In this document: positions 1-32,000 of the stretch, in pieces
How the letters are laid out: each line of letters opens with the position of its first letter
Position numbering within the stretch: position 1 is the stretch's first letter
From: Synechocystis sp. PCC 6803 substr. PCC-P
GTDB lineage: Bacteria; Cyanobacteriota; Cyanobacteriia; Cyanobacteriales; Microcystaceae
Length of the DNA: 32,000 nt
Assembly (NCBI RefSeq): GCF_000284455.1
Contig: NC_017039.1
Location: 1,170,001-1,202,000 of the forward strand
Direction of reading: 5' to 3'
Notes under the pieces: model-generated
Database searches by the model: none
Told to the model about the DNA's origin: nothing
The model's input: the letters and a program-made list of their open reading frames with translations, nothing else
Program-made: the position numbers and the translations under genes

Positions 1-442
1 AAACGTCTTGGGCTGATTGATAAAGGAGGGGAATATTTTGCACACCAATGACATCGGGAGCTACTTTGTCGATGATGGGCCCAGCAACGCTGACAATTTC
101 AAAACGTCCTCCGGTAATGAACTGTACTGCTTGGGGATCGCCAGCGGGAATGGAAGCGTCGTGGGGAATGGGGGAAACAAAAAGTTCTCCCTCCGTTTGC
201 TTAAATACTTCTAGCCACAGTTCTTCTAGGGCTTTATGGAGAGGGCTAGTGTCGGGTTGATTATGAAGATGGAAAGCTCGAATTTTTGCTTGGCTATAAT
301 ACTCCCCATACTTACCAGGCAGAGGCAAAATTTTGTTTAAAATTTCCTGGGGAATGCCCTCGGCTAATAGTTTTGGTGCGGCGATCGCCAGAAGGGAACT
401 GGCCCCTGCCAAAGCGAGAAAATTTCTCCGTGAATGTTTCAT
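1..442 (-). CDS. Periplasmic solute-binding protein, DctP/TRAP type (5' part; gene runs off the window start)
   Basis: Absent from the ORF track because it has no stop inside the window. Manual reverse translation from the ATG at 442-440 stays open to nt 1: MKHSRRNFLALAGASSLLAIAAPKLLAEGIPQEILNKILPLPGKYGEYYSQAKIRAFHLHNQPDTSPLHKALEELWLEVFKQTEGELFVSPIPHDASIPAGDPQAVQFITGGRFEIVSVAGPIIDKVAPDVIGVQNIPLLYQSAQDV.. It has a twin-arginine-like signal (SRRNFLALAG) followed by a pattern typical of DctP-family binding proteins. The family call is from memory. Confidence 0.6.
   Translation of the reverse strand, partial: MKHSRRNFLALAGASSLLAIAAPKLLAEGIPQEILNKILPLPGKYGEYYSQAKIRAFHLHNQPDTSPLHKALEELWLEVFKQTEGELFVSPIPHDASIPAGDPQAVQFITGGRFEIVSVAGPIIDKVAPDVIGVQNIPLLYQSAQDV
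381..388. repeat. HIP1 palindrome GCGATCGC (one of 18 perfect copies in the window; this one overlaps the left breakpoint of the duplication)
   Basis: Exact 8-mer read in the sequence. Other perfect copies start at 850, 3805, 4216, 5230, 9548, 10620, 11084, 11643, 14872, 15360, 16507, 20809, 24438, 26456, 28477, 29686 and 31106. Confidence 0.95.
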
Positions 443-590
443 AACTGATATTCCCCATTATTTAGCTCTGAATTATAAGGCGTAATTTTCTAGTCAAAGC
501 TGACCTCGACCACATTTTTGGCAAAGCTTCCATAATGCCTGGGTGATGGAATAGGCGGCGGCTTTGGAAGCAGAAAGGGAAATTACTGGG
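384..590. repeat. Left copy of a diverged direct duplication (SDR 3' end + spacer + binding-protein 5' end)
   Basis: Manual alignment gives three collinear blocks: 384-529 vs 10076-10220 (about 93% identity, one 1-nt indel), 534-575 vs 10428-10469 (40/42), and 576-590 vs 10497-10511 (13/15). Confidence 0.85.
490..590 (-). pseudogene. Decayed 3' fragment of a short-chain dehydrogenase gene (paralogous remnant of the intact gene at 10181-10927)
   Basis: The minus strand reads ..SFAKNVVEVSFD* (stop at 490-492), versus ..[12 protein letters not shown] at the end of the intact SDR. The upstream homology is interrupted by about 205-nt and 27-nt deletions relative to the intact gene. There is no start codon and no Rossmann region. 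Confidence 0.75.
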
Positions 591-825
591 AAAAACCCTA
601 CAAATGAAGGGTTTAGCTTCCTAGAAATTGCTGCTTAAATCTTGGAATGTAGCATCGGCACAGAAGATGGTTAAGCAATGGTTATGAGACTTTCCTAAAG
701 AATAATGATAATTTATCTACGGCTCTGGATAATTTTCTCGAAGACCTCCACCTCCCGGTCATAGACATAAGTACTTTCTACTTTGTTCAACATCCTGTTT
801 TTCCTCTGTCTTACATAAGGTATTT

Positions 826-3800
826 ATGGCTGCCTCTACCCAGACTCCGGCGATCGCCGTTGACTCGAACGGTTTTACACATTTAGTTTGGAACCAAAAT
901 AACGTCATTTACCACGCCTACTACGACCCTTCTGTCGGGCGGTGGCGGGAATCTGCTCCGATCGCCAATAGTGTCAGTGCCAAAGAACTTAAAATTACCA
1001 CAGGAGTACGAAGCCAAGGGGAAGAAACAGGAAGTTCCGTAGAGGGGATTTTTATTTCTTGGATCGAAGGAGAAGGAAATAACAGCGATATTCATGGCGC
1101 TAGCGGCATTCTCAATAGCCTAGGGCAATATAACTGGGGCCAAACATTCAAGCTCACCGATGACGCAGTGAGTGATGAAAATATGCGGTTGCAGACCACT
1201 GCCGACGGTAATCTGCTCCTAATCACCGAAAAAATTGACTTAGATGATCCCCAAGCTGACAGAGATTTATACAGCCAAGTCATAGACCTCAGAAACCGAG
1301 AAACACTCCATAACACCCTCACCCAGGTCAAGCCTCTCAATCCCAGTAATTTTATTGCTCCCAATGCTTCCCCCACCTTGGCCCTCGGAGATGGAGATAT
1401 ACAAGTTCCAGGAACTTTTTTAATCACGAAAGAAAACAAAAAAGAGTATCAACTTCCTTTATCTTTTTTTAACGGCAAATTGGAATTCAAAAATGCCCTT
1501 GCCCTAGGGGGGGGGATCAACTTTACGAACCTGATTAATTCGGGTGATCCAGGGCTATCTGCTTTTTTGCAACTGCAGGATGAACTGTCCGGGGCACTGA
1601 GCTTCGGTAAAAACAAGGTTTCCCTCAAAGGTCGTCTACAGGGGAAACTCCAACTAGATTTTTTACTTAACGGGGATGGCAATACTTTTTCTGCATCCGA
1701 TGCCCTGAGGCTCAGGGGAGAATACGAACGTAATTTATTACCAGGGAAAACCACCTATGACATTGGTTTTTCTGTAGGTGGAGTTCCGATTTCTCTCCTC
1801 GATGCTGAAGTTCAGTTGGGATTGCTTTTTGATTTGGCTTTTACGCTCAAACAAAAATGGAGTACAGATTTTGATCTTACCCCCCAAGCCCTAGTCACGG
1901 GGGGATCAACCCTAGCTGAAACTCAGACAGAAAATACAACTGTTGAATATTGGTATTCCTTGGTGCGGGCTGATGGCACTCCGGCCCAGCCTGGAGATGA
2001 CCCCAGCCAACTCTACTGGCTAATCAATTCGGACCAAGCCGCAGACAATTTGCTTGCGCCGCCCCCTGGTTTAGAAGCTCCAAGTCCAGCGGAATTAGCA
2101 CTGATTCCCGGCGTGGAAAACACTGGTCTTCTTAGCTTTGGCACTGGATTATCAGGCAAATTAAAGCTGGCCTTGCTTGGCTTTACGGCTTTTGATTTTG
2201 AAAGCAAGCTAGAGATCCTGGCAAACTTTGAAGTTTTCCCTAACGTCGGATTTGATAGCTTAGAAGAAACACTCGCACTAGGGCTAAATCTTTTTGGTAA
2301 AAAATGGTCCACAACCCTCAAAGTTGAGCAAAACTTCGATAATCCCAGCTTGATTGCAGAAAATTTGTCGACTACCCTCAATGCCGATGATTTGCTAGTT
2401 GGCATTAACCCTGATTTTATCCAAGGAAGTACTGCGATCTATGCGGGCAATCCCCTTGATGGCACTAGTGTTGGTTCTAATCTGACCGATGACACCTCCC
2501 CCAGTATTCTTGTAGCGAGTGATGGCAATCTTTATGCTACCTGGGTGAAAAATACCCATAATGAAAGTCTGTCCCAGGTGTTACTGGCGAAATCCACCGA
2601 TGGCGGCAATACCTGGAGCAATCCTTTAGTGATTCCCAACAGTGCCGGCATGAACTTTAACCCGGTCATCGGCACAACGGTAACGGGGCAACTATTGGTG
2701 GTTTGGAGTAATGCCAGTCCTGATATTTTTAATCCCGATGGAAGCGTTAACCGGCCTGAGTTTGTTGAATCCCTTGCGGCCAGTACGTTGTTCTATTCAA
2801 CCTCCAATGATAATGGCGCTACTTGGAGCGATGCCATACCCATTAACCCAGACATTAAAACTCCCCAGGCTTTGACCCTAACTCAACTGGCGAATGGCGC
2901 ATTACTTCTATCCTGGGTCGTAGCGGATACCCTGATACCAGATACCGGACTATATACCAATGGCGGTGACACTAAGAATGATGTACTTTACAGTTCTTTT
3001 TGGAATGGAACAAGCTGGAGTAATGCTCAAATCGTAGCTAGCGGTGACCTGCGTTTATTAGAAACGCCCGTATCTGCAACGGTGGGCGGCGAAGCGACAA
3101 TATTCTGGACAGAGGTGAATCCTGCTGCCGATGATGGCATAAGTATTTTTTATAGTAGCTATAATCAGCAATTTGCCCAGTGGACTCCTGCGGTTCTATT
3201 TGCGCCGGATTTATCAAACCTCACCACTTTCCAAACCGTGGCGGAGGCGATCGAAATTAGCAACAGCATCAGCAATCAAACAGTTAATTCTGCTTTTGAT
3301 CAGCCAACCCACAACAGTGTTGTGGCGGAAAGTGATTTGCGCTTAGTAATTCCCCACAACAATAGTCAAGGCTCCAGTCAACTCCAAGTTTCACCTATTC
3401 GGGTAAAAGAAACCGATGGCGAAGCTGTTTTGCTTGTGCGTCGCACCGGGAATATTCAAGAAGCGGTGAGCTTTAATTATCGTACTGTAGATGGTTCTGC
3501 CACAGCGGGGGCTGATTATGTAGCCCAGGCTGGAACCCTGACCTTTGCTCCAGGGGAAGTTTTCAAGGAGATTCGGATTGCAATCCTAGATGATGACATT
3601 ACCGAACGCCGGGCAGAAAAATTTCGGGTGGTCATCACTAGTGACCATGAAGGTGCTCACCTCCGCCTAGATGGTTTGCGTTTGGGGAATACCAGATTAG
3701 AACTCGTTGCAACGGTAACAACCATTGAGGATGAGCCAACCAGCCTATCTGAAATTGACAGTGGTTTCATCTTAAATGCAGATCCCCTAGCCCAAGCTGG

Positions 3801-6800
3801 TATGGCGATCGCCCCAGGGGGAGATATAAATAGTGATGGCACGGATGATTTCTTGGTAGGCGCACCGGCCAAAAATGGGGGCAATGGTGCCGTCTATGTG
3901 GTCTATGGTAATCCGACCATTGGCATTCGGGATCAAGGTCTATCCTTGGATAGTCTTGATGGTACTAATGGGGTCATTATCCAGGGAGCGAGTCAAAGCC
4001 TATTGGGAACGGCCATGGCGACGGCGGATTTAGACAGTGACGGGTTGAGTGATCTGGTGTTGGGAGCTCCTCAAAATTCAGTGCAAAATTCTGCGGGTAA
4101 AGTTTATATTCTGCGGGGTAGCAACGTCGAGGGTCAAAGCACTATTGATTTATCTACGGCTTCTAGTTTAGTTTTGGAGTCCAATCAAGCCGGTAATGCG
4201 GCGGGCTTTAAAACGGCGATCGCCGACGTGACAGGGGACGGTCTAGCAGATGTGATTATCAGTGCCCCTGCCATTAATACCATTTATGTAGTATTTGGGT
4301 CGGCCATTAAAAATGCCCTGAACAGTAACACCCCCTCCCTGAATTTGGACAATCTAGGCAGTGACGGCTTTCTTCTAAATACAGGGATCGGCCAAATCGG
4401 AACAGGATTAGGCGTGGCTGACATCAATGGCGATGGTGTCTTTGATCTATTATTGGGGGCACCCCAGGCCAATCCGGTAGATTATTCTGGTAGCGAAGAT
4501 GCGGATAGTAAGCCTCTAGCCTATGGCGGTCAGGTCTATGTTGCCTTTGGTGGCACCGGTTTAAATGGTTCTTTGAACCTAGGTCAACTCAATGGCAGTA
4601 ATGGTCTGATTCTCAATGGGCAAGCTTTTTATAACCAGTCCAACCTGGGGGGAGGCACCCCCTCTGACCCGAATTTACAGCCGGACTTCACTATTGCAGA
4701 TAACGCTGGCACCAACGTGGTCAATGCGGGCGACATCAATAATGACGGTTTCGATGACTTTATTATCAGCGCCGCCAACTCTGCCGCCAATGGCATTAAT
4801 GGCTTAGGGCGAGCCTATGTGGTTTTTGGCAAGGCTTCGGGATGGAATAGTGCGATTAATTTGCAAAATCTCGATGGCACCAATGGATTTATCATCAACG
4901 GTATTTACGATACAACCCAAAATTTGGGGGGTAATGCAGGGTACTGGATTTCCGCTGTCGGGGATATCAATAACGACTTTTTTGATGACTTTATTATCAG
5001 CGCGCCAACCTTAGGAACCAATGGGCCTAACAGTGCCACCGGCCAAAGTTATCTTATTTTAGGTACAAGTCAATGGGCTAATTTCCTCAATCAAGGGGTA
5101 CTGGAATTATCCGACGTCAATACTCTTAATAGTCGGGTCTTTTTGTTTAACAATCCTAACTCCGGTACTCAATTGGGCTTAGGCCTGGGGTCTATTGGGG
5201 ATGTGAATGGAGATGGTTCCCCCGATATGGCGATCGCCACGCCTCAGATCTATCCAGGAGTCGAGACTAGCCAAATTTACGTTGCCTACGGACACCCTTG
5301 GGTCGGAGCGGGCGGCAGTATTGATGTCACCAAATTGCGGAGTGATAACGGTTTTGTCTTCCAGCCCGTCACTAAGAATGAAATTGGAACGGTGCAGTTA
5401 GGGGCGGATATTAACAACGACGGCTATGTTGATACCCTAATTGCGGATGCGGGCTTTAATGGTGCTGGGGGGAAAATTGTTTACCTTTTCTTTGGCAGTG
5501 ACCCGGCTCAACCCAGCACTTTTGTCGATAGTGTAGCGATTACGATCGCCAGCAATGATGGTCTGATTTTAGGTCAGCAAACCCTCGACTACGGCGACTT
5601 CAACAACGATGGCATTACTGATTTTGTCGTTTCCCGCAGTGGCGCCTTAGGGCAAAGCTACGCAACCATTATTTTGGGTAGCGAAGATTCCTCCATCTGG
5701 TCAAGCATTAACCCCGATACCGGCATTGACATCAATAATTTACTTGCAAGTAATGGTGGTGTTAATATCACCGTTCCTAACGTTCCTAACCAAGGCGCAC
5801 TGGTGAATCTAGCCTCCGGTGACTTTAACGGGGATGGTATAGATGATGTTTTACTTAGCAGCGCAAACCTCAACCCAGTCATTGTTTTTGGCAAAGAAAC
5901 CTGGAGCAGTGGAGTAACTAGCAATGTCAATGTTTTAAATGAGTCTTTACCCATCCAAATTGAAGCGGGTAAACCAATTACAGCAGTCAATTCCCTGGGG
6001 GATGTTAATGGTGATGGCTACGAGGATTTTGGCTTGATTGGCATTGATGAGGTTAATGAAAACCTTTATGGTTACGTCATTTTTGGCAAAAACAATTTAG
6101 CCTCCAATTCCTCCCTCAATTTAGCAACCCTCAATGGCAGTAATGGCTTTAAGTTAACCTCTCCAAGCATTTCTAGCATATCTGAGCAGGGAGGAGTGGG
6201 CAGTATTAGCTTGGCAGGAGATCTCAACGGTGATGGCTTTGGAGACTTCATTGTCGGCCTGACGAATGATCTTAACTTTGGTAAGAATGGCGCAGCCTAT
6301 GTTGTCTTTGGAGGCCGTAACCTTGGCTCCAGCGGCTCTTTCAACCTCAGCAACTTAAATGGTGGCAACGGCTTCACCATCCAGCAGGCTCCTGGCTCAG
6401 AAGACCTCGTAGGTTATAGTATCGCTGGCGGCGGAGATATCAATGGGGATGGTTATGATGACTTGCTGGTTAGTGCCCCTAGCGCAGGAGTTGGGAACCC
6501 AGATGGGACAAATAATGGTGATACAGAAGGAACTATTTATACTCTATTTGGTAGTTCTATTCTCGGTGTTGGTGGCACGGTGGATCTGTCCAATTTAAAT
6601 GGCAGTAATGGATTTGAGACCGTTGGTGCCCAAGCCTATTCCTTTGCGGGTTCCTTTGTGGGGGGATTAAGTGATGTCAATGGGGACGGCTACGCCGATC
6701 TTGGCATTGGGGCCCAGGGTGACAACTCCCAAGGAGTTTCAGGGTTGGCCTACAACGTCTTTGGTGGGGACTTTACCCAGAATGTCACCTACGTTGGCAC

Positions 6801-9800
6801 TATTGACAACGACATTTTTTCGGCAACTTCCCTCGCAACCTCATCCGCTCCCCATATTATGAATGGGGGTCAGGGTAACGATATTTTGCAGAGCGCAGGT
6901 GTAAATGTTTCCGCCGGGGGACGAGTCGTGATGAATGGAGGCCAAGGCAATGACTTGCTATCCATCGGGAGTCTCAATTTTGAACGCTTGGACGGGGGTA
7001 GTGGTAAAGATATTTTGCAACTCAATAGTTACATTCTGTCTTCCAACAACCTTGACCTCACCGATACCACAATCGGCAGTCGGATCCGAGGTATTGAAGT
7101 CATTGACCTAGGAATTAACAATCGGGTCACGTTGAACGTAGAAACCCTCACAGCCTTATCTGATACCACCAACACTTTTACGGTTTTGGGTCATAACTCC
7201 TTTATCGTCGCCAGTGACTTCCAGAATTGGACAAAATCAGGGACTGTGACAGAACAAGGTGTAACTTATGACCAGTACATAAATAAGGGAACTAAGCTCT
7301 TAATTCAACAAAGCAATAATCTATTTGAGTCCACCGCTGTTTCCTCTGTGGCGGTCTATGGTACAGAAAACGGTGAAACCCTCGTGCCAGGTATTTTTCC
7401 CGGATTTGTCGGCAAAGATAATATCATTTTTGCCCTAGGGGGAGATGACTTAGTCGATCTGAGTCTGGCCCAGGGCAACAATCAAGTTTATGGTGGTCCA
7501 GGTAACGATCGCCTTATTGCAGGACAAAATGATTCTCTGTTCGGGGGTTTAGGAAACGACATCCTTGATACCTCGGGCGATCGGGGAACTAATAACCTAA
7601 ATGGTGGAGATGGAGATGATACTTTCTTCCTGGGACAGGGAGACAAGGCCTTCGGTAACGATGGTAATGATCGCTTCTTCATGCGGGGCAGTGGTCGAAA
7701 CTTGATCAGCGGTGGAGCCGGAGCGGATCATTTTTGGATTGCGGATATTGACTTTACCAATTCTTTTAATGCGATTCTGGACTTTGAGCTAGGTATTGAT
7801 ACCATTGGGCTTAAGGGTTTAGCTTCCCGTCAAGACGATCTCAAGCTCATTCAGTATGGCACTGATGTTTTAATTGCCCTAGGGGATGAATATCTGGCTC
7901 GGGTAACAGGTGTCCTGCGTCCCTTCCTAGAAGTTGTTAGTGATGGCATAGACCTATTTGTTCAAGGTGCCCAAGATGTATCTCCCATTGTCGTTAGCAA
8001 TACAAATGACTCGGGAGCCGGTTCCCTTCGGCAAGCCATTATTGATGCAGGCGCTAATGCCAGCCCCGATACGATTGATATGACTGGTATCGCCGCTGGC
8101 ACCATTATTTTGAATAGTCCTTTACCCACTCTCAATAACCGTAATGATATTACCTTTGTAACTCTAGGAGCCTTTGGTACTCCAACGATAAAGTTTAATA
8201 ACCCCTCGGCTTTCAACAATATTTTCACCCTTGAAGGGGTCGCAGTTAATCTTTCCTACATGAACTTGCAGAATGGCTATGCCAAAGGCGGCGATGGGGT
8301 AAGTGGCGGCGGCGGTGGTGCCGGGGCTGGTGGCGCCCTAACTATCCTCCAAGGTAGTACTGTCATTATTGATAATGTGAGCTTTGACAGCAATCGAGCC
8401 GTGGGCGGCAATGGAACAGCCGGGGCCCGTGGTGGTGGTGGTGAGATTTTTGGAACCCCGGATGATCGTCCTTCTGCCGGGGGAGGGGGCGGAAATTTTA
8501 ACGCCTCTGGTAATGCCAACAATGGCGGTGCCGCAGGGTCTGTTGGTGATGATAAAGCTGGGGGAACTGGGGGAACTGGGGGAACTGGAGGTTTCGGGAT
8601 CGGTGGCGGTGGCGGTGGTGGCGGTGGCGGTAGTTCAAGTGGTAGTCCATTTGATTTTACTCCCAGAAATGGAGGAAGTGGCGGCCCTGGTGGTGCTGGT
8701 GGCTTTGGTGCCGGTGGTGGTGCTGGTGGCGGTGGCGGTGGTTCTTCAGGACAAAATCCTGGTGATGATAAGAGAGGTGGCTTTGGTGGTTCTGGAGGGT
8801 CCGGAGGTGGCAATCCCATCGGTGGGAATGGTAGTGTAGGGTCTCAAGGGGGCGCTGGTAATACAGTTGAAGGAGGTAGTCCCGGAAATGGGGGTAGTGG
8901 CGGCGGCGGTGCTGGTTTAGGCGGTGCGCTCTTTATTAACCAGGCCACGGTTACCATCACTAATTCCCAGTTCAGTGGCAACACAACCCAAGGAGGAACT
9001 GGGGGAAATTCCGGTCAAGCATTGGGCGGAGCCATTTTTATTACCGACAATTCCTTCGTGACTGGTGCGGGTCTGACATTCAGCAATAATTCTGCTCCCA
9101 GTAGTCCCGGCGGTAGTTTTAGCAATGCCTATGGCCAGTTCCAAAACAATAATGATGTCTATGGCACCATTGATTCCCTTTCCAATGCTTCAACGAACCT
9201 ATTCCTGGTTCCTCCCCTTACTCCCGAGGTGCAAAACGAGATAAGCGTCGTTGCTAAAGACAATCTTTTCTTTGTGCAATTGCCTGACGGCAGTGAAGTC
9301 AGTCTTCTTTACGAGGATCAGCCCTTTGTAAGTGGCAGTTTTGGAAATTGGCAAATCCTCGAAGCAGAAACAATTAATGGTGTTAATAACGTGCTTTGGC
9401 AGAATCCTGATATTGATGAAATTGGGGTTTGGAACGCCGATAGTAACTGGAACTGGATTTCGTCCGAAACTTGGCCTACCAATTCTTTCAACACTTTGGA
9501 AGCAGAAATTAATTTCCAGATTGATTTAAACGGCGATGAACTCCTTGGCGATCGCCTTACAAATATTGAAAGCAAAGGTAACACTAGTTTTCTCGAAGGT
9601 ATCTTTGGTAATTATTATGTTCAAACTGGGGATGATTTAACGGCACCAATCAAATATCTGGGTGAAGTATTTGAAAACAATTTTGGTGACTGGCAGGGCC
9701 TAGCAGCGGAGACAGTTAATGGTATTAACCAGGTACTTTGGCAAAACCTTGAAACTAGTGAAATTGGTGTTTGGAGCACCGATAGCAACTGGAATTGGCT

Positions 9801-9876
9801 GTCATCAGACGTTTTCGCCGCTGGCTCTCTCCAAGCCCTAGAGCAACAGTTAATTTTTGCCGTAGATGTTAACTGA
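826..9876 (+). CDS. Giant (3016 aa) multidomain extracellular/adhesin-like protein: BNR propeller, Calx-beta, FG-GAP (integrin-alpha-like) propellers, RTX Ca-binding repeats, PMP-type beta-helix, Gly-rich region, Trp-rich C-terminal repeats
   Basis: Single uninterrupted 9051-nt ORF in the track. Every ORF in the other frames or on the other strand across it is short. Domain motifs are listed in the sub-features below. The N-terminus MAASTQTPAIAVDSNG has no classical signal peptide. Confidence 0.95.
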   Translation: MAASTQTPAIAVDSNGFTHLVWNQNNVIYHAYYDPSVGRWRESAPIANSVSAKELKITTGVRSQGEETGSSVEGIFISWIEGEGNNSDIHGASGILNSLGQYNWGQTFKLTDDAVSDENMRLQTTADGNLLLITEKIDLDDPQADRDLYSQVIDLRNRETLHNTLTQVKPLNPSNFIAPNASPTLALGDGDIQVPGTFLITKENKKEYQLPLSFFNGKLEFKNALALGGGINFTNLINSGDPGLSAFLQLQDELSGALSFGKNKVSLKGRLQGKLQLDFLLNGDGNTFSASDALRLRGEYERNLLPGKTTYDIGFSVGGVPISLLDAEVQLGLLFDLAFTLKQKWSTDFDLTPQALVTGGSTLAETQTENTTVEYWYSLVRADGTPAQPGDDPSQLYWLINSDQAADNLLAPPPGLEAPSPAELALIPGVENTGLLSFGTGLSGKLKLALLGFTAFDFESKLEILANFEVFPNVGFDSLEETLALGLNLFGKKWSTTLKVEQNFDNPSLIAENLSTTLNADDLLVGINPDFIQGSTAIYAGNPLDGTSVGSNLTDDTSPSILVASDGNLYATWVKNTHNESLSQVLLAKSTDGGNTWSNPLVIPNSAGMNFNPVIGTTVTGQLLVVWSNASPDIFNPDGSVNRPEFVESLAASTLFYSTSNDNGATWSDAIPINPDIKTPQALTLTQLANGALLLSWVVADTLIPDTGLYTNGGDTKNDVLYSSFWNGTSWSNAQIVASGDLRLLETPVSATVGGEATIFWTEVNPAADDGISIFYSSYNQQFAQWTPAVLFAPDLSNLTTFQTVAEAIEISNSISNQTVNSAFDQPTHNSVVAESDLRLVIPHNNSQGSSQLQVSPIRVKETDGEAVLLVRRTGNIQEAVSFNYRTVDGSATAGADYVAQAGTLTFAPGEVFKEIRIAILDDDITERRAEKFRVVITSDHEGAHLRLDGLRLGNTRLELVATVTTIEDEPTSLSEIDSGFILNADPLAQAGMAIAPGGDINSDGTDDFLVGAPAKNGGNGAVYVVYGNPTIGIRDQGLSLDSLDGTNGVIIQGASQSLLGTAMATADLDSDGLSDLVLGAPQNSVQNSAGKVYILRGSNVEGQSTIDLSTASSLVLESNQAGNAAGFKTAIADVTGDGLADVIISAPAINTIYVVFGSAIKNALNSNTPSLNLDNLGSDGFLLNTGIGQIGTGLGVADINGDGVFDLLLGAPQANPVDYSGSEDADSKPLAYGGQVYVAFGGTGLNGSLNLGQLNGSNGLILNGQAFYNQSNLGGGTPSDPNLQPDFTIADNAGTNVVNAGDINNDGFDDFIISAANSAANGINGLGRAYVVFGKASGWNSAINLQNLDGTNGFIINGIYDTTQNLGGNAGYWISAVGDINNDFFDDFIISAPTLGTNGPNSATGQSYLILGTSQWANFLNQGVLELSDVNTLNSRVFLFNNPNSGTQLGLGLGSIGDVNGDGSPDMAIATPQIYPGVETSQIYVAYGHPWVGAGGSIDVTKLRSDNGFVFQPVTKNEIGTVQLGADINNDGYVDTLIADAGFNGAGGKIVYLFFGSDPAQPSTFVDSVAITIASNDGLILGQQTLDYGDFNNDGITDFVVSRSGALGQSYATIILGSEDSSIWSSINPDTGIDINNLLASNGGVNITVPNVPNQGALVNLASGDFNGDGIDDVLLSSANLNPVIVFGKETWSSGVTSNVNVLNESLPIQIEAGKPITAVNSLGDVNGDGYEDFGLIGIDEVNENLYGYVIFGKNNLASNSSLNLATLNGSNGFKLTSPSISSISEQGGVGSISLAGDLNGDGFGDFIVGLTNDLNFGKNGAAYVVFGGRNLGSSGSFNLSNLNGGNGFTIQQAPGSEDLVGYSIAGGGDINGDGYDDLLVSAPSAGVGNPDGTNNGDTEGTIYTLFGSSILGVGGTVDLSNLNGSNGFETVGAQAYSFAGSFVGGLSDVNGDGYADLGIGAQGDNSQGVSGLAYNVFGGDFTQNVTYVGTIDNDIFSATSLATSSAPHIMNGGQGNDILQSAGVNVSAGGRVVMNGGQGNDLLSIGSLNFERLDGGSGKDILQLNSYILSSNNLDLTDTTIGSRIRGIEVIDLGINNRVTLNVETLTALSDTTNTFTVLGHNSFIVASDFQNWTKSGTVTEQGVTYDQYINKGTKLLIQQSNNLFESTAVSSVAVYGTENGETLVPGIFPGFVGKDNIIFALGGDDLVDLSLAQGNNQVYGGPGNDRLIAGQNDSLFGGLGNDILDTSGDRGTNNLNGGDGDDTFFLGQGDKAFGNDGNDRFFMRGSGRNLISGGAGADHFWIADIDFTNSFNAILDFELGIDTIGLKGLASRQDDLKLIQYGTDVLIALGDEYLARVTGVLRPFLEVVSDGIDLFVQGAQDVSPIVVSNTNDSGAGSLRQAIIDAGANASPDTIDMTGIAAGTIILNSPLPTLNNRNDITFVTLGAFGTPTIKFNNPSAFNNIFTLEGVAVNLSYMNLQNGYAKGGDGVSGGGGGAGAGGALTILQGSTVIIDNVSFDSNRAVGGNGTAGARGGGGEIFGTPDDRPSAGGGGGNFNASGNANNGGAAGSVGDDKAGGTGGTGGTGGFGIGGGGGGGGGGSSSGSPFDFTPRNGGSGGPGGAGGFGAGGGAGGGGGGSSGQNPGDDKRGGFGGSGGSGGGNPIGGNGSVGSQGGAGNTVEGGSPGNGGSGGGGAGLGGALFINQATVTITNSQFSGNTTQGGTGGNSGQALGGAIFITDNSFVTGAGLTFSNNSAPSSPGGSFSNAYGQFQNNNDVYGTIDSLSNASTNLFLVPPLTPEVQNEISVVAKDNLFFVQLPDGSEVSLLYEDQPFVSGSFGNWQILEAETINGVNNVLWQNPDIDEIGVWNADSNWNWISSETWPTNSFNTLEAEINFQIDLNGDELLGDRLTNIESKGNTSFLEGIFGNYYVQTGDDLTAPIKYLGEVFENNFGDWQGLAAETVNGINQVLWQNLETSEIGVWSTDSNWNWLSSDVFAAGSLQALEQQLIFAVDVN
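2470..3200 (+). other. BNR/Asp-box sialidase-like beta-propeller segment of the giant protein
   Basis: Two canonical S-x-D-x-G-x-T-W boxes: STDGGNTW (nt 2593-2616) and SNDNGATW (nt 2803-2826). These are flanked by strand-like W motifs (LYATWV, LVVWSN, LLLSWVV, TIFWTE). Boundaries are approximate. Confidence 0.6.
3388..3645 (+). other. Calx-beta domain of the giant protein
   Basis: VSPIRVKETDGEAVLLVRRTGNIQEAVSFNYRTVDGSATAGADYVAQAGTLTFAPGEVFKEIRIAILDDDITERRAEKFRVVIT matches the classic Calx-beta pattern (T.dGtA.ag.DY....g.l.F.pGe..k.i.i.i.dD...E..E.F). Confidence 0.75.
3790..6725 (+). repeat. Array of 14 FG-GAP (integrin-alpha-type) repeats
   Basis: There are 14 Ca-loop motifs of the form D-x-[ND]-x-D-G-x-x-D, each followed by a hydrophobic strand: GDINSDGTDDFLVGAP, ADLDSDGLSDLVLGAP, ADVTGDGLADVIISAP, ADINGDGVFDLLLGAP, GDINNDGFDDFIISAA, GDINNDFFDDFIISAP, GDVNGDGSPDMAIATP, ADINNDGYVDTLIADA, GDFNNDGITDFVVSRS, GDFNGDGIDDVLLSSA, GDVNGDGYEDFGLIGI, GDLNGDGFGDFIVGLT, GDINGDGYDDLLVSAP, SDVNGDGYADLGIGAQ. 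Many are followed by (A)YVVFG and LNGSNGF motifs. Confidence 0.8.
6859..7740 (+). repeat. Two blocks of hemolysin-type (RTX) Ca-binding nonapeptide repeats
   Basis: Block 1 (about 6859-7020): GGQGNDIL, GGQGNDLL, GGSGKDIL. Block 2 (about 7432-7740): GGDDLVDL, GGPGNDRL, GGLGNDIL, GGDGDDTF, GNDGNDRF, GGAGADHF. These fit the GGxGxDxL/F consensus. Confidence 0.7.
7990..9100 (+). other. Parallel beta-helix-like region with PMP-type repeats (GGA[LI]..FxxN) and an N-terminal GSLRQAI motif
   Basis: NDSGAGSLRQAIIDA (CSLREA-like motif) is followed by GGALTILQGSTVIIDNVSFDSN, GGALFINQATVTITNSQFSGN and GGAIFITDNSFVTGAGLTFSNN. The assignment is from memory of the polymorphic-membrane-protein repeat pattern. 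Confidence 0.5.
8280..8920 (+). repeat. Glycine-rich low-complexity region (GGY codon runs, 9-nt tandem GGAACTGGG x3 at 8563-8589)
   Basis: The translation is dominated by G: ..GGTGGTGGTGGFGIGGGGGGGGGGSSSG..GGSGGPGGAGGFGAGGGAGGGGGGSSG... The DNA shows ggaactggg ggaactggg ggaactgga followed by a cggtggcggtggcggtggtggcggtggcggt run at 8601-8630. Confidence 0.9.
9274..9873 (+). repeat. C-terminal tandem Trp-rich repeat, 2 copies, period 342 nt (114 aa)
   Basis: GNWQILEAETINGVNNVLWQNPDIDEIGVWNADSNWNWISSE (starts nt 9343) aligns with GDWQGLAAETVNGINQVLWQNLETSEIGVWSTDSNWNWLSSD (starts nt 9685). Confidence 0.85.
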
Positions 9877-10014
9877 GTTATTAAAGCTTCCGGGAAGAGG
9901 TGATCAACTGACAAACTCATCACTTTCTGAAGCCGAGGAGCTCTGCGACCCCGAGTCCTTTTTAGGTAATCATGGACGACCTTCGGCATTATTCACATTT
10001 ACCACGGCAAGACC

Positions 10015-10134
10015 TTAATATGGTGCGAGTCCCCCGCCTTGAGCGCCCTGGGCAAGCCCCTTCAAAAAGTCGTTTATCGCCAGAAGGGAACTGGCCCCTG
10101 CCAAAGCGAAAAAATTTCTCCGTGAATGTTTCAT
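10015..10134 (-). pseudogene. 5' stub of the DctP-type binding-protein gene (right copy of the duplication)
   Basis: The ATG at 10134-10132 reads MKHSRRNFFALAGASSLLAI, matching the first ~19 codons of the gene at 1-442. It then diverges (NDFLKGLAQGAQGGGLAPY) and stops after 39 codons. Confidence 0.75.
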
Positions 10135-10511
10135 AACTGATATTCCCCATCATTTAGCTCTGAATTATAAAGTCTAATTTTCAATCAAAGCTGACCTCAA
10201 TCACATTTTTGCCAAAGCTTTGATAGGCATCGCCCATTCCTTTCGCCATGGTGTCGTTGGGAAAAACGTGAAACTCGCCAGATTGTAGTGCAGCAATAAT
10301 AGCTTCCGCCACTAGGGTGGGGGATTCGGCAATATCAGCCCGGCCAGAAGCATGGGTCATTTCGGTGGCGATGGGGCCAGGATGGACGCTCTGAACCAGA
10401 GTGCCTTGTCCAGCCAGAACTTCCCGCAATGCCTGGGTAATGGAATAGGCTGCGGCTTTGGAAGCAGAATAAGTAGCAACATTGCAGAATGACTTGAGGG
10501 AAACTACTGAG
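10076..10511. repeat. Right copy of the diverged direct duplication (includes the intact SDR 3' region)
   Basis: See the left copy at 384-590. The offset is 9692 nt for the first block. Confidence 0.85.
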
Positions 10512-10927
10512 TTGAGTTGCACAAAAGCTCCCCCTCCATTGGCTTTGAGCACTGGAGCAAAGGCTTGGGCCATGGAGATCAACCCATACACATTGGTCTC
10601 CATTTCAAATTTCAAGCAGGCGATCGCCTCTTCGGCCAGGGGATTTGCAACTTTTTGCACCCCGGCATTATTGACCACAATTTCCACATCTGTGGCGGTT
10701 TGGGCAGCGGCGGCAATGGATTCTGGGTCTGCTAGATCGATCAAAATAGGGACTATTTTATTGCCATATTTGTCCACTAAGAAAGCGGCGCTTTCCAACT
10801 TTCTGACGGCGGCGTACACTTTTGCGGCCCCATGCTCCAAAAAAGACTCCACCAGTACTTTGCCTATCCCCCGATTGGCACCAGTAACCAGAACTGTTTT
10901 GTTGCTAATATCGATGGCCATGGGCAT
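10181..10927 (-). CDS. Short-chain dehydrogenase/reductase (SDR) family oxidoreductase
   Basis: 248-aa ORF with [12 protein letters not shown] (TGxxxGxG Rossmann motif), VVNNAGV (NNAG) and YSASKAA (catalytic YxxxK). Confidence 0.9.
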
Positions 10928-11318
10928 GTCTCCGGGAATATCAGTTAAAACATTACAACGATTAGCCTAATTAAGTCCCCAAAATTTAGATACGTTTCGT
11001 AAACTAAGTACAAATTATGTAAGTGGAGTTAGATTTTGGTTTAAAATTGCCTGGAGTATCTGCCAAAACATAAGTTCAAGCTGGCGATCGCCATTGGGCA
11101 ATGGGTTCTAATAGGTTCTAGCCAAAGCAAGAAATTTTTCATTTAAGCAACTCAATTAGTGATACAGATCGTTGAATTGCCAAAAAATAAGTATGATTAA
11201 TCTTAATGATTAGATTCCCGTCGTAGTTTACCCTGTTGCGGCGGCACAAAATCAATTTTTTAAAAGTCTTAACTATGAGTAAAATTAGGATTATTTCACT
11301 AACTAGAGGCAAATTTCT

Positions 11319-11864
11319 GTGAAAGTGAGCAAACGTTTTTTCCAGCCTTGTTTAGTGTTGGGGATTTCCCTTGGTTTATCTTTAGCCCTTGTTCCTGACG
11401 CCCTAGCCCTAAAAACCTATTATCAATTGCCCATAAGCCTAGCAGTAGAAGCGGCCATGGAAGCGGTCAATACCTGTCAACAGGATGGTTATAACGTCAC
11501 CGCCACGGTGGTCAATCGAGAAGGTTTAGTACAAGCTGTAATTCGGGGAGATGACGCCACCCCCCACACCATCGAAAATAGTTTTTATAAAGCCTTTACT
11601 TTGATTACCCTGGGCCCCATCACTGGGCAAGATTCCACTGGGGCGATCGCCCAAAAGATGACCCCAGCTCCTTTGCCTGTGGGTTCTGTGCCCTTGGCTC
11701 CCAATCCTATTACTGGTCTTAGTTTTAGCACCGGCGGCTCAGCCATTAAAGTGGGAGACCAATTAGTGGCGGCGATCGGCGTTTCTGGTTCACCCAATGG
11801 TAATTTAGACCAAACCTGTGGTCTGAAAGGTATTGAAAAAATTAAATCCCGTTTAGTGCCTTAA
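11319..11864 (+). CDS. Exported GlcG/HbpS-like (DUF336) protein, paralogue 1
   Basis: GTG start with AGAGG 10 nt upstream. Signal peptide MKVSKRFFQPCLVLGISLGLSLALVPDALA. Family-like core: VTATVVNREG..IRGD...H.....KA.T and AAIGVSGSPNGNLDQTCG. About 40% identical by eye to the ORF at 14966-15493. Confidence 0.75.
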   Translation: MKVSKRFFQPCLVLGISLGLSLALVPDALALKTYYQLPISLAVEAAMEAVNTCQQDGYNVTATVVNREGLVQAVIRGDDATPHTIENSFYKAFTLITLGPITGQDSTGAIAQKMTPAPLPVGSVPLAPNPITGLSFSTGGSAIKVGDQLVAAIGVSGSPNGNLDQTCGLKGIEKIKSRLVP

Positions 11865-11970
11865 ACTTTTACCCTTGTCCATGGTTGGTAACCCTTAAGC
11901 TTTTTTTACGGAAGACGATCAAGCGAAATATAAAGAAAAGTATCTCACTAAAGCCATCGAAATATTTTCC

Positions 11971-12840
11971 ATGAAACAGGTTAATTTTTTAGCTGGATTT
12001 TTGTCTAATTCCCTTATTACTTTAGTTATTATCTTTGTTGTCACTGTTGCCACCGTTACCACCTTACAAACAGCTAAAGCCGTTGCAACTTTAGATAATC
12101 AAAATATCTATACACCATCGGCGAGCAATATTCGAGGCATTCAGGAACGAATTGTTTATGATTTTCCCGATACGGGTTTGAAATTAACCATGCCCAGATT
12201 TCTTAAAGATCCTGTGGCTTTCGAAACTCCAGGCAAAGACGTATTAATTATGTTGAGAACACCGGCTGATACCTGTGGCTTGTATCAAATGGCGGAGGCT
12301 ATCTTAACCCCTAATGCTGGTCCGCCGCCCCATTTTCATTACGCTTCCGATGAGTGGTTTTTTTCTACGGAACCATCCCAAGTTCGGCTTTATAGTTCTC
12401 AGGAATTTCAGGCCCCGTTACAAGTCGGTCAAATTCCTGGGATTAATGTTGACCCCATTAAAGTTGGTTCCGTTCTCGAAGATCAAGGGGAAATAATTTT
12501 TTCTCCTAGGGGGATGGTGCATTATTTTCGTAATGAAACTCCGGGGAAAGCGGAAGTCCGGGGTTTTTATAATGTTTGGGCTCCTGGCTATGGCATTTCC
12601 GAACGATTTGAAGGAATTGATAACCTTGATGGATCCAACAGCAACCAGTCCATCCCCTTGGCACAGAAAGAGTTTTTACAAACAGCCCTTTGGGGAATTC
12701 CCCACGATATCACCGGCGGCTTTGTGGGAACTAAGGATTATTACAATGAGCGGGGTTCTGTTTTTATTCATCCCGATAACATCGAGGAACTCCAAGCCCT
12801 GTTCGACCAGGGGGAAGCTTGCTATCCCAATGAAGGATAA
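11971..12840 (+). CDS. Exported cupin-domain protein, paralogue 1 (divergent)
   Basis: N-terminal hydrophobic signal/anchor (..LITLVIIFVVTVATVTTLQTAKA). Cupin motif 1 is GPPPHFHYASDEWFF and motif 2 is GMVHYFRN. It shares the Cys pair (TCG...ACY) with the paralogues at 18334-19140 and 19365-20168. Confidence 0.75.
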   Translation: MKQVNFLAGFLSNSLITLVIIFVVTVATVTTLQTAKAVATLDNQNIYTPSASNIRGIQERIVYDFPDTGLKLTMPRFLKDPVAFETPGKDVLIMLRTPADTCGLYQMAEAILTPNAGPPPHFHYASDEWFFSTEPSQVRLYSSQEFQAPLQVGQIPGINVDPIKVGSVLEDQGEIIFSPRGMVHYFRNETPGKAEVRGFYNVWAPGYGISERFEGIDNLDGSNSNQSIPLAQKEFLQTALWGIPHDITGGFVGTKDYYNERGSVFIHPDNIEELQALFDQGEACYPNEG

Positions 12841-12919
12841 ATTGAATTTAATCTCTACATAATTAGACTTTTTTTCAAAAAAATATTTCAGTTTTTATTC
12901 TCAATTCAGGATTTTTTAA

Positions 12920-13900
12920 ATGCGTATTTTTCCTGTATTTTTACTAACTTTCAGCCTTTTTTTAATCAAGGAAGAAATAGTTACAGCAGAAGTTAAAGTT
13001 TCTGCGCCGGTGGTTAATCAATCTGGCATTAAGCTAAATCTTGAGCGACAATTTACGGGGTCTGATGTGGCTATTAACCGTATCCATTTTAGTCCCGACG
13101 GACAATTTTTACTAACGGCGGCCGCAGATGGCGTGGGCACTTTATGGACTAAAGAAGGGGAAATGCTGGGGCAACTACAGGGTCAAAAGCCCCCCATGTT
13201 CAATGCTCGTCTTTCCCCCGATCGCCAAATTTTAATCACCACTGGCTATGACGGTACCATTCGCTTGTGGAATTTGCAGGGGGAGCTACTGGAGGAACAA
13301 CAGCCCCATCGAGCAGCGGTGGCCGATGCCATATTTAGTCCCGACAGTCAAATTATTGTCACCTGTTCTGATGATGGCCAAACTAAAATTTTTACCCGCC
13401 AAGGTCAAGAAATAGCTAGTGTTTTAAAATCAGGTACAGCTCGAAATTTGGCGTACCATCCCCAGGGACTTTTAATTGCTAGTGTTTCCGATAGCGGTTC
13501 CCTCCATTTAATTAATCCCAACGGCAAAATTGAACGGGAAATTTCCACAGGCCAAGGGCGAATTAATAATGTTAACTTTAGTCCGAATGGTGAACAATTA
13601 TTAACTTCAGGCATTAATGGTTCTGCCAAGTTATGGAATTTAGCAGGGGAATTAATCCATGAATATAAAGTTGTGCCCACCGGTTGGGTTAACAGTGCCC
13701 AGTTCTATCCTAAAGGTGAATGGCTAGCCACCGCCAGTGACGACGGTACGATTAGATTTTGGCAAAAAGATGGTCAATTAATTTATGAATTACCGTTGGT
13801 TAATGCCCGCTTAACTAGCTTGAGTTTTTCTCCCGATGGCAAGCAGTTAGCGGCCACCAGCAGTCAGGGACAGGTTTGGGTTTTTAATTTATCTTATTAA
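12920..13900 (+). CDS. Exported WD40 (seven-bladed beta-propeller) protein, paralogue 1
   Basis: Signal peptide MRIFPVFLLTFSLFLIKEEIVTA. There are seven ~41-aa repeats with the F/Y-SPDG...D-G-T-x-x-LW pattern (IHFSPDGQ..GTLW, RLSPDRQ..IRLW, IFSPDSQ..TKIF, AYHPQG..LHLI, NFSPNGE..AKLW, QFYPKGE..IRFW, SFSPDGK..VWVF). Confidence 0.85.
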   Translation: MRIFPVFLLTFSLFLIKEEIVTAEVKVSAPVVNQSGIKLNLERQFTGSDVAINRIHFSPDGQFLLTAAADGVGTLWTKEGEMLGQLQGQKPPMFNARLSPDRQILITTGYDGTIRLWNLQGELLEEQQPHRAAVADAIFSPDSQIIVTCSDDGQTKIFTRQGQEIASVLKSGTARNLAYHPQGLLIASVSDSGSLHLINPNGKIEREISTGQGRINNVNFSPNGEQLLTSGINGSAKLWNLAGELIHEYKVVPTGWVNSAQFYPKGEWLATASDDGTIRFWQKDGQLIYELPLVNARLTSLSFSPDGKQLAATSSQGQVWVFNLSY

Positions 13901-13914
13901 GGATTAATAGCAAG

Positions 13915-14919
13915 ATGAAACATAAATTTCTAGTTAGTTTTTTACTGGGATTAACCATTAGTTTCGCGGGCGCCCAGGTTATTGCTAAAACGCCCTCGGT
14001 TAATAACGCCCCTGTAGCGCGGAGTGTAAACCAATCCCCCATTCAGCTAGAAGTTATTAAAAGTTACCAGGGTCATACGCTCAAAGGGGAAGCAATTATT
14101 CAAATTCATTACAGTCAAGATGGCAATTATTTGCTCTCTACTGCCACCGATGGTTTGGCTAAACTTTGGACAGCGGATGGAGAATTGGTGCGGGAATTTG
14201 CTGGTAAGCCTGTAGCTATGATTTTTAACGGTGCCTTTAGCAGGGACGGGAAAGCCATTATTACCGCTGGCTACAACGGTGTTGCCCGTATTTGGGATGT
14301 GCAGGGCAATGTATTGGGGGAAATTCTAGGCCACACTTCTGCTGTTACCGATGTAGTTTTCTTGAGTGATGATATGGGGGTAGTCACCAGTTCCGATGAC
14401 GGCACTATTGAAGGTTGGTCAAACATTAAAGAACCACTGTTTACTGTAACTCGTCCTGGGGTGAGTCGTAATATGGACTTTAATGCCCAGACAAACTTGA
14501 TTGCTGTCACCCAAGATATTGGCGAAATTACGTTACTAAATCCCGCTGGAAAAGTTGTAAGAATTATCGAAACCGATCAAGGTCGCCTCAATGATGTCGA
14601 TTTTAGTCAAGATGGTAAGTTGTTAGTTACAGCTGGTTTTGATGGCACAGCTCGGGTGTTTAATCTTGATGGCCAAGAAATATTAAAAATTGATGTGCTT
14701 GATGATGGGTGGGTTACTGGGGTTGCCATCAACCAAGACAATTTAATTGCCACCGTTTCCGACGATGGCATTTTAAGAGTGTGGAATTTACAGGGACAAT
14801 TATTGGGGCAATATAACCCCAATTTAGAAAGATTGGGCAGTGTATCTTTCCATCCCAACGGCAAAAATTTGGCGATCGCCGCTTACCACGGCACCATTAT
14901 TTTGCTGGAGTTGCAATAA
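13915..14919 (+). CDS. Exported WD40 (seven-bladed beta-propeller) protein, paralogue 2
   Basis: Starts 14 nt after the previous gene. Signal peptide MKHKFLVSFLLGLTISFAGAQVIA. WD-like repeats include IHYSQDGN..AKLW, AFSRDGK..ARIW, VFLSDD..IEGW, DFSQDGK..ARVF, ..LRVW and SFHPNGK. Confidence 0.85.
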   Translation: MKHKFLVSFLLGLTISFAGAQVIAKTPSVNNAPVARSVNQSPIQLEVIKSYQGHTLKGEAIIQIHYSQDGNYLLSTATDGLAKLWTADGELVREFAGKPVAMIFNGAFSRDGKAIITAGYNGVARIWDVQGNVLGEILGHTSAVTDVVFLSDDMGVVTSSDDGTIEGWSNIKEPLFTVTRPGVSRNMDFNAQTNLIAVTQDIGEITLLNPAGKVVRIIETDQGRLNDVDFSQDGKLLVTAGFDGTARVFNLDGQEILKIDVLDDGWVTGVAINQDNLIATVSDDGILRVWNLQGQLLGQYNPNLERLGSVSFHPNGKNLAIAAYHGTIILLELQ

Positions 14920-14965
14920 ATAGGAAGAAGACTGATATTTTTGCCCGATTCTTAACTATTTTCAC

Positions 14966-15493
14966 TTAACGTAAATCTGGCAGAACAGCATCCCGACCTT
15001 TAATGGCACAACCTTCGTCCACCATCCCAATGGGAGTGCCGGAAACCCCCAAGCCTCCCACCACTTTGCCCTGGGAAATCAAGGTCACTCCGCCGGGAAA
15101 AAGGGTGATGCCCGTGAGGGGATCGGCAGGCATGGGCCATGTGCCCACTCCCTGGGCTCCCTTTGCTTGCATTGACGCCAAAATACCAGAAGTCCTGTCC
15201 AAATTATGATTGGTAGCTAGGGTAACGGCGGAATAGGCTTTATTGAATGAAGTTTGCACCGTATGCACAAGGGCCCCATCGCTACGAATGACCACCAACA
15301 CATTACCTTCGGGATTGACGACGGTGGCCGTAACCCCATAACCTTCCTGACGACAAGCGGCGATCGCCGACTGGGCCGCTTTAATGGCAATTTCCGCAGG
15401 TAAAACGGGGGTTTCTTCTAGGGCCAAAGCTGGTAGAGCTAAACCCGTTAAAGCAATGGTAGTTAATAGCGGAGTAAAAGTAAATTTGAGCAT
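14966..15493 (-). CDS. Exported GlcG/HbpS-like (DUF336) protein, paralogue 2
   Basis: Signal peptide MLKFTFTPLLTTIALTGLALPALA. Core motifs are VTATVVNPEGNVLVVIRSDGA..HT and GGLGVSGTPIGMVDEGCA. Both Cys positions are conserved with paralogue 1 (ACRQ/TCQQ and EGCA/QTCG). Confidence 0.75.
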   Translation of the reverse strand: MLKFTFTPLLTTIALTGLALPALALEETPVLPAEIAIKAAQSAIAACRQEGYGVTATVVNPEGNVLVVIRSDGALVHTVQTSFNKAYSAVTLATNHNLDRTSGILASMQAKGAQGVGTWPMPADPLTGITLFPGGVTLISQGKVVGGLGVSGTPIGMVDEGCAIKGRDAVLPDLR

Positions 15494-15554
15494 GGTGAAA
15501 TTCCTTGTTTGACAACAAAATTGCTGGGATATTTTAGGCTAATTATTCTGTTAA

Positions 15555-16562
15555 TTAACTGGTGGCACTAGGGACAAAATTAGGCACATTGGGATAAACA
15601 TTTTGAATATCTTCCCGAATGGTATTGGGGTCATTTAATGCAAAGTTGGCAATGTCAATTTTTTTCATAAACGCCACCCCTGGTTTTGCCATCACATACT
15701 TAAGAAAATCTTCAAATACATAAACATGCTCCGGCCGTTGCAGGCGATCGTGCATTGTTACCGCCATCATCCGTCGTCGATAGGCAGCTTCCTCATAAAG
15801 GCGATCGAAAGAGTTTTTCAACTCGGTTAAGTACTGGCCAGAGGAAAAGAAGCGGGCCTCATAAGCACGAATATCATTCAGATAAACGGCGTAGGGCACC
15901 ACCATGATAGATTTGCCGTTGTTGAGGTTAACAATGAAAGGTTCATCCCGGCTGACATCATCAATGTGATAAACAAAACCCAATTCATTCAGTACAGTAA
16001 GAATATTGACAGAACCCCGTAAACCCGGGGCATTGTAGCCCACTGCCCGCTGTCCTGTAACTTTTAGGATTATGTCCACATTACGTTGAATAAAGTCCCT
16101 TTCCTGGGGCGCGGTCATATTAAATTCATTGTCCCAATCCCAACCATGGGCCGCCGCTTCATGGCCCCGTTGGACAATTTCCTTGGCCCGGTCTGGATAC
16201 ATTTCCACCGTGCGCCCAGACATGTGGGAAGTGATTTTAATTTTGTACTTATCTAGTAAATCGAGAATACGGGGAACCCCTTCCGTATAGCCATAGCGGT
16301 ACCAAGTAATGGTGGGCATATCGTAGTAATCCGGCGGCGGGGTAAAGTTTCCAAAGGGAGTAGGAGCACCTTTGGCCGGCTGACTGCCTGTTTCAAACAT
16401 TAAAGACAGGGAAATAGGCAAACGGATATTGTCGGGCCAAAATTTACCGCCCCTATTGCTAGATTGTTGCGCCAACAGTGGCTTATTGCCCATCAAAGCG
16501 TAACTGGCGATCGCCCCGGCTCCGGTGGCCAGGCCATATTTAAACAGATCTCTTCTTTGCAT
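15555..16562 (-). CDS. Tat-exported polysaccharide-deacetylase-fold protein, PuuE-like (divergent NodB domain)
   Basis: Twin-arginine signal MQRRDLFKYGLATGAGAIASYAL..AQQ. The body has LSLMFETGS in place of the canonical TFDDG, then GHEAAAHGWDW. This resembles the metal-independent PuuE/allantoinase-like branch (from memory). Confidence 0.6.
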   Translation of the reverse strand: MQRRDLFKYGLATGAGAIASYALMGNKPLLAQQSSNRGGKFWPDNIRLPISLSLMFETGSQPAKGAPTPFGNFTPPPDYYDMPTITWYRYGYTEGVPRILDLLDKYKIKITSHMSGRTVEMYPDRAKEIVQRGHEAAAHGWDWDNEFNMTAPQERDFIQRNVDIILKVTGQRAVGYNAPGLRGSVNILTVLNELGFVYHIDDVSRDEPFIVNLNNGKSIMVVPYAVYLNDIRAYEARFFSSGQYLTELKNSFDRLYEEAAYRRRMMAVTMHDRLQRPEHVYVFEDFLKYVMAKPGVAFMKKIDIANFALNDPNTIREDIQNVYPNVPNFVPSATS

Positions 16563-16565
16563 AAT

Positions 16566-17453
16566 TCAGGACTCCTTGGTGGTTGCAAAAGTGGTTAAAA
16601 TTGCCTGGAAAATTTCCTCCGGTGCTTCCTCAGGAATGTAATGGCCACACTGTTCAATCACGTAACCAGTAATGTCATCACAATAGGGAGATAAACCGTT
16701 ATAAATTAAAGATTTAGTGGCAAATTCTCCCCCCATAGTAAAAATTGGCTGACTAAAATGCGTCTCCGCCGTGGGAGTATTAGCCTTTGTTGTTTCCTCT
16801 AGGGCAGAGTACCAAAGAAAACCAGCTTTCATTGCCCCAGGACGACTATAGTAACGAGCATAGTAATCCATGACTTCGGGGGTAAGATTCTGCTTCCGTT
16901 TAGATTTATTAGTGAAATACCAACTGAGATATTCATTTTCTTTTCCTGTAACCAAACTACTAGCTAAATCCGGCACCATATGAAAATAAAACTGCCAAAC
17001 TTTTGGTGCATTAACCACAGAGAAGAAATCGTTACTAACCAAACCGGGAATAGCTGCATCAATTAATCCTGCCCCCAGCACAGCTTCTGGAAAAAATTTC
17101 AGCACTGTAAAGGCAACCCAAGCCCCCACATCATGACCCACTAAGTAAAAAGAATTAATTTCTTTTTTGGCTAAAAAGGCTTTAATTTCCCTCGCCGCTG
17201 TGCCGCAATCATAGGGGCCATCGGGAATATCGGAATCCCCCTGACCCCTCATATCCAGGGCAATTACCCGGAAATGCTCTCCCAATTGTTCTAGCAATAG
17301 CCGCCAGACGTAGCAGGTTTGGGGCCAGCCCCCCAGTAGAAGTAATGGTTGCCCGCTTCCCCCTTCAATGGCATGAAGATTCACTCCTTCAACGTCGGTA
17401 TAGGTATGCTCAAAGCTTGATGGCAAGGCGATAGGAATAAAGGGGCTATTCAT
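16566..17453 (-). CDS. Alpha/beta-fold hydrolase, epoxide-hydrolase/haloacid-dehalogenase-like (Asp nucleophile)
   Basis: 295 aa with no signal peptide. Has LLLLGGWPQTCYVWR (the HGxP-W box with G replacing H), the nucleophile elbow LVGHDVGAW (G-H-D-x-G), and a C-terminal GHYIPEE (His of the triad). Confidence 0.8.
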   Translation of the reverse strand: MNSPFIPIALPSSFEHTYTDVEGVNLHAIEGGSGQPLLLLGGWPQTCYVWRLLLEQLGEHFRVIALDMRGQGDSDIPDGPYDCGTAAREIKAFLAKKEINSFYLVGHDVGAWVAFTVLKFFPEAVLGAGLIDAAIPGLVSNDFFSVVNAPKVWQFYFHMVPDLASSLVTGKENEYLSWYFTNKSKRKQNLTPEVMDYYARYYSRPGAMKAGFLWYSALEETTKANTPTAETHFSQPIFTMGGEFATKSLIYNGLSPYCDDITGYVIEQCGHYIPEEAPEEIFQAILTTFATTKES

Positions 17454-17473
17454 AGATTATTGACTGAGTAAAT

Positions 17474-18337
17474 TTAGTTAGTTTGATAAGTTTGTCGCAA
17501 AAATTTCAGTCCATCTTGGGCAAGGGCTTCATTACTGGGAGCCACCGTGCGCCACAAGCGGGCTCCATTAGCCAATTCCTTATCCTCAAAATTAAAACTT
17601 TCAATGGTGACCCAACCTTGGTAATCCATGGTTTGTAAGGCTTTAAACCAATGGCCCCAAGCAAAGGAATCACTGCCGGGAGTGCCCCGGTCTTTGGCAC
17701 AGGCATGGATATGAAAACAATGATTGCTCGCTTGTAAAAAAGCTTTGATTACATCCTTTTCTTCAATATTCATGTGGAATAAATCCAGTAATAGCCCCAG
17801 TTGAGGACAATCCACTGCATCGAGCAATTCTAAGCCTTGAGCTACAGTATTTAAAGCATAACCTTGAAAACGATTCAGGGGTTCCACAGCAAACTTCAGA
17901 TCAGTTTTGATCAGAGTTTCCGCTACCAGCTTAAAGGCCTCCTGCATGCGAACATTTTCCCGTTTTTGCAGAGGTTCTCCACTGAGATAACCCACAGGAT
18001 GGGGGAACGGCCCAGAGAGTTGAATGATGCCGCATTGTTGACAGAATTTAATTGCCCTTTCCAGATAAGCAATGGATTCCCGCCAGCAGTCTTCATCCTT
18101 GGTAGTCAAGGATAAACCCCGGGGTAAACTGGTGCAAAAGGTTAGCTCTACACCATACTTTTCGCCATAACTTTTAAGTTGGAGGGGATCAATTTGGTCG
18201 AAATAATGGGTGGCAATTTCTATCCCATCAAATCCCCACCTTTTAGCATCTTGGAAAACATATTCTTCATTACCAAGAAATTCTTTTTTCCAGATAAAAG
18301 TATGAACTCCAAACTTGATTTTGGGGGAAGAAATCAT
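17474..18337 (-). CDS. Xylose-isomerase-like TIM-barrel protein (sugar isomerase/epimerase family)
   Basis: 287 aa with no signal peptide. Has WGFDGIEI, AVEPLNRFQ, LLLDLFHMNIEE and HIHACAKDRGTPG, which are typical of the AP-endonuclease-2/ketose-3-epimerase-like barrel. The start overlaps the upstream stop (ATGA at 18334-18337). Confidence 0.75.
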   Translation of the reverse strand: MISSPKIKFGVHTFIWKKEFLGNEEYVFQDAKRWGFDGIEIATHYFDQIDPLQLKSYGEKYGVELTFCTSLPRGLSLTTKDEDCWRESIAYLERAIKFCQQCGIIQLSGPFPHPVGYLSGEPLQKRENVRMQEAFKLVAETLIKTDLKFAVEPLNRFQGYALNTVAQGLELLDAVDCPQLGLLLDLFHMNIEEKDVIKAFLQASNHCFHIHACAKDRGTPGSDSFAWGHWFKALQTMDYQGWVTIESFNFEDKELANGARLWRTVAPSNEALAQDGLKFLRQTYQTN

Positions 18338-19140
18338 GAGCAGGTTACCGATTTATCACCACGGTTAAAAGCTTCAATTACCTCCACCATACGCTCTAAG
18401 TCTTTATCATTTTTTAGTTTGGCAATTTGGGCAGGTAATTTGTCACTAATGGTGTTGACATATTCCATAAAGTAGGAACTTTGATTAATCCCATATTTGG
18501 GAGCTTCCGAAGCAAAGGCCGCCCTTTGGGCATTGGTCAATTCCGGTAAATTGTTCAAATCAGTAATGCGGGGCCCCACAGCTTGAAAATATTCCCGCAT
18601 CCCACCGTCATGGTAGGGAAAATCCGGTGCAACTTCATTACGCATCCAAACAAAAACAATGGGTAATGTTTTATCCGTAGGATTAACAAAACCATGCATG
18701 TAATGGTTGGGAGAATAAATCAATTGTTTGGGTTCGCTTTGAATGCTATACAAATCTCCCCGACCGGCTCCCCCGACCACAGGTAACTCGTCCATATTGG
18801 GATATTGTTTAGTGCTGTGGAACAGTTCAATACCGCCTTCCGGAGTCCAAAACCATTCATTGATGAAGTAATGAATATGGGGCATGGGGCCGCCTCCGGG
18901 GGGAATTTGGGCGTGGGCGATGGCAAAACCAATGTCCTTGGCACTACAGGAAGCAATATCAAAAATTTCGTTGGCAGGAGTATAAATTAGCAGGGGATCC
19001 GCTAATTTGGGCATGGGAATATCGTCAAAGGTATGAATTTCTGTTTCTGCGGCAACGCTAAAATTTTGCAAAAACAGAATAGTCCCCAACGTCAGAGTTA
19101 AAACTAGACCAATACCCCAAAGTTTGACTTTCAATAGCAT
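18334..19140 (-). CDS. Exported cupin-domain protein, paralogue 2
   Basis: Signal peptide MLLKVKLWGIGLVLTLTLGTILFLQNFSVAA. Perfect cupin motif 1, G(x)5HxH(x)4E(x)6G, as GGGPMPHIHYFINEWFWTPEGG. Motif 2 is HGFVN. Conserved Cys pair (SCSAKD ... VTCS). Confidence 0.85.
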   Translation of the reverse strand: MLLKVKLWGIGLVLTLTLGTILFLQNFSVAAETEIHTFDDIPMPKLADPLLIYTPANEIFDIASCSAKDIGFAIAHAQIPPGGGPMPHIHYFINEWFWTPEGGIELFHSTKQYPNMDELPVVGGAGRGDLYSIQSEPKQLIYSPNHYMHGFVNPTDKTLPIVFVWMRNEVAPDFPYHDGGMREYFQAVGPRITDLNNLPELTNAQRAAFASEAPKYGINQSSYFMEYVNTISDKLPAQIAKLKNDKDLERMVEVIEAFNRGDKSVTCS

Positions 19141-19166
19141 AATTGCTTCTCCAGGCTAATTTAGAT

Positions 19167-19337
19167 TTAAAAACCAAATTTTTGCTTGATAAACGTGTAA
19201 GTGACTTGGCCTAAAAGACAGGCTCCGGCAGCGACTAAGCCTTCAAAAGGGGGAACGGGCAAGGGGAGTTTGAAAAAGCCAAAAATCACTCCTAAGATCC
19301 AGCCGCCAAGAATGGCAAAGCCTAGTTCTTTACTCAT
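19167..19337 (-). CDS. XapX-like small membrane protein (56 aa), not in the supplied ORF track
   Basis: Codon-by-codon manual translation gives MSKELGFAILGGWILGVIFGFFKLPLPVPPFEGLVAAGACLLGQVTYTFIKQKFGF*. It has two hydrophobic helices separated by a P-x-P-x-P-P turn, the pattern I recall for the XapX domain (G.l.G.i......P.PP...l.G..G.l.G). It sits 26-27 nt from both flanking cupin genes. Confidence 0.6.
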   Translation of the reverse strand: MSKELGFAILGGWILGVIFGFFKLPLPVPPFEGLVAAGACLLGQVTYTFIKQKFGF

Positions 19338-19364
19338 AAATTTTCCCAGAAATTGTTGAAAGTA

Positions 19365-20168
19365 TTAAAAGCATTTAACAGTTGCATCGCCTTGATTGTA
19401 GGCATTGATAGTATCGATAATCCGGTTTAAGCTCTGATCATTTTCTAACTTAGTTAATGACGTTGGTAGCTTGCCGCTAACCCCATCTACATACTCAAAA
19501 AAGTAGTAGCTTTGGTTAATACCATAAAGGGGAGCATGGCTGACAAATTCTATTTTGGATTCCTCTGTGATAGCTGGCAAATGCTTTAAATCTTTGATGG
19601 GAATGCCCACGTCCTGGAAATATTCCCGGATGCCACCGTCATGCAATTCGTATTCAGGAGAAATGCCGTCTTCCAACCAAATAAAGGTCAAAGGACGGGT
19701 TTCTGTGGTGGTATTGGCAAAGCCATGGACTCGATATTTGGGCCCGTAAACGATCTGATTGGGTTCAGTATTAACAGTGTACACAGTGGTATTGCCGGCC
19801 TGTTCATCGGTGGCGGGATTCTCCAAATCGGGGTACTCTTTCACACTTTGAAATAGTTGCAGTCCCCCTTTCGGAGTCCAAAACCACTCATTGGTGTAAT
19901 GATGGATGTGAGGTAGTGGTCCCGCCCCTGGGGGAATCTGGGCTTCCGCAATGGTGAAACCAATACCATCGGCATTGCAAGTGGAAAATTCAAAAATTTC
20001 CCCTGCTGGTCCCAGAATTTTTTCTGTTTTTTCTATGTTGGGATGGGGAAAATTATCCAACGTAGAAATTGCCAAGGCTTTAGGAATTGCTATGGTCAAA
20101 GTGCCTAAAACTATCAGTAAAATGAGGCACAACTTGGAAAGTAATGGGGATAAACGTAAAGTTTTCAT
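19365..20168 (-). CDS. Exported cupin-domain protein, paralogue 3
   Basis: Signal peptide MKTLRLSPLLSKLCLILLIVLGTLTIAIPKALA. Motif 1 is GAGPLPHIHHYTNEWFWTPKGG and motif 2 is HGFAN. About 50% identical by eye to paralogue 2 along its full length. Conserved Cys pair (TCNADG ... VKCF). Confidence 0.85.
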   Translation of the reverse strand: MKTLRLSPLLSKLCLILLIVLGTLTIAIPKALAISTLDNFPHPNIEKTEKILGPAGEIFEFSTCNADGIGFTIAEAQIPPGAGPLPHIHHYTNEWFWTPKGGLQLFQSVKEYPDLENPATDEQAGNTTVYTVNTEPNQIVYGPKYRVHGFANTTTETRPLTFIWLEDGISPEYELHDGGIREYFQDVGIPIKDLKHLPAITEESKIEFVSHAPLYGINQSYYFFEYVDGVSGKLPTSLTKLENDQSLNRIIDTINAYNQGDATVKCF

Positions 20169-20194
20169 GACGTTGACTAGGATTTGAGGAAAAC

Positions 20195-20638
20195 TTACAA
20201 TGTCTGCGTTTCGGCTATTTTATAAATCTTAATTTCGGCTGGCTTAGCTAATAAATCAGGAGATTTTTCCACAAATTCATGGAAGTAAGGGGTTTGAAAA
20301 TGATAGTCGAGGGCCGCTCGATTCCGCCAAACTTCAAAAAAAAGAAAAGAATTATCTTCCGTTTCATCCTCATAAAAACTGTAGGAAATACAGCCAGGTT
20401 CCGACCGAGAAGGCTCAATAAATGTCTGGGATAGGGCAATAAATTCTTCTTTTTTATCGGGTTTTACCTTAATGTTGCCCGCTACGACAATGGGATCGTC
20501 CGCCCCCTTAACATCCTCTGCCAAACTGGGAGATGGCAGCAAGAAAATGCTAGTAAACACCAAAAAGGAAAGGATAATGGTCAGCCCCCTTTTTAGCAAT
20601 GCTGCTCTGTTATCAGACAGAAAAAAATCAGCTCTCAT
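20195..20638 (-). CDS. Exported ABM-domain (antibiotic-biosynthesis-monooxygenase/Dabb fold) protein
   Basis: N-terminal hydrophobic signal ..GLTIILSFLVFTSIFLLPSPSLA, then a ~95-aa ABM-like core: IKVKPDKKEEFIALSQTFIEPSRSEPGCISYSFYED..FLFFEVWRNRAALDYHFQTPYFHEF. The exact start codon is uncertain. Confidence 0.7.
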   Translation of the reverse strand: MRADFFLSDNRAALLKRGLTIILSFLVFTSIFLLPSPSLAEDVKGADDPIVVAGNIKVKPDKKEEFIALSQTFIEPSRSEPGCISYSFYEDETEDNSFLFFEVWRNRAALDYHFQTPYFHEFVEKSPDLLAKPAEIKIYKIAETQTL

Positions 20639-21121
20639 GTTCAGATATATTAATAAGTTGTCCAGGTCATATCAGCTATACCTTGATTAAGTACCCAGGG
20701 GAAATCAAGCCAGCTGATCGCCGCAATCTTGCCAATTATCAGGCATTATAGGAATCTTCCCTAGCTTAGGCTTAGTACGTTTACAAATATTTACATGGTT
20801 AAATTTTGGCGATCGCCAATGGACAGTCTAGGGACAATTAAAATGTCAAGAATTATTGACTAATTGTCAAGGAATGATAGCTGCAAAACGTCGAAATGGG
20901 TCGAGCTGGATTTCCTCAGTAACATTTCGTTACAGTGGCAATTTAGTCGGGAGATTATGCTATGCTTTGCACCAAATTAGTTCTCTTTGAATTTTTCTTT
21001 CGGAGTGCGGAGTATTCTGGTTCTGAACAGGTGAATTTTTTCAAGCCCGTCACCCGTCGGAACTGACCCCCGCTTTGCTTAAATTAAACTGATTACTTTT
21101 AGTTATCTTGGCAAATCATCT

Positions 21122-21688
21122 ATGTCATCAAGAAAAAATTACTACTTAGGTTTGAAAGCGGACTATTCGCAGCCCGGCCTTGTGCCCGATACCCTCAAGG
21201 AGAAATTAATCGCTGAAGGCATTGCCTACGTAGCCCAAAAGGAAGCCACCCTACCGGCGATCGATGATTCTTACACCCTGGAAGTTATTGAACAGGAAAA
21301 CAAAGATTGGTGGCCAACCCACTGTGAAGCTTTGCGACAGGGTCGGGGAGATATTTTAACCGGGGAATACCGGGAAGATTTGGTTTACTTTTGCCAAGAT
21401 GGTCCCTACTCTGGCCTGGAACAACAACAGGAACGGGAAAAACATTGGTGGGCTTTAATTGCTCAGCCTGGGGTTACCATGGTCTGGCCCATTGTCATGT
21501 TTTACGGTGAACATACTTTCTTTGAATGGAAATGTGTGGACGATGAAACCCACGAAACGATCGCCAAGGGCAATGTCACCTGGGTGCGCCGGGGTCACCG
21601 GGGTGGCTGTTATTTAAAAACAGAACAACTCACTTTTTATCGGGACGTGTTTGCTCCTGATAGTTTACTAAAACTAATCACTACCTAG
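21122..21688 (+). CDS. Hypothetical protein, C-terminal half NTF2/SnoaL-like (tentative)
   Basis: 188-aa ORF with compact spacing to the next gene (11 nt). The C-terminal pattern YREDLVYFCQDG..G......W.......G......V...GE.TFFEWKC.D..T.E.IAKGNVTWVRRG is reminiscent of SnoaL-like folds. The call is weak. Confidence 0.4.
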   Translation: MSSRKNYYLGLKADYSQPGLVPDTLKEKLIAEGIAYVAQKEATLPAIDDSYTLEVIEQENKDWWPTHCEALRQGRGDILTGEYREDLVYFCQDGPYSGLEQQQEREKHWWALIAQPGVTMVWPIVMFYGEHTFFEWKCVDDETHETIAKGNVTWVRRGHRGGCYLKTEQLTFYRDVFAPDSLLKLITT

Positions 21689-21699
21689 GAGTTAGCCCC

Positions 21700-22041
21700 A
21701 TGAGTGAGTTTAAAAACGCTGTGCTGGATGATAAAGACCTCCAGGCAGGTCTGGGTGGGATTAATCCTAAATTTGGTGATTTTTGCACCAGGGTAGCGGG
21801 GGAAGCCTGGGGTTTACCATTAATTGATCAAAAAACTAAAGCCCTAATTGTCATTGCGGTGGATGTGGCTAATCAGACCCTCAGTGGCCCTTTTCAAGCC
21901 CATGTGGATATGGCCCTAAAACAGGGTGCTACTAAGGAAGAAATTGAAGAAGTGCTCTCCTTCATGTGTGTTTATGGTGGCTTTAATAAAGCCGCTGGAG
22001 CTTTTGCCGCCCTAAAAGAAATTTTCGAGCAAAATTCTTAG
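21700..22041 (+). CDS. Carboxymuconolactone decarboxylase (CMD/AhpD-like) family protein
   Basis: 113 aa with GGAG 8 nt upstream. The pattern LIDQKTKALIVIAVDVA......QAHVDMALKQGATKEEIEEVLSFMCVYGGFNKA is typical of the CMD family. Confidence 0.75.
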   Translation: MSEFKNAVLDDKDLQAGLGGINPKFGDFCTRVAGEAWGLPLIDQKTKALIVIAVDVANQTLSGPFQAHVDMALKQGATKEEIEEVLSFMCVYGGFNKAAGAFAALKEIFEQNS

Positions 22042-22110
22042 ATAACTTTTAAAAATCCCCCCTGGTTCCCAACCTCGGAGAAATTTATTCCTCATCAAAT
22101 TAGGAGCTTT

Positions 22111-22707
22111 ATGACCACAACAAAAGGTAAGATTGGTGTCTTAATCGAAGAACATTTTGATGGCACTGAATATCGCTGGTTTAATGAGTATTTTCCCGCC
22201 CAGGGCTATGAAGTGGAATATATCAGCCATTTGTGGGGACAACCGGAACTGAAGTTTGGTTCTAACCCAGAAAATGACCAAGTGGAATACCACGTCACCG
22301 TAACCACGGAAGTGAATGATATTGACCCCAAAGATTACAAGGGCATTATTGCCATTGGGGCCTACGCCATGGATCGCTTGCGGTACCAAGCCACCGTCAA
22401 AAAAGGTGAAAAAAATCAAGCCCCCGCAGTTATTTTTCTCCGTAAAGCAGCGGCCACTGAAGGGTTAAAGCTGGGAACCATTTGCCATAGTTTATGGCTA
22501 TTTTGCGCCGATCCCGATCTGCTTAAAGATAAAAAAGTCACCTGCGCCCACAACATTATTTGTGACGTGGAAAATGCTGGAGCGGATGTGGTGTATGAAG
22601 AGGATCAGACCGCCGAGTTGGTAATTGACGGCGATCTAATTACCGGCAAACATCCAGGCATGATTGAAGAATTTGTCAAAACTTTTGTTGAGCAAATCGA
22701 AGCTTAA
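22111..22707 (+). CDS. DJ-1/PfpI family protein (class I glutamine-amidotransferase-like fold)
   Basis: 198 aa with AGGAG upstream. Has KIGVLIEEHFDGTEY, DYKGIIAIG, a nucleophile-elbow Cys-His in GTICHSLWLF, and LITGKHPG near the C-terminus. Confidence 0.75.
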   Translation: MTTTKGKIGVLIEEHFDGTEYRWFNEYFPAQGYEVEYISHLWGQPELKFGSNPENDQVEYHVTVTTEVNDIDPKDYKGIIAIGAYAMDRLRYQATVKKGEKNQAPAVIFLRKAAATEGLKLGTICHSLWLFCADPDLLKDKKVTCAHNIICDVENAGADVVYEEDQTAELVIDGDLITGKHPGMIEEFVKTFVEQIEA

Positions 22708-22739
22708 AAACCTTTCCGTCCTTCCCGTGGCATCAACAT

Positions 22740-24563
22740 ATGAGTCCCAAAATTAACTTTCCTTTTTCCGATCTGATTGCAGGTTATGTGACAAGTTACG
22801 ACCAAGAAGCGGATATTTTTGGTCTGAAAACCTCCGACGGCCAAGAGTTTCAGGTCAAACTTAGTCCCATGGCCTACGCCAAAGTGATCCAAAACTTTGA
22901 TGAAGGTTATCCCGATGCCACCGGCACTATGCGGACTTGGTTAACCCCAGGGCGATTTCTCTACGTTTACGGCGTTTTTTACCCTGATACGGCTATTTTT
23001 GACGGGAAACAGGTGGTCTTTGCAGGCAAAAAGCCAGCGGAATACGTGTTTGAGAAACAGGATTGGTGGATTAAACAGGTAAACTCCCTCGGTAAGTTTT
23101 TTATCAAAGCCCAATTTGGCGACGGGGAGATTGATTACCGCCATTACCGCACCGATTTGTCCATGAGTGGGGAGCGGTCAACGGTGAATTTTCGCCAAGA
23201 AACGGATACCATTTCCCGCCTGGTGTACGGCTTTGCTCCCGCCTTTATGATGACCGGGGATGACCAATTTTTGGAGGCGGCGGAAAAAGGTACGGAGTAT
23301 TTACGGGAGCATATGCGCTTTGTCGATAAGGACGAAGACATTATTTACTGGTACCACGCCATTGATGTGCAGGGGGAAAAAGAACAAAAAATCTTTGCGT
23401 CCGAATTTGGCGATGATTACGATGCTATTCCTGCCTACGAACAAATCTACGCTTTAGCCGGCCCCATCCAGACCTACCGTTGCACTGGCGATCGTCGTAT
23501 TCTCCATGACGCAGAACAGACCATTAAACTGTTCGACAAATTTTTCCTAGACAAGAGCGAATATGGGGGGTACTTTTCCCATCTCGACCCTTTGATGTTG
23601 GATCCCCGCAGTGAATCCCTCGGTCCCAACAAAGCCCGGAAGAACTGGAACTCCGTGGGGGATCACGCTCCGGCTTATCTAATTAACCTATGGTTGGCCA
23701 CCGGGGAGCAAAAATATGCCGATATGTTGGAATATACCTTCGACACCATTGAGAAATATTTCCCGGACTACGACCATAGCCCCTTTGTGCAAGAACGTTT
23801 TTACGAAGACTGGAGCCACGACACCACTTGGGGCTGGCAACAAAATCGGGCTGTGGTGGGGCACAACCTCAAAATTGCCTGGAATTTGATGCGGATGAAT
23901 AGCCTCAAGTCCAAAGAAAAATATGTGGAGTTAGCCAAGAAAATTGCTGACCTGATGCCGGCGGTAGGTAGTGACCAACAGCGGGGCGGCTGGTACGACG
24001 TGGTAGAAAGGTTGTTGGATAACCATAGCCGTTGCCATCAATTTGTTTGGCATGACCGCAAAGCCTGGTGGCAACAGGAACAGGCGATTTTGGCCTATCT
24101 AATTTTGGCTGGTATTTTGGACGATGAAGAATACCACCGCCATGGCCAGGAGGCGTCCGCTTTCTATAACGCTTGGTTCCTAGATTTAGAAGATGGGGGC
24201 ATTTACTTTAACGTCCTTGCCAACGGCATTCCCTACCTAGCGGGGGGTAATGAACGGGCTAAGGGTAGTCACTCCATGAGTGGTTACCATTCCTTTGAAC
24301 TTTGTTATCTAGCGGCGGTGTACACCAATTTTCTGATCACCAAGCACCCCATGGATTTCTATTTCAAACCCTTGCCTAACGGTTTCCCCGACGGTATTCT
24401 GCGGGTATCCCCGGATATTCTTCCCCCTGGCAGTGTGGCGATCGCCAGTGTGGAAATTGACGGCAAACCCTATGAAAATTTCGATGCCCAGGGCTTAACT
24501 GTGACCTTACCCGACAGCCAAGAACGGGTCAAAATCAAAGTTCGTTTAGTCCCCACTGCCTAA
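22740..24563 (+). CDS. N-acylglucosamine-2-epimerase (AGE) superfamily (alpha/alpha)6-barrel enzyme with an ~130-aa N-terminal extension
   Basis: 607 aa. The region from ~aa 140 onward shows AGE-like repeats: ISRLVYGFA, YEQIYALAG, VGDHAPAYLINLWLATGE, VVGHNLKIAWNLMRM, RGGWYDVVE and KAWWQQEQAILAYLI. The N-terminal ~130 aa are not explained by that fold. Confidence 0.65.
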   Translation: MSPKINFPFSDLIAGYVTSYDQEADIFGLKTSDGQEFQVKLSPMAYAKVIQNFDEGYPDATGTMRTWLTPGRFLYVYGVFYPDTAIFDGKQVVFAGKKPAEYVFEKQDWWIKQVNSLGKFFIKAQFGDGEIDYRHYRTDLSMSGERSTVNFRQETDTISRLVYGFAPAFMMTGDDQFLEAAEKGTEYLREHMRFVDKDEDIIYWYHAIDVQGEKEQKIFASEFGDDYDAIPAYEQIYALAGPIQTYRCTGDRRILHDAEQTIKLFDKFFLDKSEYGGYFSHLDPLMLDPRSESLGPNKARKNWNSVGDHAPAYLINLWLATGEQKYADMLEYTFDTIEKYFPDYDHSPFVQERFYEDWSHDTTWGWQQNRAVVGHNLKIAWNLMRMNSLKSKEKYVELAKKIADLMPAVGSDQQRGGWYDVVERLLDNHSRCHQFVWHDRKAWWQQEQAILAYLILAGILDDEEYHRHGQEASAFYNAWFLDLEDGGIYFNVLANGIPYLAGGNERAKGSHSMSGYHSFELCYLAAVYTNFLITKHPMDFYFKPLPNGFPDGILRVSPDILPPGSVAIASVEIDGKPYENFDAQGLTVTLPDSQERVKIKVRLVPTA

Positions 24564-24568
24564 GCCCC

Positions 24569-24898
24569 ATGGATATTCAAATTAATCAACAGGAAGACAT
24601 TACCGTTGTCACCCTTAGCGGGGAAGTGGACGCCAACACGGCCCCGAAAATCCATGAAGTGATTCTGCCCCTAGCGGAACCGGGGTCAAAAATTCTTCTG
24701 GACATGACCGCTGTGCCCTATATGTCCAGCGCGGGGTTACGGCTTTTGCTCTATCTCTACCGCCAAACCACCGCCAACTCAGCCCAATTAGTATTAGTAG
24801 GGCTTTCGGAGGAGTTGATCGACACCATGGCCGTGACCGGATTTCTTGACTTTTTCACCACCCGTCCCACCCTAGCCGAAGGCAAAGAGGCATTTTAG
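24569..24898 (+). CDS. STAS-domain anti-sigma-factor antagonist (SpoIIAA/RsbV-like), copy 1
   Basis: 109 aa. Has VVTLSGEVDANTAP, LLDMTAVPYMSSAGLRLLL (conserved phosphorylatable Ser in the DxxxxxSSxGL motif) and VLVGLSEELIDTMAVTG. It starts 5 nt after the AGE-family stop and ends 9 nt before glgX. Confidence 0.9.
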   Translation: MDIQINQQEDITVVTLSGEVDANTAPKIHEVILPLAEPGSKILLDMTAVPYMSSAGLRLLLYLYRQTTANSAQLVLVGLSEELIDTMAVTGFLDFFTTRPTLAEGKEAF

Positions 24899-24907
24899 CA
24901 GGACACC

Positions 24908-27031
24908 ATGGAACGCATAGATATTCATCCCACCCACACCGCTAACGGTTACAAACTCCGCTGTGGCCAGCCCTTTCCCTTTGGGGCCACCATTGTGCCG
25001 GGGGGAGTTAATTTTTCCATTTACTCTAGCCATAGCACCGCTTGCACCCTAGTACTGTTCGAGAAGCGGGCTCCCCAGCCCTTTGTGGAGATTCCCTTTC
25101 CAGAATCTTTTCGCATTGGTAATGTCTATTGCATGGTGGTGTTTGACCTGGATTTTGAGAATCTGGAATACGGCTATCGCATGGAAGGCCCCAATAACTT
25201 CCAGCAGGGCCATTGGTTTGACCCCAGTAAAGTCCTTCTTGATCCCTACGCCAAAGTGGTCAGTGGCCGGGATGTTTGGGGCACCCAACCCAATTGGGAC
25301 GATATTTATCAACACCGGGGCCGCCTCAGCTTTGACGATTTTGATTGGGAAAACGATTCCCCCCTGGATGTTCCCCTCGAAGACATGGTCATTTATGAAA
25401 TGCATGTGCGGGGTTTCACCAAAGATCCTTCCTCCGGAGTAAAGGAAAATCACCGGGGCACCTTCGCCGGCATTCTCAGCAAAATTCCCTATCTACAGGA
25501 ATTGGGTGTTAATACCATCGAATTAATGCCGATATTCGAGTTTGATGAGTTTGAACATAGTCGTTACCACCCAGAAACGGGGGAATTTTTAGTTAACTAC
25601 TGGGGTTATAGCACCGTTAACTTTTTTGCACCTAAAGCGGGTTACGCTGCCACCGGTAAATTCGGCATGCAGATTGACGAGTTGAAAAACTTAGTCAAGG
25701 AACTGCATAAAGTAGGTATTTCCGTCATTTTGGATGTGGTTTTTAACCATACGGCGGAGGGCAATGAACGGGGCCCCACCATTTCCTTTCGAGGATTGGA
25801 TAACAAAACCTATTACATGCTCACCCCGGAGGGTTACTATTTCAACTTTAGTGGCACTGGCAATACCTTAAACTGCAATAATCCCATTGTGCGGGGCATG
25901 GTGCTGGACTGTCTGCGATACTGGACAGCGGAATTTCATATTGATGGTTTTCGCTTTGATTTAGCCTCTATTTTGGGAAGGGATCCCTGGGGCTACCCCT
26001 TGGCCAATCCCCCTCTTTTGGAAACCCTGGCCTTTGATCCCATTTTGGCCCGTTCCAAACTTATTGCTGAAGCCTGGGATGCCGGTGGGCTATACCAAGT
26101 AGGATCTTTTCCCAGTTATGGCCGCTGGGCCGAATGGAATGGGAAATACCGAGATACGGTGCGAAAATTTATTAAAGGAGATGCGGGGGTAATTGGGGAA
26201 ATGGCCCAAAGGCTACAGGGTTCCCCCGACCTTTATCAAGGAGCCGGACGACCTCCCTCCACTTCGATCAATTTTGTGACGGCCCACGACGGCTTTACCC
26301 TGGCGGATTTGGTGGCCTATAACGGCAAACATAATTACGCTAACGGGGAAAATGGCAATGATGGAGCCAACGACAATTACAGTTGGAACTGCGGGGTAGA
26401 AGGTCCCACCGATAACCCTGATATCCTCAGACTCCGGGCCCGGCAAATGCGGAATGCGATCGCCATTTTGTTGGTGAGTCAGGGGGTGCCCATGCTGTTG
26501 ATGGGAGACGAAATGGGCAAAACCCAAGACGGCAACAATAATACCTATTGCCACGATTCCCCTTTCAATTGGCTCAATTGGCATTTACTTGAACAAAACC
26601 AGGCTTGGTTTCGGTTTGTCAAACACTGCATTGCTTTCCGTCTAGCCCACCCTGTATTACGCAACAGTGAACATTTCCAAAACTGCGATTACCTTGGTGT
26701 GGGATTTCCCGATATTAGTTGGCACGGAGTCAAGCCCTGGCACGCTGACTGGTCCGCCGATAGCCGAGTTTTAGCTTTTATGCTTTGTGGTCGCCATGCC
26801 AAAGGTGGCCGAGTTAAGGATAATCAAATTTATGTGGCCATGAATATGCATTACGAAAGTCTTTGGTTTGAACTGCCAGCTCCCCCGGTGGGCACCACTT
26901 GGCACGTTTTCGCCAACACAGGGGCCCAGCCTCCAGAAGATATCCATCCCCCTGGGCAGGAGCCCCCCCTCTCTTCCCAATCATCCCTACTCATTGGCGA
27001 TCGGAGTGTTGTTATTTTACTGGCTAAATAA
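24908..27031 (+). CDS. glgX: Glycogen debranching enzyme, isoamylase type (GH13)
   Basis: 707 aa with all four GH13 conserved regions: ILDVVFNHTAEG (I), IDGFRFDLASIL (II, nucleophile Asp), LIAEAWDAGG (III, acid/base Glu) and INFVTAHDGFTL (IV). The N-terminus is a CBM48-like beta-domain (GATIVPGGVNFSIYS). Confidence 0.93.
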   Translation: MERIDIHPTHTANGYKLRCGQPFPFGATIVPGGVNFSIYSSHSTACTLVLFEKRAPQPFVEIPFPESFRIGNVYCMVVFDLDFENLEYGYRMEGPNNFQQGHWFDPSKVLLDPYAKVVSGRDVWGTQPNWDDIYQHRGRLSFDDFDWENDSPLDVPLEDMVIYEMHVRGFTKDPSSGVKENHRGTFAGILSKIPYLQELGVNTIELMPIFEFDEFEHSRYHPETGEFLVNYWGYSTVNFFAPKAGYAATGKFGMQIDELKNLVKELHKVGISVILDVVFNHTAEGNERGPTISFRGLDNKTYYMLTPEGYYFNFSGTGNTLNCNNPIVRGMVLDCLRYWTAEFHIDGFRFDLASILGRDPWGYPLANPPLLETLAFDPILARSKLIAEAWDAGGLYQVGSFPSYGRWAEWNGKYRDTVRKFIKGDAGVIGEMAQRLQGSPDLYQGAGRPPSTSINFVTAHDGFTLADLVAYNGKHNYANGENGNDGANDNYSWNCGVEGPTDNPDILRLRARQMRNAIAILLVSQGVPMLLMGDEMGKTQDGNNNTYCHDSPFNWLNWHLLEQNQAWFRFVKHCIAFRLAHPVLRNSEHFQNCDYLGVGFPDISWHGVKPWHADWSADSRVLAFMLCGRHAKGGRVKDNQIYVAMNMHYESLWFELPAPPVGTTWHVFANTGAQPPEDIHPPGQEPPLSSQSSLLIGDRSVVILLAK

Positions 27032-27090
27032 ATTGTCTTAAATTTCCCTTTCCCTTCAATTCACCATTATTTAGATTTTTGTAAAAAACC

Positions 27091-27417
27091 ATGGCTTTCA
27101 ACATCGAATCGGAAATTATTAATAACGCTGCTAAATTAACCCTAATTGGTGAACTAGACGGCGGTACTGCTCCTTTGTTTAAGGAAAAAATCGAAGAAGT
27201 TGCCCAAGCAGAAATTTCAAAACTAGTGTTAATGATGGATCAATTGGAATATATGTCCAGTGCCGGTTTACGTATCTTAGTTTTTGCCAAACAAAAAATG
27301 GGCAGTGGCGTGGAAATATTTTTAGTGGGTACCCAGGAAATGGTCAATGATACTATTGAGCAAACTGGATTACACCACAGTTTTCATTTAGTGGAAAGCT
27401 ATGATTTTCATTCCTAG
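27091..27417 (+). CDS. STAS-domain anti-sigma-factor antagonist (SpoIIAA/RsbV-like), copy 2
   Basis: 108 aa. Has LTLIGELDGGTAP, LMMDQLEYMSSAGLRILV (same YMSSAGLR phospho-site block as copy 1) and FLVGTQEMVNDTIEQTG. Confidence 0.9.
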   Translation: MAFNIESEIINNAAKLTLIGELDGGTAPLFKEKIEEVAQAEISKLVLMMDQLEYMSSAGLRILVFAKQKMGSGVEIFLVGTQEMVNDTIEQTGLHHSFHLVESYDFHS

Positions 27418-27516
27418 ACAACAAAGTTTTGCCAGTGCATAGTTGAAAATCAACCGCATAAATGGAGGAGATAGAATATTAGTAAGGAGCTAAATTACTT
27501 TTGGTAAATTAAACCA

Positions 27517-29421
27517 ATGAAAATGAAACTGATTCAACCTTTCATACAATCAATTCGGTTTCGCATTGTTGGACTTCTCCTGCTTTGTCTGATTCCTCCT
27601 ACCTTAGGAGGGATTTTTCTTATCGACTCCTATACCGGAAGACAATTAAAAAAAATTGCAGAGCAAGATCTTCAAAGCCGGGCAAGATTGATTATCCAAT
27701 TGATTTCCCGTTCAGATCGAGAGCGTCAACAAAGTACAGCTTTTGTTGCTTCCCAACCGGCAATAGTCGAATTCAACGTTGAAGCATCTCAGTATTTTTT
27801 AAACGAGTTCATTAAATTTCACCAATGGAATGGGTTCTTCGTTGTTGCCAACCAAGAGGGGGAACTAGTTGCGGGCAGTGATGGTGCCAACCAAGAAAAA
27901 GGATTACCTCTTAAGCACTGGTTTGAAGAAGTAAAAGATAAAAATCGACATTTAAACCGGTTATTTCCTGGAAAGACCTATGCAGAGAGCAAAGATTGTT
28001 TAATTGTGCCTATCCACAGCAAAAATGATCAAACTCAAATTGGCATTGTTGTGGAATGTATTCCCTTACCAGTTATTGCTGATTTTGTTCAAAAAATTTT
28101 AAAAGATGCTGAGCTTGAGCGTATTTTATTAGTCAATTATGAGGGGTATATTTATGCCGACACCGATTTCAAAAATTACGGCGTACTAGAAAACAAAAAA
28201 AAATCTCCCCTTGTCAATCGGCTGCTCAATGACCAAAGTGGGTTTGTTTATAGTCAAGGTAAGTTTTCCTATCTTTCTCCCGTCCATCTGCGGGGAGCCA
28301 AAACCTGGGGATTAATTGTAGAAAATTCAGAATCTGACATTCAAGCAGCTATTTTGAATGTTAATAGAATTGGTTATCTGCTAGTTTTAGTAATTGGGGG
28401 AATTGTGGCCTATGCTTCCTGGATGGTAATCCACCACAGCACGGTTCCTATTTTGGATCTAACTAAGGCTTCCCAAGCGATCGCCGCGGGAGATTTAGAT
28501 TATGAAATCAATATTAACCAGGGCAATCGTCAGGATGAAATTGGTATTTTGGGTAATAGTTTTATCTACATGAAAAACCAAATTAAAACCCTGATAGCTC
28601 AGGAAGTTAAGGATGGGGTTAACCGTTTGGAATTAGAAAAAGGTCGACAAATTCAGCAAAACTTTTTACCCATTAGCTTGCCTGATTTACAACAGTGGCA
28701 GATAAATGCTGTTTTTGAACCGGCTCGCTCTGTTTCTGGAGACTTTTATGACGCCTTTTTGTTAGGTGATGATTATTTGGCGATCGTGATTGGTGACGTA
28801 TGCGATAAAGGGGTAGGTGCCGCTATGTTTATGGGGTTATTCCGCAGTTTATTGAGGGTATTTTCTGGGGAAACAATGCCTGGGGACACCTGTATCCGCG
28901 ACGTTAACTATAAATGCAGCGCCAATGATGGCAATGGCAAAAAAAAGGTTATCGTGCAATTTTTAAATGCAGTGCGACTCACTAATGATTACATTGCCAC
29001 AGAACACGGAGACATGGCCATGTTTGCCACTCTATTTTTTGGTGTAATTGATATTAGTAATGGTAATCTGAGCTATATCAATGCTGGCCATGAACCAGTT
29101 TTTATCTTAAATTCTGAGGGTATTAAGCATAGATTAAAATCCACTGGTCCTGCGGTAGGAATGATGCCCAATTCTACTTTTACAATTGATAGTTTAAAAA
29201 TTGATCCTGGAGAAATGTTGATTGGTTATACTGATGGCGTTACCGATGCTCGATCGCCAACTAAAGAATTTTTTGGTCGTCAACGATTGATGGAAACATT
29301 AACAGCCAATTTTTCAGCAAAAACAGAAATTCTAGACATAATTAAACAAGAATTAATCGGACATATTGATGGTTCTATTCAGTTCGACGACATTACTATG
29401 ATTGCTGTTTACCGTAATTAG
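27517..29421 (+). CDS. icfG: Membrane-bound sensor PP2C/SpoIIE-type phosphoserine phosphatase (TM - periplasmic sensor - TM - HAMP - PP2C)
   Basis: 634 aa. TM1 is RIVGLLLLCLIPPTLGGIFLI, followed by a ~250-aa extracytoplasmic region. TM2 is IGYLLVLVIGGIVAYASWMVI. HAMP-like segment: PILDLTKASQAIAAGDLDYEI..DEIGILGNSFIYMKNQI. PP2C motifs: SGDFYD, VIGDVCDKGVGAAMFM, INAGHEP, LIGYTDGVTDA and DDITMIAV. The gene symbol comes from my recollection of the Synechocystis icfG cluster. The start could also be the ATG two codons downstream. Confidence 0.85.
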   Translation: MKMKLIQPFIQSIRFRIVGLLLLCLIPPTLGGIFLIDSYTGRQLKKIAEQDLQSRARLIIQLISRSDRERQQSTAFVASQPAIVEFNVEASQYFLNEFIKFHQWNGFFVVANQEGELVAGSDGANQEKGLPLKHWFEEVKDKNRHLNRLFPGKTYAESKDCLIVPIHSKNDQTQIGIVVECIPLPVIADFVQKILKDAELERILLVNYEGYIYADTDFKNYGVLENKKKSPLVNRLLNDQSGFVYSQGKFSYLSPVHLRGAKTWGLIVENSESDIQAAILNVNRIGYLLVLVIGGIVAYASWMVIHHSTVPILDLTKASQAIAAGDLDYEININQGNRQDEIGILGNSFIYMKNQIKTLIAQEVKDGVNRLELEKGRQIQQNFLPISLPDLQQWQINAVFEPARSVSGDFYDAFLLGDDYLAIVIGDVCDKGVGAAMFMGLFRSLLRVFSGETMPGDTCIRDVNYKCSANDGNGKKKVIVQFLNAVRLTNDYIATEHGDMAMFATLFFGVIDISNGNLSYINAGHEPVFILNSEGIKHRLKSTGPAVGMMPNSTFTIDSLKIDPGEMLIGYTDGVTDARSPTKEFFGRQRLMETLTANFSAKTEILDIIKQELIGHIDGSIQFDDITMIAVYRN

Positions 29422-29426
29422 GTGCC

Positions 29427-29858
29427 ATGACTATTTTAAATTTTTCCGCTGATCTAAATGCCTTAAACAGCATTGGCAAACATATTCTAGAGCAAGCTCA
29501 AGCGGTTGGATTACCCAAAAAAAGAGCTTATAAACTAAGATTGGCGGTGGATGAACTAGCAACTAATATTATTAATTATGGCTATGCCAATGCACCGGGT
29601 CATAATCAAATTAGCATCCAAGTAGAAGCGGATGATTGTCAATTAAAGGTTACTATGGTGGACACTGGCTTGCCCTACGATCCCCGCGATCGCCAATTTG
29701 ATCAATCAATTCTTAGTCTGGAAGCAGAAGATCGACCCATCGGTGGACTAGGGATTTTTTTGGCTCTGCAAAGTGTAGATGAATTTACCTATGAAGTGAG
29801 GGGAAATAAAAATATTAGTTGTTTAGTCATGAATTTTGATCCTCCGGGCAATGATTAA
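29427..29858 (+). CDS. RsbW/SpoIIAB-like anti-sigma-factor serine kinase (HATPase_c)
   Basis: 143 aa, starting 5 nt after icfG. N-box VDELATNIINYG, G1 box MVDTGLPYDP and G2 box GGLGIFLA. Confidence 0.85.
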   Translation: MTILNFSADLNALNSIGKHILEQAQAVGLPKKRAYKLRLAVDELATNIINYGYANAPGHNQISIQVEADDCQLKVTMVDTGLPYDPRDRQFDQSILSLEAEDRPIGGLGIFLALQSVDEFTYEVRGNKNISCLVMNFDPPGND

Positions 29859-29962
29859 TGTTACGAGAGAAAGTAAATTAATTGAATAATTGCTACAATT
29901 ACCAACATTTAAATATTTGATTTGCCCACTGCAACCTTTTCTTTGTTATTGTTTCTTTTTTC

Positions 29963-32000
29963 ATGGCGATGTTACCTCTGCCAAACTATTGCCGTATTGC
30001 CCCGCGCCAACCAGAACCATTATCTAAATTTCACGGCCAGCAGTCTATTAGGTTGCAAAGTTTTCCTGAGCTCTGTTTAAGTTTACCTGAAGGCAGTCAT
30101 TATTTGACTGCAAGAATGAATTTATATGAACATTTTGGTCATGATCAGGTGTTTAAAGCTTGCATTGATTACCTAGAAAAAGCCCTAGAAAAATTGGGAA
30201 TACTAGATAGCGATATTCCAGCTAGGTTATTACTAGTTTTTCCGGATCACACCCGCACCGCCATTGCGGTTCGCCTACTGTTAGACGCTATTTTTTACTT
30301 CCAGGAAACCTATAAGCATTTACAATTCAGCATCCTTTTTGGTTTAGGTACCCATCCCCCTATGACACATAAAAGTGTGAGTGAATATTTGGGGGGGGAG
30401 CGTTATCAAAAATTGATTAATCTGGGAATTACTATTCGTCAACAGACCACAATTGCCCCCCTGGAACCCCAAGTAAAAATTAAGGTGCAAGATCGATTAA
30501 AAATTGATGAAGTTTCCAATTACAGTTTTGCAAATTTGAATAGAAACACTGCCCAGTTACAAGAAGTGATCGCCGATTTAAATACGGTTAATTTATCTGA
30601 TTTAGATGAAAATTTATTGATAAAAAACCAATTTGATTTTCCTAATCAAACCAATGAGTTAAATCAAAAACCTCAAATAAAAACAACAAAACTATCCGAT
30701 AATTTCAATCCGTCTCAAGAATATTTTCTTTCTTTGCCTGGGGAATTGTGGCAACATCACCTTACTATTGTAGCAGGAGACACAGAGATACATCCCTACG
30801 AAAGAAGGGGCGGAAGTGGCGGCTTGAATAAAATGTTAGTGGTAGGTTTGGCCAATATTCAGGCCATTCGTCGTAGTCATAGCACCAAAGTTTTACTAAG
30901 TTCGCCAATCAGTCTAGACCTAACACAAAATGCCTTTGTTCATACCTTGGATTATTTAGTAGAGTGCTTTAATCAATCTCTATTAACTCGTACTCCTTGC
31001 CTTGCTCGCACCTATCCCCTCGGCTTTTCCGTTGTTTCCTTGGAAAATCAGCATGTTAATGGTTTTTGGTTCGGCCAAAAGGATCAAGACCGACAAGCTC
31101 TGACGGCGATCGCCAAAGAAAGTCGCACTGTTCATTTACCAGAAAAAATTCATATTCTAGTGGTGGATACAGATATCAAAAAAGGCACTGATATTTTAGC
31201 TGGCGCTAGAGCTTTACAATACGTATGCGAGTGGGATAGTCAAGAAAATTGTCTGCTAGCCGATACTCCTCGTCAAAGAGTTGCCCTCCTATTTAACCCT
31301 TGTCTGGAACAACAAAACCATGGTGGTATTGGTAACCAAGGGACTAAAAAGCAATTAGATGTCTTGCAAAAAATAGTGCACAGCAAAATAAAATTATTTA
31401 GTAGTCAGTTACAAATGTGTGAAAATTTCGATGATGTAATTGGTATTATCAAAACTTACCGTCGACAAGTTTTAACTGCTTGGTATCACCATTTACAACT
31501 CATTAGTGAATTTGATGATTTTCTTGTAATGATCAGAAATGTAGTGTTGATTATCCAAGAGTTGCCTAACTCATCTAAACACCAAATTAATACTAGGGAA
31601 TTTCTGCAAGCAACCTTAGCCAATTATGCCAATGAATACAGTGAAGAGGCAAAATCTATTCAAGAATTACTTGATATTTATCTCACCCACGAAAATTTAG
31701 GAGCAGTGATTACTAAAATAGATCAACTCCAGCAATATTATCAATTATCTGAAGGTTTGGGAGAAGGTGGGCAAAGAGTTTTACGTTGTTTAAAATTACT
31801 GCATAAATTTGAAACTTTTTTGCTAGCCACGGACAATCAAACCGTACTAGATTATTTGGCTAAACTAGATCCCGATTTGAACAACTATCTTCCTCCAGCA
31901 TTAAGGAAAATATTAGATAAACAAAAAATTCATCTAAATTTACTAGGAATTCGGGGCATTAATTTGACTGTTTATTCACCCCAACAATGTTTAGAATTAG
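29963..32000 (+). CDS. Large LarA-like (lactate-racemase N-terminal domain / DUF2088) protein, 5' 679 codons; continues past the window end
   Basis: Not in the ORF track (no stop in the window). I translated the frame from the ATG at 29963 to nt 32000 without meeting a stop. LarA-like motifs: LLLVFPDHTRTA (D-x-TR), ILFGLGTHPPMT (G-T-H) and GDTEIHPYERRGGSGGLNKMLVVGLANIQAIRRSH (H...GG..K....G......I...H). Confidence 0.6.
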   Translation, partial: MAMLPLPNYCRIAPRQPEPLSKFHGQQSIRLQSFPELCLSLPEGSHYLTARMNLYEHFGHDQVFKACIDYLEKALEKLGILDSDIPARLLLVFPDHTRTAIAVRLLLDAIFYFQETYKHLQFSILFGLGTHPPMTHKSVSEYLGGERYQKLINLGITIRQQTTIAPLEPQVKIKVQDRLKIDEVSNYSFANLNRNTAQLQEVIADLNTVNLSDLDENLLIKNQFDFPNQTNELNQKPQIKTTKLSDNFNPSQEYFLSLPGELWQHHLTIVAGDTEIHPYERRGGSGGLNKMLVVGLANIQAIRRSHSTKVLLSSPISLDLTQNAFVHTLDYLVECFNQSLLTRTPCLARTYPLGFSVVSLENQHVNGFWFGQKDQDRQALTAIAKESRTVHLPEKIHILVVDTDIKKGTDILAGARALQYVCEWDSQENCLLADTPRQRVALLFNPCLEQQNHGGIGNQGTKKQLDVLQKIVHSKIKLFSSQLQMCENFDDVIGIIKTYRRQVLTAWYHHLQLISEFDDFLVMIRNVVLIIQELPNSSKHQINTREFLQATLANYANEYSEEAKSIQELLDIYLTHENLGAVITKIDQLQQYYQLSEGLGEGGQRVLRCLKLLHKFETFLLATDNQTVLDYLAKLDPDLNNYLPPALRKILDKQKIHLNLLGIRGINLTVYSPQQCLEL

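Follow-up and report, generated by a model that had tools for sequence, protein, structure and literature searches.

The locus investigated in Synechocystis sp. PCC 6803 carries a DctP-type periplasmic binding-protein gene, the giant gene slr1403 and the SDR gene sll1308. All coordinates, unless prefixed by a locus identifier, are positions in the window, the 32-kb stretch of DNA that was analysed. The DctP-type gene, probably sll1314, is located on the minus strand at the left end; the window holds its 5′ part (2–442; identified by translation and a match to Pfam DctP, PF03480, E = 7e-9), including a Tat-like signal, MKHSRRNFLALAGASSLLAIAAP, and the gene extends past the left window end. It is intact in the PCC 6803 genome (locus L019, 4508–5617), where it encodes 369 aa. 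Codons 19–21 (AIA) contain a HIP1 octamer, GCGATCGC (381–388), which is kept in all DctP orthologs. The adjoining spacer (443–489, minus strand) contains TATAAT on the minus strand at 472–477, ∼30 nt upstream of the DctP ATG; TTATAAT is conserved in four aligned sequences (both PCC 6803 copies of the spacer, L004 and L007) and is a putative promoter.

The spacer is followed by an SDR 3′ pseudogene fragment (490–575, minus strand), which was delineated by alignment and with a repeat finder. It consists of the last 12 codons and stop of the SDR gene (SFAKNVVEVSFD*, 490–529), a CCAT filler (530–533) and an internal SDR piece (534–575). The next 15 nt (576–590) are ambiguous: they match the SDR gene at 10497–10511 in 13 of 15 positions (14 of 15 in L018, a Logan assembly described below) and are also collinear with the upstream flank of the giant gene in PCC 7339. 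That flank (577–825, plus strand) is orthologous to PCC 7339 L011 9752–10000 with 78% identity, and contains a hairpin, AAACCCT-N8-AGGGTTT, at 594–615. The giant gene slr1403 (826–9876, plus strand) encodes a cysteine-free protein of 3016 aa that has FG-GAP, Calx-beta, BNR and W_rich_C domains and is probably secreted or located on the cell surface. Its downstream flank (9877–10075) is orphan sequence of 50% GC, for which no relative was detected, PCC 7339 included.

At 10073–10081 the downstream flank meets half of the HIP1 site of DctP codon 20 in a new joint, TTT|ATCGCC. An ORF of 39 codons, MKHSRRNFFALAGASSLLAINDFLKGLAQGAQGGGLAPY*, is read across this joint on the minus strand (10015–10134, by translation); its residues 1–20 are the start of the DctP signal peptide, the remainder is read from the slr1403 downstream flank, and its single derived change against all orthologs is at 10110. 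This stub is probably a dead remnant, and the left copy of the DctP 5′ segment is the functional one. To the right of the stub lies sll1308 (10181–10927, minus strand), which by translation and domain search encodes an SDR oxidoreductase of 248 aa and is intact. The intergenic region between the SDR gene and HbpS (10928–11318), with a HIP1 site at 11084–11091, is uninterrupted and could be aligned without gaps to that of CACIAM 05, a strain with no giant gene; it is homologous in L008, L017 and LEGE 00031. The same region is the slot that holds the giant-gene cassette in PCC 7339, where the boundary lies at the HIP1 site corresponding to 11084–11091.

The initial annotation had reported that the giant gene is bracketed by a diverged direct duplication. 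Local alignment and the repeat finder returned the same blocks: 384–575 repeats 10076–10469 in the same orientation with 93–95% identity. Identity was 102/107 for 384–490 against 10076–10182, 34/38 for 492–529 against 10183–10220 after a 1-nt insertion at 491, 40/42 for 534–575 against 10428–10469 and 13/15 for 576–590 against 10497–10511. As proposed, the unit comprises the 3′ end of the SDR gene and the first 59 nt of the DctP-type gene, with a 46-nt spacer between them. The left DctP segment (384–442, minus strand) is identical to 10076–10134 at 58 of 59 positions and the left spacer to 10135–10180 at 42 of 46, with left-specific changes at 481 and 482 and the indel at 491. The right duplicate (10076–10469, minus strand; alignment and repeat finder) adds the 3′-terminal 289 nt of the SDR gene to these segments, and possibly reaches 10511. 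The descriptions of an intact DctP-type gene beside a decaying SDR fragment on the left, and of an intact SDR gene beside a 39-codon stub on the right, were likewise borne out. Two losses had been attributed to the left copy. The first is evident, as 10221–10427 (207 nt) is absent with CCAT in its place; the second, of 27 nt (10470–10496), may not exist, because 576–590 is equally well part of the giant-gene upstream flank and the SDR fragment may therefore end at 575.

The duplication is real and locus-specific, with two copies of the unit in the 32-kb window and one per locus in eight related loci. On the window and these loci a dispersed repeat family was rejected, the unit being made of parts of single-copy genes. 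An insertion by a transposon or IS with target-site duplication was also rejected, as the duplication spans 394 nt or more, the repeat finder identified no inverted repeats at the insert ends and there is no transposase ORF.

Related loci with and without the giant gene

A search for empty sites identified the SDR and DctP-type genes adjacent to one another, 45–46 nt apart and without the giant gene, in CACIAM 05 (L014), CS-94 (L004) and three metagenome or Logan contigs (Logan L007 and L017, ENA L008). The CACIAM 05 locus is 97.4% identical to 1–529 of the window and 98.2% identical to 10076–20931, and is ungapped over 10076–12050. In PCC 7339 and PCC 7338 the giant gene stands directly beside an intact SDR gene in the order DctP-SDR-giant-HbpS, and nothing is duplicated. 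The PCC 7339 locus (L011) comprises DctP (7394–8503, minus), SDR (8589–9329, minus), the giant gene (10001–18985, plus) and HbpS (19306–19851, plus); L011 9752–18985 is collinear with 577–9876 of the window at 77% identity, and no remnant of a DctP stub was seen downstream of the PCC 7339 giant gene. The empty type of SDR-HbpS intergenic region is common to the PCC 6803 clade and LEGE 00031 (alignment score 47, against 19.6 ± 3.2 in shuffles), and on this sequence comparison it is ancestral. A Logan assembly, SRR27833275 (L018), which is ∼1% divergent (99.05% identity over 449–10105), has the finished PCC 6803 structure with identical joints and the same SDR 3′ pseudogene. The event therefore predates the split between PCC 6803 and this strain and is not a laboratory artefact. 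The postulated intermediate, whether DctP-SDR-giant-HbpS or a locus with both SDR copies intact, was found in no genome of the PCC 6803 lineage.

The PCC 6803 clade and PCC 7339/7338 possess the giant gene; CACIAM 05, CS-94, LEGE 00031 and others lack it. Orthologs of slr1403 are 80% identical in PCC 7339/7338, 60% in Cyanobacterium aponinum and 51% in Synechococcus PCC 6312. At the nucleotide level slr1403 and its PCC 7339 ortholog are 77% identical, and the flanking genes are similarly diverged (77–86%). A comparison of codon usage indicated that slr1403 is compositionally native (GC3 0.437 vs 0.441; RSCU r 0.886, control 0.942), and the density of HIP1 resembles that of the flanks, as had been noted, with five sites in 591–10075 (0.53/kb) against 0.58/kb outside. 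The earlier suggestion of a cyanobacterial donor fits this native composition. Only slr1403 and its flanks are present in the insert: no integrase, rep or transposase domain, IS feature or tRNA was identified within it, and it matched none of 72,556 plasmids.

The ancestry of the two copies was compared over 202 shared columns. The left and right copies agree at 189 (93.6%), the right copy and CACIAM 05 at 196 and the left copy and PCC 7339 at 152; the right copy and L015 agree at 135 of 137. Two positions, 10212 and 10439, unite the right copy with CACIAM 05 and L015 in states absent from the left copy. C is the state of the left copy and of all outgroups at 10212, and three states occur among the outgroups at 10439 (C in L008, L007 and PCC 7339, T in CS-94 and A in L017). 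At 10151, G is found only in the right copy and CACIAM 05, and L015 keeps A, as does the left copy. On these comparisons the left copy split off before the right copy parted from CACIAM 05 and L015; it branches outside this group, on two to three informative sites. Gene-by-gene identities in Synechocystis are mosaic and recombination among strains is rampant, hence the left copy could seem to have a foreign origin if the right copy had been replaced by another allele at a later time.

These comparisons bear on a purely intrachromosomal origin, in which a tandem or segmental duplication arose in a DctP-SDR-giant-HbpS ancestor, after which the extra material was lost and decay set in, without a second type of chromosome. 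Synechocystis is polyploid, which makes unequal exchange between sister copies easy, and the left and right copies are more alike (93.6%) than either is to L017, L008, L007, CS-94 or PCC 7339 (75–90%). We nevertheless consider this origin improbable. The left copy is less close to the right copy than CACIAM 05 and L015 are, and it is the pseudogene fragment that keeps ancestral states while the functional copy has derived ones. The region to the right of the SDR gene is of the uninterrupted empty type, ungapped with CACIAM 05; a duplication confined to a giant-bearing chromosome would not restore it, and a second cassette would have to be excised precisely. For the same reasons, the segmental duplication followed by insertion and decay that the initial annotation offered as an alternative is not favoured.

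HIP1 and the recombination joints

The left end of the homology, 383|384, falls within the HIP1 site at 381–388, where the left copy reads GCG|ATCGCC and the right copy TTT|ATCGCC, in agreement with the breakpoint first placed in this palindrome. Two independent junctions in relatives add support. Synechocystis salina LEGE 00031 has undergone a separate, clean deletion between two direct HIP1 copies, for which both parents have GGCGATCGCCG and the breakpoint is the same DctP HIP1; in PCC 7339 the boundary of the cassette lies in or at the intergenic HIP1. Breakpoints inside GCGATCGC in PCC 6803 and LEGE 00031 resemble HIP1-associated recombination elsewhere in cyanobacteria. For the smt locus of Synechococcus PCC 6301, Gupta and colleagues reportedly described, in 1993, a deletion from one HIP1 copy to another. 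In PCC 7002, HIP1-associated plasmid recombination (Akiyama et al. 1998, as cited in PMC5861425) and a Chi-like effect of HIP1 on transformation (bioRxiv 10.1101/2024.09.10.611283) have been described. Unlike a simple HIP1-to-HIP1 exchange, the PCC 6803 joint, and that of PCC 7339 under one parsing, keeps half a HIP1 (GGCGAT|..); the PCC 6803 joint reads GTTT|ATCGCC and an intact HIP1 was not regenerated. At most 1 nt of microhomology can be inferred at this joint (10075|10076), where the partner side (9877–10075) has no relative, and no enzyme is implicated. HIP1 may have had a role in making the PCC 6803 break.

The position of the right joint within HIP1 would also agree with an origin in two steps, in which the cassette was inserted into the DctP HIP1 of an empty-type chromosome, disrupting DctP, and wild-type DNA then repaired the gene, bringing its 5′ end, the spacer and an SDR piece to the left side. 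HIP1-targeted insertion is conceivable, given that the PCC 7339 cassette abuts a HIP1, and 4–6 nt of microhomology (AAGC) were found at the left joint. However, two independent illegitimate events would be required, the adjacency and orientation of SDR and giant gene in common with PCC 7339 would become a coincidence and the internal 207-nt deletion would be explained no better. Such a history appears very improbable.

Probable recombination between two versions of the chromosome

The most probable explanation, to which we give somewhat better than an even chance, is that the PCC 6803 locus is a recombinant of chromosome versions with and without the giant gene. The first version would have been DctP-SDR-giant-HbpS, as in PCC 7339/7338 today, and the second DctP-SDR-HbpS, as in CACIAM 05 today. 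The left part of the hybrid, with the giant gene beside the SDR gene, would derive from the former, and the right part, an intact empty-type stretch, from the latter. One homologous exchange and one illegitimate joint, leading from the giant-gene downstream flank into the HIP1 of DctP codons 19–21 (10075|10076), would yield DctP-SDR-giant-[DctP 5′ stub]-SDR-HbpS, and the event would have duplicated the first 59 nt of DctP, the 46-nt spacer and the whole SDR gene. The redundant left SDR would then have decayed, losing 207 nt internally and a further ∼850 nt that took in the 5′ half of the gene, the intergenic DNA next to it and some of the cassette upstream region. We infer this order of events, and the nature of the recombining molecules, from the arrangements described above.

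As PCC 7339 has DctP-SDR-giant-HbpS without duplication and is collinear with the window from 577, the left boundary (575/590) most plausibly reflects a deletion that came later within the redundant SDR copy, and is probably not an integration joint. This leaves 10075|10076 as the only new joint, and it is the sole joint without a counterpart in either parental arrangement. The match of 576–590 to the SDR gene counts against this explanation and is not fully explained; the 15 nt may be microhomology at the deletion joint.

Recombination could have proceeded by either of two routes. In the first, a circularised fragment would have entered by a Campbell-type ('ends-in') single crossover, and a backbone-free excised circle is a possible source of the integrated DNA. 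The initial annotation had proposed Campbell integration, and its topology, a full and a truncated copy of each gene on either side of an insert, is as a single crossover yields. PCC 6803 resembles integration of a non-replicating circular construct into the Synechocystis chromosome through one homology region in its direct repeats on both sides, in the pairing of a complete with a truncated copy for each gene spanning the homology and in the empty site of relatives. Pop-out between the repeats reverses such integration, and the giant gene may have been lost from CACIAM 05 in this way instead of never having been there. In contrast to such constructs, the integrated DNA lacks vector, replication and integrase functions, the duplication probably covered the entire SDR gene and the DctP 5′ end instead of the surviving ∼440 nt, and the left insert end, which coincides with the start of collinearity with PCC 7339, is better taken as a deletion within an SDR copy that was once complete than as the end of a homology fragment. 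We infer the circular intermediate rather than observe it.

What lacked support in the earlier proposal, as it was put, were its two integration boundaries and its circle. It would have a circle with only the ∼440-nt SDR-3′/DctP-5′ junction and the giant gene enter an empty-type chromosome by one Campbell crossover, with 590|591 and 10075|10076 both original boundaries. The topology fits, empty sites exist and the short similarity between SDR and upstream flank at the left boundary could be the joint, yet in PCC 7339 the giant gene has this adjacency and orientation to an SDR gene that is complete, and nothing is duplicated, so that a circle with an SDR fragment beside the giant gene would itself have to derive from such an arrangement. 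Moreover, the 207-nt deletion in the left SDR fragment is deletional decay, neither a plasmid, rep or integrase gene nor a plasmid match was found for the insert, and two illegitimate joints are needed instead of one. We regard this version as unlikely, with a minor share of the probability.

The second route for a recombinant of the two chromosome versions would be homology-facilitated illegitimate recombination of linear DNA in a naturally transformable host. This process has been described in natural transformation of Acinetobacter and Streptococcus pneumoniae; to our knowledge it is undocumented in Synechocystis. The PCC 6803 locus agrees with it in having a homologous anchor, exactly one illegitimate joint and a naturally competent host, and differs in the microhomology of at most 1 nt and orphan partner side of its joint, and in a duplication where replacement or deletion is usual.

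The giant gene also resembles a genomic islet, the presence or absence of flexible genes by homologous recombination in their flanks within one species complex, in its patchy distribution among strains, constant neighbourhood and native composition. It differs in that the PCC 6803 copy is offset by one gene from the PCC 7339 slot and lies between duplicated segments, an arrangement that simple flank-mediated replacement does not produce. If the locus is a recombinant of the two versions of the chromosome, it would be an ordinary kind of recombination scar.

Duplication and gene content at slr1403

The block coordinates of the duplication that had been proposed to bracket the giant gene, slr1403, were determined by local alignment and with a repeat finder. 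Both agreed on four blocks, and the duplication is real: window positions 384-490 align with 10076-10182 (102/107 identical), 492-529 with 10183-10220 (34/38), 534-575 with 10428-10469 (40/42) and 576-590 with 10497-10511 (13/15). The duplicated unit runs from the 3' end of the SDR gene across a 46-nt spacer into the DctP-type binding-protein gene, of which it holds the first 59 nt. Two copies were found in the 32-kb window and a single copy in each relative, hence this is not a dispersed repeat. The right side carries, as first described, an intact SDR gene (10181-10927, minus strand; 100% identity to sll1308 of Synechocystis sp. PCC 6803) and a binding-protein stub, a 39-codon ORF in which the right copy terminates. 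The left SDR fragment reads SFAKNVVEVSFD*. Relative to the right copy, the left copy is without 207 nt (10221-10427) and 27 nt (10470-10496). The initial annotation had put these losses at about 205 and 27 nt; the first was measured at 207 nt, and the second is only possibly a deletion, as 576-590 is ambiguous. These 15 nt fit both the SDR gene and the upstream flank in PCC 7339, and are possibly a microhomology used by the deletion.

slr1403 corresponds to the ORF at 826-9876 (3016 aa), with FG-GAP, Calx-beta, BNR-like and W_rich_C domains. The protein contains no cysteine, and a long Gly-rich repetitive stretch is encoded at window positions ~8287-8930. Third-position GC content was 0.437 in the giant gene and 0.441 in 21 other ORFs, the RSCU correlation was 0.886 (control 0.942), and HIP1, a palindromic octamer, occurred at 0.53 per kb in the insert against 0.58 per kb outside, in keeping with the equal density noted earlier. 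Nucleotide identity to the PCC 7339 ortholog was 77%, within the range of the flanking genes (77-86%). This native-like composition and divergence like that of the flanking genes suggest that the giant gene has long been resident in Synechocystis genomes.

The gene leaving the window at its left edge (start 442, minus strand) encodes the DctP-type protein, is probably sll1314 and is intact in the complete genome (369 aa). A conserved TATAAT, ~30 nt before the DctP start, was seen by eye in the spacer; if this is the DctP promoter, DctP would still be expressed though separated from the SDR gene. On the same premise the stub copy of the spacer may direct transcription into the slr1403 3' end, and the duplicated spacer may be an orphan promoter facing that end. 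Scans for consensus promoters and terminators in the surroundings of the two copies gave nothing above shuffle expectation, and no terminator-like site was found after the SDR gene. Antisense RNAs slr1403-as6 and slr1403-as8 have been reported, without coordinates (PMC3516471). A terminator-like hairpin, AAACCCT-N8-AGGGTTT, is present in the giant-gene upstream flank at 594-615 (minus strand, TTT next on that strand) and is conserved between PCC 6803 and PCC 7339 (~9770-9792 of L011, the PCC 7339 locus); its fold was not significant (z = -1.6). Two adjacent minus-strand ORFs of 268 and 267 aa, with no Pfam family, form a tandem paralog pair (18545-18969 against 19576-20000, 70-74% DNA identity) that is kept in all related loci. 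A 7.6-kb Logan contig (P0180) carries a variant of the 6803-type SDR with a differing N-terminus and a stop codon that is read through (..SFDWKLDFIIQS), which may reflect an engineered or mutant strain, or sequencing error.

Gene order in related strains

Contigs of the closest SDR homologs and members of the SDR 90% cluster were searched for an empty site. The SDR gene followed by DctP after 45-46 nt, with no giant gene, was found in five places: Synechocystis sp. CACIAM 05 (L014), Synechocystis sp. CS-94 (L004), two Logan contigs (L007 and L017) and one ENA contig (L008). The expected empty site therefore exists in related cyanobacteria, and the adjacency of the two genes in five relatives suggests that it is the ancestral state (type A). 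CACIAM 05 was 97.4% identical to the window over 1-529 and 98.2% identical over 10076-20931, with no gap in 10076-12050. A scan of genome contigs with the SDR protein returned only relatives at 25-29%.

The only close ortholog of slr1403 (80% amino acid identity) was found in Synechocystis sp. PCC 7339, and is identical in PCC 7338. The order in PCC 7339 is DctP(-), SDR(-), giant gene(+), HbpS-like(+), with complete genes and no duplication (type B). Given this order, and collinearity of window 577-9876 with L011 9752-18985, the left half of the window appears to be type B minus most of the SDR gene. Type A makes up the right half, which starts at DctP codon 20 and takes in the SDR gene, the entire intergenic region and HbpS. 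The central part of the type A SDR-HbpS intergenic region occurs both in the 6803 clade and in S. salina LEGE 00031 (score 47 against 19.6 +/- 3.2 for shuffles), a strain closely related to PCC 7339, which suggests that this region is ancestral; in PCC 7339 the giant-gene cassette takes the place of that central part.

Derivation of PCC 7339 from a duplicated state like that of 6803 was rejected, as no SDR or DctP remnants were found there, either between the SDR and giant genes (L011 9496-9751) or downstream of the giant gene. The downstream flank of the giant gene (9877-10075) had no relatives by blastn, tblastx or local alignment, and metagenome scans with a 20-mer from this orphan flank and with a motif conserved in the upstream flank gave no match.

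Two further differences were observed among the relatives. A more distant SDR (82% identity; L010, Logan SRR16483019, 10001-10741) occupies another slot, flanked by genes for an alpha/beta-hydrolase and a polysaccharide deacetylase, and lacks a DctP gene in its vicinity. A 289-aa ORF with a weak cupin match (11971-12840) lies between the HbpS-like gene and a WD40 pair in PCC 6803, CACIAM 05 and L015, the SDR-side contig of Logan assembly SRR27833275. It is missing from CS-94, L007, L008, L017 and PCC 7339, where the WD40 genes come straight after HbpS. The edges of the ORF showed no HIP1.

Formation of the locus and ancestry of the two copies

The locus is best explained as a hybrid, type B on the left and type A on the right, whose single new joint is 10075|10076. 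Had a type B chromosome undergone tandem duplication, a second cassette would be expected on the right side of the SDR gene; none was observed, which favours the hybrid. A product of this shape would arise from one homologous exchange and one illegitimate joint. Deletions would then have followed in the redundant left SDR: an internal one of 207 nt, one of ~850 nt that took the SDR 5' half together with neighbouring intergenic DNA and the beginning of the cassette upstream region, and possibly 27 nt more. A circle excised from type B, with the downstream flank closed onto DctP codon 20, could have entered a type A chromosome by single crossover. Linear type B DNA could instead have used homology in the DctP gene as its anchor, with an illegitimate joint at the opposite end, or linear type A DNA, anchored in HbpS, could have been joined illegitimately to a type B chromosome. 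These routes yield the same product and are not separable here.

The Campbell-type integration proposed in the initial annotation was right in kind, as the scar is of single-crossover type and relatives have the empty site. The nature of the insert and its left boundary had been misjudged, as the PCC 7339 order and the collinearity from 577 indicate. No plasmid, integrase, transposase or tRNA features were present in the insert, and tRNA and Rfam searches gave nothing. A megablast of window 1-12000 against plasmids gave no match, and there is thus no evidence for a plasmid donor.

Over 202 shared columns the left and right copies were identical at 189; the right copy matched CACIAM 05 at 196/202 and L015, from a strain ~1% divergent, at 135/137, and the left copy matched CACIAM 05 at 190/202 and PCC 7339 at 152/202. 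By these comparisons the left copy appears to belong to the 6803 lineage, not that of PCC 7339. Two sites, 10212 and 10439, show a state common to the right copy, CACIAM 05 and L015 that is missing from the left fragment. The former is a nonsynonymous Ala to Gly change, with C in the left fragment and every outgroup; the outgroups differ among themselves at 10439, having C in L008, L007 and PCC 7339, T in CS-94 and A in L017. Position 10151 has G only in the right copy and CACIAM 05, and L015 has A like the left copy. Derived changes specific to the left copy are few (481, 482 and a 1-nt insertion at 491). The dead fragment therefore seems more ancestral than the live gene; duplication in place followed by decay, the alternative offered initially, predicts the opposite. 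The left copy may have split off before the right copy, CACIAM 05 and L015 diverged, on thin evidence of two to three sites. Recombination between two moderately diverged strains fits this pattern, as does an event that preceded the CACIAM 05 split, after which CACIAM 05 lost the giant gene by pop-out. Later allelic replacement is a real alternative, since gene-by-gene identities are mosaic among strains.

SRR27833275 also contains the giant-gene region (L018), at 99.05% identity, with identical deletions and both joints; the structure is therefore natural and common to a small clade. Its contig L015 ends inside the repeat, as does L022, a PCC 6803 unitig contig from another sample. Logan unitig contigs of three samples (L015, L016; L018, L022) end in the duplicated unit, at the window equivalents of 10141, 449-10105 and 432-10110. 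The repeat thus fragments short-read assemblies of the locus, and the duplication accounts for their breaks at slr1403.

HIP1 at the breakpoints

A breakpoint inside a HIP1 palindrome had been noted, and the new joint 10075|10076 indeed falls in the HIP1 of DctP codons 19-21, where the coding strand keeps GGCGAT and then continues in foreign sequence. Two independent events in relatives, in LEGE 00031 and PCC 7339, also involve HIP1. In LEGE 00031 the same DctP stub comes next after the SDR gene and runs in frame into the final ~56 codons of a WD40-like gene; the fusion ORF (L005, the LEGE 00031 locus, 10748-11066) has 77 aa, of which 21 aa are the DctP signal-peptide start and ~56 aa the C-terminal part. 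The sequence at the joint, GGCGATCGCCG, occurs at both parental sites in PCC 7339 (L011 ~8440-8450 and ~6451-6471), and by this comparison two direct HIP1 copies mark the ends of a ~2-kb deletion that created the fusion. A second, diverged DctP and WD40-like pair is retained at L005 6910-9097.

The left boundary of the PCC 7339 cassette (L011 9440-9500 against L005 9860-9880) lies inside or adjoining HIP1 in the SDR-HbpS intergenic region and reads GGCGATC|AGCTGG...GGAGCGGCGATCGCC|TAG. Homology to LEGE 00031 stops inside HIP1 (GGCGATC|AGC) or, under an alternative parsing, just after a second, intact HIP1 37 nt further (L011 9487); the boundary can be read as a 37-nt insertion duplicating GGCGATC. 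The GGCGAT(C) half alone is kept at the 6803 joint and, under one parsing, in PCC 7339; a cut at CGAT^CG, the PvuI-type position inside HIP1, would be expected to leave this end. LEGE 00031 represents an exact HIP1-to-HIP1 rejoining.

The whole neighbourhood is a rearrangement hotspot. Of the roughly a dozen joints seen there, three are HIP1 joints, and these three lie within ~12 kb; by a rough estimate a random position falls in HIP1 with a chance of ~0.5% at 0.55 sites per kb. Judged post hoc, this recurrence is suggestive, and it is the most interesting lead of the analysis. Deletion at smt by HIP1-associated recombination was reportedly described by Gupta et al. in 1993. That HIP1 octamers are preferred DNA breakage and rejoining sites which shuffle genes in Synechocystis appears unlikely on present data. 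A passage of PMC5861425 cites Akiyama et al. 1998 for HIP1-associated recombination, and a Chi-like role of HIP1 in transformation has been proposed (bioRxiv 10.1101/2024.09.10.611283).

The slr1403 scar is a fresh instance of an already known type of event, and the current understanding of recombination is unchanged by it. In the main cyanobacterial model strain it documents a change of slot for a 9-kb gene of a probable surface protein; the traces of the move are a signal-peptide stub, now dead, and an SDR fragment in decay. A further prediction is that pop-out recombination between the 145-nt repeats can remove slr1403. The repeated involvement of HIP1 in breakpoints supplies a small set of natural cases bearing on the role of this octamer; if the idea of preferred breakage were true, part of its long-debated function or consequence would be the channelling of illegitimate recombination and of gene-islet gain and loss.

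What the first reader, a model, noticed from the sequence alone, without database searches (positions are those of the whole stretch)
11319..20638. Convergent two-arm cluster of 12 genes, mostly exported and built from paralogue sets: candidate uncharacterised periplasmic pathway
**Plus arm.** GlcG-like, cupin, WD40, WD40 (11319-14919).

**Minus arm.** ABM, cupin, XapX-like peptide, cupin, TIM-barrel isomerase, alpha/beta hydrolase, Tat-deacetylase, GlcG-like (20638-14966).
- Spacers on this arm are 26, 27, 26, -4 (ATGA overlap at 18334-18337), 20, 3 and 61 nt.
- That spacing suggests a single operon.

**Export signals.** Nine of the 12 products start with Sec-type or Tat-type signals, and one more is a two-helix membrane peptide. 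Only the hydrolase and the TIM-barrel protein look cytoplasmic.

**Paralogue families.** Each arm carries members of the same two families (DUF336 and cupin). Both families keep a conserved Cys pair, consistent with periplasmic disulfides.

**Function.** No regulator, transporter or known pathway enzyme set is present, so the substrate is not deducible. I do not know a characterised system that combines DUF336, cupin, WD40 propeller, ABM and PuuE-like deacetylase in the periplasm.
Basis: partly seen in the sequence, partly recalled or inferred. Interest (0 to 1): 0.8.

Follow-up and report, generated by a model that had tools for sequence, protein, structure and literature searches.

The report
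Known Synechocystis CucA periplasmic gene cluster

Summary
All 12 ORFs, their families, the operon-like spacing, nine signal peptides (one Tat), one two-helix peptide and the Cys pairs are there.

The locus is not unknown. The window is 99.995% identical to a Synechocystis PCC 6803-type chromosome. Gene 18334-19140(-) is 100% identical to PDB 2XL7, Sll1785/CucA, the periplasmic Cu(II) cupin. The two arms are the published slr1406-1410 and sll1783-sll1307 operons, reported as co-repressed by salt together with the adjacent slr1852-icfG operon.

Synteny in 30 other loci moves the boundaries:
- The recurrent set is CucA-type cupin, 56-aa peptide, TIM barrel, Cif-like hydrolase, ABM and DUF336.
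- It usually comes with slr1852, CMD, DJ-1, an AGE-like protein, GlgX and a partner-switch module, and often with a Tat-exported DctP binding protein.
- In PCC 6803 the start of that dctP lies at window 2-442, cut off from the cluster by the slr1403 gene.
- The canonical WD40 pair and the PuuE-like gene are lineage-specific.

Function remains unproven. My best inference is oxidative processing of a small phenolic or enediol organic acid across the envelope.

Verdict: real and coherent, already known as a locus, moderately interesting.

The parts
2..442 (-). 5' part (152 codons, runs off the window) of a Tat-signal DctP-family TRAP solute-binding protein. This is probably sll1314 dctP; the name is assigned only from a supplement annotation plus gene numbering.
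   Evidence: tblastn gives 64% identity to the DctP encoded inside the NIES-970 sll1783-type operon. That protein matches Pfam DctP at 1e-58. All orthologues carry an SRRNFL twin-arginine motif. The name sll1314 dctP appears in the PMC8670252 supplement.
384..529 (.). Left copy of a ~146-bp direct repeat that brackets the slr1403 segment.
   Evidence: About 93% identical to window 10076-10220. Strain CACIAM05 has a single copy that joins the SDR gene directly to dctP.
10076..10220 (.). Right copy of the ~146-bp direct repeat.
10181..10927 (-). sll1308, a short-chain dehydrogenase. It keeps its place beside the cluster in S. salina and CACIAM05.
   Evidence: Pfam adh_short 3e-34. Synteny. Distant cytoplasmic CucA-like cupins in proteobacteria also sit next to SDR genes.
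11319..11864 (+). slr1406, an exported HbpS-like/DUF336 protein. Name inferred from the published operon range slr1406-1410.
   Evidence: Pfam 71 bits. Signal peptide and Cys53/Cys167. Orthologues lie convergent to the operon in NIES-970, Geminocystis and S. salina, and are present in TMED88 and an Eremiobacterota MAG. The Cys pair is invariant in 8 of 8 sequences.
11971..12840 (+). slr1407, an exported distant CucA-family cupin that keeps the His-His-Glu-His ligands.
   Evidence: Matches the CucA PDB sequence at 4e-9, with HFHY...E and VHYF aligned to the ligand positions. Signal sequence and two Cys. A strong orthologue (1e-88) is present in the TMED88 cluster.
12920..13900 (+). slr1409, an exported WD40 beta-propeller.
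   Evidence: Pfam WD40 2e-44. Signal peptide. Orthologue found only in close relatives (L002, L005).
13915..14919 (+). slr1410, an exported WD40 beta-propeller, annotated 'periplasmic WD-repeat protein'.
   Evidence: Pfam WD40 2e-34. Signal peptide. Name from PMC3479031. A more divergent exported propeller follows dctP in other cyanobacteria.
14966..15493 (-). sll1307, an exported HbpS-like/DUF336 protein.
   Evidence: Pfam 79 bits. Closest solved structures are extracellular haem-binding proteins 4nkp and HbpS 3fpv; EfgA and NahX match more weakly. Signal peptide and Cys47/Cys162.
15555..16562 (-). sll1306, a Tat-signal CE4-fold hydrolase of the PuuE/HpPgdA subgroup.
   Evidence: Pfam Polysacc_deac_1 1e-24. 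RRDLFK motif. PuuE allantoinase 3cl6 1e-31. TIGR03212 scores 127.7 against a cut-off of 424.6. Present only in 6803-type strains, PCC 6312 and one MAG. DctP fills this slot elsewhere.
16566..17453 (-). sll1305, a signal-less Cif-like alpha/beta hydrolase of the epoxide-hydrolase/dehalogenase clade.
   Evidence: Best PDB match is 7jqz (Cfl2) at 5e-57, then Cif at 1e-42. Asp108, Asp132, Tyr215 and His271 are invariant. The residue equivalent to Cif His177 is Gln in 12 of 12 sequences.
17474..18337 (-). sll1304, a signal-less metal-dependent TIM barrel of the ketose 3-epimerase type. Name inferred by elimination.
   Evidence: Pfam AP_endonuc_2 5e-40. D-tagatose 3-epimerase 7erm 1e-30. Glu152, Asp185, His211 and Glu246 are invariant in 12 of 12 sequences. 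Below the NCBIfam equivalog cut-off (148 against 300).
18334..19140 (-). sll1785 = cucA, the periplasmic Cu(II) cupin.
   Evidence: 100% identical over residues 31-268 to PDB 2XL7/2XL9/2XLA/2XLF/2XLG 'SLL1785 protein'. The AF2 model matches the crystal at TM 0.99. Literature on Sec export and Cu loading: PMC4192464.
19167..19337 (-). 56-aa two-helix membrane peptide, XapX-like.
   Evidence: TIGR03510 19.5 bits, below cut-off. Conserved between the two cupin genes, or just after the cupin, in at least 10 loci with E 1e-13 to 1e-35.
19365..20168 (-). sll1784, an exported CucA paralogue.
   Evidence: 4e-81 to the CucA PDB sequence, 45% identity. The ligands are invariant wherever the position is covered; one end-truncated fragment shows a gap at the fourth ligand. 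The Cys pair is kept in the Synechocystis-type clade.
20195..20638 (-). sll1783, an ABM-domain protein with an N-terminal signal/anchor sequence.
   Evidence: Pfam ABM 2e-23. Signal. [quoted passage not shown] Orthologues in NIES-970 and Aliterella have no room for a signal peptide.
21122..24563 (+). slr1852 (unassigned fold, very highly conserved), slr1853 (CMD), slr1854 (DJ-1/PfpI) and slr1855 (AGE-like). This is the first half of the divergently transcribed operon that travels with the cupin set.
   Evidence: Pfam. Synteny across cyanobacteria, Eremiobacterota and picocyanobacterial MAGs. Co-repressed by salt.
24569..29858 (+). slr1856 (STAS), slr1857 (GlgX2 isoamylase), slr1859 (STAS), slr1860 (IcfG, a PP2C phosphatase) and slr1861 (kinase). 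Together these are the partner-switching regulators plus a glycogen debranching enzyme.
   Evidence: ORFs. Pfam from the annotated locus. Literature.

Best explanation
The region is the Synechocystis sp. PCC 6803 pair of convergent operons slr1406-slr1410 and sll1783, sll1784, a 56-aa ORF, sll1785 (cucA), sll1304, sll1305, sll1306 and sll1307. That part is shown.

It is the envelope arm of a larger, co-regulated locus. The conserved partners are the divergent slr1852-icfG operon (Slr1852, CMD, DJ-1, AGE-like, GlgX2 and a STAS/kinase/PP2C partner switch), the sll1308 SDR, and a Tat-exported DctP-type solute-binding protein. This is shown by synteny and by published co-regulation.

The most likely mechanism is inferred, not shown. 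A small redox-active organic acid, most plausibly phenolic or enediol-like, is bound in the periplasm by DctP, the DUF336 proteins and the propellers. It is oxygenated or cleaved there by the His3-Glu metal cupins (Cu(II)-CucA, Sll1784, Slr1407), together with the ABM protein in strains where that protein is exported. In 6803-type strains it is further hydrolysed by the Tat-exported PuuE-like enzyme. The products are finished in the cytoplasm by the Cif-like hydrolase Sll1305, the epimerase-type TIM barrel Sll1304 and the Slr1852, CMD and DJ-1 set. Expression is tied to carbon status through cyAbrB1 and the IcfG module. The substrate is not identified.
For: Identity:
- One mismatch in 20,807 nt to chromosome CP129343.1.
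- CucA is 100% identical to PDB 2XL7.
- Gene names and annotations match the PMC8670252 supplement.

Coherence:
- Salt represses all three operons at both mRNA and protein level.
- The title of Hishida 2024 reports that cyAbrB1 knockdown induces the divergent icfG and sll1783 operons.
- sll1783-1785 belong to the core transcriptional response.

Synteny:
- The order ABM, Sll1784, XapX-like, CucA, TIM, hydrolase is kept in S. salina, Pseudanabaena SR411, NIES-970 and PCC 6312. Geminocystis keeps the same genes split into two blocks.
- In Eremiobacterota MAGs the same families are collinear with AGE, STAS, GlgX, STAS, kinase, PP2C, Slr1852, CMD and DJ-1. In Cyanobium-type MAGs they are intermixed in a single string.
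- Eremiobacterota fuse an alpha/beta hydrolase to the TIM barrel.
- DctP with a Tat motif sits inside the operon in four genomes. In 6803 it is separated only by the repeat-flanked slr1403 segment.

Chemistry:
- The cupin ligands His-His-Glu-His and Trp165 are conserved in every homologue that covers them.
- The nearest non-self folds to CucA are quercetinases.
- Distant family members in Erwinia and Pedobacter sit beside FAD aromatic-ring hydroxylases, methyltransferases and an SDR. In Pedobacter they also sit beside a Sll1305-like hydrolase and a TIM barrel.
- In other cyanobacteria the slot next to slr1852 holds ABM plus tyrosinase, or EthD, SnoaL, glyoxalase, cupin and SDR genes.
- The catalytic residues of Sll1304 and Sll1305 are invariant.
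Against: - No substrate, product or activity is known for any member except metal binding by CucA.
- The best matches of Sll1304 are sugar (ketose) epimerases. The neighbours GlgX and the AGE-like protein point to carbohydrate rather than aromatic chemistry.
- Quercetinase similarity is weak: TM 0.42-0.62 and 14% identity.
- The aromatic-hydroxylase contexts belong to relatives that are only about 30% identical, cytoplasmic, and lack the Cys pair.
- ABM export is not conserved. The canonical WD40 pair and the PuuE-like gene are lineage-specific.
- DctP is an orphan. No DctQ or DctM membrane subunit was seen in any annotated locus.
- Co-regulation might partly reflect regional silencing by the nucleoid proteins cyAbrB1 and cyAbrB2, which bind long AT-rich tracts. 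This region is 39-45% GC.
- Signal peptides were judged by a heuristic only.
Confidence: 0.45

Rival explanations
1. Cell-envelope or exopolysaccharide processing. The exported proteins modify or recycle peptidoglycan or EPS sugars: Sll1306 acts as a CE4 deacetylase and Sll1783 is 'associated with polysaccharide processing'. Sll1304, Slr1855 and GlgX2 then handle the released sugars in the cytoplasm.
For: - Title of Miranda 2017 on Sll1783.
- Klaehn 2021 speculates about cell-wall synthesis or reorganisation.
- Sll1306 is listed among outer-cell-layer proteins altered in Deg protease mutants.
- CE4 fold, with the H. pylori peptidoglycan deacetylase 3qbu among the hits.
- Sll1304 resembles ketose 3-epimerases.
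- AGE-like and GlgX genes are adjacent.
Against: - Sll1306 is the least conserved member, and a solute-binding protein replaces it in most orthologous operons.
- Its best matches are PuuE allantoinases, which do not act on polysaccharides.
- There is no glycoside hydrolase, glycosyltransferase or polysaccharide-export gene in the cluster.
- Cupins with a His3-Glu site, ABM, a Cif-like hydrolase, CMD and DJ-1 are not typical glycan-processing enzymes.
Confidence: 0.2
2. Metal and redox buffering or sensing rather than a pathway. CucA and its paralogues mainly store or buffer periplasmic and lumenal copper. The HbpS-like DUF336 proteins bind haem or iron and report redox stress. The enzymes next door are unrelated passengers.
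For: - CucA is described as a major Cu(II)-binding protein of the periplasm, needs the CtaA/PacS/Atx1 route for loading, and has no known activity.
- A role in copper supply to the lumen has been proposed.
- The closest solved DUF336 structures are extracellular haem-binding proteins. EfgA, a more distant match, is to my knowledge a formaldehyde sensor; that function is recalled, not read here.
Against: - The cupin genes keep strict synteny with catalytic-looking enzymes whose active-site residues are invariant.
- CucA has an open, water-occupied coordination position like catalytic cupins.
- Relatives in proteobacteria are cytoplasmic and sit in enzyme clusters.
- No copper or iron regulator or transporter is in the locus.
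- The locus responds to salt, carbon and cyAbrB1 rather than to metals in the papers read here.
Confidence: 0.15
3. Fortuitous adjacency. The two arms are unrelated gene sets that look co-regulated only because they lie in one AT-rich, nucleoid-protein-silenced and possibly horizontally acquired island.
For: - GC is 39-45% across the region.
- cyAbrB2 and cyAbrB1 bind long low-GC tracts and repress the genes in them.
- The CucA family is patchy, with only 30 protein clusters found.
- The slr1406-1410 arm as such is seen only in the closest relatives.
Against: - The A1-type DUF336 protein, an exported propeller, DctP and the Slr1407-type cupin recur next to the cupin, TIM and hydrolase genes in rearranged orders, in different genera and phyla.
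- The arms share paralogues of two families.
- Nine of 12 products share the same compartment.
Confidence: 0.07

Closest known systems
CucA (Sll1785) of Synechocystis PCC 6803, the periplasmic Cu(II) cupin (PDB 2XL7, 2XL9, 2XLA, 2XLF, 2XLG; Tottey 2008 and Waldron 2010 as summarised in PMC4192464)
   Same: Gene 18334-19140(-) is this protein, at 100% identity. Sll1784 (45% identical) and Slr1407 (29%) are paralogues with the same His-His-Glu-His site.
   Different: Only metal binding, export route and structure are characterised. No catalytic function or pathway is assigned to CucA, and the paralogues are unstudied.
The 'sll1783 operon' and 'icfG operon' of Synechocystis PCC 6803 (Hishida 2024; Klaehn 2021; Shi 1999)
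   Same: Same genes. Already described as divergent or convergent co-regulated operons linked to carbon metabolism.
   Different: In the papers read here they are regulatory targets of unknown function. The cross-phylum synteny, the DctP link and the residue-level assignments were not found in those papers; Hishida 2024 and Miranda 2017 could not be read.
Quercetinases (cupin dioxygenases: Ni-QueD 5FLH, B. subtilis YxaG 1Y3T)
   Same: Nearest non-self folds to CucA, with a cupin barrel. Recalled from the quercetinase literature, not tested here: they share a 3His+Glu metal site with an open position, and the fungal enzymes use Cu(II).
   Different: Only 14% identity and TM 0.42-0.62. CucA has an extra C-terminal helical domain and a Cys pair. 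No flavonol activity has been shown.
HbpS of Streptomyces reticuli and other DUF336 proteins (EfgA, NahX, GlcG)
   Same: Slr1406 and Sll1307 are exported DUF336 proteins whose closest solved relatives are extracellular haem-binding proteins.
   Different: No SenS/SenR-type sensor kinase is nearby. Haem binding is untested. A conserved Cys pair is present in the cyanobacterial proteins.
Cif and Cif-like (Cfl1, Cfl2) epoxide hydrolases of Pseudomonas and Burkholderia
   Same: Sll1305 shares the fold and the Asp nucleophile, acid, His and Tyr residues. Best PDB hit is Cfl2 at 5e-57.
   Different: The ring-opening His177 of Cif is invariantly Gln in the Sll1305 clade. Sll1305 has no signal peptide in cyanobacteria, whereas the Eremiobacterota orthologues carry a Tat-like signal.
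Ketose 3-epimerases (D-tagatose / D-psicose 3-epimerase)
   Same: Sll1304 aligns over its full length. The motif residues that I recall as the ketose 3-epimerase metal and catalytic set (Glu152, Asp185, His211, Glu246) are conserved in Sll1304.
   Different: It scores half the NCBIfam equivalog cut-off, so substrate specificity cannot be transferred.
PuuE allantoinase / HpPgdA subgroup of CE4 'polysaccharide deacetylases'
   Same: Sll1306 has the same fold and aligns over about 270 residues (1e-31).
   Different: It is far below the TIGR03212 cut-off, is Tat-exported, and is not part of a purine catabolic cluster.
TRAP transporter solute-binding proteins (DctP family)
   Same: The partial gene at window 2-442 and its operon-embedded orthologues are DctP-family proteins. 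An Arg aligns with an Arg of 4OAN in the NG(F/M)R stretch. I recall that Arg as the carboxylate-binding residue of the family; this was not tested here.
   Different: No DctQ or DctM membrane genes are nearby. The protein has a Tat rather than a Sec signal. The closest liganded structures are only weakly similar (E 7e-25).

Membership tests
Synechocystis PCC 6803 cucA / sll1783 locus | Sequence identity to the reference chromosome and to the deposited Sll1785 protein | tested here: met
   99.995% over 20.8 kb to CP129343.1. 100% over 238 residues to PDB 2XL7.
CucA-type cupin (for Sll1784 and Slr1407) | His-His-Glu-His metal ligands and the adjacent Trp | tested here: met
   H88, H90, E95, H149 and W165 are invariant in the 18-sequence alignment. 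In the locus sets they are invariant apart from one gap in an end-truncated fragment. Slr1407 aligns HFHY..E and VHYF to the ligand positions.
CucA-type cupin (for Sll1784 and Slr1407) | Cu(II) occupancy in vivo | not testable with these tools
   Needs metalloproteomics of periplasm extracts.
Sec/Tat-exported periplasmic proteins | N-terminal signal peptide (n, h and c regions), or a twin-arginine motif for Tat | tested here: met
   Heuristic only. 9 of 12 products have max 10-residue hydropathy of 1.5-3.6, a positive n-region and AXA-type sites. Sll1306 has RRDLF. The PDB CucA chain begins at about the predicted cleavage site. SignalP and TatP were not available.
HbpS-like / DUF336 (PF03928) | Pfam score above the gathering threshold | tested here: met
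   71.2 and 79.1 bits against 25.
HbpS-like / DUF336 (PF03928) | Haem or iron binding, and partnership with a SenS-type sensor kinase | tested here: not met
   No histidine kinase is in the window or in orthologous loci next to the DUF336 genes. Haem binding itself is not testable here.
Ketose 3-epimerase (NF051856 equivalog) | Score above the curated equivalog cut-off | tested here: not met
   148.2 bits against 300.
Ketose 3-epimerase (NF051856 equivalog) | Glu-Asp-His-Glu metal and catalytic residues | tested here: met
   E152, D185, H211 and E246 are invariant in 12 of 12 orthologues. Their assignment as catalytic rests on my knowledge of the family motifs.
PuuE allantoinase (TIGR03212) | Score above the curated cut-off | tested here: not met
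   127.7 bits against 424.6. The general CE4 domain PF01522 is met, at 87 bits against 23.
Cif-like epoxide hydrolase | Asp nucleophile, charge-relay acid and His | tested here: met
   D108, D132 and H271 align to the Cif residues and are invariant.
Cif-like epoxide hydrolase | His/Tyr ring-opening pair | tested here: not met
   The Tyr is kept (Y215). The residue equivalent to Cif His177 is Gln154 in all 12 clade members.
ABM (PF03992) | Pfam score above the gathering threshold | tested here: met
   82.9 bits against 23.1. Monooxygenase activity is not testable here.
XapX domain (TIGR03510) | Score above the curated cut-off | tested here: not met
   19.5 bits against 27.8. The ORF is nevertheless conserved in at least 10 loci.
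TRAP transporter | DctP solute-binding subunit together with DctQ and DctM membrane subunits | tested here: not met
   DctP is present. No DctQ or DctM family gene appears in the annotated neighbourhoods of L031, L032 or L002, or in the window ORFs examined.
Single operon (minus arm) | Co-transcription of sll1783 through sll1307 | tested here: inconclusive
   Spacers from -4 to 61 nt, conserved gene order and common salt repression all fit. The consensus promoter and terminator scan was uninformative. The transcription-unit table of Kopf 2014 could not be opened.

The most novel reading that the evidence does not exclude
The CucA-family cupins are periplasmic copper dioxygenases. Together with the DUF336 proteins, the exported propellers and a Tat-exported orphan DctP, they form a previously unrecognised envelope system that oxidises an external or self-produced phenolic or reductone-type organic acid. 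That system is wired, through the conserved Slr1852, CMD, DJ-1, AGE, GlgX and IcfG block, to glycogen mobilisation in Cyanobacteria and Eremiobacterota. A further twist is possible: the signal-less Sll1305, whose gene is always followed within a few bases by one for a Tat-signal protein, and whose Eremiobacterota orthologue has its own Tat-like signal, might reach the periplasm by Tat hitch-hiking.
Probability: 0.15. Interest if true: 0.7.

Novelty: already known. Interest (0 to 1): 0.35.

Why it matters
CucA is a textbook example of how the site of protein folding decides which metal a protein acquires. Even so, none of the papers read here assigns it a catalytic activity.

Three results give concrete experimental handles on that question and on the function of the icfG carbon-regulation locus:
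- CucA belongs to a gene set conserved across phyla, with a solute-binding protein and invariant-active-site enzymes.
- That set is tied to a glycogen-debranching and partner-switching operon.
- Distant relatives of CucA sit beside aromatic-ring hydroxylases.

As a discovery, however, the cluster itself is not new.

Tried and rejected
- The consensus promoter and terminator scan of 10000-22000 found fewer sites than shuffled sequence. It says nothing about operon ends.
- AlphaFold2 of Slr1852 from a 20-sequence, low-diversity alignment gave pLDDT 45. The model was discarded and no fold search was run. The PDB sequence search for Slr1852 found nothing.
- NCBIfam gave no equivalog-level name for any of the 10 products tested.
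- Purine or allantoin catabolism was considered, because of the PuuE-like enzyme, the XapX-like peptide, cupins resembling ureidoglycine-type enzymes, and a GlcG-like protein. It was rejected. Both the PuuE and XapX matches are far below cut-off, the PuuE-like gene is the least conserved member, and no other purine-catabolic gene is present.
- Transferring a ligand from the closest DctP structure (4OAN, E 7e-25) was rejected as too distant.
- Hishida 2024 and Miranda 2017 are not held. Only their titles, and how other papers cite them, could be used.
- One protein look-up (P0091) was not on record.
- The metagenome scan, the third homology search and the representative-library search were not used. 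The genome loci already answered the co-occurrence question.

Full report
**1. The observation**

All twelve ORFs exist at the stated coordinates. Family assignments are as follows.
- Pfam confirms two HbpS-like/DUF336 proteins, two WD40 propellers, a CE4 'polysaccharide deacetylase' domain, an alpha/beta hydrolase, an AP_endonuc_2 TIM barrel and an ABM domain.
- The three 'cupins' are weak or invisible to Pfam. All three match one solved structure, the SLL1785 protein, at 100% identity, E 4e-81 and E 4e-9.
- The 56-aa ORF hits the XapX domain only below cut-off. It is conserved in at least ten related loci.

The minus-arm spacers are 26, 27, 26, -4, 20, 3 and 61 nt, and the convergent gap is 46 nt.

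A hydropathy, charge and AXA heuristic supports signal sequences in nine products, including RRDLFK in the deacetylase. It finds a two-helix peptide, and nothing in the hydrolase or the TIM barrel. None of the 11 flanking products has a cleavable signal (Fisher p = 3e-4).

Each mature DUF336 protein and each cupin carries exactly two Cys. These are retained in orthologues and are absent from cytoplasmic proteobacterial cupin relatives. The caveat is that no dedicated signal-peptide predictor could be run.

**2. What the locus is**

The window differs by one base in 20,807 from a 3.57-Mb chromosome, CP129343.1. Gene 18334-19140(-) is residue-for-residue the crystallised Sll1785 protein. This is therefore Synechocystis sp. 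PCC 6803.

With the annotations in the supplement of PMC8670252 and the other papers read, the genes are:
- Plus arm: slr1406, slr1407, slr1409, slr1410.
- Minus arm: sll1783 (ABM), sll1784, a 56-aa ORF, sll1785 (cucA), sll1304, sll1305, sll1306, sll1307.

Some of these names are inferred from gene order and annotation. PMC8670252 calls Sll1305 the epimerase-like protein in its text but 'probable hydrolase' in its table.

To the right lie slr1852-1855 and the icfG cluster: STAS, GlgX2, STAS, IcfG and a kinase. To the left lie the SDR sll1308 and the giant slr1403.

**3. What is already published**

- CucA is a Sec-exported periplasmic Cu(II) cupin. Its His3-Glu site has an open water position, and its loading depends on CtaA, PacS and Atx1. 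The review read here gives it no enzymatic role (PMC4192464). It was also labelled in the thylakoid lumen (PMC9764255).
- Klaehn et al. describe exactly this region as three coordinately salt-repressed operons, slr1406-1410, sll1307-1304 with sll1784-1785, and slr1852-1862. They note the unknown function and speculate about the cell wall. Their tables show mRNA and protein decreases for the genes retrieved.
- sll1783-1785 belong to the core transcriptional response.
[quoted passage not shown] - Sll1306 and Slr1410 change in Deg protease mutants.

The cluster is thus known as a locus. Its chemistry is not.

**4. Conservation redraws the unit**

I fetched 25 genomic loci that encode CucA-family cupins, and annotated neighbourhoods for eight further proteins. 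I then searched all window proteins against their six-frame ORFs.

Close relatives:
- The order ABM, Sll1784, XapX-like, CucA, TIM, hydrolase is kept in S. salina, Pseudanabaena SR411, [Synechococcus] NIES-970, Synechococcus PCC 6312 and a MAG. Geminocystis NIES-3709 has the same genes split into two blocks.
- In four of these genomes the hydrolase or CucA gene is followed by a DctP-family solute-binding protein with an SRRNFL twin-arginine signal, then by a divergent exported beta-propeller. An Slr1406-type DUF336 gene lies convergent to them.
- In PCC 6803, PCC 6312 and one MAG, the Tat-signal PuuE-like gene occupies the DctP slot.

Distant relatives:
- Two Eremiobacterota MAGs place DUF336, AGE, STAS, GlgX, STAS, kinase, PP2C, Slr1852, CMD, DJ-1, cupin, ABM, TIM and hydrolase on one strand.
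- Cyanobium-type MAGs intermix hydrolase, TIM, Slr1852, DUF336, CMD, cupin, XapX and DJ-1.
- The marine MAG TMED88 adds DctP and a strong Slr1407 orthologue.

The canonical WD40 pair and the PuuE-like gene are confined to the closest relatives. The natural unit is therefore the cupin, peptide, TIM, hydrolase, ABM and DUF336 set together with the slr1852-icfG block and DctP. It is not the 12 genes as drawn.

**5. The missing transporter-type gene is in the window**

Window 2-442(-) encodes the first 152 residues of that DctP, at 64% identity to NIES-970. In strain CACIAM05 the SDR, dctP and the propeller gene are contiguous. In PCC 6803 the slr1403 segment lies between them, bracketed by a ~146-bp direct repeat at 384-529 and 10076-10220. 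CACIAM05 has that sequence only once. No DctQ or DctM gene was seen in any annotated neighbourhood, so the binding protein is an orphan.

**6. Residue-level reading of the enzymes**

- Sll1305 is closest to the Cif-like epoxide hydrolases (Cfl2 5e-57, Cif 1e-42). The Asp nucleophile, acid, His and Tyr are invariant. Cif's ring-opening His177 is Gln in all 12 clade members, which marks a distinct subfamily.
- The Eremiobacterota orthologues of Sll1305 carry Tat-like signals. Those MAGs also fuse a second alpha/beta hydrolase to the TIM barrel.
- Sll1304 aligns over its full length with ketose 3-epimerases, with Glu152, Asp185, His211 and Glu246 invariant. It scores half the equivalog cut-off.
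- Sll1306 is closest to PuuE allantoinase (1e-31) but far below that family's cut-off.
- The closest solved relatives of the DUF336 proteins are extracellular haem-binding proteins, with EfgA and NahX further off.
- The AF2 model of CucA reproduces the crystal (TM 0.99). Its nearest other folds are quercetinases, weakly, at TM 0.42-0.62 and 14% identity.

**7. Clues to the chemistry**

- Distant cytoplasmic CucA-family cupins in Burkholderia, Pseudomonas and Erwinia lack the signal and the Cys pair, and sit next to SDRs.
- In Erwinia the neighbours are an FAD aromatic-ring hydroxylase, a methyltransferase, an AMP-ligase and an MFS transporter.
- In Pedobacter an exported family member sits with a Sll1305-like hydrolase, an AP_endonuc_2 TIM barrel, two FAD hydroxylases and an O-methyltransferase.
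- In other cyanobacteria the very widely conserved slr1852, CMD, DJ-1, AGE, STAS, GlgX, STAS, kinase, PP2C block (more than 900 Slr1852 clusters) is accompanied by varying redox accessories. These are ABM plus tyrosinase, or EthD, SnoaL, glyoxalase, cupin_2, SDR and AhpC.

These recurrences favour oxygen-dependent chemistry on a phenolic, quinone-like or enediol substrate. The epimerase-like TIM barrel, the AGE-like protein and GlgX2 instead favour a sugar-derived substrate. I cannot decide between the two from sequence.

**8. Best explanation and rivals**

I consider the following shown:
- the identity of the locus;
- its coherence, from co-regulation and synteny;
- the predicted periplasm/cytoplasm split (proven only for CucA), and its physical link to the icfG locus and to dctP.

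I consider the mechanism inferred: periplasmic capture and cupin- or ABM-mediated oxygenation of a small organic acid, with finishing steps in the cytoplasm (overall confidence 0.45).

The rivals are:
- envelope or EPS polysaccharide processing (0.2);
- copper and redox buffering or sensing (0.15);
- fortuitous adjacency within an AT-rich, cyAbrB-silenced island (0.07). The region is 39-45% GC, and cyAbrB2 represses long low-GC tracts.

**9. Novelty and score**

The cluster, its operon structure, its co-regulation and its best-known member are all published, so the finding is 'already known'. The following were not found in the papers read here:
- the cross-phylum synteny with the icfG block;
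- the alternation of DctP and the PuuE-like gene in one slot;
- the repeat-flanked separation of dctP by slr1403;
- the Gln-for-His signature of the Sll1305 clade;
- the aromatic-hydroxylase contexts of distant CucA relatives.

These turn the open question of what CucA does into testable experiments. Interest is 0.35.

Noticed in passing
window 384-529 and 10076-10220 (flanking 826-9876): A ~146-bp direct repeat (about 93% identical) brackets the segment that carries the 3016-aa slr1403 gene (FG-GAP, Calx-beta and BNR domains). The sister strain CACIAM05 has one copy of the repeat and no slr1403, so there the SDR gene runs straight into dctP. Either a duplicative insertion occurred in 6803, or recombination between the repeats deleted the segment in CACIAM05.
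   Followed up: partly
window 2-442 (-): The truncated 5' end of a Tat-signal DctP-family solute-binding gene (probably sll1314). Its orthologues lie inside the sll1783-type operon in other cyanobacteria.
   Followed up: yes
window 8001-9000: A GC-rich (54.5%), strongly G-skewed stretch inside slr1403. It encodes long Gly-rich low-complexity sequence.
   Followed up: no
L009 11236-12900 and L013 10581-12905 (Eremiobacterota MAGs): An alpha/beta hydrolase domain is fused in frame to the Sll1304-type TIM barrel. The separate Sll1305 orthologue downstream carries a Tat-like signal (MRRTRFLR...), unlike the signal-less cyanobacterial protein.
   Followed up: partly
window 16566-17453 (-) and 11 orthologues: In the Sll1305 clade the residue equivalent to the ring-opening His177 of the epoxide hydrolase Cif is Gln in all 12 sequences. 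The rest of the catalytic set is invariant.
   Followed up: yes
L029 8276-9652 and L034 6343-7698 (Rivularia PCC 7116 and another large cyanobacterial genome): A tyrosinase gene and an ABM gene, together with a small NHase-alpha-like peptide gene, lie immediately upstream of the slr1852 homologue. This is where Synechocystis has the cupin operon.
   Followed up: no
L031 8601-8927 (NIES-970) and L012 853-1158 (Aliterella): The ABM orthologue has no room for a signal peptide; the stop-to-stop ORF is 109 codons in NIES-970. Export of Sll1783 is therefore lineage-specific.
   Followed up: partly
L031 15622-17091 (NIES-970): An RPE65-family carotenoid oxygenase gene lies directly beside the cluster's DUF336 gene. 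This may be coincidence.
   Followed up: no
window 27000-32000: GC drops to 36-40% over the icfG end of the window, against 44-52% just upstream.
   Followed up: no
window 21122-21688 (+): Slr1852 is extraordinarily conserved: 75-95% identity across more than 100 listed cyanobacterial clusters, and E about 1e-90 to Eremiobacterota. It has no Pfam family and no PDB relative. One source names a homologue 'NTF2 family'. A ChIP-seq study reported intragenic NtcA binding here (PMC5714215).
   Followed up: partly

Follow-up and report, generated by a model that had tools for sequence, protein, structure and literature searches.

The icfG cluster of the cyanobacterium Synechocystis PCC 6803 shares its parts with the RsbU–RsbV–RsbW–SigB and SpoIIE–SpoIIAA–SpoIIAB–SigF systems of Bacillus subtilis, namely a PP2C phosphatase, a one-domain STAS protein whose phosphorylatable serine lies in a D/S-S-x-G-L loop, and a GHKL serine kinase that is also an anti-sigma factor. 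Later papers on the icfG cluster (PMC12329169, PMC11619594) describe the kinase Slr1861 as phosphorylating two STAS proteins, Slr1856 and Slr1859, and the phosphatase IcfG as dephosphorylating Slr1856-P but not Slr1859-P in vitro. The literature also gives Slr1856 as the better kinase substrate of the two and ascribes poor growth with glucose at low inorganic carbon to Δslr1859; no growth phenotype is reported for Δslr1856. Both STAS proteins become more phosphorylated in darkness and at the start of recovery from chlorosis.

A sigma factor has since been connected to this kinase. Kurkela et al. 2025 (PMC12329169) showed by Phos-tag assay that Slr1861 has kinase activity and that it also phosphorylates Ssr1600, a third STAS protein encoded away from the cluster. 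Slr1861 and Ssr1600 pulled each other down, with the unphosphorylated form of Ssr1600 binding the kinase and the phosphomimetic S59D/S60D variant losing this binding. The RNAP–SigC holoenzyme was 3-fold higher in ΔrpoZ and was restored in ssr1600 suppressor lines, a change specific to SigC and not seen for SigB or SigE. The anti-SigC role of Slr1861 was deduced there from in vivo holoenzyme levels together with an AlphaFold-Multimer model. This Ssr1600–Slr1861–SigC cascade thus uses the kinase of the icfG cluster and adds SigC and a third antagonist, both encoded elsewhere; it gives no role to the in-cluster STAS proteins or the adjacent enzymes, SigC binding is inferred, and the roles of Slr1856 and Slr1859 are termed 'putative' by its authors.

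Identity and layout of the locus

We analysed a 32,000-nt stretch of the Synechocystis genome (the window), in which the module consists of six plus-strand genes, from an AGE-like gene to the kinase gene. These and their co-directional neighbours are as follows.

21122..21688, + strand: 188-aa protein (slr1852 by position), without a Pfam family; first gene of the conserved enzyme block
21700..22041, + strand: carboxymuconolactone decarboxylase/AhpD-like protein (CMD), 113 aa (slr1853 by position); Pfam PF02627, 60.8 bits
22111..22707, + strand: DJ-1/PfpI family protein, 198 aa (slr1854 by position); Pfam PF01965
22740..24563, + strand: AGE-superfamily protein, 607 aa (slr1855); Pfam PF07221 GlcNAc_2-epim, 55.7 bits against a cut-off of 23.4
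24569..24898, + strand: STAS-1, Slr1856, phosphoprotein of the anti-sigma-factor-antagonist type; Pfam STAS, 92.6 bits, and TIGR00377
24908..27031, + strand: GlgX2, Slr1857; CBM_48, Alpha-amylase and isoamylase C-terminal domain, and TIGR02100
27091..27417, + strand: STAS-2, Slr1859; Pfam STAS, 78.9 bits, and TIGR00377
27517..29421, + strand: IcfG, Slr1860, membrane PP2C; dCache_1 (weak), HAMP and SpoIIE, 145.9 bits
29427..29858, + strand: Slr1861, RsbW/SpoIIAB-type GHKL serine kinase; HATPase_c_2, 73.3 bits
29963..32000, running off the window end, + strand: LarA-like ORF (slr1862 by position); weak Lar_N match

The intergenic gaps from the AGE-like gene to the kinase gene are 5, 9, 59, 99 and 5 nt. 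Both the gene order and these gaps had been given in an initial annotation made from sequence, which agrees with the ORF listing to the base, and every gene of the module has a Pfam match. The same annotation had recognized the locus as the icfG cluster, slr1855–slr1861. Two anchors bear this out: the slr1857 forward primer from PMC4911114 matches exactly at window positions 24908–24926, and all 17 Slr1861 residues named by number in PMC12329169 agree with the window kinase. A protein neighbouring the module carries the Synechocystis-specific W_rich_C domain, which we also counted for locus identity. Genes, order and phospho-site motifs agree with the published cluster (Shi, Bischoff & Kennelly 1999; Gonzalez et al. 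2001) as later papers citing the 1999 work describe it, with one substrain allele, Pro167 in slr1855, as the sole difference. The window allele is T167P; the orthologues examined have Thr at this position. In Synechocystis, slr1852–1862 behaves as a single, salt-repressed operon, and the icfG cluster is co-regulated as a whole, slr1857 included (PMC12329169).

The biochemistry of a kinase, a phosphatase and two phosphoprotein substrates, also given in that annotation, likewise holds according to later papers that cite Shi et al. 1999. The cluster and its biochemistry entered the literature in 1999, followed in 2025 by the sigma target, and the observation as first written is therefore not new.

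The two STAS proteins are 40% identical; each consists of a single domain and carries a phosphorylatable serine in the loop that precedes helix 2. The translations of the window ORFs confirm the shared YMSSAGLR block that had been pointed out in both. This block is found in 70 of 79 STAS-1 orthologues, whereas the 72 aligned STAS-2 orthologues mostly have YMASAGLR, in which only the second serine is retained. This second serine is conserved in 72 STAS-2 and 79 STAS-1 orthologues, which fits a single acceptor; the predicted phospho-acceptors are accordingly placed, on sequence grounds, at Ser54 of Slr1856 (codon 24728–24730) and Ser57 of Slr1859 (codon 27259–27261).

IcfG is a SpoIIE-family PP2C with the layout TM–dCache–TM–HAMP–SpoIIE, and its hydrophobic segments (approximately residues 15–39 and 277–305) support a membrane location. 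The SpoIIE domain is present in 58 of 60 phosphatases of related clusters; their catalytic domain is around 48% conserved, and the input domain is variable (GAF in 32/60, HAMP in 5/60). Slr1861, a GHKL serine kinase, is about 140 aa long and has the Mg/ATP-binding Glu and Asn of the N box, E43 and N50, as named in PMC12329169. Its matches to the RsbW NCBIfam equivalogs are weak and far below the cut-offs, which makes it a member of the family and not an RsbW equivalog. The kinase is also the least conserved component, with a median identity of around 41% across loci.

The adjacent enzymes have been kept more strictly. GlgX2 is an isoamylase-type GH13 protein and scores 704.9 bits with the NCBIfam GlgX equivalog TIGR02100, whose cut-off is 640.9. 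Its regions I–IV (DVVFNH, GFRFDL, AEAWD and FVTAHD) are present with the catalytic Asp/Glu/Asp kept; regions I–III are identical in 69/69 full-length orthologues, the His-Asp of region IV is likewise kept in 69/69, and the protein is around 75% identical across orders.

The AGE-like protein, Slr1855, is extremely conserved (72–90% identity in 83 loci) and belongs to the AGE superfamily by its family profile and, in a low-confidence model, by its (α/α)6-barrel fold. The PF07221 match spans residues 319–487 only, and scores against NCBIfam equivalogs are 22–25 bits against cut-offs of 600–800. The best Foldseek matches of the model are glucose, cellobiose and mannose 2-epimerases or isomerases (E 4e-8, TM 0.5–0.65; pLDDT of the low-confidence model, 62.8). 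Invariant G374-H375 aligns with the GH of the Pedobacter AGE 8bry, in the part that holds the first catalytic His, and invariant H511 and H517 are candidates for the second.

Conservation of the interleaved block

The initial annotation had called for a survey of glgX between STAS genes in other cyanobacteria. We ran such a survey anchored on the AGE-like gene, taking the best 80 of at least 454 matching genomes, so that it covers lineages carrying this gene. Of 67 AGE-anchored loci that were long enough to judge, 66 keep the order AGE-like > STAS1 > GlgX > STAS2, and GlgX thus lies between the two STAS genes in these same loci. The longer loci contain the kinase in 57 of 58 cases and the PP2C in 53 of 58. 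Represented among the loci are Chroococcales, Pleurocapsales, Nostocales, Oscillatoriales, Leptolyngbya-type lineages and Synechococcus PCC 6312, and their flanking genes differ while the core order stays. The PP2C gene lies upstream of the AGE-like gene in four loci, and one Microcystis locus lacks both kinase and PP2C, with a transposase after STAS2. Co-expression alone does not obviously explain why the interleaving of STAS and enzyme genes is kept where the kinase and PP2C have moved or are missing.

The enzymes upstream belong to the same arrangement. The DJ-1/PfpI gene is directly 5′ of the AGE-like gene in 74 loci, the CMD gene is upstream of DJ-1/AGE in most loci (median identity 73%), and the slr1852-type 188-aa protein has a homologue in 57 loci (median identity 77%), which in Nostocales and Pleurocapsales forms the N-terminal part of EthD-domain proteins of around 515–545 aa. 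The LarA-like ORF is co-directional with the module but lies outside the conserved core, with a homologue in only 3/83 loci. The conserved block is therefore slr1852-type protein–CMD–DJ-1–AGE-like–STAS1–GlgX2–STAS2–kinase/PP2C, in at least 66 surveyed species of several orders. Because the order from the AGE-like gene to STAS2 recurs in 66/67 informative loci of other cyanobacteria, the arrangement is far beyond chance. In the searchable literature we found no report that two STAS genes are conserved, across several cyanobacterial orders, in an interleaved arrangement with an unusually well kept AGE-like enzyme and a GlgX paralogue that is apparently inactive.

A gene order that failed to be conserved had been named beforehand as grounds for abandoning a link to the enzymes; the strong conservation found here means that this refutation fails, and a functional link is favoured. 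The proposed near translational coupling of STAS-1 to its neighbours fared less evenly: the 5- and 9-nt gaps are real in Synechocystis but specific to it, and the spacing is not conserved, with median gaps in other genomes of 136 nt from AGE to STAS1 and 97 nt from STAS1 to GlgX.

The output of the switch

A six-frame search with RpoD, FliA and RpoE probes (E ≤ 10) found no sigma-70-family ORF in the window, and as a control the three probes cross-detect one another. Pfam gave no sigma family among window ORFs of at least 100 aa outside the module (ORFs merely overlapping a longer gene excluded), and a search of 83 related loci out to ±10 kb, 1.44 Mb in all, likewise yielded no sigma-family ORF. 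The reported absence of a sigma gene from the window is thereby confirmed, and the locus departs from the Bacillus archetypes, for which a cognate sigma gene in the same operon is typical, although not strictly defining. The label 'sigma-less' is nevertheless correct only in cis. With Slr1861 reported as an anti-SigC factor (Kurkela et al. 2025), a transcriptional output exists through a sigma factor encoded elsewhere, so the statement that the downstream target was never identified is outdated, and the suggestion of a metabolic rather than a transcriptional output does not stand as an either/or.

We consider it likely that the icfG locus specifies a partner switch of the RsbU/RsbV/RsbW type, with the gene for its sigma factor at another place in the genome. 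In such a system, a signal at the phosphatase would yield more unphosphorylated STAS protein, which would capture the kinase; SigC would be freed and a growth-limiting transcription programme would set in, until the kinase re-phosphorylates the STAS protein, is released and can re-bind SigC. The in-cluster STAS proteins most probably serve as further antagonists with a different wiring, in competition for Slr1861 (and for PmgA). As the module makes up half of a block kept in at least 66 species, the switch and the highly conserved enzymes almost certainly serve one physiological task, which is probably to balance carbon fixation with the consumption of stored or external sugar.

A possible but unlikely alternative is that the switch branches: one or both in-cluster STAS proteins would bind GlgX2 and/or the AGE-like enzyme in a phosphorylation-dependent manner and activate or inhibit it, or the kinase would sequester one of these enzymes, so that an α-glucan-processing step would be under post-translational control in parallel with SigC. 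Several lines of evidence bear on this.

First, STAS1 lies between the AGE-like gene and GlgX2, and STAS2 right after GlgX2, in 66/67 loci, even with the kinase and PP2C rearranged or absent. By contrast, no STAS–GlgX or STAS–AGE fusion occurs among the best 120 homologues of STAS1 or the AGE-like protein, and the 5/9-nt spacing that hinted at stoichiometric co-synthesis is not conserved.

Second, GlgX2 retains its motifs in 69 orthologues and its identity of around 75%, yet a GlgP-coupled assay detected no debranching by GlgX2 in vitro and its knock-out showed no phenotype (bioRxiv 10.1101/2022.11.21.517384). A missing partner or substrate would explain an enzyme that is intact but inactive alone, and a STAS protein acting as regulatory subunit would, if true, account for this state.

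Third, precedents exist. In Anabaena, HenR and Alr3423 control the STAS-fused glycosyltransferase All4160 (PMC13555669); the HsbA and SiaC systems are described as acting on diguanylate cyclases, and Streptomyces GlgX is itself reported to be allosterically regulated (PMC9530166). STAS phosphorylation also rises in the dark and in early resuscitation, conditions of known glycogen mobilization.

On the other side, the STAS–enzyme contact is hypothetical; the conserved surface of STAS1 and STAS2 coincides with the kinase-contact regions of the Ssr1600 model, so that an extra partner is not needed; and a sigma output is already published (PMC12329169). We put forward only tentatively that Slr1856 and/or Slr1859 may regulate GlgX2 and/or the AGE-like enzyme as subunits whose effect depends on phosphorylation, in a two-output module that would govern SigC-dependent transcription and, directly, a sugar/α-glucan pathway (the slr1852-type protein, CMD, DJ-1, AGE-like and GlgX2).

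In another reading, which is rather improbable, the in-cluster module does not target SigC directly: Slr1861 would act mainly as a kinase, Slr1856 and Slr1859 would serve a partner that is no sigma factor and is encoded outside the cluster, in line with proposals for Hmp, Hcy and SypA-type systems, and the SigC effect would be indirect. The published SigC link is indirect, a sigma gene accompanies the cluster in 0/83 loci, and a median identity of 41% is unexpected for a kinase that holds a conserved group-2 sigma factor. In addition, the anti-sigma-like HcyC of Nostoc punctiforme did not bind SigC, SigF or SigJ in two-hybrid assays; however, the Hcy system is of another kind, having a single STAS gene together with a hybrid histidine kinase, and the suppressor genetics, reciprocal Slr1861–Ssr1600 pull-downs and SigC-specific holoenzyme change all fit an anti-SigC role.

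Finally, a historical accident, by which signalling genes sit in a carbohydrate operon by chance, would suit the window alone, where the gene sets are tied by proximity and strand only, but is effectively refuted by synteny (the same order in 66/67 loci of several orders, with differing flanks) and is at odds with the co-regulation of the block as one unit in Synechocystis.

With the partner switch acting through SigC as the preferred reading, the conservation described here turns the vague notion of icfG as a link between inorganic-carbon and glucose metabolism into specific questions about the STAS proteins, GlgX2, Slr1855 and the five-enzyme block. These are relevant, in physiology and in engineering, to the way cyanobacteria weigh photosynthesis against drawing on their carbon stores.

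Comparison with known systems

Compared with the Bacillus systems, which have the sigma gene in the same operon, the icfG-type cluster has one in 0/83 loci; it further differs in having two cluster STAS genes plus one elsewhere, a phosphatase that is a membrane Cache–HAMP sensor, and interleaved enzyme genes. The Chlamydia RsbU–RsbV1/RsbV2–RsbW system likewise has two non-redundant STAS antagonists per kinase, one of them the better substrate, in an operon without a sigma gene, but it belongs to an unrelated lineage and its cluster lacks carbohydrate enzymes.

On the enzyme side, GlgX2 shares an equivalog-level score and regions I–IV with the GlgX/TreX-type GH13 debranching enzymes (TIGR02100), such as Synechocystis GlgX1 (Slr0237). 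Unlike GlgX1, it has no detected debranching activity or knock-out phenotype, and it is flanked by STAS genes.

In the Anabaena HenR–Alr3423–All4160 module (Harada et al. 2026, PMC13555669), a SpoIIE-type phosphatase and an RsbW-type kinase act through a STAS domain on a carbohydrate-active enzyme. The STAS domain of All4160 is fused to the glycosyltransferase, whereas the STAS proteins of the icfG cluster are free-standing and their enzyme contact is hypothetical. The Anabaena module establishes that a non-sigma, enzyme-level output exists in the cyanobacterial phylum.

Composition and identity of the cluster

The region is slr1855–slr1861, the icfG cluster of Synechocystis sp. PCC 6803, a locus that is itself already known. 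The initial annotation had already proposed this identity. It is confirmed by an exact match of the published slr1857 cloning forward primer (PMC4911114) to window positions 24908–24926, at the GlgX start codon, and by the Slr1861 positions named by Kurkela et al. (L10 through Q115), at which the window kinase has the same residue in 17 of 17 cases; the Synechocystis-specific W_rich_C domain in a neighbouring giant protein further supports the assignment. ORF listing reproduced exactly the six-gene order and the gap sizes first read from the sequence, with every gene on the + strand and intergenic gaps, from the AGE-like gene to the kinase gene, of 5, 9, 59, 99 and 5 nt.

Genes of the icfG cluster in the window
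22740–24563, + strand: AGE-like protein (Slr1855), 607 aa, Pfam GlcNAc_2-epim
24569–24898, + strand: STAS-1 (Slr1856), 109 aa, Pfam STAS
24908–27031, + strand: GlgX (GlgX2, Slr1857), 707 aa, Pfam CBM_48, Alpha-amylase and isoamylase C-terminal domain
27091–27417, + strand: STAS-2 (Slr1859), 108 aa, Pfam STAS
27517–29421, + strand: PP2C phosphatase (IcfG, Slr1860), 634 aa, Pfam dCache_1 (weak), HAMP and SpoIIE
29427–29858, + strand: kinase (Slr1861), 143 aa, Pfam HATPase_c_2

With 704.9 bits, GlgX clears the 640.9-bit cut-off of the curated NCBIfam GlgX equivalog. STAS-1 and STAS-2, which share 40% identity, both pass the NCBIfam anti-sigma-antagonist superfamily model, and each contains the YMSSAGLR block that had been noted in them. 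Because hydrophobic segments at approximately residues 15–39 and 277–305 of IcfG lie on either side of the Cache region, the label 'membrane PP2C' is justified. The absence of a sigma-factor gene from the window was also borne out: E. coli RpoD, FliA and RpoE, used as six-frame queries, matched no sigma-family ORF in it even at E ≤ 10, and Pfam scans of its other large ORFs found no sigma gene. Nor did the RpoD, FliA and RpoE probes find a sigma-family ORF across the 1.44 Mb of the 83 loci surveyed below; as a positive control, the probes detected one another (RpoD–FliA, 2e-17; FliA–RpoE, 7e-8). No RNA genes were detected anywhere in the window by a tRNA scan or by Rfam models at their gathering thresholds, and promoter and terminator consensus scans of 20.5–30.2 kb, with counts equal to those of shuffles, are uninformative on internal promoters.

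Conservation across cyanobacteria

The AGE-like alignment was used as query against GTDB, with one genome per species; at least 454 genomes contained a relative, and the best 80, of which all taxonomically labelled ones are cyanobacteria, were kept. ORFs of the resulting 83 loci were classified using the window proteins as queries. The initial annotation had proposed such a survey of gene order, and the outcome is decisively one of conservation: among the 67 loci that extend 3.6 kb or more beyond the AGE-like gene, 66 have AGE-like, STAS1, GlgX and STAS2 in succession, and the lone exception stops at a contig edge. Close orthologues of STAS-1 (58–75% identity) are found throughout cyanobacteria, and three distant genomes, those of Synechococcus PCC 6312, Anabaena cylindrica and Myxosarcina GI1 (3/3), all carry on one strand, in this order, CMD, DJ-1/PfpI, AGE-like, STAS, GlgX, STAS and PP2C/kinase genes. 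Where 7 kb or more of downstream sequence is available (58 loci), the kinase gene is present in 57 and the PP2C gene in 53. The kinase precedes PP2C in 31 loci and follows it in 17, and in 4 loci PP2C is found on the upstream side of the AGE-like gene.

At one locus, on the chromosome of Microcystis sp. BLCC-F210 (L016), a DDE transposase gene (15767–17512) stands directly 3′ of STAS2, with neither a kinase nor a PP2C gene in the surrounding 10 kb; the enzymes and STAS genes of the block can therefore persist without kinase and phosphatase genes beside them. A single short locus (L073, 11943–12652) has STAS1 followed directly by STAS2, without GlgX between them. In the same locus PP2C is found upstream of the AGE-like gene, adjoining genes for an Old Yellow Enzyme and an ABM protein.

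Conservation across the block is uneven. Median identities to the window proteins over the survey loci are 77% for unk188, 75% each for AGE-like, GlgX and DJ-1, 73% for CMD, 60% for STAS1, 56% for STAS2, 48% for the PP2C catalytic domain and 41% for the kinase (unk188, CMD and DJ-1 being, by position, slr1852–1854). The phosphatase has an interchangeable input domain, with GAF in 32 of 60 cases, HAMP in 5 (dCache in 4) and PAS in 2, so the membrane form of Synechocystis is a minority. YMSSAGLR is kept in 70 of 79 STAS1 orthologues, and most STAS2 orthologues have YMASAGLR, a pattern that points to the conserved second Ser (Ser54 / Ser57) as the probable acceptor. In 69 full-length GlgX2 orthologues, GH13 regions I–III are identical and the His-Asp of region IV is kept in all.

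The close spacing of genes, which had been read as near translational coupling and a hint at function, does not share this conservation: where Synechocystis has gaps of 5 and 9 nt, the medians over the survey loci are 136 and 97 nt. The short gaps are thus Synechocystis-specific, and the idea that conserved translational coupling marks a protein complex was rejected.

Third-position GC drops sharply at the GlgX/STAS-2 boundary (27032–27090; near 27.0 kb it goes from roughly 0.55 to 0.30), with values of 0.56 (AGE), 0.60 (STAS1) and 0.53 (GlgX) upstream, and 0.35 (STAS2), 0.33 (PP2C), 0.29 (kinase) and 0.30 (LarA-like) downstream. S. salina shows the same break and PCC 6312 a weaker one, and enzymes exceed regulators in most genomes; recent horizontal transfer of the STAS2–PP2C–kinase half was therefore rejected, and the break looks like a difference in codon usage or expression.

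The AGE-like protein is 72–90% identical over cyanobacterial orders in the survey loci, an unusually slow pace of evolution for a functionally uncharacterised enzyme. By sequence and fold class it is a member of the AGE superfamily. Its relation to characterised AGE and cellobiose 2-epimerases is remote (PDB sequence matches at E 1e-5 to 1e-3), and it scores 22–25 bits against NCBIfam equivalogs with cut-offs of 600–800. The AlphaFold model has low confidence (pLDDT 62.8, pTM 0.68) because the input alignment is nearly invariant; its best PDB fold matches are a glucose 2-epimerase, cellobiose 2-epimerases, a mannose isomerase and a sulfoquinovose isomerase, and as a prediction it supports the fold class only. 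The invariant G374-H375 aligns to a GH pair in Pedobacter AGE that lies around the first catalytic His. Codon 167 of slr1855 (23238–23240), in a conserved helix, encodes Pro, where Thr is found in 19 of 19 and 3 of 3 orthologues in two alignments (A2 and A1, respectively); as a derived change at a position that hardly varies, it may alter how Slr1855 works in some laboratory strains.

Neighbouring genes and inserts

Further features of the window
826–9876: 3016-aa protein with BNR, Calx-beta, FG-GAP and W_rich_C domains
11319–11864, + strand: HbpS-like protein
12920–14919: two adjoining WD40 proteins
14966–15493, − strand: second HbpS-like protein
15555–20638, − strand: divergent set of Polysacc_deac_1, alpha/beta hydrolase, AP_endonuc_2, two unknown proteins of ~267 aa, and ABM
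21122–22041: unk188 and CMD genes
29963–32000, + strand (co-directional): LarA-like ORF, weak Lar_N match, running off the window end

The genes at 826–9876 and 11319–15493 are unrelated to the partner-switch cluster. Complete synteny of the minus-strand set is found only in PCC 6312, S. salina having all but the Polysacc_deac_1 gene, and ABM is its only member that is widespread beside the block (31/83 loci). An apparent ORF-free 2.1 kb after the kinase proved to be an artefact of the ORF lister, this stretch being occupied by the long LarA-like ORF; since just 3 of the 83 loci carry a homologue, LarA-like falls outside the conserved block.

In Nostocales and Pleurocapsales, unk188 and CMD are parts of large proteins (~515–545 aa; ~1000–1200 aa) combining EthD, CMD, glyoxalase and SnoaL domains (L002, 2334–7223; L003, 344–5393), and the block at other loci has inserts encoding SDR, DUF4432, Old Yellow Enzyme, ABM and O-methyltransferase proteins. 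These fusions and inserts hint at small-molecule or reactive-carbonyl chemistry. A second alpha-amylase-family gene (617–633 aa) follows the kinase or PP2C in five loci (L003, 14878–16779; L005; L007; L010; L027), with a CBM_20 starch-binding domain in L003, and reinforces an alpha-glucan theme.

Output of the partner switch

The icfG module is a genuine RsbU/V/W-type partner switch that is sigma-less only in cis, and its best-supported output is SigC, encoded elsewhere in the genome. As Shi et al. 1999 is summarised in PMC12329169 and PMC11619594, Slr1861 phosphorylates Slr1856 and Slr1859, Slr1856 being the better substrate, and IcfG dephosphorylates Slr1856-P and not Slr1859-P; in later papers' summaries of the same work, delta-icfG and delta-slr1859 grow poorly on glucose with low inorganic carbon, and delta-slr1856 grows normally. 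The view that the target was never identified is out of date, since Kurkela et al. 2025 (PMC12329169) arrive at an anti-SigC role for Slr1861. There, suppressors of a high-CO2-lethal delta-rpoZ strain lie in ssr1600, an unlinked STAS gene, whose product is a phosphorylation substrate of Slr1861 and forms a complex with it in reciprocal pull-downs, the phosphomimetic S59D/S60D variant showing no binding. The amount of RNAP–SigC holoenzyme tracks the Ssr1600 level, and SigB and SigE holoenzymes do not. The Slr1861–SigC contact itself is predicted, by AlphaFold-Multimer only, and the model figure labels Slr1856 and Slr1859 'putative antagonists, target sigma unknown'.

Because SigC is the best-supported output, and was already reported (PMC12329169), the initial proposal of an output that is metabolic rather than transcriptional is unsupported as an either/or. 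At the same time, across orders the STAS genes keep their interleaved places among the AGE-like and GlgX2 genes, including where the kinase and phosphatase have been relocated or lost, which speaks for one task shared by the switch and the enzyme block. The link could be shared transcription or direct protein-level control, and the present data fit either. In published data slr1852–1862 acts as a single salt-repressed operon, and the whole icfG cluster, slr1857 included, is down-regulated in delta-rpoZ (PMC12329169). We regard as probable the canonical explanation centred on SigC, in which the enzymes are functionally coupled to the switch, at least through co-expression.

Control of the block's enzymes by the STAS proteins at the protein level is a plausible but rather unlikely alternative. 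Glycogen is mobilised in the dark and during early resuscitation. Phosphorylation of both STAS proteins peaks under these glycogen-mobilising conditions and, in published data, rises in darkness and early in recovery from nitrogen chlorosis. A further reason for plausibility is that the catalytic motifs of GlgX2 look intact, yet the enzyme is inactive when assayed alone: a GlgP-coupled assay detected no debranching, and knocking out the gene produced no phenotype (bioRxiv 10.1101/2022.11.21.517384). A cyanobacterial precedent is also available in HenR/Alr3423, which act on the STAS-fused glycosyltransferase All4160 (PMC13555669). Against direct control, STAS–enzyme fusions are absent among the top homologues of STAS1 or AGE-like, and the conserved STAS regions coincide with the kinase interface described for Ssr1600; a direct STAS–enzyme contact is putative.

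Over the SigC-centred account, the present analysis adds synteny conserved over several cyanobacterial orders and a sharper testable question on Slr1856, Slr1859, GlgX2 and Slr1855. GlgX2, with no activity detected although its GH13 motifs are intact, differs from GlgX1 (Slr0237), the working debranching enzyme of Synechocystis (bioRxiv 10.1101/2022.11.21.517384). The Hcy system of Nostoc punctiforme was rejected as an orthologue: it has a single STAS gene and a hybrid histidine kinase, with glgX not mentioned, whereas the icfG cluster has two STAS genes. In the Anabaena HenR/Alr3423/All4160 system STAS and glycosyltransferase are joined in one protein, whereas the STAS proteins of the icfG cluster are free-standing.
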